Source: a virus (Duplodnaviria; Caudoviricetes). From it: a DNA stretch of 56,093 bases. Below, in pieces: positions 1 through 56,093 of the stretch. The stretch is taken from the IMG/VR virus record IMGVR_UViG_3300021962_000005, positions 1 to 56,093 of that record; one strand, given 5' to 3'. The translations under genes were made by a program, and so were the position numbers. The stretch's first letter is position 1; each line of letters opens with the position of its first letter. The notes under the pieces were generated by a model. It searched no databases. It worked only from the letters and a program-made list of their open reading frames with translations, and had not been told where the DNA came from.

Positions 1-127
1 CCAACTGCCCGATCGTCATGTCGACCTTGTCGTAGTCGAGCACAGCCAAGTGGCGGACGGCGACGTTACCCTTGCGGCCCTTGGACGGGTCAGTCAGCGG
101 CCCCCCAATGAACGAGGCGCGTTTGGC
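1..127. repeat. Terminal direct repeat, left copy (circular assembly overlap)
   Basis: 1-127 is identical to 55967-56093; 127 is a typical assembler k-mer length; the repeat lies inside the primase ORF. Confidence 0.95.
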
Positions 128-262
128 TGACTCCTCCTTGCTGTCGAACTCCACCGACTTGGCGAAGCCCTTCACAAGCTGTTCCCAGCTCAGGTGCATG
201 ACTTCCGCAGAGTTGAAGTCCCTGCAGTAGGTGACGGTGAATTTTGCTTTTTGTTCGGTCAT
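1..262 (-). CDS. 5' part of primase-helicase; continues across the circular junction into 55966-53742 (828 aa total)
   Basis: ATG at 262 with GAGGGGG RBS reads MTEQKAKFTVTYCRDF...RHLAVLDYDKVDMTIGQLG, in frame with the 53742..56015 ORF. Confidence 0.9.
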   Translation of the reverse strand, partial: MTEQKAKFTVTYCRDFNSAEVMHLSWEQLVKGFAKSVEFDSKEESAKRASFIGGPLTDPSKGRKGNVAVRHLAVLDYDKVDMTIGQL

Positions 263-280
263 CTGAACCCCCTCGAAAGC

Positions 281-289
281 TGTGGATAA
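281..289 (-). promoter_or_regulatory. Perfect DnaA box (TTATCCACA) just upstream of the primase RBS
   Basis: TGTGGATAA at 281-289, in the gap between the HTH gene stop and the primase start. Confidence 0.45.
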
Positions 290-291
290 TT

Positions 292-498
292 TTATTTACG
301 TTCAATTTTGTTTCTGCGCATTTCCAGCAGCTCAAGCGGCGTCGGCTCCAGAACCCGGCGGACGTCTTCAAAGTAAAACCTGTAATGCCCCGACGGCAGA
401 CGCAGGAATGGTATCTCCCCCTCCTTCGCCAGTCGCAGAACGGTGACCTTAGACACGCCCAGAAGGGCGGCCAGTTTCGATGATGTTAGCGGCTTCAA
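292..498 (-). CDS. Excisionase/MerR-like HTH DNA-binding protein
   Basis: LTSSKLAALLGVSKVTVLRLAKEGEIPFLRLPSGHYRF fits the HTH_17/Xis pattern; TTG start with GGGAG RBS. Confidence 0.8.
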   Translation of the reverse strand: MKPLTSSKLAALLGVSKVTVLRLAKEGEIPFLRLPSGHYRFYFEDVRRVLEPTPLELLEMRRNKIERK

Positions 499-517
499 AA
501 TTTTTCTCCCACTGGAA

Positions 518-546
518 TTGACACAAATCGTTTCATATCGTAATCA
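518..546 (+). promoter_or_regulatory. Sigma70-type promoter for the replication operon
   Basis: TTGACA-17 nt-TAATCA, followed by GAGG RBS and ATG at 579. Confidence 0.6.
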
Positions 547-578
547 ATCACTCTCTACAAGAGCAGAGAGAGGACAAA

Positions 579-1004
579 ATGATGGAACAAGAATTTGGAA
601 AGTTGATCGAGGCGGTCGAACGCATGGCCGCCGCGGTCGAGGAGTTAGCGGCAAAAGGGGCGGCAGCGTCAACACCTGTTGTGGATACGCCTGTGGACAA
701 GAAGTCTGAAGCCGCTCCAAAGCCCAAGAAAAAAAGTGGTGAGAACCGTGTAACAGCTCCGGCAGAAGAGACGGCAGCGGAAGACCAGTCTTTGCCGGAT
801 CAAGGCATCACCTATGACGAGATGTACAAGGTCATGTTTGAGATTGCGCAGGCAACCAACGGGGGTAAGAATATCGTCCCGCCAATCCTGAAAGAATACG
901 GCTACAACCACGTCCAGAACGTCAAGCCAGAACACTACGCCGAAATCCACGGCAGGCTTCTTAGCATCGCAACACGCATCGCAAAAGGAGAGAAGTATGA
1001 CTGA
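579..1004 (+). CDS. Hypothetical protein typical of the position upstream of DUF2800 exonucleases
   Basis: 141 aa; RBS; low-complexity middle and helical C-terminus (ILKEYGYNHVQNVKPEHY). Confidence 0.75.
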   Translation: MMEQEFGKLIEAVERMAAAVEELAAKGAAASTPVVDTPVDKKSEAAPKPKKKSGENRVTAPAEETAAEDQSLPDQGITYDEMYKVMFEIAQATNGGKNIVPPILKEYGYNHVQNVKPEHYAEIHGRLLSIATRIAKGEKYD

Positions 1005-1269
1005 CAAAAATGAAAAAGATACCGACAACGTTTCTGAAGACAGGATCTTCAGCGCGTGGCGCGTGATGGACGCAATGTTCTCAGAGATGAATTTCAGCGT
1101 CCTTGAAGTTGTGACGTCTCTTGTGTCTTCTCTCGGCACGACCATCGCTAGATCTCTCCCGCCAGAGAAGCAGGAAGAGGCCATCGATGTAATCATGGTT
1201 GAGGTTCGCGCAATGATCGTGTCGGTAGTTGCAGAAGAGAAAGACGAAAAAAAGAAAGGGCTCAACTGA
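997..1269 (+). CDS. Hypothetical protein
   Basis: 90 aa; AGGAG RBS; overlaps both neighbours as expected for translational coupling. Confidence 0.7.
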   Translation: MTDKNEKDTDNVSEDRIFSAWRVMDAMFSEMNFSVLEVVTSLVSSLGTTIARSLPPEKQEEAIDVIMVEVRAMIVSVVAEEKDEKKKGLN

Positions 1270-2396
1270 TGGCTCACGCTAAGTTGAGCGCGTCCGGGGC
1301 ACATCGCTGGTCGGCGTGCCCCGGCTCAGTCGCCGCAGAGGAAGGTATCCCTGATCGTTCGTCATCGTTCGCCGAGGAAGGCACGCGAGCGCACGACATC
1401 ATGGAGAAGGTTCTTAACCGCCAAGGGAAGCCGGAAGACTACACGAAGGATCAGGAGATGATTGACGGCGTGCATATGTACGTCGACTACGTCATGAACC
1501 TGTATCCGGAACGCAAGGTGAAGGCGCTCTTTGTTGAACGCCGCGTCAGCTTCGCCGACTGGGTGACGGACGGTTTCGGCACGGCGGACACGATCCTGAT
1601 CACTGACGACGTGCTGCACGTCGTAGATCTAAAGTACGGCAAAGGGGTTCAAGTGTTTGCGGATAATAACCCGCAGGCTCTCCTGTATGCTCTTGGGGCC
1701 TACTCTGAGTTCGAGTGGCTGTGGCGTCCAAAGACCGTCAAGGTGAGTATTGTCCAGCCACGACTAGATCACATCAGCGAGTTCGAGATTTCGGTCTCCG
1801 ACTTGATGAAGTTTGGCGAAACCATGCGGCAGGCTGCTGAGGCGACGCAGGAGCCCGACGCGCCTCGCGTGCCGGGAGAGAAGCAGTGCCGCTTCTGCAA
1901 GGCAAAGGCGACGTGCCCGGCGCTGATGAAGATGACTGCCGAGACCATCCTTGCAGACTTTGATGACCTTGAACCGTCGAAGCCAGCAAACAGTCTCACG
2001 CAAAGGCAGTTGTCCATGGTCATGCTGCGCAAGCCCATGATCGAGGCGTGGCTCTCGGCTGTCGAGAAGACCGTCAAAGAAAAGCTCGTCGCAGGCGAAG
2101 GCTTTGAGGGGTTCAAACTGGTCGAGGGTCGTAGCCTGCGGAAGTGGCAGAGTGAGAGTGATGCGGAAGAGTTTCTGTCTGAGTATTACGACGACAATCA
2201 GATTTTCAGCCGGAAACTGATTTCGCCGTCGCAGGCTGAGAAACTAATTGGCAAAAAGCACGCCGACAGAATTTCTCACCTGATCGTAAAGCCGCAGGGC
2301 GCGCCGACCATCGCGCCGGAGCATGACCCCCGGCCAGCAATAAAGTCTGTGGTTGATATGTTTGATGTTGTTGACCCAGACGATTTTGAAGACTAA
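1269..2396 (+). CDS. Cas4-like PD-(D/E)xK exonuclease (DUF2800)
   Basis: HAKLSASGAHRWSACPGS, GFGTAD, VVDLKYGKG, QALLYALG, QCRFCKAKATCP. Confidence 0.9.
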   Translation: MAHAKLSASGAHRWSACPGSVAAEEGIPDRSSSFAEEGTRAHDIMEKVLNRQGKPEDYTKDQEMIDGVHMYVDYVMNLYPERKVKALFVERRVSFADWVTDGFGTADTILITDDVLHVVDLKYGKGVQVFADNNPQALLYALGAYSEFEWLWRPKTVKVSIVQPRLDHISEFEISVSDLMKFGETMRQAAEATQEPDAPRVPGEKQCRFCKAKATCPALMKMTAETILADFDDLEPSKPANSLTQRQLSMVMLRKPMIEAWLSAVEKTVKEKLVAGEGFEGFKLVEGRSLRKWQSESDAEEFLSEYYDDNQIFSRKLISPSQAEKLIGKKHADRISHLIVKPQGAPTIAPEHDPRPAIKSVVDMFDVVDPDDFED

Positions 2397-2444
2397 TCCG
2401 AAAGAGACGCTTCGGCGTTTCAACTAAAACTGAAAGGTAAAACT

Positions 2445-2969
2445 ATGAAAATCAAGCTGAACAATGTCCGTCTCTCCTTCCCGAGCATTTTCCATAAGGC
2501 CGTGTTCAACGGCAAGGAGACCAAGTTTGAGGCCACCTTCCTTCTCGACAAGGATAAGCACGCCGACAAGATCGAAGAGATCAACGAGGCGATTAAGTCC
2601 ATGATTAAGACCGGTTTGAAGGGTGCGAAACTCGGTTCGGACAAAGTCTGTATGAAGGACGGGGACGAGATTGGCTACGACGGCTACGACAATACTATGT
2701 CGTTCAAGGCCAGTAGCCAGAAGCGGCCCATGGCGGTCGACCGCGACAAGAGCGCACTGACAGAGAATGACAACCGTCTCTATGCCGGGTGCTACGTCAA
2801 TGCGACGGTCGAACTGTGGGCACAGAACAACGAATATGGAAAGCGGATTAACGCGAACCTCCTCGGAGTTCAGTTCTTCAAGGACGGGAAACCGTTCTCT
2901 GATGGCGTGAGTGCGAGTTTGGATGACTTCGACGCATTCGACGATGACGAAGACGTTGACTTCATGTAA
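2445..2969 (+). CDS. Single-stranded DNA-binding protein (DUF2815, T7 gp2.5-like)
   Basis: NVRLSFP, YAGCYVNA, LLGVQFFKDG, and an acidic tail ending DEDVDFM. Confidence 0.9.
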   Translation: MKIKLNNVRLSFPSIFHKAVFNGKETKFEATFLLDKDKHADKIEEINEAIKSMIKTGLKGAKLGSDKVCMKDGDEIGYDGYDNTMSFKASSQKRPMAVDRDKSALTENDNRLYAGCYVNATVELWAQNNEYGKRINANLLGVQFFKDGKPFSDGVSASLDDFDAFDDDEDVDFM

Positions 2970-3120
2970 TGCGTAATTGCGGACGGTTTCTCCATGGCCG
3001 TCGGCAAGTCTGGTGGACTTCCTGCTTGTTGGCCAACCAGACAGCCCCGACAAGTGTACCAGCCCTTGTCGGGGCAACTTTTAGAATCAGAAACTGAAAC
3101 CAATCGAAAGGAAGATAAAA

Positions 3121-3378
3121 ATGAAAACAGATTACAACGAAGCTGTCGCACGCCTCCGCACACTGAAGCCCGGCGAGACGTTCGTCTATTTCACCGGCGA
3201 ACTGTCCAGACAAGCAGAGCCAAGCGTGTTTAAGGGCGCGAAGCGAAAAGCCCAAGCCTTTACGGTTCGAGAAGTTTCCGACACCGCCTACGCCCAATAC
3301 GAGATGGGGAGAGTTCATCTGCTCCAGCGGCGCGTGAGTAAGAAAAAGTTTGACTACATAGCGGTCGCAAAGAAATAG
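3121..3378 (+). CDS. Hypothetical protein
   Basis: 85 aa; AAGGAAG RBS; VYFTGEL and GRVHLLQRR motifs. Confidence 0.7.
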   Translation: MKTDYNEAVARLRTLKPGETFVYFTGELSRQAEPSVFKGAKRKAQAFTVREVSDTAYAQYEMGRVHLLQRRVSKKKFDYIAVAKK

Positions 3379-3435
3379 TTGCTCCAAAGTACGATCCCCG
3401 GATAATACTTCCGGGGAGTATTTTTTGGAGGCAAC

Positions 3436-3906
3436 ATGGCCAAAAGAAAACACAGGCACTTGCCGCAGCCAATACCAGAGATGACTGAAAAGGATGTCGA
3501 ACGGTTCTGGGCGAAGGTAGATGTGCGTGAACATGATGAGTGTTGGGACTGGAAATCAACCGCCGTAGCCGCCGGATACGGTCGCATAAAAATATCCCAG
3601 AAGCTCTATTCTGCTCACCGCGTAGCGTTCTTCTTGGCCAATCCAGACGTAGACATCACCGGCAAGAAAGACGTTGTGATGCACTATTGCGACAACCGTC
3701 GCTGTTGTAATCCGGCCCATCTGCGTTTAGGTACTCTGCGAGACAATTTCATGGACATGCTCCAGAAGGGTCGCGGCGGAGCAATAATTGTCAAACTTAA
3801 AAAGAAAGAGGCTACTCCTCATGCTTATCTTGGACTGCGAAGTTTATCGGAATTACTTTTTGCTTATGTTCAAAAAATTAGAAGTTGGAAAATACGCAAC
3901 GATTGA
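3436..3906 (+). CDS. HNH endonuclease (homing-type)
   Basis: RFWAKVD, ECWDW, GYGRI, AHRVAF, MHYCDNRRCCNPAHL, DNFMDM. Confidence 0.9.
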   Translation: MAKRKHRHLPQPIPEMTEKDVERFWAKVDVREHDECWDWKSTAVAAGYGRIKISQKLYSAHRVAFFLANPDVDITGKKDVVMHYCDNRRCCNPAHLRLGTLRDNFMDMLQKGRGGAIIVKLKKKEATPHAYLGLRSLSELLFAYVQKIRSWKIRND

Positions 3907-5599
3907 AATGTTCGAGGGCCAATCAGTCGATCCTCGCAGAATAAATCGCCTACTGGCGTCAGACACGACAATCAGCTTCAACGGAAATTCCTACGATCTC
4001 TATATCATTGCCGCCGCCCTCGCCGGGTGGAAATGCTCGCAGATAAAAGAGCTGTCGGATGACTTGATCAAGTCGAAGTTACCGGCTTGGAAGATCGCAC
4101 AGCAGTATGATCTGCAGTTGCCGCAGTGGGACCACGTCGATCTCTTCGAGGTAGCGCCCGGAAAGGCCAGCCTGAAGATTTACGGGGGAAGGCTGAACGC
4201 TCCGCGCATGCAGGATCTCCCCAGCGAGCCTGACGCCATGATTACCGCCGATCAGGCGGCAGAGATGCGGAAATACTGCGCGAACGATCTCGACACTACC
4301 GAGCGCCTCTACCGGGCTATGGAGAGCCAGATACGCCTGCGGGAGGAGATGGGTCAGCAGTATGGCGGCATCGACCTGCGCAGCAAGAGCGACGCCCAGA
4401 TCGCCGAGGCGGTTATCAAGCATGAGCTGACAGAGCTGACCGGCAAGTCCTACAAGCCGCGCAAGGCTGAGATTGGGTCTCTGCTGAAGTACGAAGACCC
4501 CGGCTTCGTTGAGTTCCAGTCGCCGCACCTGCAGGAAGTGTTCCGCATGGTTCTGAATAGCGACTTCCCCGTCGGACTGAACGGCTCTGTGCAGCTCCCA
4601 AAAGAGCTGCAGAACAAGAAAATCGTGATCGGTGACACCGAGTACAAGATGGGCATTGGCGGCCTGCACAGTTGCGAGAAGTCCCGCACCGTCGAGGCAA
4701 CATCCGAGCAGATCCTTGCCGACTTCGACGTCGCCAGCTACTACCCTAATATCATCCTGAAGCAGCGGCTGTCGCCGAAGTCCATGGGGGCAGACTTCCT
4801 GACAGTCTACAAGGACATTGTCACGCGGCGGCTGAAGGCGAAGGCGGCGGGCGACAAGGTGACGGCAGACACCCTGAAGATCGTCGTGAACGGGTCGTTT
4901 GGGAAGCTGGGCAGCATGTACTCCAGTCTGTACGCGCCGGAGCTGATGATCCAGACCACGGTCACCGGCCAGCTCTGTCTGCTAATGCTGATCGAGATGC
5001 TGGAGGATGCCGGAGCGAAGGTTGTCAGCGCCAACACCGACGGCGTCGTCGTCCTGTTTGACAAGGCACTCGAAGACACGATCATGGGGCTGACGTTTGA
5101 GTGGTCGATGCAGACCAGCTTTGAGCTTGAGCGGTCAGACTACCGCTCGCTGCACAGCCGGGACGTGAATAACTACATTGCGGTTAAGTTGGACGGCAAG
5201 ACCAAGCGGAAGGGTGTCTACGCCGAGCCGCTGCTGAACAAGAACGCCGACTTCCAGATTGTCAGTGACGCCGTCGCCAATTATCTGAGCAAAGGGACGC
5301 CTCTACGCAACACGATAGTGCCGAGCAACGACGTGTGGCGGTTTGTACATATACGGACAGTGACGGGCGGCGCAGTGTGGCGGGGGCAGTTCCTCGGCAA
5401 GGCTGTGCGGTTTTACTACTCGGCAGAGGCGATGCAGGGGGAGGCCATTCACTACGCGAGGAACTCCAACCGCGTGCCTCGGTCCGAGGGCGCAAAACCC
5501 ATGATGGAGCTGCCGGAGAAGATGCCGTGCGACATGGACTACGCCAGATACCTTATATTGGCGCAGGAGGCGCTGAAAGACGTGGGGGTTGAAGTATGA
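3821..5599 (+). CDS. Family B DNA polymerase with 3'-5' exonuclease
   Basis: ExoI LDCE, FNGNSYD, YCANDL; Pol motifs DFDVASYYPNI, KIVVNGSFGKLG, SANTDGV; likely ATG at 3821. Confidence 0.9.
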   Translation: MLILDCEVYRNYFLLMFKKLEVGKYATIEMFEGQSVDPRRINRLLASDTTISFNGNSYDLYIIAAALAGWKCSQIKELSDDLIKSKLPAWKIAQQYDLQLPQWDHVDLFEVAPGKASLKIYGGRLNAPRMQDLPSEPDAMITADQAAEMRKYCANDLDTTERLYRAMESQIRLREEMGQQYGGIDLRSKSDAQIAEAVIKHELTELTGKSYKPRKAEIGSLLKYEDPGFVEFQSPHLQEVFRMVLNSDFPVGLNGSVQLPKELQNKKIVIGDTEYKMGIGGLHSCEKSRTVEATSEQILADFDVASYYPNIILKQRLSPKSMGADFLTVYKDIVTRRLKAKAAGDKVTADTLKIVVNGSFGKLGSMYSSLYAPELMIQTTVTGQLCLLMLIEMLEDAGAKVVSANTDGVVVLFDKALEDTIMGLTFEWSMQTSFELERSDYRSLHSRDVNNYIAVKLDGKTKRKGVYAEPLLNKNADFQIVSDAVANYLSKGTPLRNTIVPSNDVWRFVHIRTVTGGAVWRGQFLGKAVRFYYSAEAMQGEAIHYARNSNRVPRSEGAKPMMELPEKMPCDMDYARYLILAQEALKDVGVEV

Positions 5600-5730
5600 T
5601 AAGATACTTCTTCTACGCCCGCCTGAACGACGTCAATACTGTTTGGACGAGCGGATGCACGATAACGCCCATGCAGGCCCCCCACGGCCACTACAGCGTC
5701 ATCGCCGAGCTGGTGTGCTGCGAGAGGTAA
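5596..5730 (+). CDS. Small hypothetical protein (44 aa)
   Basis: ATGA overlap with the polymerase stop; MIRYFFYARL...PHGHYSVIAELVCCER; not in the ORF track. Confidence 0.5.
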   Translation: MIRYFFYARLNDVNTVWTSGCTITPMQAPHGHYSVIAELVCCER

Positions 5731-5732
5731 CG

Positions 5733-6176
5733 ATGCCGCGACCCATGTACGAGACCGCGACAGACCGCAAGAACGAGCGGGTGATCGCCGAGATGCTGGA
5801 AAGGCGCTGGGACTGCGATGCAGACAAGTTGAAGATCGCGTGCGAGGTTGACTATTCTCTGACCCGCGAGGGCCGGATCGTTGCGGTGATGGAGATTAAA
5901 TGCCGAAACTACGACTACGATACGTTGGACGGGTTGGGCGGCCTGATCCTGAGCGCACACAAGTGGCAGGCTGGACGACGCTGGAAAGAGACGCACAATA
6001 TAGCGTTCATTCTGGTTCTTGGCCTGACCGACGGTGTTTTTGTGTACAGGTTAAAAGCCGAAGATCCTTGGCCAGAAATGAAACTGAAGACGGCTGGAAG
6101 ACGTGATCGGGGCGACGCTCAGGACATCGAGCCGTGCGTCATCATCCCGATGCAAAAATTTCAGAAACTTGATTGA
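5733..6176 (+). CDS. PD-(D/E)xK nuclease-like protein
   Basis: MPRPMYET start with GAGG RBS; VDY...MEIKCR motif. Confidence 0.7.
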   Translation: MPRPMYETATDRKNERVIAEMLERRWDCDADKLKIACEVDYSLTREGRIVAVMEIKCRNYDYDTLDGLGGLILSAHKWQAGRRWKETHNIAFILVLGLTDGVFVYRLKAEDPWPEMKLKTAGRRDRGDAQDIEPCVIIPMQKFQKLD

Positions 6177-6192
6177 CGAATAAGGTTCGCTG

Positions 6193-6459
6193 ATGCTAGA
6201 GAAGCTAATAGAGCGAGCACTTGTACGTCGAGTGAAAGACCTTGGAGGGTTATGCGAAAAATTTGTCTCCCCCGGACGCCGGAGCGTGCCAGACCGTATT
6301 GTCACGCTCCCGGGTGGCAGGATCATATTTGTAGAATGTAAAGCCCCCGGAAAAAAGCCTACGCCGCTGCAGGAGCGCGACCACGAAAAGCGACGGTCGC
6401 TTGGCTGCACGGTGTTAGTAATCTCAAAACTGGAAGATGTAAGCCAAATCAAATGCTAG
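6193..6459 (+). CDS. VRR-NUC domain nuclease / Holliday junction resolvase
   Basis: EKLIE, KFVSPG, VPDRIV, FVECKAPG, PTPLQ. Confidence 0.9.
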   Translation: MLEKLIERALVRRVKDLGGLCEKFVSPGRRSVPDRIVTLPGGRIIFVECKAPGKKPTPLQERDHEKRRSLGCTVLVISKLEDVSQIKC

Positions 6460-7796
6460 ACCGTAACAATCTACATGCTTACCAAAACCGCGCCGTGTCC
6501 TTCATCAAAGACCGCAAGCGGTGCGGCCTCTTCCTCGACATGGGTCTGGGCAAGACGACGTCCACACTGACGGCGGTCAGCGACCTGATCGACGACTTCC
6601 AGATACGCAAGACGCTCGTTATCGCGCCCCTTCGCGTCGCCAACAGCGTTTGGAAGCAGGAGGTCTACAAGTGGGCGCACCTCGATCACATGCGCGTCTC
6701 GGTCTGCACAGGATCGGCAAAGCAGCGTCTGGAGGGGCTGATGACCTCGGCAGACGTCTACGTCATCAATCGCGAGAATGTTGACTGGCTCGTTAAGCAC
6801 TACGGCCCCAAGTGGCCGTTCGACATGGTGATCATTGACGAGAGCAGCAGCTTCAAGAACCCATCGACGAAGCGGTTCAGGTCACTGCGGCGCATTCTTC
6901 CGATGACGGAATACATGGTCCTGCTGACCGGCACGCCGTCACCCAACAGCCTGCTGGACCTGTGGCCCCAGATGTTCCTGATCGACTTCGGAGAGGCCCT
7001 TGGCCGCACTGTAACCGGCTACAAGCAGCGGTTCTTCGAGAGCGACTACATGGGCTACAAGTGGAACATCAGGGAAGGTGCTGCCGACAAAATCCACAGT
7101 CTGATCCAGCCCCGCGTCCTGCACATGAGCGCGGATGATTATCTCGACGTACCGCCGCGCATAGACTTGGTTGAAAATGTCGAGCTGCCCTCCGAGGCGC
7201 TGGCGATATACAAGGACTTCGAGAAGACGCTACTGGCGGAGCTGGAGGACGGCGAAGAGGTCGAGGCGGCGACAGCGGCAGTCCTCGCCAACAAGCTCCT
7301 GCAGTTCGCCAATGGGGCAATCTACACCGACGACAAGCATAACTGGTCAGAGACGCACAAGGCCAAACTGGACGCCTTGGAGGAAATCGTCGAGGACAAT
7401 CCAAACGAGACGCTGCTGGTTGCATACAACTACAAGTCGGATCTTGCCCGGCTGCAGGCCCGTTTCCCCGACGCAGTTGTCCTCGACAAAAAACAAACAA
7501 CCATTGACAGGTGGAACGCCGGTGAGATTAAAATGCTTCTCGCCCACCCGGCGTCTGCTGGGCACGGGCTCAACCTGCAGAATGGCGGCAGCCTGATTGT
7601 CTGGTTCGGCCTGACATGGTCCTTGGAGTATTACCAGCAATTCAATGCGCGACTGCACCGGCAGGGTCAAGAAAAGCCTGTCCGCATTCTGCATGTGATC
7701 GGTAGGGGAACTATCGACGAGAGAGTTATGGGCGTCCTTGCGCATAAGGACATGACGCAACGCTCATTGTTGGCGGCACTGAAGCCGTCTAAATAG
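6453..7796 (+). CDS. SNF2-family (SF2) helicase
   Basis: DMGLGKT, IIDESS, LTGTP, AGHGLNLQ, QFNARLHRQGQ. Confidence 0.93.
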   Translation: MLDRNNLHAYQNRAVSFIKDRKRCGLFLDMGLGKTTSTLTAVSDLIDDFQIRKTLVIAPLRVANSVWKQEVYKWAHLDHMRVSVCTGSAKQRLEGLMTSADVYVINRENVDWLVKHYGPKWPFDMVIIDESSSFKNPSTKRFRSLRRILPMTEYMVLLTGTPSPNSLLDLWPQMFLIDFGEALGRTVTGYKQRFFESDYMGYKWNIREGAADKIHSLIQPRVLHMSADDYLDVPPRIDLVENVELPSEALAIYKDFEKTLLAELEDGEEVEAATAAVLANKLLQFANGAIYTDDKHNWSETHKAKLDALEEIVEDNPNETLLVAYNYKSDLARLQARFPDAVVLDKKQTTIDRWNAGEIKMLLAHPASAGHGLNLQNGGSLIVWFGLTWSLEYYQQFNARLHRQGQEKPVRILHVIGRGTIDERVMGVLAHKDMTQRSLLAALKPSK

Positions 7797-7807
7797 AAGA
7801 GGGAAAA

Positions 7808-8146
7808 ATGAAAAACGTAAACGAGATATTGAACGAAAGAGAAAAAGTCAGCGGCAATTACGGCGACGTTGCTCGCATGATCCAAGACACCGTGCGCCTG
7901 TGGGCTACGGGGCCAAATTGGAGCAAAGGCAAGTTGACTGATCCGCAAGTGACCAGTCTTGAAATGATTGCGTTGAAAGTCACCCGCATATTGCAGGGCG
8001 ACAACAATCACGTTGACAGTTGGCGCGACATCGCGGGATACGCGGAACTTGCCGCAATCGAAATCGAAGAGGCCGAAAGGGCTTTGGAGAAGAGCTTGCA
8101 AATTATTGATGGGGCATTTAGCAAAATACCAAAGAAGGAGAAGTAA
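7808..8146 (+). CDS. DUF6378-like protein
   Basis: LNERE...YG; KVTRIL.GD.NHVDSWRDIAGYAEL. Confidence 0.75.
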   Translation: MKNVNEILNEREKVSGNYGDVARMIQDTVRLWATGPNWSKGKLTDPQVTSLEMIALKVTRILQGDNNHVDSWRDIAGYAELAAIEIEEAERALEKSLQIIDGAFSKIPKKEK

Positions 8147-8147
8147 A

Positions 8148-8735
8148 ATGAAATTGGCCCTCACACTCGCAGCAGTGATTGCATTCGCTGGCCCAGTGGG
8201 TGCGCAAGAGAACGATGCGGCAGACTTTTTCCGCAAGGACAAAAACTATTGGAGCCGCGGGCTAAAAGCCCCCGCTATCATCGCATACGACGAGGACATC
8301 AGACATGTCCGTAGCGTATCAAAGCGCAAGCGGATCGTGCGCCGCATGGTTGCCCATCAGGCTAGAAAGAAGCTGGGCAGCCGATGGGTAAAGTCAGCAG
8401 TAAAGATAGCCTACGTCGAGAGCAGGTTTAATCCGAAGGCTGTCGGGCCGCGCACGCGCCACGGCAAGGCGAGGGGCGTCATGCAGGTGATGCCAAAGTC
8501 TGCCCGCGCCATGGGGTTTAACCCACGCCGCCTGAACGAGGCAGAGTATGGGATTGCGGCTGGCATTGCGCACATGCGTCTGTGCATCCAGAGCGGCGTG
8601 CGCACCGACGCCGAGATGTCAGCATGCCATGTTGCTGGGGCACGCGGCTGGGCAATCCGACTGCGTAAGCATGCGCAGCGGTACAAGAGAATTTACGTCG
8701 CCATGGTGCGCAGGGCACCCGGCTATTGGGACTAG
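8148..8735 (+). CDS. Lytic transglycosylase (SLT) with N-terminal signal peptide
   Basis: MKLALTLAAVIAFAGPVGA signal; VESRFNPKA, ARGVMQVMP. Confidence 0.85.
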   Translation: MKLALTLAAVIAFAGPVGAQENDAADFFRKDKNYWSRGLKAPAIIAYDEDIRHVRSVSKRKRIVRRMVAHQARKKLGSRWVKSAVKIAYVESRFNPKAVGPRTRHGKARGVMQVMPKSARAMGFNPRRLNEAEYGIAAGIAHMRLCIQSGVRTDAEMSACHVAGARGWAIRLRKHAQRYKRIYVAMVRRAPGYWD

Positions 8736-8743
8736 GGGGAAAG

Positions 8744-8875
8744 ATGTCTTACCTGTTTGGTTTGGGTATTATTAGCGCCACCGCAATTGCCGTCCTAACT
8801 GTTGTCGGTTGCGGCTTCTTCACGTTGGTGATGGTCTTGGCCATCGAAGAAAAAATTCAAGAATGGAGAAAGTAA
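8744..8875 (+). CDS. Small membrane protein (43 aa)
   Basis: MSYLFGLGIISATAIAVLTVVGCGFFTLVMVLAIEEKIQEWRK fills the gap between two genes; GGGGG RBS. Confidence 0.55.
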   Translation: MSYLFGLGIISATAIAVLTVVGCGFFTLVMVLAIEEKIQEWRK

Positions 8876-8876
8876 A

Positions 8877-9338
8877 ATGGAATTTAACACGCCGGAAGCT
8901 CTCTATCAGCACTACAAGAATGTCCGCCAACGCATTGAAACGGCCTCCAAAGAGGCGGCAATAAAGAATGGCGTCATCGTACTCCCAATCAAAAAATTGC
9001 CGCCGCCTGAGCAGAAAAGAGCGGCAGAGACAGAGCAAAGCGAAGAAACTCCGGTCATAGAGATGGAGCCACCAAAACACCTCAACGACACGCAAAGGAT
9101 CATGTACGAGATTGCCCTCAAGCACGGCATTCTTGTGTCAGATATGCGCGGACCTTTGCGCCTGAAGAAGTTTGTACTTGCGCGTCAAGAAGCAATGTGG
9201 GAGATTAAACGTCAGAGGCCAGACTTGTCCCTGCCACAGCTTGGGCGCATGTTTGGCGGGCGAGATCATTCGACAATAATTCACGGGATCCGGACGCACC
9301 AACAGCGTCTAGATTCTGGTAAAGAATTGTGCGTCTAA
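8877..9338 (+). CDS. DnaA C-terminal (domain IV) HTH protein
   Basis: ARQEAMW...LSLPQLGRMFGGRDHSTIIHGIR matches the DnaA domain IV signature. Confidence 0.85.
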   Translation: MEFNTPEALYQHYKNVRQRIETASKEAAIKNGVIVLPIKKLPPPEQKRAAETEQSEETPVIEMEPPKHLNDTQRIMYEIALKHGILVSDMRGPLRLKKFVLARQEAMWEIKRQRPDLSLPQLGRMFGGRDHSTIIHGIRTHQQRLDSGKELCV

Positions 9339-9447
9339 TCGAACGCGCACAATACTCGTCAGAAATGGTTCTGGCGGGTGGACATTGGGCCAACGTTAAG
9401 TTCCTTCCAAGGTCCTTGTCTCTGTTTGATGACTCCGAAACTGACTT

Positions 9448-9474
9448 GCCCCCGGCTTTGGTCGGGGGTTTTTT
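9448..9474 (+). terminator. Rho-independent terminator at the convergence of the replication and late operons
   Basis: CCCCCGGC-TTTG-GTCGGGGG followed by a T run. Confidence 0.75.
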
Positions 9475-10102
9475 ATGACCACGTTATTGTTACGCGACCA
9501 GCTCCGCCGATGGCTAGAGGAACACCCGCAGCGCCTGTACCTCCGGCACCAACAACAATATTTATCGAAGAGCCTACGTTATCGGTAGTTGTATAAGACG
9601 CATAGCCGCCGCCACCTCCGCCAGAGACGGAACGATAATTTCCTCCGGGTGAAAGAGTGGCGTATCCCGCACCGCCGCCACCGGGGGGAGTGCCCGCACC
9701 CCCTGCTGTGGTATAGTAACCCCCCGCGCCACCATTACCGCCACTACCGCCAGTTGGGTATGGGTATGCTTGCAAGCTATCTCCACCAGAAACAGTTGTT
9801 GTTCCTGTAGGGCCAGACCCAGTTCCGCCAACACTGGTTACACTCCAAACAAGACCCGCCTGACCGCCATTACCAATCAAGGTTCCTTGCGCAATTACGG
9901 CAGTCGAGTTGCCTCCACTACCTCCCGGACCATACGACCCGCTATTGTACCACGCTCCACCGCCGCCTCCACCCCATACTTGAATTGTTATGGTGTTGTA
10001 AAAAGGTACTGTGAACACGTATGCCCCGGCAGTCGTATAAGACGTACTGCCGGGGGTTACTGGTTTGGCTGCGGTAGTGGCTAACAGCAGAAATGACGAC
10101 AT
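9473..10102 (-). CDS. Glycine-rich virion/tail fibre-associated protein
   Basis: Likely start MSSFLLL overlapping the upstream stop; VWGGGGGG, GGGGGGY, IVVGAGG, GRVTITW. Confidence 0.75.
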   Translation of the reverse strand: MSSFLLLATTAAKPVTPGSTSYTTAGAYVFTVPFYNTITIQVWGGGGGGAWYNSGSYGPGGSGGNSTAVIAQGTLIGNGGQAGLVWSVTSVGGTGSGPTGTTTVSGGDSLQAYPYPTGGSGGNGGAGGYYTTAGGAGTPPGGGGAGYATLSPGGNYRSVSGGGGGGYASYTTTDNVGSSINIVVGAGGTGAAGVPLAIGGAGRVTITWS

Positions 10103-10965
10103 CAGGTGAGCCCTGTACCCATAACAACAAAGATGTTTGTGCCCACGCAGAGAACAGAACATAGGCCGTATGATGGAAGTGTTCTGTTGCCAGTGCTGGT
10201 CGTACCAGCCCAACGAAGAGTTACACTGGTTCCCTGCGTAATGGTCTGAGAAGAGCCGCTATTGTTATATATTCCAACAACTTGGCCAACAGAGAATACA
10301 CCTGTGGGGACAGTGACGCCGCCCGTAGTGATGCTGATATATTTGCCCGCGTCTGCAGCAACAAGAGAGTAGCTACCGCTCTGTGCGTTTGCCGGAATGT
10401 CGCGCACGTCACCCAGAGCGTCGTTGATTACTGCGCCCGTTAGGTCTCCCGACGCAGTAACTGCCCCCGTAACGTCGAGTATAGACCCATCCCACGTCAG
10501 GTCTGCCGACCCGGTGAGGGCGTTGCCCGAGTTAAAAATGACTTGCGTGTTAGATCCAGCAACAGTCGTCGTGGCGCGAATGTTTGTCCCGTCCGAAAAG
10601 ATTACGACGTTCTGGTCTCTTGTTATGGTGGCAGAAAAACCACCCCCACCCGATGCAATTGTTACAGACCAAGGGCCGCCAAAGGCGTCCGTAGTCGTGT
10701 TACGAACAATCCATACACCTCCAACACCGGACGGGATCGTGTAAATCACACTTGCCGAGATAGACCCTGAAATCTGAAAGATTAGGTTCTGATAGTCGCT
10801 GGTGGAAAGCGTGGCGGATCCGCTAGTCGCGTTCAGGTTGAGTACACCGCCCAGAGCCTTGTCGAGAATATCTAGGTCGCCGTTCACCGGCACGTTCCAA
10901 GTGTCGACGTAGTCGCCGTTGGCAGGCTTTTCGAGAGACTTGTTCGTTGTGTACGACGATGCCAT
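10102..10965 (-). CDS. Tail fibre/spike-type structural protein
   Basis: MASSYT..LEKPANG...TWNVPVN anchor-type N-terminus; beta-rich; C-terminal ADAGKYI..GVTVP domain. Confidence 0.7.
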   Translation of the reverse strand: MASSYTTNKSLEKPANGDYVDTWNVPVNGDLDILDKALGGVLNLNATSGSATLSTSDYQNLIFQISGSISASVIYTIPSGVGGVWIVRNTTTDAFGGPWSVTIASGGGGFSATITRDQNVVIFSDGTNIRATTTVAGSNTQVIFNSGNALTGSADLTWDGSILDVTGAVTASGDLTGAVINDALGDVRDIPANAQSGSYSLVAADAGKYISITTGGVTVPTGVFSVGQVVGIYNNSGSSQTITQGTSVTLRWAGTTSTGNRTLPSYGLCSVLCVGTNIFVVMGTGLT

Positions 10966-10975
10966 TGGGGTGACC

Positions 10976-13519
10976 TCAAATGTGCTGGTTTGCTACTTCA
11001 AGGGCTTTCGCGACCTGATCGTCGCTCTCCTTGAGAAAATCCTCAGTGCTCTGACAAACCTGCTTCCGCGCCGCATTCGCCAGTGCCCGCAAGTTTACCG
11101 CACCCTTAACCGATCCGCCAGTGGCGCGGCCCTCCCGGTCTGGGCGGATGGTTAGTGGACGCGGTTCTTCTTTCCGCATCTCCTGAAGCGCAGCAGGCTG
11201 CCCGGCAATGGCTATACCCCGCAAAACTTTCCCCAGAGCTTCTGCCGTGGTCTTGTCCGGCTTTTGAAGAAGAGCCCGCATAACTACCGGGTCTCTCACC
11301 GCTTCTTGCAATTTTGCAATTGCCTGCTCTCTTGTTCCCGAAAAAACTATATCGTTGAAGAAGTTGGTAATCCTGTTTGTTGCTCGGCCCGTTACCCCCG
11401 AAACACCCGCAGCGCCAGCGGCAAGTTCCGCCCCAGCCAAACTTGTATTAAATGCTTTTTGGGCAATGTTCGTCAAAGCAGCCAAGGCAGCCCCTTCGCT
11501 CAATGCGCCTGCTGCTCGGCCATACAATATTGTAAAGATGTTGTTGTCTGCCAGCCTGTCTATTGTTTTCGTTGTAACAGGCTGCATAGGCTTTCCAGTT
11601 GCCTGCAAAACTTTAGCAGACCGCTGCACTGCATCAAAAAACCGTGCGTTCTGCGGGTCAATGGCTTTCATCGAAGACCCGTTTGCAGACAGAAAATCGT
11701 AAATCGCTTTCGGATTTCCGTTGTCTATCAGGCTATTGAAACGGTCCGACAATGACCTTGCTGCCGCAGCAACTTCGCTTTCGCCAGCCCGCCTAGTGAT
11801 CTGGCCTATGCGGTTTCTGAGATTTGGTATCTGATCCACCAACGAAGCATATTTTGGATTGGCCAAAAACTTCTGAACATCCGCCTGCGATACGACCTTG
11901 CTGCCGTTTTTTGTCAATTCTCCAACGAGCCAGTCAGACACATGCCGGTCAATATTTATGCCGGGTATCTGTCTGGCGAGTCTCAGGTTTTCAGGGGCGT
12001 TCACCCCTGAAAACAATTTCTGAAGAGACGCCTCCGGAGCGCCGGACCTCAACTGTGCGATGGCTTTTGGGTCAAAAAGGTCGTGTATCTGAGCGGTCAG
12101 TTTTCGAGCTTCGTTCCATGTAGAACGAGCAGCCCCTGTCGTATCGCCAAAAACTATATTCTTTTCATTGTTCAGTATTTCAGCAAGTTTTCTTGACAAC
12201 AGACTATGGGCGTACCCAGCCGGGTCATTGTTGTTCTTGTAGAATGCGCGAGACATACCGCTAATTGTAGATCGCAGAGCTTGCAACTCTTGGAAAGGTA
12301 TTTGCGGCCCGGAAATGTTTTTTATTTCGGTAATCATCTTCTGTATCTCAGGAGACAACATGGCTCTCTGAGCGACAGGCATTGAATTAACGATGCCCTG
12401 TAATTGGTCTATAGATTTATTTTTGTACACGCGGGCGCGAACAAGCTCCGGCGTATTCCAGAGAGCCTTGGCAGCAGTCTCTATTCTCTCGGCGGCGTCG
12501 TCTATAACACTGTACACGTTTCCGGCGGCAGATGATTGGGGGTTTGCCCCCATAAGTCCGTAAGATCCCGGCACGTCCACCGGAGGAACAGAAGTTTTAG
12601 CGCCCTGAATTTGAGACCCAAAGGCTTCTCTGGATGCTTCCTTCTGCGCTCTGAGAGCCGCCTCCCCCTCCGTCATTCCAGCTTTACTAGCCGCAGCAGA
12701 CACACGTCCTTCGAGCCCGGCTGCTTCTTTTCCGCCAAGAACCTGCGCCGTTGTTGGCTCTACCCCTCTAACATATTCTCCCGGCCTAGCTTGCCCAAGT
12801 TTCTGGGCGACATCGCTTGGATCCGTAAACGCTTCTTTAGCTGATTTTACCGCAATGTCTTCGGCGCGGGTCGCGACATTTGCCGCCCTTCGCGAGGATA
12901 AAGCGCCAAGGGTTCCAGCAGTGCCGATACCTCCAGCCAAAGCGCCAGCCGCCCGTAACAACGGCTCTGCCCTGCTGCCCGCAAAGACTTGGCCAGCTCC
13001 TTCGGAGCCAACGCCAGCGCCAACACCCGTAGCAAGTTTCATTGCCATGCCACCCGGCCCAATAAATGACCCCGGCATAAACTCACCGACTGTTTTTGCA
13101 TATTTTTCAGCAGTCGTTTTTGGTTCATAGGATTTACCGAAACGATCTTCATATGCTTTTTGAAGAGCGGGAGTGCTGATGTAATCAGAAAGATTAAACG
13201 GTTTTGGCGCGTCTTTTGGCAGTTCTGGCCGAGGTAGAACCAAATCAAATAACCTGTTGGCTCCTTCTCGCGCATAACCAACAAGATCAGTTGGTAACCC
13301 AGCGACACCGATTGCACCTTTAACCAGACCGCTCCCAGCAGCGCGAGCAATCCCCTCCGCCGTGTCTGTCCAAGTCTTTGGTTCCTCTACAGCGGCGGGT
13401 GGTGTTGGGTCGGATTTTCTATACCAGACAGGTGGCTCGCCAGACGCCTGCGGAGGTACGCTTTTTTCAGGCGTTGATGGAGTATCTTCTTTTTCATACC
13501 AAATAGGTCTGTCAGTCAT
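10976..13519 (-). CDS. Putative internal virion/DNA ejection protein (847 aa)
   Basis: Ala/Gly-rich helical protein following the ejection protein; RATGGSV near the C-terminus. Confidence 0.65.
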   Translation of the reverse strand: MTDRPIWYEKEDTPSTPEKSVPPQASGEPPVWYRKSDPTPPAAVEEPKTWTDTAEGIARAAGSGLVKGAIGVAGLPTDLVGYAREGANRLFDLVLPRPELPKDAPKPFNLSDYISTPALQKAYEDRFGKSYEPKTTAEKYAKTVGEFMPGSFIGPGGMAMKLATGVGAGVGSEGAGQVFAGSRAEPLLRAAGALAGGIGTAGTLGALSSRRAANVATRAEDIAVKSAKEAFTDPSDVAQKLGQARPGEYVRGVEPTTAQVLGGKEAAGLEGRVSAAASKAGMTEGEAALRAQKEASREAFGSQIQGAKTSVPPVDVPGSYGLMGANPQSSAAGNVYSVIDDAAERIETAAKALWNTPELVRARVYKNKSIDQLQGIVNSMPVAQRAMLSPEIQKMITEIKNISGPQIPFQELQALRSTISGMSRAFYKNNNDPAGYAHSLLSRKLAEILNNEKNIVFGDTTGAARSTWNEARKLTAQIHDLFDPKAIAQLRSGAPEASLQKLFSGVNAPENLRLARQIPGINIDRHVSDWLVGELTKNGSKVVSQADVQKFLANPKYASLVDQIPNLRNRIGQITRRAGESEVAAAARSLSDRFNSLIDNGNPKAIYDFLSANGSSMKAIDPQNARFFDAVQRSAKVLQATGKPMQPVTTKTIDRLADNNIFTILYGRAAGALSEGAALAALTNIAQKAFNTSLAGAELAAGAAGVSGVTGRATNRITNFFNDIVFSGTREQAIAKLQEAVRDPVVMRALLQKPDKTTAEALGKVLRGIAIAGQPAALQEMRKEEPRPLTIRPDREGRATGGSVKGAVNLRALANAARKQVCQSTEDFLKESDDQVAKALEVANQHI

Positions 13520-16500
13520 AAGAAGTTACTCCGAAATAACGGCTAATTCGACCAACACCGGAATACTGCTCACTCTTTGCTTTGTCATAGGCTTTAGCGT
13601 ACTCTTGTGGGTTAGTCGATAACTCTTTAAGCGCAGCGGCGGTACTTTTTCTTTTAAGAGTTTCAATCCAGAACTTCTTTTCTGCTTCATACTTTGATTG
13701 AGGCGAAGCCCTCTTAAAGGCTTCTTCAAAGTTTGCTGCAAAACCACCGCTATCCTTCTTGTATCTTTGCCAAAAAGCATTTCGGTCAATTGCTTTTTGA
13801 TTTTCAACAATCATAGAAGCAGTCAGAGTAGCTATGGTATCTGAAGTCATATTCGCATTTGGAAAAGCGGCAGCAAGTTGATTAAGGGCTTCGTAACTTT
13901 TCTGCCCAGCAGTCCCGACTCGCGAAAGAGCACTTAAAGACCGTGCTTTTCTCAATACTTCATCGGAACTTCCAACATCTGATATGGTTTTGCCAAAAAA
14001 CGCATCCCCCTTCCCGGCCATCTTGGCAATTGTATTCATGGCTCGCAACATAGCAATTCTCTTTTCGCCCCCGGTGCCAGAGGCTGCTACACCTTCTGCC
14101 GTCGCAATTACGTTGGCGTCTTTTGCAACTTGTAGAATATTTGACCTATCGTTGGTGGAGGCAGAAGCCTGAGCGTTTATTTCTTTTATTTTATCTTTTG
14201 AGCTTTCAAGAGCGAGGTTTCTTTCAGCTTGGTTGCTAATGTTACCAGAAACTTTTTTCTCATTTTCCGCCATGGACTTGATAGCTGGCGTGTAAGTATA
14301 ACCAAACGTCACCTTTCCGGCTTCGGGCTTTCCGGCTTCGGGCTTTCCGGCTTCAGGCTTTCCAGCGCCTACCTTTGCAGGCTCTGCGGGAGTGCGCGTG
14401 CGTTTTATTTCTTCGTTAATTTGTTTGAGCCTTTCGGGGGGAACATCCGCCGCGCCTACCTGCTTAAACTCTGCACCACTCTTTCTAAGGTTCTCAAACT
14501 CATCTTGGGTGACTGCTCTTATACGTCCGTTCTGTTCAACAAGATAGAAAGTTCCAAATCCCGGTATTGCATACAGACCAAGCCGCTGTGTCTCTGCCGC
14601 CGTCTTACGCGCCGTCTCTGCCTGAACTGCCGCCGGACCCTTAGCCTTCTCTTCTTCCGTCTCCTGCTTACGCAGGGCGGTGTAGGCGCTCGTGCCGCCA
14701 ACAAGGCCCTCGCCGATTGCTCCACCAAGCGTCGGGCGCGTCGAGGCCAGCATCGAGCCGATACCCGCAAGAGCGGGAACGACAAAGTTCTCTGACGTCA
14801 GGGCCTCTGCAGTATCAGGGCTGACGCCCATGCTACCGAGCAGGCTTTTGCCGCCGGTGCGCCACGGGGCCGAACGCGGAGCATCCTTCACAAACTGGCC
14901 GGGCTCTTTGCTGAAACGATAACGAGAGTCCGCCGGACGAATGACGTCTTTTGCAGTCTCAATTGCTCCTGCGGCAGGCATATCGGCGTACTTGGCGTCG
15001 ATTGCCGGGTCGTAGCGGCCAGCCTTGGACATGACGTTGCGGGAGTATTTTTCTTTTGCTGAACCGGCATTGTACGCCATCAGTGCCTCGGGGCTTGATG
15101 GATCAAGGCCGAGAGCCCGCGCCTTATTGGCCAGATAGTTTGCGCCGAACAAGATATTGGCCTGCGGGTCGCGAAGGCTCTCGGGGTCAACACCCTTCAT
15201 ACCGTAGCCCGGATCCCGAGCGGTGCTGGGTTTAATCTGCGTCAGACCAATTTCACCAACACTGCCGGTAGCGTCCTTACGGAAACCACTTTCCTGCGCA
15301 ATCTTTGCCGCAATGATTGACGCCGGAATGCCTGTCTCAGCCGACGCCTTGGCAATCAGCGGCTGCAGTTCGCGTGGAACATTGAGTGCCGTCTCTACAG
15401 CGCCCTCTGCAGGCATGTCGGGATCGACGTACAGACCGCCGGTCTGAGCAGCCTGACGGGGAGCTAACCCCGTGGCGACGTCCGTCGCCCGCTTATAGTC
15501 AAGCATCTCCAGACCGCCGATGTTATGGACGGCGCTGCGGTCGCTCTCGGTCGTCATCAGGCCCATGCGGGTCCGGTTGTCGCCGTTGTTGTACTTGAAG
15601 GTATGGACCGGCTGCCCGTTGAACAGGTGGCCAACAACCCCGTCATCGTGCTTAACGCGAGGATCAGAGAAACCAAGGCTTCCTATTTTCGCGGCTATTG
15701 CAGCAGGCCCTAGCGCCTCCGCTGCTGCAACAGGAGCCGCCGCAGCGGCAGCACCCAATGCTTCAGCGCCGAGTGCGCCAGCCGCACCCGCGCCAGCGGC
15801 TTCAGCGCCCAATGCGCCGAGACCTGCACCTGCGGCTTCGGCGGCACCGAGACCTGCGCCTGCAGCTTCGGCAGCCCCCGCGGCCCCGGCAGCTTCAGCG
15901 CCACCGAGGATATTACCAAGACCCGAGGCGGCCTTGGATCCGGCGTCGTACAGAGACTTGCCAGTCTTTAGAAGATTGGTCAGTCCCGCAACCCCGCTGT
16001 CGCCACCCTGCGGACGATTGCTAGGCGGCTGCGCCGGGTTAGCCTTTGGCTGACTGGCTCCGGACTTTATCGTCTCACCCAAGAGTTCAGTAAAATCACC
16101 GGACCCAGCATTTACAGGCTTAATGGCTTCGTCTTTAGAGAAAAATTCTGCCGAGCTTTCATCGTCATTGGCGTATGGCGTCTCGTTGTCGACAAATCCT
16201 TTAGTCTGATACCCAGTACGTCCGCCGCGGGCGAGGAACTCGAAGGCGTCTTCCGGGAAGGGGGCCAGCTCAATAGCACGGGCGAAGTCGCCAAGATCAA
16301 TTGGCGTATCGCTCGCAGGAGCAGCGTACATGTCTTCGAGAGAAGAGCGTGCGGCGCTCGCCGGCGCAGTCGTCGTGACGGACTTTCCGCCGCCGGTCCA
16401 CTCGTCCCTTTGAGGATTAAAGCCTGCGGTTCCCAGATTGGCGGATCCTCCGCCCGGCACGACGGACATTTTATTTCTGGCCCAATCGTAGGCTCCAGAA

Positions 16501-18257
16501 CCAGCCCTCATCAGTGAGGCCAACTGTTGCCCAGTGGCGGCAGCTTGCGCAAGTCCGCTGGGGCGAGCAGAGGGCGGGCGGCCTGCTGTCGCCAGCTTCG
16601 CGACGGCAACCGGGTTCTTAGCCATCGAGGCGTAGCCGCCACCAGAGCCGGGCGTGCCGCTTGCGCCAGCGGGAGACTTGCCGCCGTACATTCCAAGCGC
16701 GGCCTGCTGCGCCCTAATAATATTGGCCCAATCCATATCAGTCATGCCGCCGCGAGCACGCTCGGGACGACCACCTGCGCCGTAGTAACCGGGCCGATCC
16801 ACATAACCACCGCGTGCCAAATTGTCAGACCAGACGGGTCCTTCAATCATCCGCTGCGAGCGGATGCCCGCCAGTTTGTCCATTAACTGCTGCCGACGCT
16901 GCTGCCCATAAGCTTCGCCGCTTTCGAGAGGGCGGCCACTATACAGAGACGCCAACTCTGCTTCCCACCCTTCGCGCGTGCCGAGAGACAATCCTTCAGC
17001 CTGCGGAGCGCGATTAATTGGGCCAGCAAACGGCTGGATCGGAATGACGCCGCCAGCAATATTTGGTTGCGGGGACACAAAAGACAAACCAGTTGGGCGA
17101 GCTTCGATTGGAGCAGGGGCAACAGCGGTAATCTGGTGCGGCTGGAAAGCCATCAATCCCGCTTTTGGCGCAATAGGTTTATCTTCAAGTGGACCACCTT
17201 CAGCTTTTTTGGCTGCGTCGGCTGTCGCTTTCTTGTAGTCGACCGTGAGAGCCTTCGCGCCGCCAAGCCCCGGAACCTCAGCTTTTCCAACGGCTTCTGG
17301 ATGCTTCTCGGCAACTTCCTGCGCGGACAACCCAATCTGTGTGCGTTTGTCGCCCTTGTAATTGAAGCTGTAGATGGTTTGACCGTCTTTGGTCTTACCA
17401 ACCGGACGCATGTTCTCCTTGAGACGCTCGTCAGAGAAAAATCCTGCAGGCTGCGTCGTCGTGGTCGTGGATCCGGACAGCGAGCCGGTCCCCATAGCGA
17501 TGTTAGCAAGGAACTGCGCAATTTGGAACGGATAGGCGCGTTCCTGTTGAAACTGATTGTAGAGCGCCTGCAGGCCAGCCTGCTGCGTCTGCTGCTCCGT
17601 AGTGCCCGCAGAAATCTGCGCCTGAGAGCCACCAAGAAGAGCTTGTTGTGCGCCACTCCCCAGACCAGCAAGCTGTTGGCCCGCAGCTAGTTGCCGCTGC
17701 AGATCTTGAGCGACGACCCCCTGCTGACCAGCGGCTGTTTGAATAGCGTTTTGGTACGCCTGCTGATAGATGGGATTGATAGCCTGCGCCATACCAAGAC
17801 CCTGCTGACGGGCCAGATTGGCCATCTGAATGCCTGCGCGGTCTCCACCAAAGGCTCCCGAGCGAATAGCATTGCCTATCGCGCCCTGCGTCTGTTCGGC
17901 CTGCTGCTGCTGCAGCGCGGCAACGGTGGGGGCCACTACAGCTTGAGTATATGGGTTTTGATAGTATTGTATCTGTTCGGGGCTGAGAGCCCCCACATTC
18001 TGCGCACCGCCCATAGTCATACCGGAGGCAGCCTGATAATAGGGCTGCGCCATGCCAGCGGCCTGATTTACGTTAGATAATCCAGCCTGCTGCGTCGCCG
18101 TCATAGGAGCGACGAAGGCGTTCGGGTCTCCGGAATACTGTTGGAAGGGCTGTTTGGCGACGGTATCGGCGCGAGCATTTACTGCGTTGTATCGAGCAAG
18201 TACCTCGGGGGGTATCTGTACCTGCTGCGTAGTAGTTTGCGACTTGCCACCGCCCAT
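13512..18257 (-). CDS. DNA ejection/pilot protein (1581 aa) with two Peptidase_S74 domains and an SLT domain
   Basis: MGGGKSQTTTQ Gln-rich N-terminus; SDERLK and SDPRVK S74 starts; QESGF..GLTQI..AYNAG transglycosylase. Confidence 0.8.
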   Translation of the reverse strand: MGGGKSQTTTQQVQIPPEVLARYNAVNARADTVAKQPFQQYSGDPNAFVAPMTATQQAGLSNVNQAAGMAQPYYQAASGMTMGGAQNVGALSPEQIQYYQNPYTQAVVAPTVAALQQQQAEQTQGAIGNAIRSGAFGGDRAGIQMANLARQQGLGMAQAINPIYQQAYQNAIQTAAGQQGVVAQDLQRQLAAGQQLAGLGSGAQQALLGGSQAQISAGTTEQQTQQAGLQALYNQFQQERAYPFQIAQFLANIAMGTGSLSGSTTTTTQPAGFFSDERLKENMRPVGKTKDGQTIYSFNYKGDKRTQIGLSAQEVAEKHPEAVGKAEVPGLGGAKALTVDYKKATADAAKKAEGGPLEDKPIAPKAGLMAFQPHQITAVAPAPIEARPTGLSFVSPQPNIAGGVIPIQPFAGPINRAPQAEGLSLGTREGWEAELASLYSGRPLESGEAYGQQRRQQLMDKLAGIRSQRMIEGPVWSDNLARGGYVDRPGYYGAGGRPERARGGMTDMDWANIIRAQQAALGMYGGKSPAGASGTPGSGGGYASMAKNPVAVAKLATAGRPPSARPSGLAQAAATGQQLASLMRAGSGAYDWARNKMSVVPGGGSANLGTAGFNPQRDEWTGGGKSVTTTAPASAARSSLEDMYAAPASDTPIDLGDFARAIELAPFPEDAFEFLARGGRTGYQTKGFVDNETPYANDDESSAEFFSKDEAIKPVNAGSGDFTELLGETIKSGASQPKANPAQPPSNRPQGGDSGVAGLTNLLKTGKSLYDAGSKAASGLGNILGGAEAAGAAGAAEAAGAGLGAAEAAGAGLGALGAEAAGAGAAGALGAEALGAAAAAAPVAAAEALGPAAIAAKIGSLGFSDPRVKHDDGVVGHLFNGQPVHTFKYNNGDNRTRMGLMTTESDRSAVHNIGGLEMLDYKRATDVATGLAPRQAAQTGGLYVDPDMPAEGAVETALNVPRELQPLIAKASAETGIPASIIAAKIAQESGFRKDATGSVGEIGLTQIKPSTARDPGYGMKGVDPESLRDPQANILFGANYLANKARALGLDPSSPEALMAYNAGSAKEKYSRNVMSKAGRYDPAIDAKYADMPAAGAIETAKDVIRPADSRYRFSKEPGQFVKDAPRSAPWRTGGKSLLGSMGVSPDTAEALTSENFVVPALAGIGSMLASTRPTLGGAIGEGLVGGTSAYTALRKQETEEEKAKGPAAVQAETARKTAAETQRLGLYAIPGFGTFYLVEQNGRIRAVTQDEFENLRKSGAEFKQVGAADVPPERLKQINEEIKRTRTPAEPAKVGAGKPEAGKPEAGKPEAGKVTFGYTYTPAIKSMAENEKKVSGNISNQAERNLALESSKDKIKEINAQASASTNDRSNILQVAKDANVIATAEGVAASGTGGEKRIAMLRAMNTIAKMAGKGDAFFGKTISDVGSSDEVLRKARSLSALSRVGTAGQKSYEALNQLAAAFPNANMTSDTIATLTASMIVENQKAIDRNAFWQRYKKDSGGFAANFEEAFKRASPQSKYEAEKKFWIETLKRKSTAAALKELSTNPQEYAKAYDKAKSEQYSGVGRISRYFGVTSYD
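14313..14364. repeat. 15-bp tandem repeats encoding (GKPEA)x3
   Basis: ctttccggcttcggg units within the 1581-aa gene. Confidence 0.85.
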
Positions 18258-18300
18258 ACCATTTCTCCGTTTTCCGGCCCCAGCCGGTCAGCAGGGGACG

Positions 18301-18813
18301 CTATTCAGCCGCCGGCTTCCATTCTCCGGTCTTCTTCCCATAAAGAAAAAAAGCGCCGGACGGTTCGCCAAAAATTCTGCGGTACATTCTGACCTTTCCC
18401 TCAGTCCTTTGATTGGATAGGACACCAATCGTGAGGGGCATGCCAAGCTCGTCCGAGACTCTTTTAGCAAAATCGCATAACTTTCGAGCCCTCCCGCCGC
18501 TTGCCGCCCTGAAGTCGGGATGGATGAACACGGCGCGTTCTTCGAGAATTTGGTGATCACTATACCATATATTCCCAATTCTCAAAAGGATCGCCCCTTC
18601 CGCAGAACCTCCCGGCTCGCTGATTATGCCGATAATGCCTTTATCGCGGTTCAGAGCTGGCCAAATCTCGTACAGCAGCTTCTCCGGGTTTGGAGAAACG
18701 AAGCCGTTTTCTTCGCAGGCGGCCATCGCGAGAGCCATAATTTCGTCCAGATCGTCCGGAGTTGCTACGCGGACAACAAGATTATTTCGCTTTTCACCCT
18801 TTTTCTCAGCCAA
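18301..18813 (-). CDS. GNAT-fold acetyltransferase-like protein
   Basis: VRVATPDDLDEI and VFIHPDFRAASGGRARKL; GNAT-like genes commonly precede podovirus ejection genes. Confidence 0.7.
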   Translation of the reverse strand: MAEKKGEKRNNLVVRVATPDDLDEIMALAMAACEENGFVSPNPEKLLYEIWPALNRDKGIIGIISEPGGSAEGAILLRIGNIWYSDHQILEERAVFIHPDFRAASGGRARKLCDFAKRVSDELGMPLTIGVLSNQRTEGKVRMYRRIFGEPSGAFFLYGKKTGEWKPAAE

Positions 18814-18826
18814 GTGACCCTCTCCT

Positions 18827-19522
18827 CTAGTCTTTCTTGGGTCCGGGCAGCTTCTGAAGCGTCTTTATTGTTTCAGAACGGGTACCCTTTACCCACTCAT
18901 CCAGAGCCGCGTGGCCCCGGTCGATGTCGCCGTTACCAGCCCACATGACTTCTTCGGGAGACAGGACGTATTCGCCGCCAGCGGCGACAATAGCAACCGG
19001 ATCCCCCTCCTGTTCAGCGCCAGTTATTGCAGCGCCTCCCGCGTTCTTAAACATAATTTTGACTGCGCGAAAGCCAGCCATGGTGTTACCCTCACCCAGA
19101 GATGAAACAATGTCCGCCGGGATGACATACGCGCCACTTGGGACGTGCATCGGCAAGTGGTCTGTGCGCCCAGCCACGGGACTGTGAATAGGCCCGACGT
19201 GCAGCTTTTCCGGAGCACCGGTCGGAAGGGGCGCTTTTGTTGGTCCGCCTGTCTTTTTCTTTTCCGGGTCGTCAATCCAGAACATCTTGTCGACGTTCAG
19301 TGAATTGACGTGCGGCAAGCCTTTCGGAGCCGGAGCCAAGTCGCGAAGTTCTTTCGGTACGTCATTGACGTTTGGCATTTTTGCCTTTCCGCCAGCCTGC
19401 CGCGCCTTCCGCGCAGTTTCAAGTGCCGCCGCAACAGCCTGCTTCTGCGGGTGACCGGCCTTCACCATCTCCGAAATATTGGAGCTGATTGTCTTCTGAG
19501 AGGAACCGTGTTTCAAAGGCAT
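18827..19522 (-). CDS. Hypothetical internal virion protein
   Basis: MPLKHGSSQKTISSNISEM..AGHPQKQAVAAAL; GRTDHLP..GAYVIPAD; GGEYVLSP. Confidence 0.7.
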   Translation of the reverse strand: MPLKHGSSQKTISSNISEMVKAGHPQKQAVAAALETARKARQAGGKAKMPNVNDVPKELRDLAPAPKGLPHVNSLNVDKMFWIDDPEKKKTGGPTKAPLPTGAPEKLHVGPIHSPVAGRTDHLPMHVPSGAYVIPADIVSSLGEGNTMAGFRAVKIMFKNAGGAAITGAEQEGDPVAIVAAGGEYVLSPEEVMWAGNGDIDRGHAALDEWVKGTRSETIKTLQKLPGPKKD

Positions 19523-19524
19523 GA

Positions 19525-20817
19525 TTACACCGTCAGATTGTAGAACGATAAAGCGCCCGTCGCCGCGCCAACGGGGCTGTTGTTTAAGCCCCTAGCCGCA
19601 AGAGTGTAGGTGTCGCTTGCGCCAAACCCATTGCCAGACAAAGCCGCTGTGTAGCCAAGCTGCAAATCAAAGTTGTAGCCCGTGTGCACATCGGTGCTGA
19701 AGGTGGACTGAGACGAGTCGGCGGCGTAGGAGGTCTGGACAATGTTGTTGGCTGTTGCTGTTGCAGAAGTCGCAGAGAAGTCAACGTCTACTTGGCCATT
19801 GGCAAGAGCCGACCCGCCCCACGTTGCCCCCGTCAGTGTGGCGTTTTTTATAAGGGCGACTTCATACCCCGTCGCGCCGCTGGATGTTGGATAAAGCTGA
19901 ATGCCTTCTGGCAGCACAACCGCTCCATAATAGGAGGAATTGACCCGGATTGACAGAAGGGGAGTAAACGTCAAGCCCGTATTGTTGGCGATTGTTATAC
20001 CATTGGCGTCTCGTCTGGCAACAAATCTCTGCGAAGTCTGTTGATAGCCAGCTTCGGAAATTACCGTGGAACAGATCATCTGTAGCGTCGCTGCCGCTGC
20101 GGTTGTGTCGGTTGTCACTATTTCATAGCGAAGCGGCAAAATAGCTGTTTGCATATAAACATCAGTGCCAATATTGGAGTTCTCAAACGTATGGCAAACA
20201 ACATACTGGCCATTGATAACAAAACCGCAGCGAACATTACCTACGCCCAGCCACTCGAAATCAAACCACAAAATCTGTGTTTTTGTGAGATCTAGCGTGA
20301 CGCCAGAAGGCCCAGAGCCGTCGAGCTTGTCGCCATTCCAACTTGCCTGCGCGACGTAGCGGCTGTCGTCAACGGATCCGCCAGTGTATGTGCGAATAAC
20401 AAACGTGACACCGTTTGCGCCCTGCTCAAGGTAGACGCCGTTGTACGCGCCAAAGTACCCAACCCGCTGGCGTAAATTTGTAGCAGCCCCCGCCATACTG
20501 AATGTTTGCAGAGTCAATAAGCTCTTGCCCGGCTGATACGGGAATACCCGCTTCGACTGCGCCATAGATGTCGAGCCAGACGTTGTTGTGACAGACAAAT
20601 TAACCGATGATTTATTCGTATTATATGTGTTTGTCCCACCATTTGCTGTGACGTAACTATACTGCGGGTCTGCCCCAAAACGCGACTGGCTATCAAAAAT
20701 AGTATATGGTTGAGAGATGCGAAGACGGCCAAATGCGTCTACCGTCCCGCCGCCAAACTGAGTGTAGGTGGCGTTGTTTACAGATGAACCATACGGAGGG
20801 TAAACCGTTATTGTCAT
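19525..20817 (-). CDS. Putative virion structural (lectin/beta-rich) protein
   Basis: DAFGRLRISQP, YQPGKS, WLGVGNVRCGF motifs; beta-rich; tail module. Confidence 0.7.
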   Translation of the reverse strand: MTITVYPPYGSSVNNATYTQFGGGTVDAFGRLRISQPYTIFDSQSRFGADPQYSYVTANGGTNTYNTNKSSVNLSVTTTSGSTSMAQSKRVFPYQPGKSLLTLQTFSMAGAATNLRQRVGYFGAYNGVYLEQGANGVTFVIRTYTGGSVDDSRYVAQASWNGDKLDGSGPSGVTLDLTKTQILWFDFEWLGVGNVRCGFVINGQYVVCHTFENSNIGTDVYMQTAILPLRYEIVTTDTTAAAATLQMICSTVISEAGYQQTSQRFVARRDANGITIANNTGLTFTPLLSIRVNSSYYGAVVLPEGIQLYPTSSGATGYEVALIKNATLTGATWGGSALANGQVDVDFSATSATATANNIVQTSYAADSSQSTFSTDVHTGYNFDLQLGYTAALSGNGFGASDTYTLAARGLNNSPVGAATGALSFYNLTV

Positions 20818-21233
20818 TGGCCCGGCCCCCCTCCAACCTTAATGGTTACCGTAGACGCCGACGCTTGCGCCTGAACGCTACCGCCAGCAGATAACACCTG
20901 TTGGCCCGTCCACTGAACTGTCGTATTGCCGGGTATCGGGGCATTGTAAAATACGGCGTTTGCGGCTCCAGCACTTTCACCAGACGGCACAAGACACACT
21001 GTAAATGTCGCCGACGCTCCAGACGTATTGCAAATTTCTATATCGACAATGGCCGTCTGCCTGCCAGACGGGACAGCATATAAAGTTCCAAACGATCCGG
21101 TTGTTGCGGCACCGGAGCTTAATGGAGTGCCGCGAGAGTAATTCCACAATCCCGTAGCGGCGATGCCGATGTTGTTTATCGCAACGACGCCGTTCTTTTG
21201 AGTTGTTAGAATGTCATCGAGTGACGCGGCCAT
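20814..21233 (-). CDS. Putative tail structural protein
   Basis: 139 aa; LYAVPSG..IEICNTS beta-sandwich pattern; coupled to neighbours. Confidence 0.65.
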   Translation of the reverse strand: MAASLDDILTTQKNGVVAINNIGIAATGLWNYSRGTPLSSGAATTGSFGTLYAVPSGRQTAIVDIEICNTSGASATFTVCLVPSGESAGAANAVFYNAPIPGNTTVQWTGQQVLSAGGSVQAQASASTVTIKVGGGPGQ

Positions 21234-23326
21234 CAGTATTTCCCATCAACCTGCGAACGGTAGCGAATATTTCCAAGTCGCCAGAAAGTGTCAATGTCTG
21301 TGCTCTCCAGCTTGACAGACAACAACCGAGCACGAATACGGGGCGTGATAAACTTCGTACCGGCGGTCATGATGTAGGGACCATACTCTATAGGCGTGTC
21401 GCCGGGGTAGTCTGCCCCGTAGAATGTAATGTTGACGTTTGCGCCCTGCGTGCCGCCGAAATAGCCCCACTTCATGTCAGGCCAGACCTGATCAATGAAC
21501 ATCTTCACGTCGGCCTCGTTGACTGCGAAGTAGCCAGTTTGGAATGATGATACCATAGGTCTTGTGTCAGCGTTCTGAGAAGTCTCATGCTGATAGATGT
21601 GCTGATCAAGCGCTGCCCCGATAGGGGGACCAAGGACGCTCTCGTTGATCCAAGCGGTGCGAGAAACATATGGATTGTCGTCCGTATTGAAACCGTAGTC
21701 CCACTGATCAATCAACGTGTTATATTTGAGATAGCCGTAATTCTCACCGCCATTACTCGTGGTTGGGAAGAACCACATGATTTCGCCAAAGCGACTGTTT
21801 GCAGCGAAACGTATTTTATCAAGATTGTTTGTGTCCAGTTCCTGAAAGACAACATCCCAGACGGGACAACGGATCGGCTCAACTCCGCCGCCAGCTAGGC
21901 GATAGAATTGACTTGGCCCCATCCAGTAGACCGCGCCGCCCACAGAGCCTGCGGCCTTTGCGCCGATTAGGCCGCATCCATTGCCGATCTCGTTGAACTG
22001 ATAGACGTATGGTGGCCCAGAATACTGCATGGCCCAGACGCCAATGTCTGTCCAAATGAGACCCTGCTGCGGCCCCTGAATACATTGGACGATGCGGGAA
22101 CCCTTCGGAATGCGGTAGGATCCCGCCTGATTGGTGACAAGCGCAATCCACGAATTGTAGTTGTCGACGTCGCACCAGCGAATAAGAAGCGGATCCTTGA
22201 TGCCTGTGAACGTAGAGCCCCACGCAACAATCTGACGCTGCGGCATTGCGACAAACATACCGTCGTTGACCGGAGGAGCGTTCGGTATCACTAGGGCCAC
22301 AGGGTCGCCACTTGGCGGGCTCCACTGATAAATTGGGCCGTTGTTGGGACACGAGATCAGCGTGTCACCCCAATTGTCGAGGGTCCAGTCGGTAGCATTT
22401 ATAGGCGTCCCAATTCCTGCAATTGGCGGAATACCAGACCCATACGCGCCCCCACCATACGGGCCAGTGCCGAACCCAGTGCCAGCCGGGATAGGGCCAA
22501 TCCCGTTGTAGAATATCGCGTATAGGTTTCCCCCGTTTTCAGACACGCTCGCAGTTGCCGTGGCTTCGGTGCTGCCAGCAATAGTGAATTGCGAGGAACT
22601 GATAACTCCGCGGACGATGTAATTTCCGTAAAGCGTAATGCCGCCGACAAGCGTCGCGATCAGCACGGGGAAATTTCCCCCCGCAACCAGCCCGTGATCG
22701 GCGAGCGTAACAGTAACGGTATTGGATCCGCTCGTTGTGGCGTAGACGGCTGTCGCTCCGCCACCACTTACCGTAGACGTGGCGTATTGCGGGTCGCCAA
22801 GAGCGTCCTTGGCATAGATTTCATACTGATTTGCAGACGCGCCTGAGTTATAGACCTGATACTGACCAAAAAGAACAAGCCCCCCGACGCTAATCTCCGT
22901 TCTAATGTCGATGGCGTCATACGGGTCAGCCTGTCGGCCAGTGTCCGTTATGATGACTTCGTTGCTGCCGGCGACTGTCGAAAAGGCAACAGCGATGTCG
23001 ACAACCGTTGTCTGTGGCGTGATGTCGTTTTGAGCCCCGGAGACAATAACACTAAGGGCCTGCCCGCCCCCCGCAGCAATGCCTTCCGCGCCAACGCCAA
23101 GATATGAATTGGCATTTATATCTTCCCACGCCCAAAGGTTTCGGATGATAGACCCGATTGTGTTCGGAAAATATTTTGTCCAGCCCCCGAGCTTCTGGAT
23201 GATTGCCCCTAGCGAACGGTCCGGAACAAAGCGAACAAGCTGGCTTTCCGATATGGCCGCCTCATTGAGGGCGGGCGTCTTATTCTGATCGACGCCGGGA
23301 ATGAGCTTTAGCGATGAGTGGGGCAT
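21233..23326 (-). CDS. Tail nozzle/tubular protein B-like (P22 gp10-like)
   Basis: 697 aa; WTLDNWGD, LIRWCD, GCGLIG, VYWMG beta-propeller repeats; position after adaptor. Confidence 0.75.
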   Translation of the reverse strand: MPHSSLKLIPGVDQNKTPALNEAAISESQLVRFVPDRSLGAIIQKLGGWTKYFPNTIGSIIRNLWAWEDINANSYLGVGAEGIAAGGGQALSVIVSGAQNDITPQTTVVDIAVAFSTVAGSNEVIITDTGRQADPYDAIDIRTEISVGGLVLFGQYQVYNSGASANQYEIYAKDALGDPQYATSTVSGGGATAVYATTSGSNTVTVTLADHGLVAGGNFPVLIATLVGGITLYGNYIVRGVISSSQFTIAGSTEATATASVSENGGNLYAIFYNGIGPIPAGTGFGTGPYGGGAYGSGIPPIAGIGTPINATDWTLDNWGDTLISCPNNGPIYQWSPPSGDPVALVIPNAPPVNDGMFVAMPQRQIVAWGSTFTGIKDPLLIRWCDVDNYNSWIALVTNQAGSYRIPKGSRIVQCIQGPQQGLIWTDIGVWAMQYSGPPYVYQFNEIGNGCGLIGAKAAGSVGGAVYWMGPSQFYRLAGGGVEPIRCPVWDVVFQELDTNNLDKIRFAANSRFGEIMWFFPTTSNGGENYGYLKYNTLIDQWDYGFNTDDNPYVSRTAWINESVLGPPIGAALDQHIYQHETSQNADTRPMVSSFQTGYFAVNEADVKMFIDQVWPDMKWGYFGGTQGANVNITFYGADYPGDTPIEYGPYIMTAGTKFITPRIRARLLSVKLESTDIDTFWRLGNIRYRSQVDGKY

Positions 23327-23329
23327 TCA

Positions 23330-24043
23330 TCACCTCGTCGGCGTGGCAAGTGGCGACGGGGACTGAGACGACCACGCGGACGCCTCAAACTTCTTCCGGA
23401 CCTCTTCAGACAGAGCCCCCTTCAGCAAGGTCTGATACTGACCCTCATAGCTCTGCGCCATGGCAGGATCGTCGGACTGTCTGCCAAAGTTTCGCTGGTA
23501 TGCCGAAATATAAACCATGCTGGCCATGATGAAGAGGTCTGGCAAGTAGTCCGAGATGAATGTCGTCGTATTGGAGTTAGACAAGCTCGCCGGGCGCTGC
23601 GTGCCAACGATCTCTACATAATAGGTGTCATCGGAAAACGGGCCGACGTAGAACAAGTTGTCATTGAACGGCGCAAAATATTTCGGAAATCCTGTGGCCG
23701 AGGAGGATCCGTAAACATTATCGAGAAACTCTTTTGTCGCCGGCAGTAACGCGTTTCTGACACCAGCGTCAGGGTCAGACGTCCCGGAGGGAGTAATGAC
23801 ATTGATCTGCTCAGATACCACCAGAGTGCCGGCGGGGACAGTTATCGTGCGCGTTCCACTTGCTAACTGATAACCCGTCACTGCGGTCGATGTTTGGAGC
23901 AGGTCAAGGTCGCGGTAAATCCGGTTTTCAGCGTAGGTTATGGCCTGCGGCAGGACAATCAGAAAATCGGCGTTCGTCTCCTCGACCACGGCCATCGTCG
24001 CGATCTGGGTCTTGTAGGTCGAGTAAGTCAGGCCGGTAGTCAT
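23330..24043 (-). CDS. Head-tail adaptor-like protein
   Basis: LTYSTYK..AENRIYRDL..G.PKYF..TTFISDYLPDL. Confidence 0.7.
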   Translation of the reverse strand: MTTGLTYSTYKTQIATMAVVEETNADFLIVLPQAITYAENRIYRDLDLLQTSTAVTGYQLASGTRTITVPAGTLVVSEQINVITPSGTSDPDAGVRNALLPATKEFLDNVYGSSSATGFPKYFAPFNDNLFYVGPFSDDTYYVEIVGTQRPASLSNSNTTTFISDYLPDLFIMASMVYISAYQRNFGRQSDDPAMAQSYEGQYQTLLKGALSEEVRKKFEASAWSSQSPSPLATPTR

Positions 24044-24074
24044 GAAATTCTCCGATAATGGCGCATAATATCAC

Positions 24075-24272
24075 TTATTTACCGGCTTTGCACCACCCCT
24101 GACGCCGAGCGTTATTCACCTTAACCTCGACAATAGTCTGGTCAGTATCCTTTGACGACCAGCCAACTGGCTTCCAGACTTCGCAGACTGCCGAATTAGT
24201 CGCGACGATGCCCGTCATTTTCGCGCAACCGCTCAGGGTCACGGCTGACAGCATCGCCAGCGGCAATAGCAT
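24075..24272 (-). CDS. o-spanin (Rz1-like lipoprotein)
   Basis: MLLPLAMLSAVTLSGC lipobox; overlaps the i-spanin in another frame. Confidence 0.75.
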   Translation of the reverse strand: MLLPLAMLSAVTLSGCAKMTGIVATNSAVCEVWKPVGWSSKDTDQTIVEVKVNNARRQGWCKAGK

Positions 24273-24429
24273 TTTGCGTGCGATTGAGAACATCCGCATT
24301 GTTTTCAGCCTCAATTTTCTGTTTAGCGTCCCTGCGCCCCTTGCCGTAGATCGTAAGGATCGCCGCCAAAAGACCAATAACAGCCGCAGCCCAACGCATA
24401 ATCGGGCTTACAAACCAGTTCATTAGCAT
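24196..24429 (-). CDS. i-spanin (Rz-like)
   Basis: N-terminal TM segment then a helical region; downstream of endolysin. Confidence 0.7.
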   Translation of the reverse strand: MLMNWFVSPIMRWAAAVIGLLAAILTIYGKGRRDAKQKIEAENNADVLNRTQNAIAAGDAVSRDPERLRENDGHRRD

Positions 24430-24518
24430 TTTTTACCCCAAATCAGAAGGGCAATGACACACAAGGTTAGCGCAATGCTGATGGCATCACCCATAGATAC
24501 AACAATACCTGTATTCAT
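24423..24518 (-). CDS. 31-aa single-TM peptide in the lysis cassette
   Basis: MNTGIVVSMGDAISIALTLCVIALLIWGKKC; overlaps the endolysin stop and the i-spanin start. Confidence 0.45.
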   Translation of the reverse strand: MNTGIVVSMGDAISIALTLCVIALLIWGKKC

Positions 24519-25246
24519 CACGAAGCCTCTTCATCCAGACGCTGCTTGCGCCAATACCAGATGCCAGCGGCGGCAACGGCGATGACAATGAACGCAATCA
24601 CCGCTGGCTTACCGAGAGCCTCAGAAAGGCCGGAAACGAACCCATTAGCCTGCTGAAGAACCGGGATGACCTCCTGCGCCGCAGCAACCGCGCCAGCGCC
24701 GCCAGCGACAACCGCCGCATTGGCCTCCTTGGACTTGGTGATCTTCTTGCTGGCTTCAGGCGTATCAGGAGACATACGACCCTCTTCCGCGTCGGCAGGA
24801 GCTTCCAAAGATCGCCACATTTCGCATTCAGCGCGGCGGCGTCGCACAAGCCCCGGAAGTACCTTTCCACCGCCCTTGGTCCACTTCATCAGCTCAGCGG
24901 GAACGTCATCAAAGCGCCCGGCATTTACACGCTTCAGAAGGGTAGACTTTCCTAGTGCCCCCAGACCGCAGTTAAAAGCAAAACTGACCACAACATCAAA
25001 CTGGTTCTGAGAAAGCTCAACCTTGACGAGCCCATTTACGCCTTGCTCAAAAACCGCAAGGTCAGATTTCAAGATTTCGGTCGCATTGGCGCGGGTGATC
25101 TTCATGCCGGGAGTAACCGTGGGCGCTCCTGCGGCAGACGTGTGACCGTAGCCAATAGTCCAAACTTTAGCCGGGCAGAGGTACGCCGTCAGACGCATAC
25201 CTTCAAATTCTTGGATCAGGGCAACGCCCGCATCAGAAGTTTTCAT
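24518..25246 (-). CDS. GH24 lysozyme endolysin with C-terminal hydrophobic segments
   Basis: FEGMRLTAYLCPAKVWTIGYGHT, QNQFD, FNCG, GLVRRRRAE; ends with TM segment and WYWRKQR. Confidence 0.92.
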   Translation of the reverse strand: MKTSDAGVALIQEFEGMRLTAYLCPAKVWTIGYGHTSAAGAPTVTPGMKITRANATEILKSDLAVFEQGVNGLVKVELSQNQFDVVVSFAFNCGLGALGKSTLLKRVNAGRFDDVPAELMKWTKGGGKVLPGLVRRRRAECEMWRSLEAPADAEEGRMSPDTPEASKKITKSKEANAAVVAGGAGAVAAAQEVIPVLQQANGFVSGLSEALGKPAVIAFIVIAVAAAGIWYWRKQRLDEEAS

Positions 25247-25248
25247 AG

Positions 25249-25716
25249 TTACTCTACCATAAACGTAAGATTGGGGTGCCGAGGGTAATTAACGGTAATT
25301 TCCCCTTCTGGGCATTTATACCGAATATGAGCAAGTAGTGTGGCCCTACCCTTAGCTACTTTTTTAGGGTTCTTTATTTTAATAGAATACGCGAACTTGT
25401 CTATGCCATCGCCAGCAGGACCAGAGAATTTGGCTATGCTTGGCTCGGCTTTGTGAACAAAAAGAGCCGAATCGCGGACTTCAAGCAAAAACCCCTCAAC
25501 CGAACAATCGTCTCGGAACTTTTTACGCGCAGCAACCACCTTAAAAGAACCATTCGCAGAACCGTTGCTGATAGAAAAGTGAGTAGGAGCCCACTCAAGA
25601 ATACGTTTGTCGGGAGGAAGAACCTTATCCCATAGGCTGTAACCGCCTGTAACAGCAGCGAAAAAAGCTGTGACAACGCCGATAACTTTTTTCCAATTTT
25701 CAGCGTCAGCCCACAT
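25249..25716 (-). CDS. Membrane-anchored hypothetical protein
   Basis: Start MWADAENW; one N-terminal TM segment; locally AT-richer. Confidence 0.65.
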   Translation of the reverse strand: MWADAENWKKVIGVVTAFFAAVTGGYSLWDKVLPPDKRILEWAPTHFSISNGSANGSFKVVAARKKFRDDCSVEGFLLEVRDSALFVHKAEPSIAKFSGPAGDGIDKFAYSIKIKNPKKVAKGRATLLAHIRYKCPEGEITVNYPRHPNLTFMVE

Positions 25717-25717
25717 A

Positions 25718-25963
25718 TTACTTGTCCATTTTTCCGTCAAGTTTATCAAAAATCTTCTGAACAATCCCCTCTATGCGCGACATTGTGTCGTGAAATTCGT
25801 CTTTGGAAACATAAGATTTTGGCAAATCAATTTCAATTTCGTGAACATCGTCTTTGAGTTTCTGGAGACTGTCCCAGACAACCCTCCCCCACCAGCCAAT
25901 TCCGGCCAAAATGATCCCGAGACTGAGGTTTATAAGGGTTTGCGCGTCAACTATCACTTTCAT
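25718..25963 (-). CDS. Holin-like / TM plus coiled-coil protein
   Basis: LINLSLGIILAGIGWWG TM; LPKSYVSKDEF; upstream of endolysin. Confidence 0.6.
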   Translation of the reverse strand: MKVIVDAQTLINLSLGIILAGIGWWGRVVWDSLQKLKDDVHEIEIDLPKSYVSKDEFHDTMSRIEGIVQKIFDKLDGKMDK

Positions 25964-27035
25964 TCTCCAAGGCGGCGGTGTAATGGTCCAAATTGGCTTT
26001 CAAGCGATCATCGTCCAGTGACAATTCGACGGCGAGTGTACCATGTTTTACCGCCAAACGGTATAGCCCGATCTTAAACGCTGAAATCGCAGCCAGATCG
26101 TGTGGCCAATGGCCCCACACGGTCGGATCGCATGTGTAAACGAGCGTCTTGTCTGTAATTTTCAGCGCACGCAGGCTCATGGCCAAGCACTCCTCCCACC
26201 GCTGCTGCTGATACATCAGGAGGGCCAGCTCGCACCAAGGCTCGCGGGTATTGGGAGCCTCTCCGCAGGCGGCAAGAAGCCACTTTTCGGCTTCTGTTGG
26301 ATTTCCCGTCTCGGAATAACACTTGGCCATAAGACGCTGGGCGTAGCACCGCTCATTCTGGTTGCTGGCGGCGTCCATGCTCAGATACGTCTTGAGCGCG
26401 CCTTTAGCATCCTCCCAGCGCCGGTAGAACGTGAGTTCCCGGCTGTAATAGAAATAGTGCGTCGGGTCTCGGTCATCCTCCTTAACCGCAACTTCCAGAA
26501 TTTCCATGTATTGCCCACGGCTCTTGGTCGGGTCTGGGTGATGGCTAACCAGTAGCTTGTCTGTTCTGGCACAGACTTCTGTTATTCTGGCGTCTATTCG
26601 GATGTCCTCATGGCACGGATGGTGCCAATGATACCCATGGCGTGAGTGGATTTTGTGATACGGGAAGCGAATGCCGCAGCCCCAGTCAAAGAGATACCAG
26701 AGGTTTGTGGTTTTACCGGGCTCCCAGACCCGTTCAATCTCCTCCCGCCATCCGGGTTCCATGACCTCATCAAGGTCTAGCGAAATACATATATCAATAT
26801 CACTATGAACAAGGGCGAGAGCAGCATTGCGAGCAAGGTCAAACCGCCAAGGGCTGATATGAATAGAATGAACGGACGCGCCGCATTCCCGAGCTTTTTC
26901 AACAGTGCCATCGGTACTCCCGGTGTCAGCTATTAGGACAAGATCAGCATCTTTGCATGACTTGCAAAAGCGTTCAACAAATTGCTCTTCGTTCTTGCTG
27001 ATCGCGTAGACAGCGATTTTGAGTCTTTCGGGCAT
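25947..27035 (-). CDS. GT2 glycosyltransferase with TPR repeats
   Basis: KIAVYAISKNE, DTGSTDGT, PWRFDLARN, SLDLDE (DxD); helical TPR-like C-terminus. Confidence 0.9.
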   Translation of the reverse strand: MPERLKIAVYAISKNEEQFVERFCKSCKDADLVLIADTGSTDGTVEKARECGASVHSIHISPWRFDLARNAALALVHSDIDICISLDLDEVMEPGWREEIERVWEPGKTTNLWYLFDWGCGIRFPYHKIHSRHGYHWHHPCHEDIRIDARITEVCARTDKLLVSHHPDPTKSRGQYMEILEVAVKEDDRDPTHYFYYSRELTFYRRWEDAKGALKTYLSMDAASNQNERCYAQRLMAKCYSETGNPTEAEKWLLAACGEAPNTREPWCELALLMYQQQRWEECLAMSLRALKITDKTLVYTCDPTVWGHWPHDLAAISAFKIGLYRLAVKHGTLAVELSLDDDRLKANLDHYTAALENESDS

Positions 27036-27093
27036 TCCCCTCTCCTAGAAAAAACAGCCTCAAAGGGTAGTCTGCTTTTGTGTACCTCCCAGA

Positions 27094-27377
27094 TTATGTA
27101 ATAAACGCAGGAGAACTAAGTGTACGCGCAGTGACAAGCGTATCCCCCGGCTCAATCCCACTGGATGCAGCAGTTGCCTGCGTTGTACCGTCGGGGAACT
27201 TAAAGCCTCCGGTTGGTCCAGTGGGGCCAATCGGTCCAGTCGGACCTGTCGACCCCGGAGCCAATCCCGCAATCTGCGAGGTTGTTACTCGTACAGAGAC
27301 GCCACCCTGAACAGCCTCAAGCTGCTCTTCGCCGTTCAAGCTAATTGCAACAGGCAGGTTGGGTATCTGTTTGCCAT
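27094..27377 (-). pseudogene. Frameshifted, truncated paralog of the collagen fibre gene
   Basis: ATGGCAAAC-AGATACCC lacks 4 nt relative to ATGGCCAACGTACAGATACCC of the 30002 gene; downstream frame encodes QIPNLPV..EQLEAVQ..GPTGP then stops early. Confidence 0.6.
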
Positions 27378-27410
27378 TCTATGCGCTTTCTCACCGAGCC
27401 AATTTAGATA

Positions 27411-27785
27411 TTATGGTTGAACTTCAATCCACGCAAGGGAAGCCTCATCCCAGCTATACAGTTTCTCATCTTCAGGATAAGGCACTGGGGCCATCCATTG
27501 ATAACTGTCTGTTAGAACCCAAGATGGGTAAGGCTTCTCCGGGATAAACGCGCCATTTGGCGCTGCCGTAGCGTCAAACGTGTAGCCAACCCCCGCATAA
27601 TTATAGCGGAAGTTGGCGTTGTAAGAGGTCTGCGCCCAGCGCGTGTCCGGGCCGAGCAGAGACTGGCAGAACGCGATACCGACAGGTTCGCTCTCTGGAA
27701 ACGGAAGGTTGTTGATCGAATCGTTCCCGACGACGATCACTTGAAGGACGGTGTTGTCCTGAGCCAATTCTGCGAAGTGTGCCAT
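27411..27785 (-). CDS. Hypothetical tail-fibre-associated protein
   Basis: MAHFAEL..WAQTSYN..FRYNYAGVGY..PYPSW..W.APVPYP, a motif set usually seen next to Gly-rich fibre genes. Confidence 0.75.
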   Translation of the reverse strand: MAHFAELAQDNTVLQVIVVGNDSINNLPFPESEPVGIAFCQSLLGPDTRWAQTSYNANFRYNYAGVGYTFDATAAPNGAFIPEKPYPSWVLTDSYQWMAPVPYPEDEKLYSWDEASLAWIEVQP

Positions 27786-27794
27786 GGTTTACTC

Positions 27795-28640
27795 TTAGAA
27801 AGTGATGCTGCCTGAACCGGTCCACCGGTAAATCCTGAAGCCGCCCGCAACCGTGATCGTCGGTGAGCCCGTGGTGGATGCCGCCGCCGCAAACGCTTCC
27901 GGATAACGAATAATGACGACGCCGGAGCCGCCTGAGCCACCATTGGCATTATTACCGCCACCGCCGCCTCCGCCTGTGTTTGCTGAACCTGATGTTCCAC
28001 CAGCGCCAAAGCTGGCTCCACCTGCGCCACCGCCGCCTGAGCCGCCCGACGTATTGGTAACCGCACCATAGCCACCGCCGCCACCGCCGCCAGCATAGGT
28101 AACAGAAGACCCAGAAATGGACGACGCGCTGCCATTACCACCCGTTCCCGCAGTGCTCCCAGAAGCAGTCCCGCCAACTGCACTCGCACCACCACCGCCG
28201 CCGCCACCATAGTTTGGAGACTGATTGCTCCCGCCGCCGTTGTTTCCTTCTGCCGGGCTATATCCGCCTTGGTTTCCCGTACCTGCCGCGCCGCCATAAC
28301 GAGAGCCAGCGCCAGAGCCGCCCGCACCACCGGCTTGCGCACCGCCGCCGGCAGGGGGTGCTCCTGCGCCGCCGCCTGTAGATGAAATAGAGCCGAACGT
28401 GCTGTTACTACCCTTTGCGGCTGGGCCGCCACCAGCGCCCACCGTAACGCTAACAGTTGACCCCGGTGTAACGGCAAATTCTGCGGCCGTCCTATAGCCG
28501 CCAGCGCCGCCGCCGCCACCATAATATCCACCACCACCCCCGCCAGCAACGACCAAATACGTCACCGAGGTCGCGCTTATAGACGAAAACTCGCCAAACC
28601 CACGAGATGAAAGCGAACCAAGGGTCGAGATGACGGGCAT
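27795..28640 (-). CDS. Glycine-rich virion protein
   Basis: YLVVAGGGGGG, GGGGAGG, YAGGGGG, GGSGVVIIRY, F.GSGSITF-like end. Confidence 0.8.
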   Translation of the reverse strand: MPVISTLGSLSSRGFGEFSSISATSVTYLVVAGGGGGGYYGGGGGAGGYRTAAEFAVTPGSTVSVTVGAGGGPAAKGSNSTFGSISSTGGGAGAPPAGGGAQAGGAGGSGAGSRYGGAAGTGNQGGYSPAEGNNGGGSNQSPNYGGGGGGGASAVGGTASGSTAGTGGNGSASSISGSSVTYAGGGGGGGYGAVTNTSGGSGGGGAGGASFGAGGTSGSANTGGGGGGGNNANGGSGGSGVVIIRYPEAFAAAASTTGSPTITVAGGFRIYRWTGSGSITF

Positions 28641-28649
28641 TGATTAGCC

Positions 28650-30002
<1,353 letters not shown>

Positions 30003-30005
30003 CTA

Positions 30006-30284
30006 TCACACCGAAGTTATCGTTTCCCTCGCACTGCCGTTATAGACGCACAGTTTACCGAGAGTTGTATCAAACACAAGAGCGCCGCGGCTTACAGACA
30101 GCGCATCTTTCTGCGCGGTTGTTACCGTCGGCGCGGAGCTAATCGTGGCAGCCAAATTGGCAATCTGCTGCGAAGTTATCCGTACCGAATTTCCTGCCTG
30201 AACAGCCTCAAGCTGCTCTTCGCCGTTCAAGCTAATTCCAACGGGCAGGTTGGGTATCTGTATATTACTGGCGTATCTAGGCAT
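30006..30284 (-). CDS. Small structural protein sharing its N-terminal module with the collagen fibre
   Basis: [34 protein letters not shown]; C-terminal TTAQKDAL..GALVFDTT..LCVYNG. Confidence 0.75.
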   Translation of the reverse strand: MPRYASNIQIPNLPVGISLNGEEQLEAVQAGNSVRITSQQIANLAATISSAPTVTTAQKDALSVSRGALVFDTTLGKLCVYNGSARETITSV

Positions 30285-30799
30285 TAGAGCGGACCTGTCT
30301 CTGGAACTTCATCAAACCCATACGGCAAGCCCGGATCGTCGTTGCCGGGGGCATTGGCATCCGTACCCGGCTGCTGATTTGTTCCACCCGGCGCTTCGCC
30401 AGTCTGCTGTGTGACGCGGGTCTTATCGGCTACATCCGTGTCGATTGTCGTTACGCGAGTGTCACCCTGCGGCACAGGAATGCCTGTCTGAGTGTCCTGC
30501 GTATTATACCCGGAAACCTGACGCCGATCTATGCTGTTCCATGCATAGGGCTCCACGCGGGGATTGCGGATCGGCACAGGATCCGCCGGAACAACAATAG
30601 CCCGCAACTGCGGCTGCGGCTCGTCATAACAGCTATTGCAGACAAGAAGTCGCGTATTCTGGATTGTCGCCCCTCGCCAATCAAACTGCCAACGAAGGTC
30701 GACGTGATTGTAGCGAAAAGCGCAGCGGTCACATATCGCATGCGCCTGCGGATTTGTCGCGGATGTTCTAGCTCTGCCGGATTTGGAGGCGTATCCCAT
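30284..30799 (-). CDS. Zn-finger-like hypothetical protein
   Basis: AICDRCAFRY ... LLVCNSCYD.PQPQL. Confidence 0.75.
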   Translation of the reverse strand: MGYASKSGRARTSATNPQAHAICDRCAFRYNHVDLRWQFDWRGATIQNTRLLVCNSCYDEPQPQLRAIVVPADPVPIRNPRVEPYAWNSIDRRQVSGYNTQDTQTGIPVPQGDTRVTTIDTDVADKTRVTQQTGEAPGGTNQQPGTDANAPGNDDPGLPYGFDEVPETGPL

Positions 30800-30808
30800 T
30801 TACCCCTC

Positions 30809-31501
30809 CTATCTGTAATATCCAGAAATCAGCGGAGAGATGTACTGCTGCGCCTGCTCAACGTTCTGGAGTGCCGCGATGTCGTAGCTCTCATCAGCCA
30901 TGGCTTTCAGGCCCGGAAACATCTGCGGAGCCCACTGCTGCGCAAGGCGCGATGCAAGGCCATACGCAAACGCTTCAAGCCACAGGTAAGGTATTTCCAC
31001 CTGCTGCCCGCCGGTCATGTTGGCGTCCTGAAGCTGTCGCACGCGATAATATTCCAGCGTCTGTGGGCCGTTGTCGGTGTTTGGGACAGGCCACAGCGTA
31101 ATCGTCGGAGAGACAAGGCGGTCAAACCAGTAAACCGTCGGGTATCCCTGCTGCTCCTTGTTCGGGTAGCTGGCGTATTCTGTGCGGCTAACCGGCATGA
31201 TGATGCGGTCGATGTTCGCCCCGCTGTCGTCGTTCCGGACATATGCGTCCAAGATCATGACAGTATTTGCGTCGACATTGTAGACCGACTGATCAGTCAC
31301 CAGAGGCGTCGACACAAGATCCACAGCCCACAGGTTTACGCCCTGATTAGCCCAGCGGGCGAGCATCAGGTTGGTGCCCATGCGGGCACTTTCCATATGC
31401 TCCTGCAGAATTGACGTGTTACGCAGCCCGCAAAGGTTAAACGCATACAGCGTCAATTCACCCAGTGATGGGTTGAAAGTGTAGGTGCCGCTTGTAGCCA
31501 T
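30809..31501 (-). CDS. Head-tail connector / tubular protein A-like
   Basis: MATSGTYTF..WANQGVNLW..SRTEYASYPNK..G.PT.YWFDR..LWPVP. Confidence 0.7.
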   Translation of the reverse strand: MATSGTYTFNPSLGELTLYAFNLCGLRNTSILQEHMESARMGTNLMLARWANQGVNLWAVDLVSTPLVTDQSVYNVDANTVMILDAYVRNDDSGANIDRIIMPVSRTEYASYPNKEQQGYPTVYWFDRLVSPTITLWPVPNTDNGPQTLEYYRVRQLQDANMTGGQQVEIPYLWLEAFAYGLASRLAQQWAPQMFPGLKAMADESYDIAALQNVEQAQQYISPLISGYYR

Positions 31502-31512
31502 CAGGTAAACCC

Positions 31513-31839
31513 CTAGATTGGGCCAGCCTGCACAACATTAAGTTCAACTGTGCCCGTCTGTGCTGGAGCCATGTAAATAGATATAGCACGGCAAGGAATA
31601 GCGAGGCCAGCGGACGAATTGGCTGAAACGCCCGAAAGACCCGTGACGCTGAACCAAGTTGCCGATGCGGCGCTGTATCCTTCAGCATCTGGATCATCCA
31701 GAGAATATTGAATGCTGAATGTCGGAGTTCCAGCCGTTATTTTCGCGGCAAGACCAATGTTGAAGGCGGGCTGGAAGTCGTCCACTACGATAATGGCGCT
31801 GCGGCCCGCGTCGGTTAGGCTGATTGTCCTGTACTGCAT
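31513..31839 (-). CDS. Hypothetical structural protein
   Basis: 108-aa beta-rich ORF with GAGG RBS. Confidence 0.65.
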   Translation of the reverse strand: MQYRTISLTDAGRSAIIVVDDFQPAFNIGLAAKITAGTPTFSIQYSLDDPDAEGYSAASATWFSVTGLSGVSANSSAGLAIPCRAISIYMAPAQTGTVELNVVQAGPI

Positions 31840-31844
31840 CTCAT

Positions 31845-32012
31845 CTACCTCTTAGCGCCGGTTCTGGCGGCAGAAACGTTGTCTACAAGATTGGGATATG
31901 GCCTGCCGGCAGCGCGGGCTTTGGCCTTGGCAGACTGAACCTGCTTACGGCTCAAGTTCTTTTCCTTGGCGTCCTTCGGGGCGTCTTTTTCCCAAAAAGG
32001 TTTGTCGGCCAT
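31845..32012 (-). CDS. Small basic protein (55 aa)
   Basis: MADKPFWEKD...AKAKARAAGRPYPNLVDN; fills the gap; not in the ORF track. Confidence 0.65.
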   Translation of the reverse strand: MADKPFWEKDAPKDAKEKNLSRKQVQSAKAKARAAGRPYPNLVDNVSAARTGAKR

Positions 32013-32013
32013 G

Positions 32014-32253
32014 TCAGCAATCCCACTTCCTGAGCGACTTGTTGATCCGGCTATTCGGATCTGCGGCTTTTGCAGAACCAGTCAGCTTTCGTTTCATGCC
32101 AGTCATTCTAGCACAGAAGCTGTCCTTGCGCGAGCCGCCTTCCGGCTGCGGACGCTTAATGTCGTGACCCTGCGCCTTCAACGAGGCGCGGCCCTTTTCG
32201 TTCAACCCACCTTCGGGGTTCTTGCCTTCTTTCCTAGTCCACGCGCCGGGCAT
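32014..32253 (-). CDS. DUF6321-like basic protein
   Basis: AWTRKEGKNPEGGLNEKGR..RKDSFCARM..SRINKSLRKWDC. Confidence 0.75.
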   Translation of the reverse strand: MPGAWTRKEGKNPEGGLNEKGRASLKAQGHDIKRPQPEGGSRKDSFCARMTGMKRKLTGSAKAADPNSRINKSLRKWDC

Positions 32254-32327
32254 GTTACTCTCCAAAGAAAAGACGGGGGGCACAAAGACCCCCCGTTACA
32301 TTACTGACCAGTGGGAGGGGAGCGAGA

Positions 32328-32555
32328 TCAGTAATGACTTGCGCTGCCACGCGGAGAACCGCCATGAGCAGAAGAAAAAACACCGCCGCCAGACTTGCGG
32401 GGCTTACGACCAGCGTGAGCTGCAGACATTACGCCTTCAGCCTTCATGCCGACCTTGCCGCCCTTCTTGAAGCCGTCTTTGGTGCTCATAGCAGTGTCCA
32501 TGACGACCTTCTTGCCGACCTTGGAACGCTCGGGGGAAATACGCTTACCTTTCAT
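32328..32555 (-). CDS. Small basic protein with KKGG/KSGG motifs
   Basis: 75 aa; AGGAGG RBS; GFKKGGKV, RKSGGG. Confidence 0.75.
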   Translation of the reverse strand: MKGKRISPERSKVGKKVVMDTAMSTKDGFKKGGKVGMKAEGVMSAAHAGRKPRKSGGGVFSSAHGGSPRGSASHY

Positions 32556-32576
32556 GGGAACCTCCTATTGGTCCGA

Positions 32577-33029
32577 TTAGATGTTGCCGATAGCCTGAAT
32601 ATACTGAACCGTCAGCCATCCGACACCCGCGCCAGTGTTGGTCGAAGTAACGGTGACCTTCACGTCAGTGTCGCCGACATCCACCCAGTTGCCTGCGCGA
32701 GTTGCGTCAGCGCCGGGAGCAGCAGCAACAATGCCAATTGTTCCGCCATCAACAGCAGCCGCAGCAGTAAACTTTGTGGCGGAAGCCGTAGTACCAACGC
32801 CCAAGGTGCTGGCAACGCCATCCCATGCGGTGAAAACATTCAGATCAATGGAGAGAATCTGACTGGCCGCCGGGACCACAATGGTGGTGGCAGAGCTGGC
32901 CTGTGACACAGCAGAAGTCTGCGCCATGACAACATAGCCGACGTTGGCAACGTCCGTACCAACAGTAGAGCCGGAAGTATTGAGGATGTCACCAGCCTTG
33001 ATGGGACCAGTGAAAGTAGTCGTTCCCAT
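32577..33029 (-). CDS. Putative capsid decoration/cement protein
   Basis: MGTTTFTGPIKAG start with GGAGG RBS; directly after the capsid gene. Confidence 0.7.
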   Translation of the reverse strand: MGTTTFTGPIKAGDILNTSGSTVGTDVANVGYVVMAQTSAVSQASSATTIVVPAASQILSIDLNVFTAWDGVASTLGVGTTASATKFTAAAAVDGGTIGIVAAAPGADATRAGNWVDVGDTDVKVTVTSTNTGAGVGWLTVQYIQAIGNI

Positions 33030-33039
33030 AGGAACCTCC

Positions 33040-33106
33040 TGCACGATACGATCACACAGTCTGTGCAGCGTCCGCTAGGCCGGTCTGCGTGATCTATGAC
33101 ACCTAG
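33040..33106 (-). ncRNA. Double-pseudoknot RNA, Mu-gpT-DE-like
   Basis: On the minus strand: 10-bp stem GAUCACGCAG/CUGUGUGAUC, with loop CCUAG pairing upstream CUAGG and loop UGCAC pairing downstream GUGCA; directly 3' of a gpT-like gene. Confidence 0.7.
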
Positions 33107-33107
33107 A

Positions 33108-33137
33108 ATAAAGAGGCGGGACCGAAGCCCCGCCCCG
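33108..33137 (-). terminator. Hairpin/weak terminator after the major capsid gene
   Basis: GGGGCGGGG-CTTCGG-TCCCGCCTC followed by TTTATT. Confidence 0.6.
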
Positions 33138-33145
33138 TTGACCGA

Positions 33146-34051
33146 TTAGGTCGGGATCGCGCCGTAGATGGCACGCCAGTTGTAGTAGCCGAACGAGTAA
33201 CGCTCGTAGCCCTTCACTAGCAAATTGTCTGTAGTGAAGTCGACTTGCATGTCTGTTTCAAACTTGATGCGCTCCATGTAGGAGAGACCATCAATGTTCG
33301 TCAGCAGGAACCATGCGCGAGCGTTGGTCAGATAGTCGTTGACCATATAACCTTCCGGCAGGCCACCCGCAGTCGACATGATCGCGTTGACGTCGTTGTC
33401 GGCAGTACCCGGACGCAACTCAGTCTTCGTCAGGCGGATTGCAACCGGCTCAAGAGCCGGCGGAACAACCAGACGACGACCACGAGCGAACACCTTCAGG
33501 CCGGCCTGATCGCGGAAGTTAGTACGAATGGCAATCATGCCGTTCAGCAGCGTAGCTTCGTTCAGGTCGTTGGTGGTGTAGTTCGACACCGAACCACCAT
33601 CAATCGGGTGATCTGCAGCAACCAGAGCCTTGCCGTCACCGCCGATAGACGCATTGTACGTCGTGGAGGTGTTCAGCACGTTTGAGCCGTAGATTTCCTT
33701 GGTCTGCTGGAAGGACTCCATCAGGCCGAGGTTCGACGGAGCGAACTGGCTCTTGTACAGGTTGTCGTCAATGGCCTTGCGAGTGATCGCGTAGCCCAGA
33801 CCGATCTCGACGTGCTCCTGATTGTAGATGAAACGCTCGCCAGCGCCGTTATCAAACGACGTCTGACCGCCTTCAGTCTTCAACTGAGCGTAGCCAAGGA
33901 AGCGCATTTCAGCGGTGCGTTCCAGAGCCATCTTCGAGTCGTGCTTCGTGAAGATCTTGTCGTACTGCGACGGGATCTGCTCGTACTTGCCTTCAATGCC
34001 ACGGAGACCGGGCAGGAGAAGGTCTTTAATGGAACTGAGATTTACAGCCAT
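33146..34051 (-). CDS. Major capsid protein (Mu gpT-like, HK97 fold)
   Basis: KDLLLPGL, GDGKAL...HP, LVVPPAL, YLT..AWFLLT, ERYSFGYYNWRAIYG. Confidence 0.9.
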   Translation of the reverse strand: MAVNLSSIKDLLLPGLRGIEGKYEQIPSQYDKIFTKHDSKMALERTAEMRFLGYAQLKTEGGQTSFDNGAGERFIYNQEHVEIGLGYAITRKAIDDNLYKSQFAPSNLGLMESFQQTKEIYGSNVLNTSTTYNASIGGDGKALVAADHPIDGGSVSNYTTNDLNEATLLNGMIAIRTNFRDQAGLKVFARGRRLVVPPALEPVAIRLTKTELRPGTADNDVNAIMSTAGGLPEGYMVNDYLTNARAWFLLTNIDGLSYMERIKFETDMQVDFTTDNLLVKGYERYSFGYYNWRAIYGAIPT

Positions 34052-34066
34052 TGGTCCTTACTCCTT

Positions 34067-34648
34067 TTAGCCGACACTAAGCAGTTGCTTAGTAGAGACG
34101 TTGTTGAAGGCTACAACAACACGATTGTACGCGCCTGCCTCGGTCCCCGGAGCACCCGGAGGGGCCGTGACGAGATCGACGATACGGAAAGGCAGCGTGT
34201 TGGTCGTGGCTTTGGTGCTCATGTCGATATAAGCGCCAGAGAGGCCGTTAGCCGTCGTGCCAATGCCGATTGCAAAACCAACGTTGCTGTTGATGTCGCC
34301 AAAGGCAGCGCCGGTTGCGTCGGTCTGGACAACGAACTTGGCGTTCGGATCGTTTACGACGTAAGCGGTGACGTCCGCAGAGGCGTCGGCACCGGGCCAG
34401 TAGTTGGACCATACGGTGCGCTTCTGAGCGACAGAAAGATACTTACAACCGACAAAAATTCCTGCAACCTGCACAGAGTTCGACGCCGCCTGTGCGATGT
34501 AACCGGTATTCAGCGGAACGACGGGGTCACCGCTGAACACAGCGTTCGTGTCGTCCTTGTCAATGACCATCGACACCTGCTCGAAAGTGGGAGCAGAGCC
34601 GGTGCCACTGGCTTGGCTAAAACCGAAGGGCGTATTGCTATTCGCCAT
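34067..34648 (-). CDS. Head decoration / minor capsid protein
   Basis: MANSNTPFGF..FSGDPV..GIFVGCKY..VVNDPNAKFVVQ; directly upstream of MCP. Confidence 0.75.
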   Translation of the reverse strand: MANSNTPFGFSQASGTGSAPTFEQVSMVIDKDDTNAVFSGDPVVPLNTGYIAQAASNSVQVAGIFVGCKYLSVAQKRTVWSNYWPGADASADVTAYVVNDPNAKFVVQTDATGAAFGDINSNVGFAIGIGTTANGLSGAYIDMSTKATTNTLPFRIVDLVTAPPGAPGTEAGAYNRVVVAFNNVSTKQLLSVG

Positions 34649-34788
34649 TACGGTATCTCCTATTGAAGGATTGCCTCGATCATCGCGCACCGGGGCGACT
34701 AGCGGCTATTTTCAAGATTAACTCTCCACACCGGGGGAGAGCGGGTCATAGACCTTGTTAACAAGATATTGGTTAATAATGTAAAAGT

Positions 34789-34817
34789 AAAGGGCCGCGT
34801 ATTTGCGGCCCTTTTTT
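34789..34817. terminator. Bidirectional terminator-like hairpin
   Basis: AAAGGGCCGC-GTATTT-GCGGCCCTTTTTT. Confidence 0.7.
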
Positions 34818-34834
34818 GTTGTAATTCCAAAGAT

Positions 34835-35404
34835 TTACAGGTCTTCTGGAATTGGCATGTCAAAGCTCTTTTTGATTTTCGGAGCAACACGCGGATCATC
34901 TCGCGACAATGTGCCTTCCGGCGTCCCTGCGAGCTGGGCCTCTTTGACCCGTACCTGCTGGCGTGCGCGGCGCAATTCAATGGACCTGATCTCTTCGGAA
35001 ATCTCCGTTGGACGCTCCATCAGCACCATACCCTTGCGCTCGATAGTGTTGCCGGCCCAGCCCTTTGGCATCATCGCCATGTGATCCCTGTCGCGGTCGA
35101 GCGGCACTGCCTCCCAGCCTTCGCGTGCAAGCTGCGTGATGTAGGCAGGATCCTCTTCGTTCCACACCTTGTGGCGCTTCCACTCGTAGGTCCAACCATC
35201 CGGCACCAGACTGGCGGGGACATAAAACTCGTCAGTCCCCTCGTCCAGATCACCCAGATGCTGCTTTAGTTCTGCGGCACGGGCCGCTGCGCGGGCGCGG
35301 GGGTCCATGTCCTTTGCCGCCGGACGAGCCGGTTCTTCACGCTCTACTACGGGTGCTGATGCCGCCCGCTGCTCTTCGATTGCTTTTTGAAACTTGCTAA
35401 CCAT
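34835..35404 (-). CDS. Conserved head-module hypothetical protein
   Basis: PDGWTYEWKR..REGWEAVP..GMVLMERP. Confidence 0.75.
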   Translation of the reverse strand: MVSKFQKAIEEQRAASAPVVEREEPARPAAKDMDPRARAAARAAELKQHLGDLDEGTDEFYVPASLVPDGWTYEWKRHKVWNEEDPAYITQLAREGWEAVPLDRDRDHMAMMPKGWAGNTIERKGMVLMERPTEISEEIRSIELRRARQQVRVKEAQLAGTPEGTLSRDDPRVAPKIKKSFDMPIPEDL

Positions 35405-35414
35405 AACCCTCTCC

Positions 35415-36344
35415 TCAGTTCAGGCGACCTTCTTTGCGAAGCAACATTTTGTTCTTCGCGTACTCTTGTTCTGTCATGCCAAGGTCTCTGGCCGTCTCGG
35501 CCTCCTCCCGGCTCAGACGCACGACATTGGGCCGAGACCCGCCGCCACTACCAGACCTGCTGACAGGCGCTGCAGGGGGCGCAGAACGCCTCTGCGTGGG
35601 CTTTGCTGCCGCCGACATTGGCTCGTCATCGTCTTCTTGGACAGTAATCCGCTTGCCGAGACCCATTGTGTCTTCGATCTTGTGGAAATAGTCGTCCGTG
35701 TCGGGCGAATAGCCGTCGGCGACCGCCAGATTGTGTGCGGCGACCATTTTCTGAAAGAGACGCGGGTCTTCGGCACACTGCGGGTTCTTACGCACCCATT
35801 CGGCGCTTCGCGGCGACAACTGCGACGCGAGACTTTCGACCGGATCCATGGGCGGCTCATACTGCTGCCGAGGAGCGTTTTCCATAGCCTGCCGTCCGCG
35901 TTCCAGCTCCATAAGTCGGTTTGCATTGACAGACATGCCCTCCTGTATCTCAGCAGCCTTCTCGTAGTCGCCAACAGCCATCGCTTCACTGTAGCCGTGT
36001 CGCAGGATTTCGCTGTTTCGCTTTACAGTCTCAATCGCATTGACAACCAAGTGGTAGTTGGTGTCCTGCGTTTCGTTTGCTGCGTTTACAGCGTACTGCT
36101 GGGCGATTCTGGCCTGCTTTTCCGCCTCAAATCGAGCCTGACGCTCGGCCTCAAGGCGGCTTTTAAGCTCCTGAATGCCGTCTTCAGGGGCAATTATGTC
36201 GCTTTCGTCGTCATCTTTAACGACTTCAACGTCATCCTTGCTTGACCGTGCTACTTTTTCGTCCTTTTCGTCGGCGACAACCTCCAACGGAGCGTTTTTT
36301 TCGTCGTCCAACGGCACGTCGACGTGTTCATCTTTATTAGCCAT
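35415..36344 (-). CDS. Capsid scaffolding protein
   Basis: Acidic N-terminus, coiled coil, C-terminal VRLSREEAETARDLGMTEQEYAKNK. Confidence 0.75.
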   Translation of the reverse strand: MANKDEHVDVPLDDEKNAPLEVVADEKDEKVARSSKDDVEVVKDDDESDIIAPEDGIQELKSRLEAERQARFEAEKQARIAQQYAVNAANETQDTNYHLVVNAIETVKRNSEILRHGYSEAMAVGDYEKAAEIQEGMSVNANRLMELERGRQAMENAPRQQYEPPMDPVESLASQLSPRSAEWVRKNPQCAEDPRLFQKMVAAHNLAVADGYSPDTDDYFHKIEDTMGLGKRITVQEDDDEPMSAAAKPTQRRSAPPAAPVSRSGSGGGSRPNVVRLSREEAETARDLGMTEQEYAKNKMLLRKEGRLN

Positions 36345-36355
36345 CTGTTTCTCCC

Positions 36356-36739
36356 TCACCAAACCTGATCCGGGTGCGCAATGCGACCGCGGAACGAAAT
36401 ATCGTCCAAAATTCGGCACAAAACCCCATTGATGGTGATGTTCCAGCCGTCAGACGGGCGGAAAAACAGCCAATCGCCGACGTTTATCTCTTTCCCGTCA
36501 AACCATTTACCGTCACTCTCTTCAAAGGCGCTGTGCCCCTTGGCCAAAACAAGGCCGACCTTCGACTGAAAGCGGTCTTCCTTGGTATCGAGCAGGATGC
36601 CGCCGCGTGTTTTCTCTGGGCGGATGTAGACGCCAACCAAAACCTGCGTGTTGAACATCTCGATTTTGCTTATGTCGCCGATTTCCCTGCGCAAGGCGTC
36701 GGCGGGATCGGCTTCATGAAGCATTGCTATCTTCGACAT
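36356..36739 (-). CDS. groES: GroES/Cpn10-like co-chaperonin
   Basis: PEKTRGGILL mobile loop; VGLVLAKG; VGDWLFF; RILDD. Confidence 0.8.
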   Translation of the reverse strand: MSKIAMLHEADPADALRREIGDISKIEMFNTQVLVGVYIRPEKTRGGILLDTKEDRFQSKVGLVLAKGHSAFEESDGKWFDGKEINVGDWLFFRPSDGWNITINGVLCRILDDISFRGRIAHPDQVW

Positions 36740-36751
36740 ACTCGTCCTCTC

Positions 36752-36964
36752 TTATCCGGTACGCTCTTTCTGCTCACACACACGGTTCGCCTCGTCGCAC
36801 AACTCCAGAGCGAGCCTGAGACCCGCTACAACCCCAACTTGGTTGCGATATGCAGCGAAATCAACAGTACCGTTGCCGAGCGCAAGATTTTCCTTGCGGG
36901 CTTCAACGGCCTCTTGGATGAGCTTTTTAAGCTCATGCTCAAAAAAGGACTGGTATGTAAACAA
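36752..36964 (-). CDS. Small hypothetical protein upstream of GroES
   Basis: TTG start with GAGGGG RBS; LALG..DFAAYRNQVGVVAGL. Confidence 0.65.
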   Translation of the reverse strand: MFTYQSFFEHELKKLIQEAVEARKENLALGNGTVDFAAYRNQVGVVAGLRLALELCDEANRVCEQKERTG

Positions 36965-37079
36965 AGAGAGCCCCCTCTTTACGCCCCCTCGGTAGAGTGA
37001 GACGGCCAGCGCGAGAGGGCGAACGCCGACCGTCTCTTGTCTGCCGGAGAGCCATGTCCTATCTCTCCGGGCAAACGCC

Positions 37080-38576
37080 TTACCGCTTTGCCTTCTGCAG
37101 TGCGGTCTTCTGTAGACGTCCTTCACCCGAACCAGCGCCCGCAGTCAAATCAGCGGCGGACTTAACCACAGTCCGGCCACCGCGCTTGCGGCCCATTGCA
37201 GCCATGAGGCCCGGGGGAAGAGCACCAGCGCCCGGAAGCGGAGGTGGCGGAGCACCAGCGCCCGGAGGTATGCCCATGCCCGGCGGAAGGCCAGCACCAG
37301 CGCCCGGAGGAGGCATTACTGGCGACGGCTGACCGCCCGGCTCGCCCGGAGGCGGCTGCATGTCCGCGCCCCGCGGCGGTGCGGTGTTGATGATGACGTT
37401 GACGTTGGTCTTACCCTTCTTGGTACGGCCACCGGACTTCCGCATCATTGCGCCGGGGTTCTGCATGCCGCGGAGCGGGCCTGCGGGATTCTGCAGGGCA
37501 CGCATGATCGCCGCAACGTCCTGCTGGCCATTCATAGACGGCGTGGCCGGCATTGCGCCACCCATGCCGAGGCCGCCACCATAGAACTTGCCGGGGCGCT
37601 CTGCCTTGCCGCCCTTCTTCAAGCCCTTCATGCTCTCCTGCTTGTCATGCTTCTTGTCCATGTCGGATGCTTCCCAATCCTTCATCGACATCTTGTGCTT
37701 CTTGGCGAGCTTCTTGTCCTGCGCCTCGTCCTTTTTGGAGCCTTCAAACTTCTCGGCCTTGCCGCCTTTTTTGTATGGACTGCCCGAAGAGCCAACGCCA
37801 AAGTTCATCATCTTGTCAGACACCATGCCAAGACGCGGATCCATAACCAGCTGGCCCATCGGTCCGCCGTTCATCTTCTTTCTGCGTCCACCCTTTTTCA
37901 TGCCGGTCTGGGCGCTCTCCAACTCCTGCCGGTATTCTTTGGATGTCATCTCATTAAGAAGATCGGGACCGACAGTGCGAGACTGCGACGGCGTCACACT
38001 CTCGCTGCGGCGCACTGTGGTTTTTGGAGCTGCGGCAGCAGCGGCTGCGGCTGCGGCTTTATCTATAGCGTCGCGTTCTTTTGCGGTATAACGGATACCA
38101 GCATCGCCAGTGAATGTGCTCTTTGGCCCTGTTCCCAACTTGGCATCAATTCGTTCCCGAGCCGTCATGGGCGGAACGGCGCTCCCGCCATCTTCCTTCT
38201 TTGCGCGGCCACCCTTCTTCATGCCGCCGACGTGCTTGACGCCTTCGCGCTCTTCGTTAGCTTTCTTCTTATTGCTGTTAGCAGTAGCGATGGCGAAGTC
38301 CTTGGCCTCTTTCTTCTCCTCATTGACGAGGCGGCCGCCAGCCTTGCGAGCCTTGCGGCCAGCGTGCTTGACGCCTTCCGCACCCTTGGCCTTCAGGCCG
38401 GACTTCTTGACAGCCGGATCCTTCGACAGGGGCCGCATGCCGGCCTTCACGCCAGCGTTCAGCGGGCTGGCGGGGGACCAGTTCTGGCTGCCGGGGTTTT
38501 CGTCGCCGCCACCGGCCATGCGCCGGGCTTTGGACTTGAGGGCCTCTCGGGCCTTCTTTGCAATATCATAATACAT
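37080..38576 (-). CDS. Lys/Gly-rich putative internal head protein with about 11 xxGG motifs
   Basis: 498 aa; MKKGG, YKKGG, LKKGG, RKSGG, RKRGG; Pro-rich tail; AGGAG RBS. Confidence 0.75.
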   Translation of the reverse strand: MYYDIAKKAREALKSKARRMAGGGDENPGSQNWSPASPLNAGVKAGMRPLSKDPAVKKSGLKAKGAEGVKHAGRKARKAGGRLVNEEKKEAKDFAIATANSNKKKANEEREGVKHVGGMKKGGRAKKEDGGSAVPPMTARERIDAKLGTGPKSTFTGDAGIRYTAKERDAIDKAAAAAAAAAAPKTTVRRSESVTPSQSRTVGPDLLNEMTSKEYRQELESAQTGMKKGGRRKKMNGGPMGQLVMDPRLGMVSDKMMNFGVGSSGSPYKKGGKAEKFEGSKKDEAQDKKLAKKHKMSMKDWEASDMDKKHDKQESMKGLKKGGKAERPGKFYGGGLGMGGAMPATPSMNGQQDVAAIMRALQNPAGPLRGMQNPGAMMRKSGGRTKKGKTNVNVIINTAPPRGADMQPPPGEPGGQPSPVMPPPGAGAGLPPGMGIPPGAGAPPPPLPGAGALPPGLMAAMGRKRGGRTVVKSAADLTAGAGSGEGRLQKTALQKAKR

Positions 38577-38621
38577 CGCGTGTTTCTCCTTGGAGTGTTG
38601 CCGGGCGTCCCCGGTCGCTGC

Positions 38622-41600
38622 CTAATCCTTGCTTGGCTCCGGCAGCGGAGAACCAATTTCTGAAGAACCTTGATCCGACGAAAGCACTGCGCCTGCACCC
38701 AAAGCCGCGGGTAAAAGACTGCGGATCGTCAGCATATCATATACCGGATGCTCTTTACCTTTTGAGTATATCCTTCCAACCTCGTTGCCGGGGTACACAT
38801 TGCCTTGCGTTGTTGGTTTAAGCCGTGGCTCGCTTTTCTGATTGGGATATTTTTCAAGATCAACGCCTTTAGGAAAATCTGCTCCAAGGGCGAAGTAGTG
38901 TTTTTGTCTATTTTCTGCGCTAACTAGGGTGGACACGTTCTCATATCCCTTCGGAACGTCTATCCACTTCCATCCGGTACTTTTCCTGTAAAGATTTGTT
39001 TTTGTTTTTGCGCTCCCCTTACCGGGAGAACCCGTAACTTCTGCCTGAACCGGATCCACCATAAATATAGGTTTTCCATCTGGAGTTACGCCAATGACAG
39101 CGCGAGACGGCTTCATACCAGTCAATATTTCTCCAGTGGCAGGATCAATATATTCTCCTCCCGGCGGCCTTGCTCCTTCAGGAAACATTCTTTCGGGTTT
39201 AGGGAATACTTTTTTCCCGCCTCTAACAAGATTGAGTGCCGCTTCCAGTGCGTCAGAGACAACCTTGCCCCTGCCCGCATAGCCTTCGCGCTCCTCTACC
39301 GGTCCGCCGTGGGCGTAACCGAGCATTGCATCAATTATGTCTTTATGTGTTGTCTTCTCACCAGCGGTCTTATCCCAAATCTCATGATGCGTGAGATGTT
39401 GGCGAAGTGGCTCATACTCCGAAGGCAAACCCAAGTTCATCGCCTTTTGCCGAGCAGCAAGGCGATCTACACCCTCCAATGCCCCAAAAGATTTTTGCCC
39501 CTGAAAAGACCTACCTAAAATTTTTTTAGAGGCTTCTGTCGGCATGCCAGTATGTAAAATGATTTGACGAGCATCTAATGTAGGAAGATCGCCACGACCG
39601 AGCGTTGCTGCATAGAAGCCGGATTTAGCAGGGCCGATGCCGCGCAAATCAGAAGTAAACGCTCTCCATTCGTCTGGAGACGACGCGCCCTGACCGCCAC
39701 GGTAAATCAAATCGTTAGCTTTTTCTGCTCGTCCGGGTAAGTTCCTGACGGCAAAATCCATAGCTTCTGCCTGTCGGTTTTGAAGACCGAACCCACGAAT
39801 TAGATTCATTGCCTGATCAACAGTGTCTTGAGACAGATTACCTTTTACCCCTTCATCAAGAAACTTTTGCCCCGCAGCAGACTTTAGCCATTCTGCCCAC
39901 GCCCCTTCTGGACGAATTTTTGCTTCTGCGTCAGCAAGAGGCAGGCCAGACAGAGAACGGATCTTATTTGTGTCAGAGGCACGGCGCTGGATGCTGGCCA
40001 TTGTAGTCGTATAAGCCTTGAGCAAATCCCGATCTGTTATGTCGCCCTTTCGACCTTTCTCGATCATCTCGCGCATAAAGTCGCCATATTTTAGAACGTG
40101 CGGAGATATTTCAGTAGAACCAACATCTTTTGCGACATCAGAAACCGGACGCCATTGCCAATCCTTGATCTTTGTAGACTCCGGATCTTTGAACGTCTTC
40201 AGGTTATCTAAAATCTTACGCAACGCCTTCGACACGACTGCGCTACCGCCCGCATAGCCGTCGCGCTCTTCTACCGGTCCGCCGTGGGCGAAGCCGTATT
40301 TTTTTATCCGTTCTACAGCATTACCAACGCTGTTTATGAACTCTTCATTTATCGGTTGTGCTTGTTTCTGTTCGGTGAACATTTTTCTTGAGGAACTCCG
40401 ACCACGCGAATCCGGAGACATTGGGTGCATGATCTCGCCAGATTTTGTTCTTCGACCCAGTAGATCAAGCGTCGGTGTCGGCGCTACGTCCTGTGTTGGT
40501 AGTAGGGGAACATCCATAGTGTATCTTCCAGCAGATACACTGGGATAAGTTGGATGTTCAAAAACAAGAGACGGCTTCACTTTACCGGCAGTGTCGAACT
40601 CAACTATTCTTCCTCCAAGAACATTTTGCGGAGATACTTTAAATTCAGGGTCACTTACTGCAGCGCGAGTCACACCTACGTTTGGAAAACCAAGTTTTTG
40701 CCACTCAGTCTTTTCCATTAACTTCATAAGGTCTGCCCTATGAGTAGCGCTCGTAAAAATATTTGCGGCTTTAAGAGCATCTTCTTCTGTTTTTATGTTT
40801 AATATGCCCGGCCAATTTTCTTTCATCAGATTGGCTACTCTTTCTCTATCTTCTACTTTTTGAACGAATGTTCCTTTCTTTACAGCAGCATCAAAAGCCT
40901 TTGCAGCTTTCTTTGTTATTTTAGACCCCGGTATCTGAGACATCATAGCATTAAAAAAATCGACGGAGCTATCGACCGCCGTTGGACCCATCGGGGAATA
41001 CACACCAAAAACTGGCCCTCGTTCACTAAGAGCCGCTATTTTGTTTTCAAACGAAGTCGTGTGACTGGGGGCGTTTGCCCACACTGCTCCGGGGTTACCC
41101 TCCAACATATATTTTGGGCCACCATGTAATTTAACCGCCCACGCGGTTGGCTGCCCATTTATAGAAGTTAAAACTCCCTGATTTAAACGGTCACCGCCAA
41201 CATTTAGAAATGATCCGCCTTTACCAACGTTGTAGAAATCTTCCCAGCTACCTTGTTTTGGACGATGAGGTACTATGCCGGGAAGAGGAGATATGTCTGC
41301 AGTCACATCTGAAACAGCCATTGGAGGCTTTGTCTTAAAGTATGTTCCACTGCCAAACTCAGAACCGCTTGGCACCTTGTAAGTTTCTAAGATACGAAGA
41401 GCCTCTTTTACAATTTCTGGGTCAGAGGATAACGGGCTTAGAAGTTTATTCCGAGCAGATATTTGGGCAGCAACTTTTGCAAGATCCGCTTCTGACGGAG
41501 CGACGGCATTATAGGTCTGAGACCCCAACCCACTATTGTGCCCTATAACCGCAGAAGCTATCTTTTTCGCTATATCTAATTTTCCTGCTTCAGCATCATC

Positions 41601-43052
41601 GGGAGACATCACTGCTGCGCCCGTTGCGCCAGCGGCGGCGGCCTTCCCTGCAGGTGACGCAAGCACGTCGCGTGCTGTACGAAGGGCCGCGCCAATTGGT
41701 TTGCGAGCAGCCGCGGCAAAAGGAATGCCAAGGGTCGCGGCGTTAATAGCGGCCTCCCCTGTATTACCCTTGCGATATGCTTGTGCAGCGTCAATCACTG
41801 TAGGAAGAGCGAGAACGTCTGTAAGGCCAACACCATACGTCGGGCCAAATAGAGCTTCACCGGCACGCCTACGAAGCTCTGATCCGTAAGACGGGCCGCC
41901 TTCGCCCGCAATGACCGCCGCGGCTTTTGCCCTCCAATCATCTCTTGGACGAACAGTCGCCTCGCCCGGACGCACCGGGAAGTTGCGATAGTTCTGCAGC
42001 GCCCGCTGCCAGCCCTCGCCGTCAGCCTTAACCTCTTCGCCTTCACGCGGCTGGATGCTTGCTACGGACTGCCGCATTCTGGCGCGGTCACTCATTCCGC
42101 CATCGGCCATGACCTGACGGCCAACCTCCGGCATATACTCTGTCGGGTATTCGTCCTGCAGCAGGACAGGGCCGCCGTCTGCAAAGCCGTCGAGATCCTC
42201 GACCAGCTCCGGCTCGACGTAGTCGTACTCGTCGTCGTAGATCATCTCCGGCTCGATGTAATCGTACTCGCCTTCGACTTCTCCGCCGCCCGCAAAGCCG
42301 GGGTTCACGAAGTCTGCAACCTCGTTCAGCAGGCCACTGACAATGCCGCCATTGGAGTAGCCCTCATCTGCGGGCTCCGGCGGCGTCTCAGGCTCAACGT
42401 AGGGGCGCAGCTCCTGCAGCGCCTTGTCGGCACGGAAAAAATCTGCGGCGTTGTCCGGGTCGCCCCAGTTGATGACGCCGTTCTGGACAACAGGCTCGCC
42501 TGAAGACTGGTAGTCTTCTCCGCTCAGGACAGCGTTGGCGATGGCCTTGGCGGTCGCCGCTGGGCTTGTAACGGCCTTGTAGACCTGCTGCGGAATGCCT
42601 TTGGCGGTGGCAATGGCGCGATCTACAACGTTCTGCGGGGTATTGGGCTCAAGCCTGTCTGCGTATGCAAAAGACGGAAGCGTCGGGCTATTCTTGTCGC
42701 CAATGTTGAATGGCGCGACCGCCAATCCTCTGTTGGCAACCCACGAAGGCAATTGCGCCCGGGGCCGAGTGTTTCCCATTTCGGGAACTGGTTTGTAAAT
42801 ATTTCCAGCCCGCAGAGTGCTTTTTACTTTCGGCCCGTACTCTTCGTCCACGACCGGCTCATACGAGGGCCTCACCGTCAGTGGACGAGCCTCTGCGGCA
42901 ATCTCTGCCGCTCGGCGCACCGCCTGCTCCTGCGCACGCTGCATCTGGCGAATGCGCATCGCACCCTGCTCAAAGCGGCCACCGCTTTCAGGAGCGTAAG
43001 ACTGGCCATATGGGACGAGACGGCGGCGGCTGAAGAGGGTGTAATCGTCCAT
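38622..43052 (-). CDS. Large multi-module protein (1476 aa) adjacent to portal
   Basis: Modules separated by GFADGG/GFAHGG/GYAHGG linkers; one module has an HhH motif. Confidence 0.8.
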   Translation of the reverse strand: MDDYTLFSRRRLVPYGQSYAPESGGRFEQGAMRIRQMQRAQEQAVRRAAEIAAEARPLTVRPSYEPVVDEEYGPKVKSTLRAGNIYKPVPEMGNTRPRAQLPSWVANRGLAVAPFNIGDKNSPTLPSFAYADRLEPNTPQNVVDRAIATAKGIPQQVYKAVTSPAATAKAIANAVLSGEDYQSSGEPVVQNGVINWGDPDNAADFFRADKALQELRPYVEPETPPEPADEGYSNGGIVSGLLNEVADFVNPGFAGGGEVEGEYDYIEPEMIYDDEYDYVEPELVEDLDGFADGGPVLLQDEYPTEYMPEVGRQVMADGGMSDRARMRQSVASIQPREGEEVKADGEGWQRALQNYRNFPVRPGEATVRPRDDWRAKAAAVIAGEGGPSYGSELRRRAGEALFGPTYGVGLTDVLALPTVIDAAQAYRKGNTGEAAINAATLGIPFAAAARKPIGAALRTARDVLASPAGKAAAAGATGAAVMSPDDAEAGKLDIAKKIASAVIGHNSGLGSQTYNAVAPSEADLAKVAAQISARNKLLSPLSSDPEIVKEALRILETYKVPSGSEFGSGTYFKTKPPMAVSDVTADISPLPGIVPHRPKQGSWEDFYNVGKGGSFLNVGGDRLNQGVLTSINGQPTAWAVKLHGGPKYMLEGNPGAVWANAPSHTTSFENKIAALSERGPVFGVYSPMGPTAVDSSVDFFNAMMSQIPGSKITKKAAKAFDAAVKKGTFVQKVEDRERVANLMKENWPGILNIKTEEDALKAANIFTSATHRADLMKLMEKTEWQKLGFPNVGVTRAAVSDPEFKVSPQNVLGGRIVEFDTAGKVKPSLVFEHPTYPSVSAGRYTMDVPLLPTQDVAPTPTLDLLGRRTKSGEIMHPMSPDSRGRSSSRKMFTEQKQAQPINEEFINSVGNAVERIKKYGFAHGGPVEERDGYAGGSAVVSKALRKILDNLKTFKDPESTKIKDWQWRPVSDVAKDVGSTEISPHVLKYGDFMREMIEKGRKGDITDRDLLKAYTTTMASIQRRASDTNKIRSLSGLPLADAEAKIRPEGAWAEWLKSAAGQKFLDEGVKGNLSQDTVDQAMNLIRGFGLQNRQAEAMDFAVRNLPGRAEKANDLIYRGGQGASSPDEWRAFTSDLRGIGPAKSGFYAATLGRGDLPTLDARQIILHTGMPTEASKKILGRSFQGQKSFGALEGVDRLAARQKAMNLGLPSEYEPLRQHLTHHEIWDKTAGEKTTHKDIIDAMLGYAHGGPVEEREGYAGRGKVVSDALEAALNLVRGGKKVFPKPERMFPEGARPPGGEYIDPATGEILTGMKPSRAVIGVTPDGKPIFMVDPVQAEVTGSPGKGSAKTKTNLYRKSTGWKWIDVPKGYENVSTLVSAENRQKHYFALGADFPKGVDLEKYPNQKSEPRLKPTTQGNVYPGNEVGRIYSKGKEHPVYDMLTIRSLLPAALGAGAVLSSDQGSSEIGSPLPEPSKD
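39274..40296. repeat. 48-bp direct repeats (39274-39321 and 40249-40296) encoding the G[FY]AHGGPVEER[DE]GYAG linker
   Basis: 44 of 48 positions identical by manual alignment. Confidence 0.9.
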
Positions 43053-43055
43053 TCC

Positions 43056-45500
43056 CTACTGCTCCTGTTCAGGTGGCAGCAGCGGTCCAAGACCCTCCTG
43101 CACCTGTGGCACTTCCCCCTCCCCGGTTAGTGGCGCTTCGTTTGCTTCGAGCCGCTGGATCATGCCCGGCTCCAAGACGCTTTCGATCACCGGCATGCCC
43201 GCCGGGTTCTTGGCGATGTCCTCCGCCAGCCTGACGGCGGCGAGGCGCTCGCGGCTTTCGCGGTCGCGCTTGCGGTTGATGGCGTCGAGCTGCATGTCCT
43301 GCTGCTTGATGTCCATCTCCTGCTGACGGAGCTGCATGTCCATCATCTTCAGCGGGTCCATCTCCTGCCCCGGCTGCTGCGCACCGAGCTGGGCGGCCTC
43401 GGCCCCCGTCTTCTGCGCCTGAGCCTGAATGTTGGCAATCTCGGCCTGCGTCTTTGCAGCCTCCAACTGCTGCATCATCGGATCCTGCGGCTGGCCCTGA
43501 CCCTTCTGCGCGGCATTGGCCTGCGCCGTGAGCATTTTGGCGTCGGCTTCCTTCTGCTTGATCTCCAGCATCTTCTGGATCGCCTGCTGCTCCGGCGGCG
43601 GCTTGGCGGCCAGTGCGCCCGGAGGCACCATGAACTGCTGCGGATTGCTCCAGCCCATCGCCTGCAGGGCGGCAGTGTCGATGGCAATCGGATCATACAG
43701 GCTCGGATTAGCAGCCTGAAGCTGCTTCAGGCCCATGATCTTCATCATGCGCTGCGCGTGGCTGGCCGTGTTCGGATCCGCCTGCGGGACCAGATCGCAG
43801 TCGTCCAGCGCCTTCAAGAACGTCTGCTCGTCCCACTGGTTCGTCATGGCGTCCTGCTTCTGCCAGAAGCTCTCGGGATTTTCCTTGAACGTCCGGACCA
43901 GCAGGGAGAACTCCTCGGCCTGCGCCGTGTGCATGCGCTTGTGGACGCTGTTCAAGACCTTAGTGGCCTGATCAATCATCGCCAGCGTTGTGCCGACCGG
44001 GGCGTCTGCACGGCCCTCTCCGACCTGCTGCTCGCTCGTTCCGCCGATGCGCATGCCGGTCTCGGCCATGTTGTTGACCAAGTTCATCAGCGCAGCGCCG
44101 GGCTCCTTGTAGGGTAGCGGCATGACAGCCTGATTGATCGGCATGCCGCCGGTCTTGATCAGAGCGCCACCGCCGGGCGGCACGCGGAAGATGTTTGTGT
44201 TCTGCCGTGCGCCGGTGTCGGCGTACAGGAAGCCGGGGAAGTTGGCGTACATACCCGCGTCCAGCATCTCACGCCAAGCAGCAGTAATGGCATTGGTCGT
44301 GTTGCCGAGGATATGCAGCAGCCCGATGTCGTAAAACCCAAGGCCGGGGACAAACGTGTACTTGACGAAGTTTTGCCTCGCCTCCGGCAGTTCGGCCTCG
44401 TCCATGTCGTAATTGCGAACAATCGACAAAATCTCGCGGGTCGAGACGTCAATGGTGACGCGATACGGAACCTCTAAGCCACTGATCTTGCCCTTGTATT
44501 TGTGCTCGAAGCCGAGGATGTCCAGCTCGCAGTAACACTCATATATTTCCCGGTCGCGGTCTTCTGGGCGGAACACGCCCTCAGATATTCCTTCTACCGA
44601 GCGCTTTTCCCGCTGCGCGGCATCGAGCTGCGCCTCCTTCGGAGCCGACAGATCAGTGTCGCGGTAGACGCCGAGAATTTGCAGGCGGCGGACGGTCGAT
44701 GAACGCATCATTACGCGATGCGTAATTCTCTTGGCGTTCCGCAGGTCGGTCGCAGCGTTGTTGACGATCAGGTCTTCAGCATCGACGCTCTCGCTGACCG
44801 GGCGGCCACGCAGGGGGCAGAAGTAGACCTTCTTGAAGGCCGTCCCGCCGAAGCCGAGCATCAGCAGCATGCGGTCGGTGTCGGGGTAGTATTCGGCCGC
44901 GGTGCTGGTCAGGTAGTGGTTCAGATCGCGTTCCAGCGCATTGGCGAGCTGGTCTTCCTGCAGCGTCGGTGTATTGTCGTCGTTGCGGATCTTGACCGGC
45001 CCGTCGGTCGGCAGCAGCTCGCTGCGGGCATTGGCCTGAAAACGCAGCACGGCCTCCAGCAGCAGCGGGTGGCGGACTTGGCTCATGCCCTCGACCGGTG
45101 CGCCCTCAGACGCGCCCTGCAGGTTCGGCACCTCCAGCTTCAGGCCGAGCAGCTTGATGCCGGTCGCCCGGTTCTCGACCCACTCTTTGCGGCTGTCGAT
45201 GTCATCGTCAATGCCTCGCAGCAGATCGTCGGCAATGCGGCCCAGTTCGGTCTGCGGGATGTCTTCCACCAGATTATCGAACCACTGCTCCTGCCGCCGC
45301 TCTTTGCGGTCAATGGGCTGTCCGTCAAGCGAGACAGTCACCGAACCGTCGTCGTGCTCGATGCGGAGGATCTCGCCATCAGAATTGATCTCAGGAACGT
45401 CTTCGCCGGCCTCGATGATCACGTCAGGCATGTCGGCCATATTCGGCTCGGGGAGCCCCGGCAGGCGAATGGACGGGTTTACGAGGCCCGGTGTCGGCAT
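43056..45500 (-). CDS. Portal protein
   Basis: HPLLLEAVLRFQANARSELLP..GPVK; G.AFKKVY; PGLGFYDIGL; follows TerL. Confidence 0.9.
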   Translation of the reverse strand: MPTPGLVNPSIRLPGLPEPNMADMPDVIIEAGEDVPEINSDGEILRIEHDDGSVTVSLDGQPIDRKERRQEQWFDNLVEDIPQTELGRIADDLLRGIDDDIDSRKEWVENRATGIKLLGLKLEVPNLQGASEGAPVEGMSQVRHPLLLEAVLRFQANARSELLPTDGPVKIRNDDNTPTLQEDQLANALERDLNHYLTSTAAEYYPDTDRMLLMLGFGGTAFKKVYFCPLRGRPVSESVDAEDLIVNNAATDLRNAKRITHRVMMRSSTVRRLQILGVYRDTDLSAPKEAQLDAAQREKRSVEGISEGVFRPEDRDREIYECYCELDILGFEHKYKGKISGLEVPYRVTIDVSTREILSIVRNYDMDEAELPEARQNFVKYTFVPGLGFYDIGLLHILGNTTNAITAAWREMLDAGMYANFPGFLYADTGARQNTNIFRVPPGGGALIKTGGMPINQAVMPLPYKEPGAALMNLVNNMAETGMRIGGTSEQQVGEGRADAPVGTTLAMIDQATKVLNSVHKRMHTAQAEEFSLLVRTFKENPESFWQKQDAMTNQWDEQTFLKALDDCDLVPQADPNTASHAQRMMKIMGLKQLQAANPSLYDPIAIDTAALQAMGWSNPQQFMVPPGALAAKPPPEQQAIQKMLEIKQKEADAKMLTAQANAAQKGQGQPQDPMMQQLEAAKTQAEIANIQAQAQKTGAEAAQLGAQQPGQEMDPLKMMDMQLRQQEMDIKQQDMQLDAINRKRDRESRERLAAVRLAEDIAKNPAGMPVIESVLEPGMIQRLEANEAPLTGEGEVPQVQEGLGPLLPPEQEQ

Positions 45501-45502
45501 AA

Positions 45503-45727
45503 TCAGTTCCCTGCGTTCTGCTCGGCCAGCATGGCCCCAATCTCTTTAACAAAGCGTTGTATGCCCTGCTGTGCGGCGATTGTATCATTCTTGGCCGAGA
45601 TTTCATAGATGCGGACATAGTCGTGCGGCTGGCGGCCCCAGACCTCCACTTTGAAGGCCCCGAGCGTCCGCGGAGTGGCGGGGCGAATAACGTCTACGAC
45701 GGCGCTTGCGCCAATAAACTCAGTCAT
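45503..45727 (-). CDS. Hypothetical protein
   Basis: 74 aa between TerL and portal; GAGG RBS. Confidence 0.65.
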   Translation of the reverse strand: MTEFIGASAVVDVIRPATPRTLGAFKVEVWGRQPHDYVRIYEISAKNDTIAAQQGIQRFVKEIGAMLAEQNAGN

Positions 45728-45735
45728 TTCAAACC

Positions 45736-47451
45736 TCAGACAGGATAAAGCGGCGCGGGTGCCTTGCCGCGCTGGCGTCGGCCAGCGTCAATCTCAGCTA
45801 TACGCTCGGGAGCCCTGACGAGCAAGCCTGTCTCGCGCATATGGCGCAGAGCCTGACTGACCGTATCGACCAAGTCGTCGTGCTTACCTTTCGGAAAGAC
45901 CTCGCACTGGCGGATGACCATGTCGGCCCAGCTCCGGTCCGGCGCGTGGATCATGCCCTCAGAGAACAAATGCTGAACGCTGTACAGGCGGGCGAGCTTG
46001 TCGATGCTGCCCGGATTGATGAGCTGCACGGCCCAGTCCTCGTGCCCGTAGAGGCGGCGCAACTCCTGCGCGACGCTCAGGCCCGACGCCTTCCCTTCGA
46101 CCAGCAGCTTGTCGACCTTCATGGCCCGGCAGGTCTTGGCAATCTTTGCCACAAGATCGGCCAGCTCCAGCCTCTCCTGCCACGCCTGCATCAGCATGAC
46201 GCGAGGCGTCGACTGTGGATCGTCCGGCAGCAGATGTTTGATCCGCAAGCCCTCGTCGAAGCGGCTGGCCTCGCGCATACGGCTGCGCCGGTTGCCGTCT
46301 CGGTCCGACCAATTGTCGGCTGTGGCGCTGTCGAGATCCCCGGAGAAGACGCCCCAGACGGTCATTGCGCTGTAGTCGTTCTCGGTCTTGGTCGTGTAGG
46401 CTGTGTCGATGCTGGCCACGACGTAGTCCATCGGCGGGTATGCGTCGCGGGGCCAGAGCGACCACCAGTCGGCCTTGATCACGCCGCCGCCGCGAGGCGC
46501 AGGCTCCTGCTGGAACTGCCCAGCGGTCGCGTATGGCCCCATCACGCGCTTGTCGCGCTCGACGACGTCCGCTGGGAACCTCTGCGGGAACAGCAGCTCT
46601 CCGTCGGTCTGCCGAGGATCCTCCAGCCCGAGGCGCGTAGGCATTGCCCGGCGCGGGTCGTACTCCATTGGCAGCATGACGTGATCGTAGCCGAGCTGAC
46701 GGTCGAGGATCACGCCGCTGACGTCGTCCTCGTGCAGCCTCTGCATGACGATGACGATGGCGCTGCGGTCAGGGTTGTTGAGGCGGGTTGGCACAGCCTC
46801 CTGAAACCAGAGCGTTGCGCTCTCGCGCTGCTGGTCGCTGTTCGCGCCGTCGACGCTGTGCGGGTCGTCGATGATAACCCGGTCGCCGCGGGAGCCGGTG
46901 ATCGAGCCTGCGGCAGCCGCCTGCCGAAAGCCGGTTGCGCTGTTTTCAAACTTGGTCTTCTGGTTCTGGTCGCCGGTCAACTCGACGCGGTCGCCCCAAC
47001 GCTCATGATACCACTCAGACGTGATCAGGCGGCGCATGCGCAGCCCGTCGCGGATGGCGAGGTCGAGGCTATGCGAGGCGCAGACGTAGCGCATGTGCGC
47101 CATGTCCTTCGGCCCCCACTCCCAAGCCGGCCAGAACACGCCGACAAGCAGCGACTTCATGGTGCCGGGCGGCACGTTGATCAGCAGGCGGTTGTACGCC
47201 GTGCCGTCGTCCAGCTCGATGCCGTCGGTGATCGCCTCCAGATGAGCGCACAGAAAGTCAATGTGCCAGCCGTGGACGTATGGCTGGCCCGGCTCGATGA
47301 TGTGCCACGCCTGCCGCACGAAAGTGGCGAGATCCTCCTCGCATTCGGCTCTGCTGATCGCTCGCAGCGTTCCGGCAACGTCGACTCGCTGCGAGCCTAT
47401 GATTGCGACATTTTGCACTTCCGGCCCCAGTCCCTGCGCAGTTTGCCCCAC
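45736..47451 (-). CDS. terL: Terminase large subunit
   Basis: NVPPGTMKS Walker A, IIDDPH Walker B, MQRLHEDD, SIDTA, KHDDLVD. Confidence 0.95.
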   Translation of the reverse strand: MGQTAQGLGPEVQNVAIIGSQRVDVAGTLRAISRAECEEDLATFVRQAWHIIEPGQPYVHGWHIDFLCAHLEAITDGIELDDGTAYNRLLINVPPGTMKSLLVGVFWPAWEWGPKDMAHMRYVCASHSLDLAIRDGLRMRRLITSEWYHERWGDRVELTGDQNQKTKFENSATGFRQAAAAGSITGSRGDRVIIDDPHSVDGANSDQQRESATLWFQEAVPTRLNNPDRSAIVIVMQRLHEDDVSGVILDRQLGYDHVMLPMEYDPRRAMPTRLGLEDPRQTDGELLFPQRFPADVVERDKRVMGPYATAGQFQQEPAPRGGGVIKADWWSLWPRDAYPPMDYVVASIDTAYTTKTENDYSAMTVWGVFSGDLDSATADNWSDRDGNRRSRMREASRFDEGLRIKHLLPDDPQSTPRVMLMQAWQERLELADLVAKIAKTCRAMKVDKLLVEGKASGLSVAQELRRLYGHEDWAVQLINPGSIDKLARLYSVQHLFSEGMIHAPDRSWADMVIRQCEVFPKGKHDDLVDTVSQALRHMRETGLLVRAPERIAEIDAGRRQRGKAPAPLYPV

Positions 47452-47672
47452 GGAGCCGTCGTCTCAGCCAGCCGCAGATATTCCTCGTCCGCTACAGGAT
47501 CATACCACTTTTCCAGCGACATAGCGATTGCGTGCTCGTCACTGGTCGAATAGATCAGGTCGCCGTCCGGGTGCTCATAACAGTACCCCAGCTCTTCCTC
47601 GTCCAGCTCAGACCGCCGCAGCCAACCGAACTGCCAGTGCCAGCCCCGGTCGCGATATTCGTGTTTTGTCAT
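47397..47672 (-). CDS. Hypothetical protein
   Basis: 91 aa; GGAGG RBS; ATGA-coupled to the upstream gene. Confidence 0.6.
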   Translation of the reverse strand: MTKHEYRDRGWHWQFGWLRRSELDEEELGYCYEHPDGDLIYSTSDEHAIAMSLEKWYDPVADEEYLRLAETTAPWGKLRRDWGRKCKMSQS

Positions 47673-47932
47673 GACCAGCGGCCTCCTGAATAGAGCAGAT
47701 CAAGTCCGTGCATCAAGCACTCGTGCTTGCGTATCTCAGCACGGGATATGTTTTCCTTTCGGATCGGATCCCTGTGCGCAATGTAAATATGGATGAGAGC
47801 CGTCTTCACGTCCAGCTCTAACTCATCGGCGACCTTTTTCAGCGTGCTAGGCCCTTGATATTTGCGCATTAACGTGTCGCGCTGGTCACTCGTTATCGTC
47901 GGTATCTTGAGGTAGTGCAGCATATGTTCCAT
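47669..47932 (-). CDS. Hypothetical protein, possible HTH
   Basis: 87 aa; TLKKVADELELDVKT. Confidence 0.55.
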   Translation of the reverse strand: MEHMLHYLKIPTITSDQRDTLMRKYQGPSTLKKVADELELDVKTALIHIYIAHRDPIRKENISRAEIRKHECLMHGLDLLYSGGRWS

Positions 47933-48416
47933 CCTGCTGCTGCGTCATCAGCAGTACTCTCTTTAGTGCGTCACGGTCTTCGACCGCCAATTGATCGACG
48001 TCAATCGTGACCGGCTTCAGCTCAATCGGCCCGCCGCCCGGCCCGCTGACTTCATGGCGAGACACGTCGCCATAAATTCGCGGCGCGATTTTCATCACGC
48101 GCCACTGATAATGGTTCAACTTAACCCGAGTTGAGTTAACATTGTCCTCGGTGCAGGCATCTGCGAGCCTTTTAAGCTCGTGCATTTCATGATCCGCCAG
48201 CGCCTCGCGTGCGCGTGCGCATTGAAAATCAAATTCCGGATGCGCCAATCGCCAACGATAAATGCTTGAATACGAAGGCATATCAGCATCACTGCAGACA
48301 TCATTCAGGTCTCTGCCAGTTATCACGCGCTCGCAGAACTCAGCCGCAACGTCCGGCGAATACTTTGTCGGACGCCCAGCAGGCTTGTGAGGTACTCCGG
48401 GTTTAACCCGTGGCAT
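47886..48416 (-). CDS. terS: Terminase small subunit (Sf6 gp1-like)
   Basis: GRPTKYSP..CERV..G..L..VC...MPSYSSIYRW...F...ARAR; APRIYGD. Confidence 0.88.
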   Translation of the reverse strand: MPRVKPGVPHKPAGRPTKYSPDVAAEFCERVITGRDLNDVCSDADMPSYSSIYRWRLAHPEFDFQCARAREALADHEMHELKRLADACTEDNVNSTRVKLNHYQWRVMKIAPRIYGDVSRHEVSGPGGGPIELKPVTIDVDQLAVEDRDALKRVLLMTQQQDGTYAALPQDTDDNE

Positions 48417-48687
48417 TGGCTTTCTCGCGCTCTATAGCCGCCATCCCAAGTGGCGTATCTGCAAGCATTCCAAGGGCTTGCATGTATGTCTCGATCAGCG
48501 CCTGCTCGGTCTCTCGTGCGTGCTGATCCTGCTTACGCATCGAGACGATCTTGCGCAGGATTTTGACGTCGAAGCCGTTTGATTTGGCCTCAGCGTAGAC
48601 GTCCTTGATGTCTGCGCCAAGCACAGCCTTTTCGTCTTCCAGCCGCTCGATGCGTTGTACCAAACTCTCTAACATATTGTTATTCAT
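48403..48687 (-). CDS. gapR: GapR (DUF2312) nucleoid-associated protein
   Basis: RIERLEDEK...DIKDVYAEAKSNGFDVKILRKIV.MRK...Y..ALGM. Confidence 0.92.
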   Translation of the reverse strand: MNNNMLESLVQRIERLEDEKAVLGADIKDVYAEAKSNGFDVKILRKIVSMRKQDQHARETEQALIETYMQALGMLADTPLGMAAIEREKANATG

Positions 48688-48858
48688 AGCTTTACCCTCT
48701 CGTTAAGCAACATAAGAATACGCGCACCGAGGCAAAAAGTCCATACACGCTGTGGATAGCTGCATGGCGCATATTATTTTTTTTGAGAGAATATCCGCCA
48801 TAAGGAAAAAACAAACAATAACAATTATTTAGCAAAATTGGCGTAAACCCGTTAACAG

Positions 48859-48921
48859 TTGACACACGAATTTTATTCGCGTATAGGTATCTCACGGTCG
48901 CTGGTGACCGCTACATGGAGA
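48859..48921 (+). promoter_or_regulatory. Early promoter cassette 1
   Basis: TTGACA-17-TATAGG, palindromic spacer, CGGTCGCTGGTGACCG hairpin, ATGGAGA RBS. Confidence 0.85.
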
Positions 48922-48927
48922 CCCACA

Positions 48928-49434
48928 ATGAACATGGAACAAGCCATCGAAGCCCTCATCCCGATCATCGCAGACCGCGTTGCCGCGCAATGGGGTCGCC
49001 AATTTGACCGTCTGGTTGAGCAGTTCGGCACGACCCTCACCGGCGTGTACAATTCTGGAAGCGCCAATGTTTGGGGTGAGACCATACGACCACTGTGTAG
49101 TGCAGTTGAGGTCAGCCACAACCGCTACGAGTACAAGCTCAACGACGCCAAAGTCGCCGCCGCCGCGCAAGCATATGCAGAAGCAGCCGCAAACGAGTGG
49201 CGCGAGAAGATCACCGGCAAGCTGGCTGATGTTGAGTACCGCGAGTTCAAACTGTTCGGCGGCTGCAATTTCCTCGTCCACGCTACCCGCGACGGACACG
49301 ACATCCGGTTGGATCAGCAGATCATCCTGAAGAGCAGCCCGAAAGGCAAGCTGTTCAATCAGTTTCCTGCTCGCATCTACGTCGACGGCAAGCTCGTCAG
49401 TGAGAAGAAATACAAAGAAATGTGGGTGGCGTGA
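48928..49434 (+). CDS. Early hypothetical protein (168 aa)
   Basis: ATG after cassette RBS; SSPKGKLFNQFPARIY. Confidence 0.75.
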   Translation: MNMEQAIEALIPIIADRVAAQWGRQFDRLVEQFGTTLTGVYNSGSANVWGETIRPLCSAVEVSHNRYEYKLNDAKVAAAAQAYAEAAANEWREKITGKLADVEYREFKLFGGCNFLVHATRDGHDIRLDQQIILKSSPKGKLFNQFPARIYVDGKLVSEKKYKEMWVA

Positions 49435-49449
49435 GCCATCCATACCCTG

Positions 49450-49512
49450 TTGACACACGAATTTTATTCACATATAGGTATCTCACGGTCGCTGGTGACC
49501 GCTACATGGAGA
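49450..49512 (+). promoter_or_regulatory. Early promoter cassette 2
   Basis: Near-identical to cassette 1 (2 substitutions in the spacer). Confidence 0.85.
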
Positions 49513-49518
49513 AACATT

Positions 49519-49815
49519 ATGGCTAACATCGTTCACGGCAACGTCGAAGTCCCGGTCGAGCAGTTTGAGTTCAACGGCGGCCTGTACTACGGCTGCATCT
49601 GCGCCAATTACCTGCGACACTCAGACCGCAGCACGATCACTCACGAGGCCCACCTGATCCGCCTAGTTGACCTCAACCTCGATGAGGACGTGGACTGGGA
49701 GGATGACGACAACCTGCACACAATCCCGCTAGGCAGTGACCTCGCAAAGGCTCTGCTGGACAAGTATGATGACTTTGTCGAGGACGAGTGCCGCGACGAC
49801 TGCCGCTTTGACTGA
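49519..49815 (+). CDS. Acidic early hypothetical protein (98 aa)
   Basis: ATG after cassette RBS; Asp/Glu-rich. Confidence 0.75.
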   Translation: MANIVHGNVEVPVEQFEFNGGLYYGCICANYLRHSDRSTITHEAHLIRLVDLNLDEDVDWEDDDNLHTIPLGSDLAKALLDKYDDFVEDECRDDCRFD

Positions 49816-49824
49816 GAGGGGAAT

Positions 49825-50064
49825 ATGGACACGATTACAATCATCACAGAGATCAGGCTCAACCCCGCGCTGGGCCTGTACACCATCGCCCGGAACGGCA
49901 GCGACATCGGCCAGTTCTGGCAGAGCAAGAAAAACCCGCTGGTCTGGCTCACCAACGCAGGCGACCAGTTCACATGCTACGGAGAATGCGTCGAGGCGCT
50001 TATGCGGGATCCAAAGCCGATCAATTTCGACATCGAAGCGTGGACCGAACAGCAGGTCTTCTGA
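49825..50064 (+). CDS. Early hypothetical protein
   Basis: 79 aa; GAGGGG RBS. Confidence 0.7.
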   Translation: MDTITIITEIRLNPALGLYTIARNGSDIGQFWQSKKNPLVWLTNAGDQFTCYGECVEALMRDPKPINFDIEAWTEQQVF

Positions 50065-50068
50065 AAAC

Positions 50069-50099
50069 AAATCGCCGCAAATCGCGGCGATTTTTTTTT
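50069..50099 (+). terminator. Rho-independent terminator
   Basis: AAATCGCCGC-AAATC-GCGGCGATTT plus T run. Confidence 0.8.
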
Positions 50100-50294
50100 G
50101 GCGGTTTATTGGCGGTTTATTGGCGGTTTATTGGCGGTTTATTGGCGGTTTAATTTGTTAATAAATACAAAAGGTTGCGGCGGTTTATTGGCGGTTTATT
50201 GGCGGTTTATTGGCGGTTTATTGGCGGTTTATTGGCGGTTTATTGGCGGTTTATTGGCGGTTTAATTTGTTAATAAATACAACAGGTTGCGGCG
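50098..50294. repeat. 11-bp tandem array (TTGGCGGTTTA) in two blocks, each followed by a 30-bp AT-rich unit
   Basis: 5 copies at 50098-50152 and 7 at 50188-50264 plus a partial; 50153-50182 matches 50265-50294 with 1 mismatch. Confidence 0.95.
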
Positions 50295-50330
50295 AGATAA
50301 TTCGCCGCAATTTTTTTTTTGCAAACCCTG

Positions 50331-50392
50331 TTGACATGCGAATTTTATTCGCGTATGGGTATCTCACGGTCGCTGGTGACCTGACATGGAGA
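50331..50392 (+). promoter_or_regulatory. Early promoter cassette 3
   Basis: TTGACA-TGCGAATTTTATTCGCG-TATGGG, same hairpin and RBS. Confidence 0.85.
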
Positions 50393-50398
50393 TTTGAG

Positions 50399-51211
50399 AT
50401 GACTGCATACATGATCGAAGGCAACAACGCTCACCGCATCGAAGAGACTTACGTCGAAAAATGCGCCAAGTGCGCAGGCACCGGCAATTTCCGCTCGTAC
50501 ATGGGCCGCGTCGTCGGCCAGTGCTTCGCCTGCAAAGGCGTCGGCCACAAGACCTACAAGACAGACAGCCAGACCCGCGCAGCCAATCGCGCCAAGAGCG
50601 CCGACCGCAAGGTCCGCAACCGTCAGGATAATCTGGACACGTTCCGCCAGTTTCAGCCTGCCGCCGCTGCGTGGATCGAGGCGGCTGCTGCCCGCGGATT
50701 TGAGTTCGCTCAGAGCCTCGCAGAAGCTGTTGCGAAGTACGGCGACCTGACCGAGGGCCAGTTGGCTGCGGTGGAACGCTGCATCGCCAAGGACGCCGAG
50801 CGCGAAGCGCAGCGTGCCTCCAAGGCCGAGCAGGCACCTACCGTCGACGCATCCAAGCTGCACGCAGCCTTTGACGCAGCCGCTGCTGCCGGCCTGAAGT
50901 TCCCGAAGATGCGCTTCGAGGGTTTTTCGATCAGCCCCGCCCCGGCCCATGGCCACAACGCAGGTGCGCTGTACGTCAAGGACGGCCACGACTATCTCGG
51001 CAAGATCAGCAGCGGTCGTTTCTTCGCCTCTCGCGACTGCGACGCAGAACGCGCTCAGAGCGTCGCTGACGTCGTTTCTGACCCAACTGCTGCTGCTGTA
51101 GCCTTCGGCAAGAAAACCGGCTCATGCTGCTGCTGTGGCCGCGAACTGACCGATCCGGCCAGCGTCGCAGCGGGCATCGGTCCCATCTGCGCGGAGAACT
51201 GGGGGCTCTGA
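50399..51211 (+). CDS. Zn-finger protein with C-terminal DUF6011
   Basis: CAKCAGTG..CFACKGVG; CCCCGRELTDPASVAAGIGPICA. Confidence 0.85.
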   Translation: MTAYMIEGNNAHRIEETYVEKCAKCAGTGNFRSYMGRVVGQCFACKGVGHKTYKTDSQTRAANRAKSADRKVRNRQDNLDTFRQFQPAAAAWIEAAAARGFEFAQSLAEAVAKYGDLTEGQLAAVERCIAKDAEREAQRASKAEQAPTVDASKLHAAFDAAAAAGLKFPKMRFEGFSISPAPAHGHNAGALYVKDGHDYLGKISSGRFFASRDCDAERAQSVADVVSDPTAAAVAFGKKTGSCCCCGRELTDPASVAAGIGPICAENWGL

Positions 51212-51262
51212 GCCCCCACACAGCTACAATGAAATAATTCGCCGCAATTTTTACAAACCCTG

Positions 51263-51327
51263 TTGACATGCGAATTTTATTCGCGTATGGGTATCTCACG
51301 GTCGCTGGTGACCGCAACACATGGAGA
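51263..51327 (+). promoter_or_regulatory. Early promoter cassette 4
   Basis: Core identical to cassette 3; also shares upstream ATAATTCGCCGCAATTTTT..CAAACCCTG. Confidence 0.85.
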
Positions 51328-51333
51328 CTAAGT

Positions 51334-51621
51334 ATGACCAACATCGCAACCCTCGCCGACCGCTACGCAGACCTCGACGCCGAGATCAAGGGCCTTCAGC
51401 GCCTGCAGGCTGAACTGAAGGCCGAGATCAAGTCCCTCGGTCGCGAGGAGATCGTCGGCGAACGCGCAATCGTATCGCTGGGCCTGTCCGAGCGTTCAAC
51501 CCTCGACACCAAGCTCGTCCGCGAGCTGCTGACAGAGGAGCAGGTCGAAGCCTGCACCAAGGTCTCGTTGATCGAGACCATCCGCGTGAAGCCGTCAAAG
51601 GCCCCCGTGACCATCGCCTAA
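51334..51621 (+). CDS. Early hypothetical coiled-coil protein (95 aa)
   Basis: LADRYADLDAEIKGL..LKAEIK..RSTLDTK. Confidence 0.75.
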   Translation: MTNIATLADRYADLDAEIKGLQRLQAELKAEIKSLGREEIVGERAIVSLGLSERSTLDTKLVRELLTEEQVEACTKVSLIETIRVKPSKAPVTIA

Positions 51622-51671
51622 CAATCGGGGGCTTCGTCCCCCGCCCCATCCCAAAACTCAGGAGCTAAAAC

Positions 51672-51908
51672 ATGAAACTCACCACTGCATACATCCGCAC
51701 CATCGCAAAACGTGATCCGCGTATCGACGAAATCGAAATCTGCCCGGATCATCAGGTCACCGTTTGGCTCGATCCAAAATGGACATGGAACGCTTTGGAC
51801 GGCAACATCACCTGCATGACCTACAACGTCGAACACGCAGAGGATTGGTATCGCGACGATGTAGCCACCTTTCTGGGCCATGTAAAAAACATAGAATTGG
51901 CAAAGTGA
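51672..51908 (+). CDS. Hypothetical protein
   Basis: 78 aa; AGGAG RBS. Confidence 0.7.
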   Translation: MKLTTAYIRTIAKRDPRIDEIEICPDHQVTVWLDPKWTWNALDGNITCMTYNVEHAEDWYRDDVATFLGHVKNIELAK

Positions 51909-51948
51909 GGGGCTCCGGCCCCCGCCAACCTTACAATGGAGAACGGCA

Positions 51949-52479
51949 ATGAACACCATCATCAAAGCGACCCAAGAGGAAGTTTTCTTTGAAGTAATAT
52001 TGGCCGCAGACACGCTTGCAAAAGCCTATCTGAGTTATATCCCCGTGCCAAAACCTAAAAAGTCAAGAAAGACCAAAAAACCCGAGGCGTTAGAAGAACC
52101 CGAGGCGTTAGAAGAACCCGAGGCGTTAGAAGAGGCCGGCGAAGGCTCTAAGGTTAAAAAGAAAAAGAAAAAGAAGAAAAAATCCGAAGAATCAGAAAAA
52201 CAGAACGAAGAGGTCAGGACATACGAAAAAAGAAAAACAATGCTCTTGGACGCTATCAAATCCAACAAAGAGGATTTCAGTGACGCCAAGGACATTGTAT
52301 CAAATCTGTCAGCTACCATGGACCAGATAACCTACGAAATGACGACCGACGTAACAAAATTTGTGGACGTCAATAGGAAGGTCAAAGAGCTTAACTCTAT
52401 CCTACACATCGGCAGGTCATACCCAAACGACGCAATTAAGCGCACCAAAAAAATTATAGGAATGTGGAGGGGATACTGA
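51949..52479 (+). CDS. Hypothetical protein with (PEALEE)x3 and poly-Lys
   Basis: GGAGA RBS; 18-bp tandem repeat at ~52081-52133; K9 run. Confidence 0.65.
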   Translation: MNTIIKATQEEVFFEVILAADTLAKAYLSYIPVPKPKKSRKTKKPEALEEPEALEEPEALEEAGEGSKVKKKKKKKKKSEESEKQNEEVRTYEKRKTMLLDAIKSNKEDFSDAKDIVSNLSATMDQITYEMTTDVTKFVDVNRKVKELNSILHIGRSYPNDAIKRTKKIIGMWRGY

Positions 52480-52688
52480 TGGACAAGCCGAGCGCAATTC
52501 AATGGTCTGACAAAAAGCCTGACGGCACCCGTGAGCTGACCTATCTAAGCAACGTAGTCGGCTGGGCCTGCAAGGCCAAGCACTACCGCGAAATGGGCGA
52601 CTGGATCGCCCTGAGCGTCCACGGCAACGTCCGCCACACCTACTCCCTGAAGGCCGCCAAAGTGGCCCTGATGGAGATGTACTCCTGA
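52479..52688 (+). CDS. Hypothetical protein (69 aa)
   Basis: TGATG-coupled start MDKPSAIQW; GGAGG RBS. Confidence 0.65.
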   Translation: MDKPSAIQWSDKKPDGTRELTYLSNVVGWACKAKHYREMGDWIALSVHGNVRHTYSLKAAKVALMEMYS

Positions 52689-52903
52689 TGACCAAAGAGC
52701 AATTCAAAGCGTACATGGACGAATTGAAGATGTCGTCCTCAGACATTGCCTTACTGACAGGCAACACACCCCGCGCCGTGCAGCTATGGCTGAGTGGCAC
52801 TAACCCGGTCCCGCAATCAGCCGCCCTGCTGCTGCTGGCCTACAGGGACGGCAGGATAGACGACGACTGGATCGTCGAAATGGTCGCCACCTTCAGGAAC
52901 TAA
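52688..52903 (+). CDS. Cro/XRE-like HTH regulator
   Basis: MTKEQFKAYMDELKMSSSDIALLTGNTPRAVQLWLSG..PVP. Confidence 0.8.
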   Translation: MTKEQFKAYMDELKMSSSDIALLTGNTPRAVQLWLSGTNPVPQSAALLLLAYRDGRIDDDWIVEMVATFRN

Positions 52904-52906
52904 ATC

Positions 52907-52932
52907 AAGGCCCCTGAGCAGGGGCCTTTTTT
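52907..52932 (+). terminator. Rho-independent terminator ending the early region
   Basis: AAGGCCCCTG-AG-CAGGGGCCTT inverted repeat followed by a T run. Confidence 0.8.
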
Positions 52933-53175
52933 ACGAGACGCCAGAAGTCTGTTTCCTCGGGATGCGGGATCAACTCCCAGCCTGTCGGCGCAGACCACTT
53001 GAACGTCCAGATCACGATGCCGGGGATCCAGAGGCCCATCAGCAGGCGTTTACGCCACCGGCGCTTCGATACGAGCTTCTTCCGCATACCCTCTCCATTT
53101 ATGAGCATAACGCAAAACTTTACGCATACGGTTAAACCACTGTTTGCAAATCGTAAACGGCAATTTTGCAGGTCG

Positions 53176-53409
53176 ATATGCTCAATATGCGCGAAATTTT
53201 CTATTCTATTTATATATAGAAATGAAATTTCCCCCTTCCCCCTAAAAAATTTGTTTCTCGCGTGTATAGAGATTTACAATATTTTGCGCATTTGCGCATA
53301 TTTCATATGAAATATTCCTTAAAAAATAATAATTTCAAATAGTTACGAAATATGCTCAAAGTATATGCGCAAAGTTTCTTTTGCTCATATTTGGGCTCTT
53401 TGCGCATAT
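53176..53409. other. Candidate replication origin (AT-rich, inverted 10-bp iterons)
   Basis: Eight ATATGC[TG]C[AG]A-like motifs in alternating orientation; 18-bp palindrome at 53298-53315; non-coding; near the primase 3' end. Confidence 0.6.
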
Positions 53410-53475
53410 TGCCTCCCCCGCTTCCAGACGTCAGGCATTGGTGATACCATCCGCGCGACAACCGAAGAGGCCGCC

Positions 53476-53760
53476 ATGCCACCCCGCCGAGTACCTATCG
53501 TAGAGAAGAAACTTGGACGTGACAACGTTCACGGCTGGGCCTACGCCAAGCCGCCCAAGATCGAAATTGATGAAAGATTGCGTGGGCGTTTCCAGCAGGA
53601 AGTGCTCCTCCACGAGCTGCTGCACGTCGCACTTCCCCAGCTCGAAGAAGAGTGCGTCACCAAGACAGCGGAGTTCCTGAGCCACCATACATGGCGGTTT
53701 GGGCTGCGGAGGATCCAGCCCCCCGCGCTCCGCCAGAAGCGTCAGAAGGGGACGTCGTGA
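53476..53760 (+). CDS. Small HExxH zincin-like protein (94 aa)
   Basis: HGWA..KIEIDERL..EVLLHELLH..EEECV; GAGG RBS. Confidence 0.65.
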   Translation: MPPRRVPIVEKKLGRDNVHGWAYAKPPKIEIDERLRGRFQQEVLLHELLHVALPQLEEECVTKTAEFLSHHTWRFGLRRIQPPALRQKRQKGTS

Positions 53761-55966
53761 AACTCGTCCTTGCCTGCGTGGAAGTCACGCACAGCCTGCA
53801 CAGCCTCGTCTGATGTCATCTTGCCGGCCCGGTACCAGACGTAGTGGCAAGCAGCCTTCGCGCCAGCCTCTGTAATCATCGCCCGCCGCTTGTCTATCGG
53901 CTGATAGCCCATATCCCCGAGGACGTGCCCGAGCGCCCGAGATCTTAGCGCGTCGCCACCGTCCAACACGATCAGACGATTGAAGTACGTCACGTCGATT
54001 AGGTCCGGCCCCACAATCTCGCAGGCATGTTGGTCGAGCGCCACTTCGACCATATCCCTGTCGTCGCTGACGTTCAGGTCACGCATGCGCATGAGGCCCA
54101 TCGTCATCGGAGCGCGGCCTCGCGGTGAAAAGTCCCCGGACACCTCCCAGTCCTCCAGCATCCGCGCCAGAGCGTCTGGGCGCTTTTCCAAAGTGTCGAA
54201 CAGCTCCGCGAAGTACCGCTCCGTCCCCTTCTCGCCGCCGTGGGCCTCCCACAGCTCCTCCTTGCGCGTGAAGGCCGTCGAGATCACGCAGTAGCGCCGG
54301 TCGTTGTCCGACACGGGGATGGCGTCGGCGTGGTTCGTCATCATCATGTACGAGGTGAAGTTCGGGATATGCTTCTCGTCCTTGCCCTTGTGGATAACAG
54401 TGATTGCATCGTTGCTGATGAGCGGCTTCATTTTGTCAAGTATTGCGTACTTGTTCGTCCCAGCGATGCGAATCTCCTCGACGTTGATCAGGACAGAGCC
54501 CTCGGCCCATCCGGTGAACTCACTATTGATCGCCGTAGTCGAGACCACCTTGGCGGCGGATCCCAGCAGATACTGCATAACTGTAAAGAAATACGTCTTC
54601 CCGTTCCCCTCGATGCCGTGCATCAGCAGCGCCCACTGCACGCGCTTGCCGGGGTTCTGGTAGACGTAGGCCATGAAGTCCATGACGATGCGCCGCTCGC
54701 GCTCGTCGGGCACTGTGCGCCGCAGATGGCCCTGAAACTTATCCACAGCCCGCCGCGCCTCGTCGTCGCCCTCCAGCGTCGCGCAGGGCTCCACGCCGTC
54801 GTCGACGTAAGTGTTGAGCCGGTCTAGTCCGTCCTCGGTTTGGAAGATCGTCCCGCCCCCGGGCCAGTACATCTTGGAGGCGACGGTCGGCAGGTTGCAG
54901 TACTTCGTGACGTAGCTGATCGCGTCCGTCTCGGCGGCGACGCACTCCGGCATGCGGTCGTAGGTCGTCCTGAACGACTGCGCGACGACGGAGTGCCGGA
55001 CGGAGACCCTATCGAAGGTCGCGTCCTTTTGATCATAGACCCAGTCCTGCGCCCACGCCGGAACGTCTTGGGTAATAGGCAACGCCAGTTGATTACCCTT
55101 CTTACCTTTTCCCCTGACCAAGTCCTTCTTGACCTCTGAGAGCGTCATGCCGACGCCCTTGCCGTAATGCTCGTGCAGGATCTTGCAGACCTCCGAACGC
55201 ATGGCTGCAGGCAGGGCGACGTCGCTCAGTCCGAGCACGGCTTCGCGTACTGCTGCGTACTCGGCCTGTGAGGTGACCGTGCGGGCTCGCTCGCGCAGGT
55301 CTTCGACGACGGGGCTGTCTGGGCGCAGGCCGAGGGCCTTGTCGCGGCCGCCGGCCCGCTTGATGACCGTCGCAAGGGTGACGGGGCGCTTGCTGCCGCC
55401 GAAGGAGCGCCACTTGACCGGCATGTGGCGGGGGTCATGCTTGCCGGACTTCGACGACCATGCGAGCCAACGCTGGTAGCCCTCATCGGCCCCCCGGTGC
55501 TGGTGCCAGAGCGCCATGCCGACCGTCAGCCACTCGTCGTAGTCCAGCGGCTCGGCCTCGTAATTGTCCAGCAACGTGTCAATGTCGGCCTCTTCGATGT
55601 CGAGGGGCTGCTCGGCGAGGAGCTGGTCAATGTCGTCGAAGTCGTCGTCCTGCAGATCGTTGAACTGTTCGACCGTGGCCAAGTCGTCGGGCACCGTCCA
55701 CCAATCGTTGCCAATGGCCATAAAGAACGGCTCCGCGCCGGGCTGGTGCGACGGCATGAACATGAGCTGGTTCATGACGTAGGAGCACTTGTCGGGCGTA
55801 CCCAGCCGCAGCTCCGCCGCCAGCCTATCCACGACCGCCGGGTACTCGTCGGCCAGCACGGGGCGCGAGAGGGGCACAACCACCCGCAGGCGGGGCTCCT
55901 CGGGCGTGTGGCGGTAGGTGGAGTAAATGGCCGCGTAGAACAGCGGCCCGGCAATATCAAGGATCC
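53742..55966 (-). CDS. Primase-helicase (AEP-like N-terminus, PriCT-2, SF3/DUF5906 helicase), 3' part
   Basis: LDYD, YSTYRH..PRLRVVVPL; YDEWLTVGMAL..W..WS..KWRSF; GIEGNGKT, VEE, TNH..DRRY. Confidence 0.9.
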
Positions 55967-56093
55967 CCAACTGCCCGATCGTCATGTCGACCTTGTCGTA
56001 GTCGAGCACAGCCAAGTGGCGGACGGCGACGTTACCCTTGCGGCCCTTGGACGGGTCAGTCAGCGGCCCCCCAATGAACGAGGCGCGTTTGGC
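55967..56093. repeat. Terminal direct repeat, right copy
   Basis: Identical to 1-127. Confidence 0.95.

Follow-up and report, generated by a model that had tools for sequence, protein, structure and literature searches.

The 56,093-nt stretch of DNA analysed here (the window) stems from an uncultured phage of marine and estuary samples, and raises the question whether the long gene behind its portal gene encodes a constant structural protein or a carrier of exchangeable cargo. The gene, P0001 (38622-43052, minus strand, 1476 aa), was assigned with a probability of about 0.75 to the phage-type polyvalent proteins, as a member in which seam-bounded, exchangeable cassettes in a hypervariable slot provide a polymorphic payload. 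Phage-type polyvalent proteins were tied to portal-terminase phages in the main text of Iyer, Burroughs, Anand, de Souza and Aravind 2017 (J Bacteriol 199:e00245-17, PMC5512222).

The upstream edge of the slot is formed by the portal gene (43056-45500, minus strand, 814 aa), identified by Pfam and PHROG scans (PF23899 SU10_portal, E = 2.6e-17; phrog_1216, E = 6.8e-28). The downstream edge is formed by P0003 (37080-38576, minus strand, 498 aa), a conserved Gly/Lys/Pro-rich protein of which nearly the whole is made up of about a dozen x-K-K-G-G-K/R motifs. P0001 is separated by 3 nt from the portal gene and by 45 nt from the next gene, on the strand common to portal and head genes. Homologues of P0003 come after the slot in 44 loci (36 distinct); across the distinct loci, the portal-to-P0003 distance ranged from 140 to 7523 nt, two of the 36 slots being practically empty. 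In Pfam and PHROG scans, P0001 matched no MuF domain, as originally predicted, and no other family, and a family scan detected none of the catalogued polyvalent-protein domains. The same phage encodes elsewhere an ejection-type protein of 1581 aa that contains a lytic domain, so the array is not required to account for genome delivery. The presence of this canonical protein, and the empty slot in two distinct relatives, which marks the array as dispensable for particle making, would suit a late-expressed cytoplasmic multi-enzyme that is not packed and lies in the head-gene block by chance. Such a placement was nevertheless judged improbable, given the shared strand and the tight spacing.

P0001 falls into an N-terminal region of three parts and a series of cassettes. 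The N-terminal backbone part (42363-43052, minus strand, aa 1-230) is GC-rich (GC 0.61, GC3 0.67) and contains the motif NGVINWGDP..ADFFRAD.AL (42417-42482), seen again in post-portal proteins of the clade; the segment has blastp matches in relatives. An acidic repeat region (42093-42362, minus strand, aa 231-320) carries three weaker Gly-Gly motifs and the motif LLQDEYPTEYMPEVGRQVMADGG (42096-42164); two additional modules are inserted at this region in the relative L002. Next comes an Ala/Gly-rich 'core' (41592-42092, minus strand, aa 321-487), for which no sequence match was found in the PDB. The end of the core is a second seam type (..SPAGKAAAAGATGAAVMSPDDAEA, DNA 41583-41687), beyond which relatives differ (alignment A3); DNA homology of the window to the relatives L064 and L065 stops at 41581.

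Three cassettes follow on the minus strand: A (40293-41591, aa 488-920; header helix and core at about 40311-41264), B (39318-40238, aa 939-1245; header helix and fold region at about 39345-40151) and C (38625-39263, aa 1264-1476), which is beta-rich and strongly conserved in an alignment of 23 sequences (A1). These limits agree within a few bases with those of the original prediction. Its statement that the modules are AT-richer than the 5′ part and the portal was borne out by the GC profile (A 0.446, B 0.483 and C 0.482 versus 0.61-0.62 in the 5′ part and 0.625 in the portal gene) and by GC3 (0.35, 0.43 and 0.40 versus 0.53-0.77 and 0.82). A helix at each module start, likewise expected, was predicted by AF2 in all three cases (residues 2-18 and 451-465 of the A+B model, 4-11 of the C model), the first with low confidence (pLDDT about 50-55).

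The cassettes are joined by seam 1 (direct-repeat copy 1; 40239-40292, minus strand, aa 921-938, FAHGGPVEERDGYAGGSA) and seam 2 (copy 2; 39264-39317, minus strand, aa 1246-1263, YAHGGPVEEREGYAGRGK). The 48-bp repeats reported at 39274 and 40249, encoding G[FY]AHGGPVEER[DE]GYAG, were confirmed: 39274-39321 and 40249-40296 are identical at 44 of 48 positions, about 8e-11 such pairs being expected by chance in the window, and encode the individual peptides GFAHGGPVEERDGYAGG and GYAHGGPVEEREGYAGRG. A repeat search of the window yielded a wider pair of 66 nt with 82% identity (39256-39321 and 40231-40296). The back-translated pattern of the repeat peptide matched at these two sites only (0.18 matches expected from shuffles), and weaker copies of the motif were found in the 5′ part of the gene (YSNGGIV at 232, GFAGGGEV at 253, GFADGGPV at 290 and MADGG at about 316). 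Both seams are GC-rich (0.70) and in this backbone-like, the cassettes lying at 0.45-0.48. Seven seam copies from three genomes were compared over 51 nt. Five full-length copies share 45-49 nt pairwise, a diverged copy of L065 shares 37-39 and a truncated copy 27-31; in the left flanks, just 1-9 of 18 nt are shared where the upstream module differs. Within the lineage the seams are near-identical as DNA, synonymous sites included. Recombination at the repeats fits this sameness and the homology breakpoints described below; alternatively, the sameness could stem from recent duplication combined with selection.

Relatives with 93-99% identical portals carry alleles of 2196 and 2321 aa, in which other cassettes lie between the same seams. 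The 2196-aa allele of L002 (portal protein 93% identical) retains A (95%) and C (95%) and has PBECR5 and ART-PolyVal cassettes in place of B, each flanked by the same seam. In blastn, the match between the window and L002 (93%) runs from 42182 to 40218, is interrupted and starts again from 39308, both breaks falling in or beside seams. The 2321-aa allele of L065 (portal 99%) consists of different cassettes, with another module ahead of its PBECR5 cassette. It is devoid of C, and a truncated seam is joined to the C-terminal tail (GSSEIGSPLPEPSKD, 38625-38669), which is retained even where C is deleted. In L064 (portal 99%), a PBECR5 cassette comes straight after the core. Backbone DNA identity was 95.8% for L065 and 87.6% for L002, yet A and C are common to L002 (92-93%) and absent from L065; backbone and cassette relatedness is discordant in these assemblies. 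Domain order also varies in the post-portal gene of the relatives, which gain, lose and replace cassettes exactly at seams, as required of the proposed in-frame array of repeat-bounded modules.

Contigs of other samples gave a similar picture. Runs X7 and X9, from two studies, yielded contigs in which a joint from 38665 to 39292 deletes C, and loose contig ends at 39315/39317 and 40218 bear ends or starts of other cassettes with the same seams. A contig of X5 bridges B, seam 2 and C with zero differences; among the pieces listed for four runs, this junction was bridged by another sample's contig and the junction of A, seam 1 and B was not. A joint going back 975 was found in a single contig of one run.

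The relatives are metagenome assemblies throughout, so that shared seams could produce chimeric joins; about 50 nt of seam sharing between strains can mislead short-read assemblers in strain mixes. The gene might on these grounds be a constant structural protein with an old internal duplication, its variants being chimeric contigs joined at the repeat, but this is very hard to sustain. Two independently assembled IMG/VR records, L002 and L003, agree in one alternative architecture, and the exact matches between the two seams of the window are too short to confuse a 31-mer graph. Four runs contain every sampled word of the window, though these runs may be its source. GenBank entry MW202675.1 has yet another order, B-A-InPase in a single gene adjoined by GNAT, M15 and ART genes, and its modules are just 47% identical, far past strain mixing; all orders and contexts are present in the representative library.

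As anticipated, A, B and C occur in other contexts: numerous other phage proteins contain them, in a wide range of positions. Module C was found in 56 IMG/VR loci, at any position and alongside ART-PolyVal and LPD23, the ORFs closed at both ends measuring 365-1530 aa. A search with A+B gave 1025 matches at E ≤ 1e-3 in proteins of 325-2359 aa; the best 150 of the 1025 comprised B alone (66), A alone (38), B-A (36), A-B (4) and combinations with C (6). A and B usually travel together. Since relatives differ in their cassettes and the modules occur elsewhere, neither an invariant domain order nor a confinement of the modules to this context was found. In the best 150 of 1025 matches, all 65 A ends and 85 of the 108 B ends lead into a Gly-Gly motif, and those inspected of the other 23 B ends have a different Ala/Gly-rich seam. 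Homology breakpoints lay at most 10 aa from the motif in 16% of 295 cases versus 6% at random places, a moderate enrichment, 64 of 135 internal motifs having no breakpoint within 30 aa.

As a C-terminal tail of the same modules, the seam peptide is conserved well beyond the lineage and therefore probably has a role at the protein level too. It may serve as a loading handle, a hinge or a cut site. If the seams were chiefly protease cut sites, the chain would be loaded into the prohead as a polyprotein and cut at each Gly-Gly seam into enzymes; the sameness of the seam DNA would then be a by-product, and cassette exchange would be compatible with it. The seam is retained at every module boundary, long arrays included, and modules encoded as separate genes end in the same motif, which fits a tag removed or read once per module. 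Seam 1 is predicted to be disordered (model residues 435-453, pLDDT <50) and hence accessible. Cutting after Gly-Gly is known for adenovirus, ASFV and Ulp-type proteases. Proteolytic release of domains from polyvalent proteins was also proposed in the main text of Iyer et al. 2017 (PMC5512222). However, neither a prohead protease nor one of another type was revealed by Pfam and PHROG in the scanned head-block ORFs (portal to capsid) or in the other scanned ORFs, and a family scan found no peptidase domain within the array itself. Many stand-alone proteins moreover stop a few residues past the motif, where a cut would remove almost nothing. Protease cutting was rated unlikely as the main function of the seams.

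An equally tentative proposal is that the Gly-Gly motif, alone or together with the AL helix, attaches to some conserved part of the head (the inner face of the capsid, the scaffold, the portal or the Gly/Lys-rich neighbour), so that any module bearing the motif is packed. Multiple seams would then provide avidity, and their DNA sameness would also serve exchange. Hundreds of phage proteins that have nothing else in common contain modules with the motif as C-terminal tail, and within the window it is restricted to this head-block gene, the five top matches of a motif profile search all lying in P0001; the related motifs of P0003, immediately downstream, point the same way. Short tags for the inclusion of unrelated proteins in HK97-type shells are known from T4 (capsid-targeting sequences of internal proteins) and from encapsulins (cargo-loading peptides), and by analogy the seam or tail might mark modules for inclusion in the shell. 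Unlike those peptides, the seam is C-terminal or internal and repeated. One handle per chain ought to suffice, but internal copies are kept, and the P0003 motifs, being basic and without Val, may be something different.

Fold searches per module, as originally suggested, gave an answer for A and B, and none for C (AF2 model, pLDDT 78.8). The core of A looks PUA-like in its model: comparisons returned YTH, ASCH, EVE and some McrB N-terminal domains, with a fold score that is only moderate. Such domains of the YTH/ASCH/EVE kind are modified-base readers in known proteins; unlike these readers, A has a large helical insert and no fused nuclease, its partner being a glycosylase-like domain. The model of B looks like an HhH-GPD DNA glycosylase, comparisons returning the Ogg2/AGOG, EndoIII and MagIII kinds and the queuine-salvage protein DUF2419 (3n0u, 3fhg, 8a5g, 1pu6, 7ugk). 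The motif GIGPAKSGF..GRGDLPTLDARQ (39564-39641) includes Lys1143 and Asp1160, and both Lys and Asp are invariant. Unlike those families, B has an additional invariant His cluster (QHLxHHxxWD...TTHxD), sits in a phage head-block array, usually paired with A, and lacks a sequence-level match: no Pfam match was obtained at E ≤ 1 for 14 members, and none in a profile search of PDB sequences. The cargo of the window thus looks like a modified-base reader and a DNA glycosylase, and not like a classical toxin. A and B would most likely work as a pair whose targets, early in infection, are modified bases of DNA or perhaps of RNA.

MuF-anchored toxins of temperate phages, Rhs and CdiA proteins combine a conserved part with variable effectors and have conserved pre-toxin motifs. 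The array resembles them in this order of parts and in a conserved junction thought to be the recombination point, and MuF toxins of phages also in its post-portal position. It differs in the missing MuF domain, in the variation of several internal cassettes in any order and not just of the C-terminal tip, and in a cargo not recognisable as toxin. The original prediction thus holds for the array and for swapping at the repeats, whereas its frame of MuF polymorphic toxins gives way to the polyvalent proteins, which are closer.

Like the polyvalent proteins (PMC5512222), P0001 and its alleles have several unrelated enzymatic domains per chain, the phage has portal-terminase packaging, the gene adjoins head genes, and ART-PolyVal, PBECR5, InPase, LPD23 and peptidoglycan hydrolases occur in alleles or relatives. 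Across alleles, the cargo comprised ART-PolyVal, PBECR5, InPase and M15, M23 and SLT hydrolases, i.e., the set tied to packaged proteins by Iyer et al. (PMC5512222); the peptidoglycan hydrolases would make sense only if they act from the exterior during entry. Both points argue further against an array that stays in the cytoplasm. Unlike in that inventory, the three cargo domains of the window match none of its Pfam models and the array is without MPTase, MuF or portal fusion; the words glycosylase, ASCH, PUA, YTH and linker are absent from the main text of PMC5512222. That text notes extensive mosaicism for Helicobacter prophage proteins and considers cassette-like recombination possible for one kinase system, and is without the DNA-homogenised repeated seam, at which near-identical phages differ, that was seen here.

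For P0001 as a polyvalent protein, we propose a single reading frame, placed in a hypervariable slot whose edges are the portal gene and a conserved Gly/Lys-rich head-block gene. Its N-terminal part would be typical of the lineage, and the cargo cassettes behind that part would be independent of one another. A disordered Gly-Gly seam ([FY]-A-x-G-G-x-V...) would close each cassette, and a short 'AL' helix would begin the one after it. Through homologous recombination of seam copies, either inside one genome or across co-infecting relatives, cassettes would be exchanged, deleted, duplicated or reordered in frame, resulting in a payload that is polymorphic at the population level. Gene position and the literature on polyvalent proteins suggest that the array would be packed into the head and enter the cell with the DNA. 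This type of carrier is known in outline, and the detail appears to be new, a DNA-homogenised seam not having been found described in the literature. Since near-identical phages differ in the modules that lie between these seams, the gene appears to be a fast-changing carrier of cargo.

The post-portal array (38622-43052, minus strand, 1476 aa) starts 3 nt past the stop codon of the portal gene (814 aa, same strand; PF23899, phrog_1216) in a record that represents a complete 56,093-bp virus genome with terminal repeats. The genes for the large and small terminase (TerL, TerS) lie upstream of the array, and portal, TerL, TerS, capsid and scaffold-like genes are all located on its strand. Directly after the array follows the gene for a low-complexity Gly/Lys/Pro-rich protein (37080-38576, minus strand, 498 aa), homologues of which were found in 44 loci behind the slot, the stretch between the portal gene and this gene. 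Next in order are a GroES/Cpn10-like gene inside the head-gene block (36356-36739, minus strand; PF00166, E 4.6e-6), which is annotated in the GenBank relative MW202675.1 as well, a gene for a scaffold-like acidic coiled-coil protein and the capsid gene. A 1581-aa protein (13512-18257, minus strand) matched the PHROG 'DNA ejection protein' at residues 3-344 and lytic tail/endolysin families at residues 928-1095; judged from these matches, it is likely to be this phage's canonical ejection protein and is distinct from the post-portal array. Four small ORFs (25249-25963 and 48692-48895, minus strand; 51949-52479 and 52999-53310, plus strand) have a GC content of 0.39-0.44 compared with a genome mean of 0.56, and are possibly further recently acquired genes.

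The array as a whole was as described in the original prediction. It contains three cassettes, A (40293-41591), B (39318-40238) and C (38625-39263), separated by Gly-Gly linkers of the form [FY]-A-x-G-G-x-V, called seams here (seam 1 between A and B, seam 2 between B and C). The predicted direct repeat at these linkers was recovered: the 48-nt windows match at 44/48 positions, with approximately 8e-11 such pairs expected by chance, and the surrounding 66 nt (39256-39321 vs 40231-40296) are 82% identical. The two copies translate to FAHGGPVEERDGYAGG and YAHGGPVEEREGYAGRG. The seam pattern is present just twice in the window, with weaker [FY]-A-x-G-G-x-V copies in the 5′ part of the array. A second seam type, rich in Ala and Gly (41583-41687, minus strand), ends in ..GAAVMSPDDAEA and precedes other cassettes in two relatives, L064 and L065. 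Cassettes A, B and C are AT-rich, as had been noticed (GC 0.45-0.48, GC3 0.35-0.43), compared with GC 0.61-0.62 and GC3 0.53-0.77 in the 5′ part, GC3 0.82 in the portal gene and GC 0.70 in the seams. In AF2 models, each module starts with the expected helix and seam 1 is disordered. The models contain three separately folding cassettes with disordered seams between them; A and B differ in fold and C is a third, beta-rich domain, so the domains of the chain are taken as unrelated. Spare cassettes were not found elsewhere in the 56-kb record, where the array protein matched only its own locus.

Relatives were collected by searching IMG/VR with the portal, by which 531 were found and 80 of them kept. 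Among 36 distinct loci containing both flanking genes and a portal of at least 60% identity, the stretch from portal to Gly/Lys-rich gene ranged from 140 to 7523 nt (median 3390) and was practically empty in two. The relative L002 (portal 93%) carries a 2196-aa allele consisting of the N-terminal part, two inserted modules, the core (aa 321-487 of the array), A (95%), a seam, PBECR5, a seam, ART-PolyVal, a seam and C (95%). The DNA of both genomes is 93% alike over 42182-40218 and then has nothing in common until 39308, indicating that B has been replaced in L002, with both breaks within or beside seams. The 2321-aa allele of L065 (portal 99%) contains a large module with a related counterpart encoded by a separate gene in MW202675.1, together with an ART-like cassette, a PBECR5 cassette and a remote paralogue of A; here C is absent, and the final 13 residues of the protein of the window are fused straight onto a truncated seam. 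In L064 (portal 99%), a PBECR5 cassette follows directly behind the core, which revealed the second seam. The neighbours of PBECR5 differ as well: A before and ART after it in L002, another module before and the tail after it in L065. Elsewhere in the clade, alleles carry M23, SleB-like and SLT hydrolases, ART, PBECR5 and DUF7178.

Backbone DNA is 95.8% identical to that of L065 and 87.6% identical to that of L002, while A and C are 92-93% identical to L002 at the DNA level and missing in L065. As the backbone is thus nearer to L065 and A and C are held in common with L002, cassettes and backbone have different histories. The predicted swapping of modules is well supported by this comparison of relatives, from which we infer the exchange event itself.

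Seven seam copies from three genomes were compared as DNA. The five full-length copies have 45-49/51 nt in common pairwise, fourfold-degenerate positions included; the values were 37-39/51 for a diverged copy in L065 and 27-31 for the truncated copy. Left flanks have 1-9/18 nt in common where the upstream module differs. Seams would be the points at which cassettes are exchanged, and the pattern of seam DNA and flanks is as expected for such exchange.

Parts of the stretch were present, throughout as contigs, in 24 sequencing runs of other samples from 21 studies, and four runs were mapped. In each of two of these (X7 and X9), one contig joins 38665 to 39292, corresponding to the C-less form as in L065. 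Loose contig ends at 39315/39317 and 40218 carried the final part of the PBECR5 cassette and of the L065 ART-like cassette, as well as the beginning of PBECR5. The ~975-bp deletion between the repeats that had been predicted was seen in none of the four runs, as contigs in which rare variants are invisible; one X9 contig contains the reciprocal arrangement, running from the end of B through the seam to the start of B (going back 975). Short-sided joints going back 1017 were found in X7 and X9. A contig of a further run, X5, spans 38424-39351 without any difference, confirming the B-seam 2-C junction of the window in another sample; the A-seam 1-B junction was bridged by none of the contig pieces listed for the four runs. 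Given this blindness to rare variants, and because joins at common seams may be chimeric, the sample contigs serve as support and not as proof.

The cassettes also occur in other phage proteins. For C, 56 IMG/VR loci were recovered at approximately 50% identity with many invariant residues; it takes an N-terminal, middle or C-terminal position in ORFs of 365-1530 aa (ORFs closed at both ends). In some cases a distantly related portal lies immediately downstream of the ORF, and ART-PolyVal or LPD23 is carried by some of these ORFs. Searching 1.84 billion cluster representatives with A and B yielded 1025 matches at E≤1e-3 in proteins of 325-2359 aa. The best 150 of these comprised B alone (66), A alone (38), B-A (36), A-B (4), C-B-A (2), C-A (3) and A-C (1). 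Where both occur in one protein among these 150, the order is B-A in 38 (two with C ahead) vs A-B in 4; A and B are often found together, mostly in the reverse of the order in the window, which is the rare one. In MW202675.1 (portal 68% over the best segment), three post-portal genes encode a GNAT, M15 and ART-PolyVal protein, an 847-aa protein and a B-A-InPase protein. Two GenBank product names in this genome were not borne out: 'type I restriction enzyme' at 15117-17813 is the B-A-InPase gene, and 'yenB' at 17830-18978 is the homologue of the Gly/Lys-rich gene.

At the peptide level, the Gly-Gly motif was present behind 65/65 A ends, 49 of them at most 60 aa from the protein C-terminus, and behind 85/108 B ends (both among the best 150 of 1025 matches). 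Some of the 23/108 B ends without it have a ..PAAGAAVMxxE stretch similar to the Ala/Gly-rich second seam (first 25 rows inspected). Stand-alone A proteins have the C-terminus ..YG[FL]xxGGxVxxALxxxxxKK. In 90 post-portal proteins of the clade, a motif is at most 10 aa away from 16% of 295 homology breakpoints vs 6% for random places, and for 71/135 internal motifs the nearest breakpoint is no more than 30 aa away. A profile built from 77 motif instances of relatives was run over the window, and the top five matches all lie inside the array ORF. The occurrence of the motif behind module ends in many phages makes it a protein-level feature of such ends, locally homogenised as DNA. Two weaker seam-like stretches were noted outside the array: one at residues 489-510 of the 1581-aa ejection-type protein (3.9 bits), and GFKKGGKV (5.5 bits) in a 78-codon stop-to-stop frame on the structural strand (32331-32564, minus), which is overlapped by a plus-strand ORF favoured over it in a crude gene prediction.

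No Pfam family (E≤0.1) or PHROG family was matched by the 1476 aa of the array, in agreement with the predicted absence of a MuF domain. Assignment as an 'internal virion protein' (28sd_C) was rejected, being a chance-level PDB sequence match (E 0.24) to which a core-region profile gave no confirmation. Searching the ESM Atlas, part of A scored 0.82-0.83, below the usable level, and C had no usable match; a fold search with C returned no match either. The model of B has a predicted two-lobed helical HhH-GPD fold. In HhH-GPD glycosylases, a Gly/Pro-rich loop and a catalytic Asp come after the helix-hairpin-helix, plus a Lys in bifunctional enzymes. B contains the motif GIGPAKSGF..GRGDLPTLDARQ, in which Lys1143 and Asp1160 do not vary across 14/14 sequences; based on motif spacing, these would be equivalent to the catalytic residues of solved HhH-GPD enzymes. 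The B of the window matched no Pfam family at E≤1, no HhH-GPD model was matched by any of the 14 members, and a B profile found nothing relevant among PDB sequences. B is consequently described as resembling HhH-GPD in predicted fold and is not filed as a member of the sequence family. An invariant His/Asp cluster, QHLxHHxxWD...TTHxD (39372-39401, minus strand, and the next 20 codons; 14/14 sequences), may form a metal site; to our knowledge, HhH-GPD glycosylases do not usually have one. Together with A, a putative member of the PUA-like superfamily (YTH/ASCH/EVE), B would form a reader-plus-glycosylase pair working on modified bases, whose purpose may be to attack host DNA that bears a mark, to remove a mark used in defence or to act on RNA.

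Polyvalent proteins were defined by Iyer et al. 2017 (PMC5512222), whose main text ties the phage type to portal-terminase phages, proposes packing and delivery for it, notes mosaicism and raises cassette recombination for one system. The array is similar in having several unrelated globular domains in one chain, in belonging to a phage with portal-terminase packaging and a head-gene neighbourhood, and in having cassettes that are fused elsewhere to InPase (in MW202675.1), ART-PolyVal and LPD23, with slot alleles carrying PBECR5 and ART-PolyVal. All features compared thus agree with the phage-type class, and the array would, as proposed for its members, be packed in the capsid and delivered. 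Unlike the proteins of Iyer et al. 2017 (PMC5512222), it lacks a MuF, portal or MPTase anchor, and its cargo domains are outside the Pfam inventory. The word 'linker' has 0 occurrences in the main text of that paper, which was searched apart from its supplements, and a seam is likewise unmentioned there. Literature on polyvalent proteins with linkers or cassettes yielded no such seams, and a word search of the available text on the nearest cultured relatives, HTVC023P-type pelagiphages (PMC9599517) and Roseobacter phages CRP-901 and CRP-902 (PMC10149686), returned no mention of a variable post-portal gene. The array differs from MuF polymorphic toxins, which have an N-terminal Phage_Mu_F domain, and the position of their cognate immunity gene, downstream of the array, is occupied by the conserved Gly/Lys-rich protein.

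The Gly-Gly seam and following helix could be a general and hitherto undescribed label by which tailed-phage heads address their cargo; some conserved component of the head would recognise it, and domains carrying it would be packed and later expelled into the host, with the DNA-identical seam as in-frame recombination site for cargo. We consider this unlikely, at roughly one chance in five. A complex prediction with three capsid protein copies and a seam-plus-helix peptide (residues 908-963) scored 0.00, which is no answer and neutral on binding. No head protease was recognised by Pfam/PHROG scans of 10 + 10 + 10 ORFs (the first two sets overlapping; part of the ORFs of the window), which took in the five small ORFs between the Gly/Lys-rich and capsid genes; the Gly/Lys-rich gene and the array were scanned separately. 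Were the array a viral polyprotein, a novel or a host protease could still be the one that cuts it. The 498-aa protein has a Pro-rich tail and roughly twelve x-K-K-G-G-K/R motifs; its sequence resembles seam-like motifs strung together with no cargo between them.

At its C-terminus, the portal is extended by ~165 residues with a high content of Gln, Ala and Met (43056-43560, minus strand; residues ~650-814). The Pfam model match stops at residue 652 and the PHROG match at residue 738. Within the head, this extension is likely to build a long helical barrel, and it is a candidate partner of the cargo helices.

Polyvalent proteins are regarded as the weapons that a phage brings into the cell first. 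We know of no account of how their domain sets change so fast or of how they are loaded. Near-identical phages whose arrays diverge in entire cassettes at a single short seam, itself conserved at both the DNA and the peptide level, would provide a concrete mechanism for cargo turnover, exchange being read from the comparison. The seam, a widespread unannotated motif, offers a sequence handle to find polyvalent-type cargo in metagenomes, and marks three widespread cargo domains that have no entry in Pfam or PHROGs. The frequent pairing of A, a likely modified-base reader, with the glycosylase-like B points to an unexplored phage route to act on modified nucleic acid at entry. The biochemical role of the seam is one we infer: should it prove to be a signal for loading or release, phage protein delivery could profit from it in practice and, as an address label, the seam could serve to place proteins of choice inside phage particles. 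In that case, one motif would account for both capsid entry and shuffling of thousands of unrelated phage enzymes.
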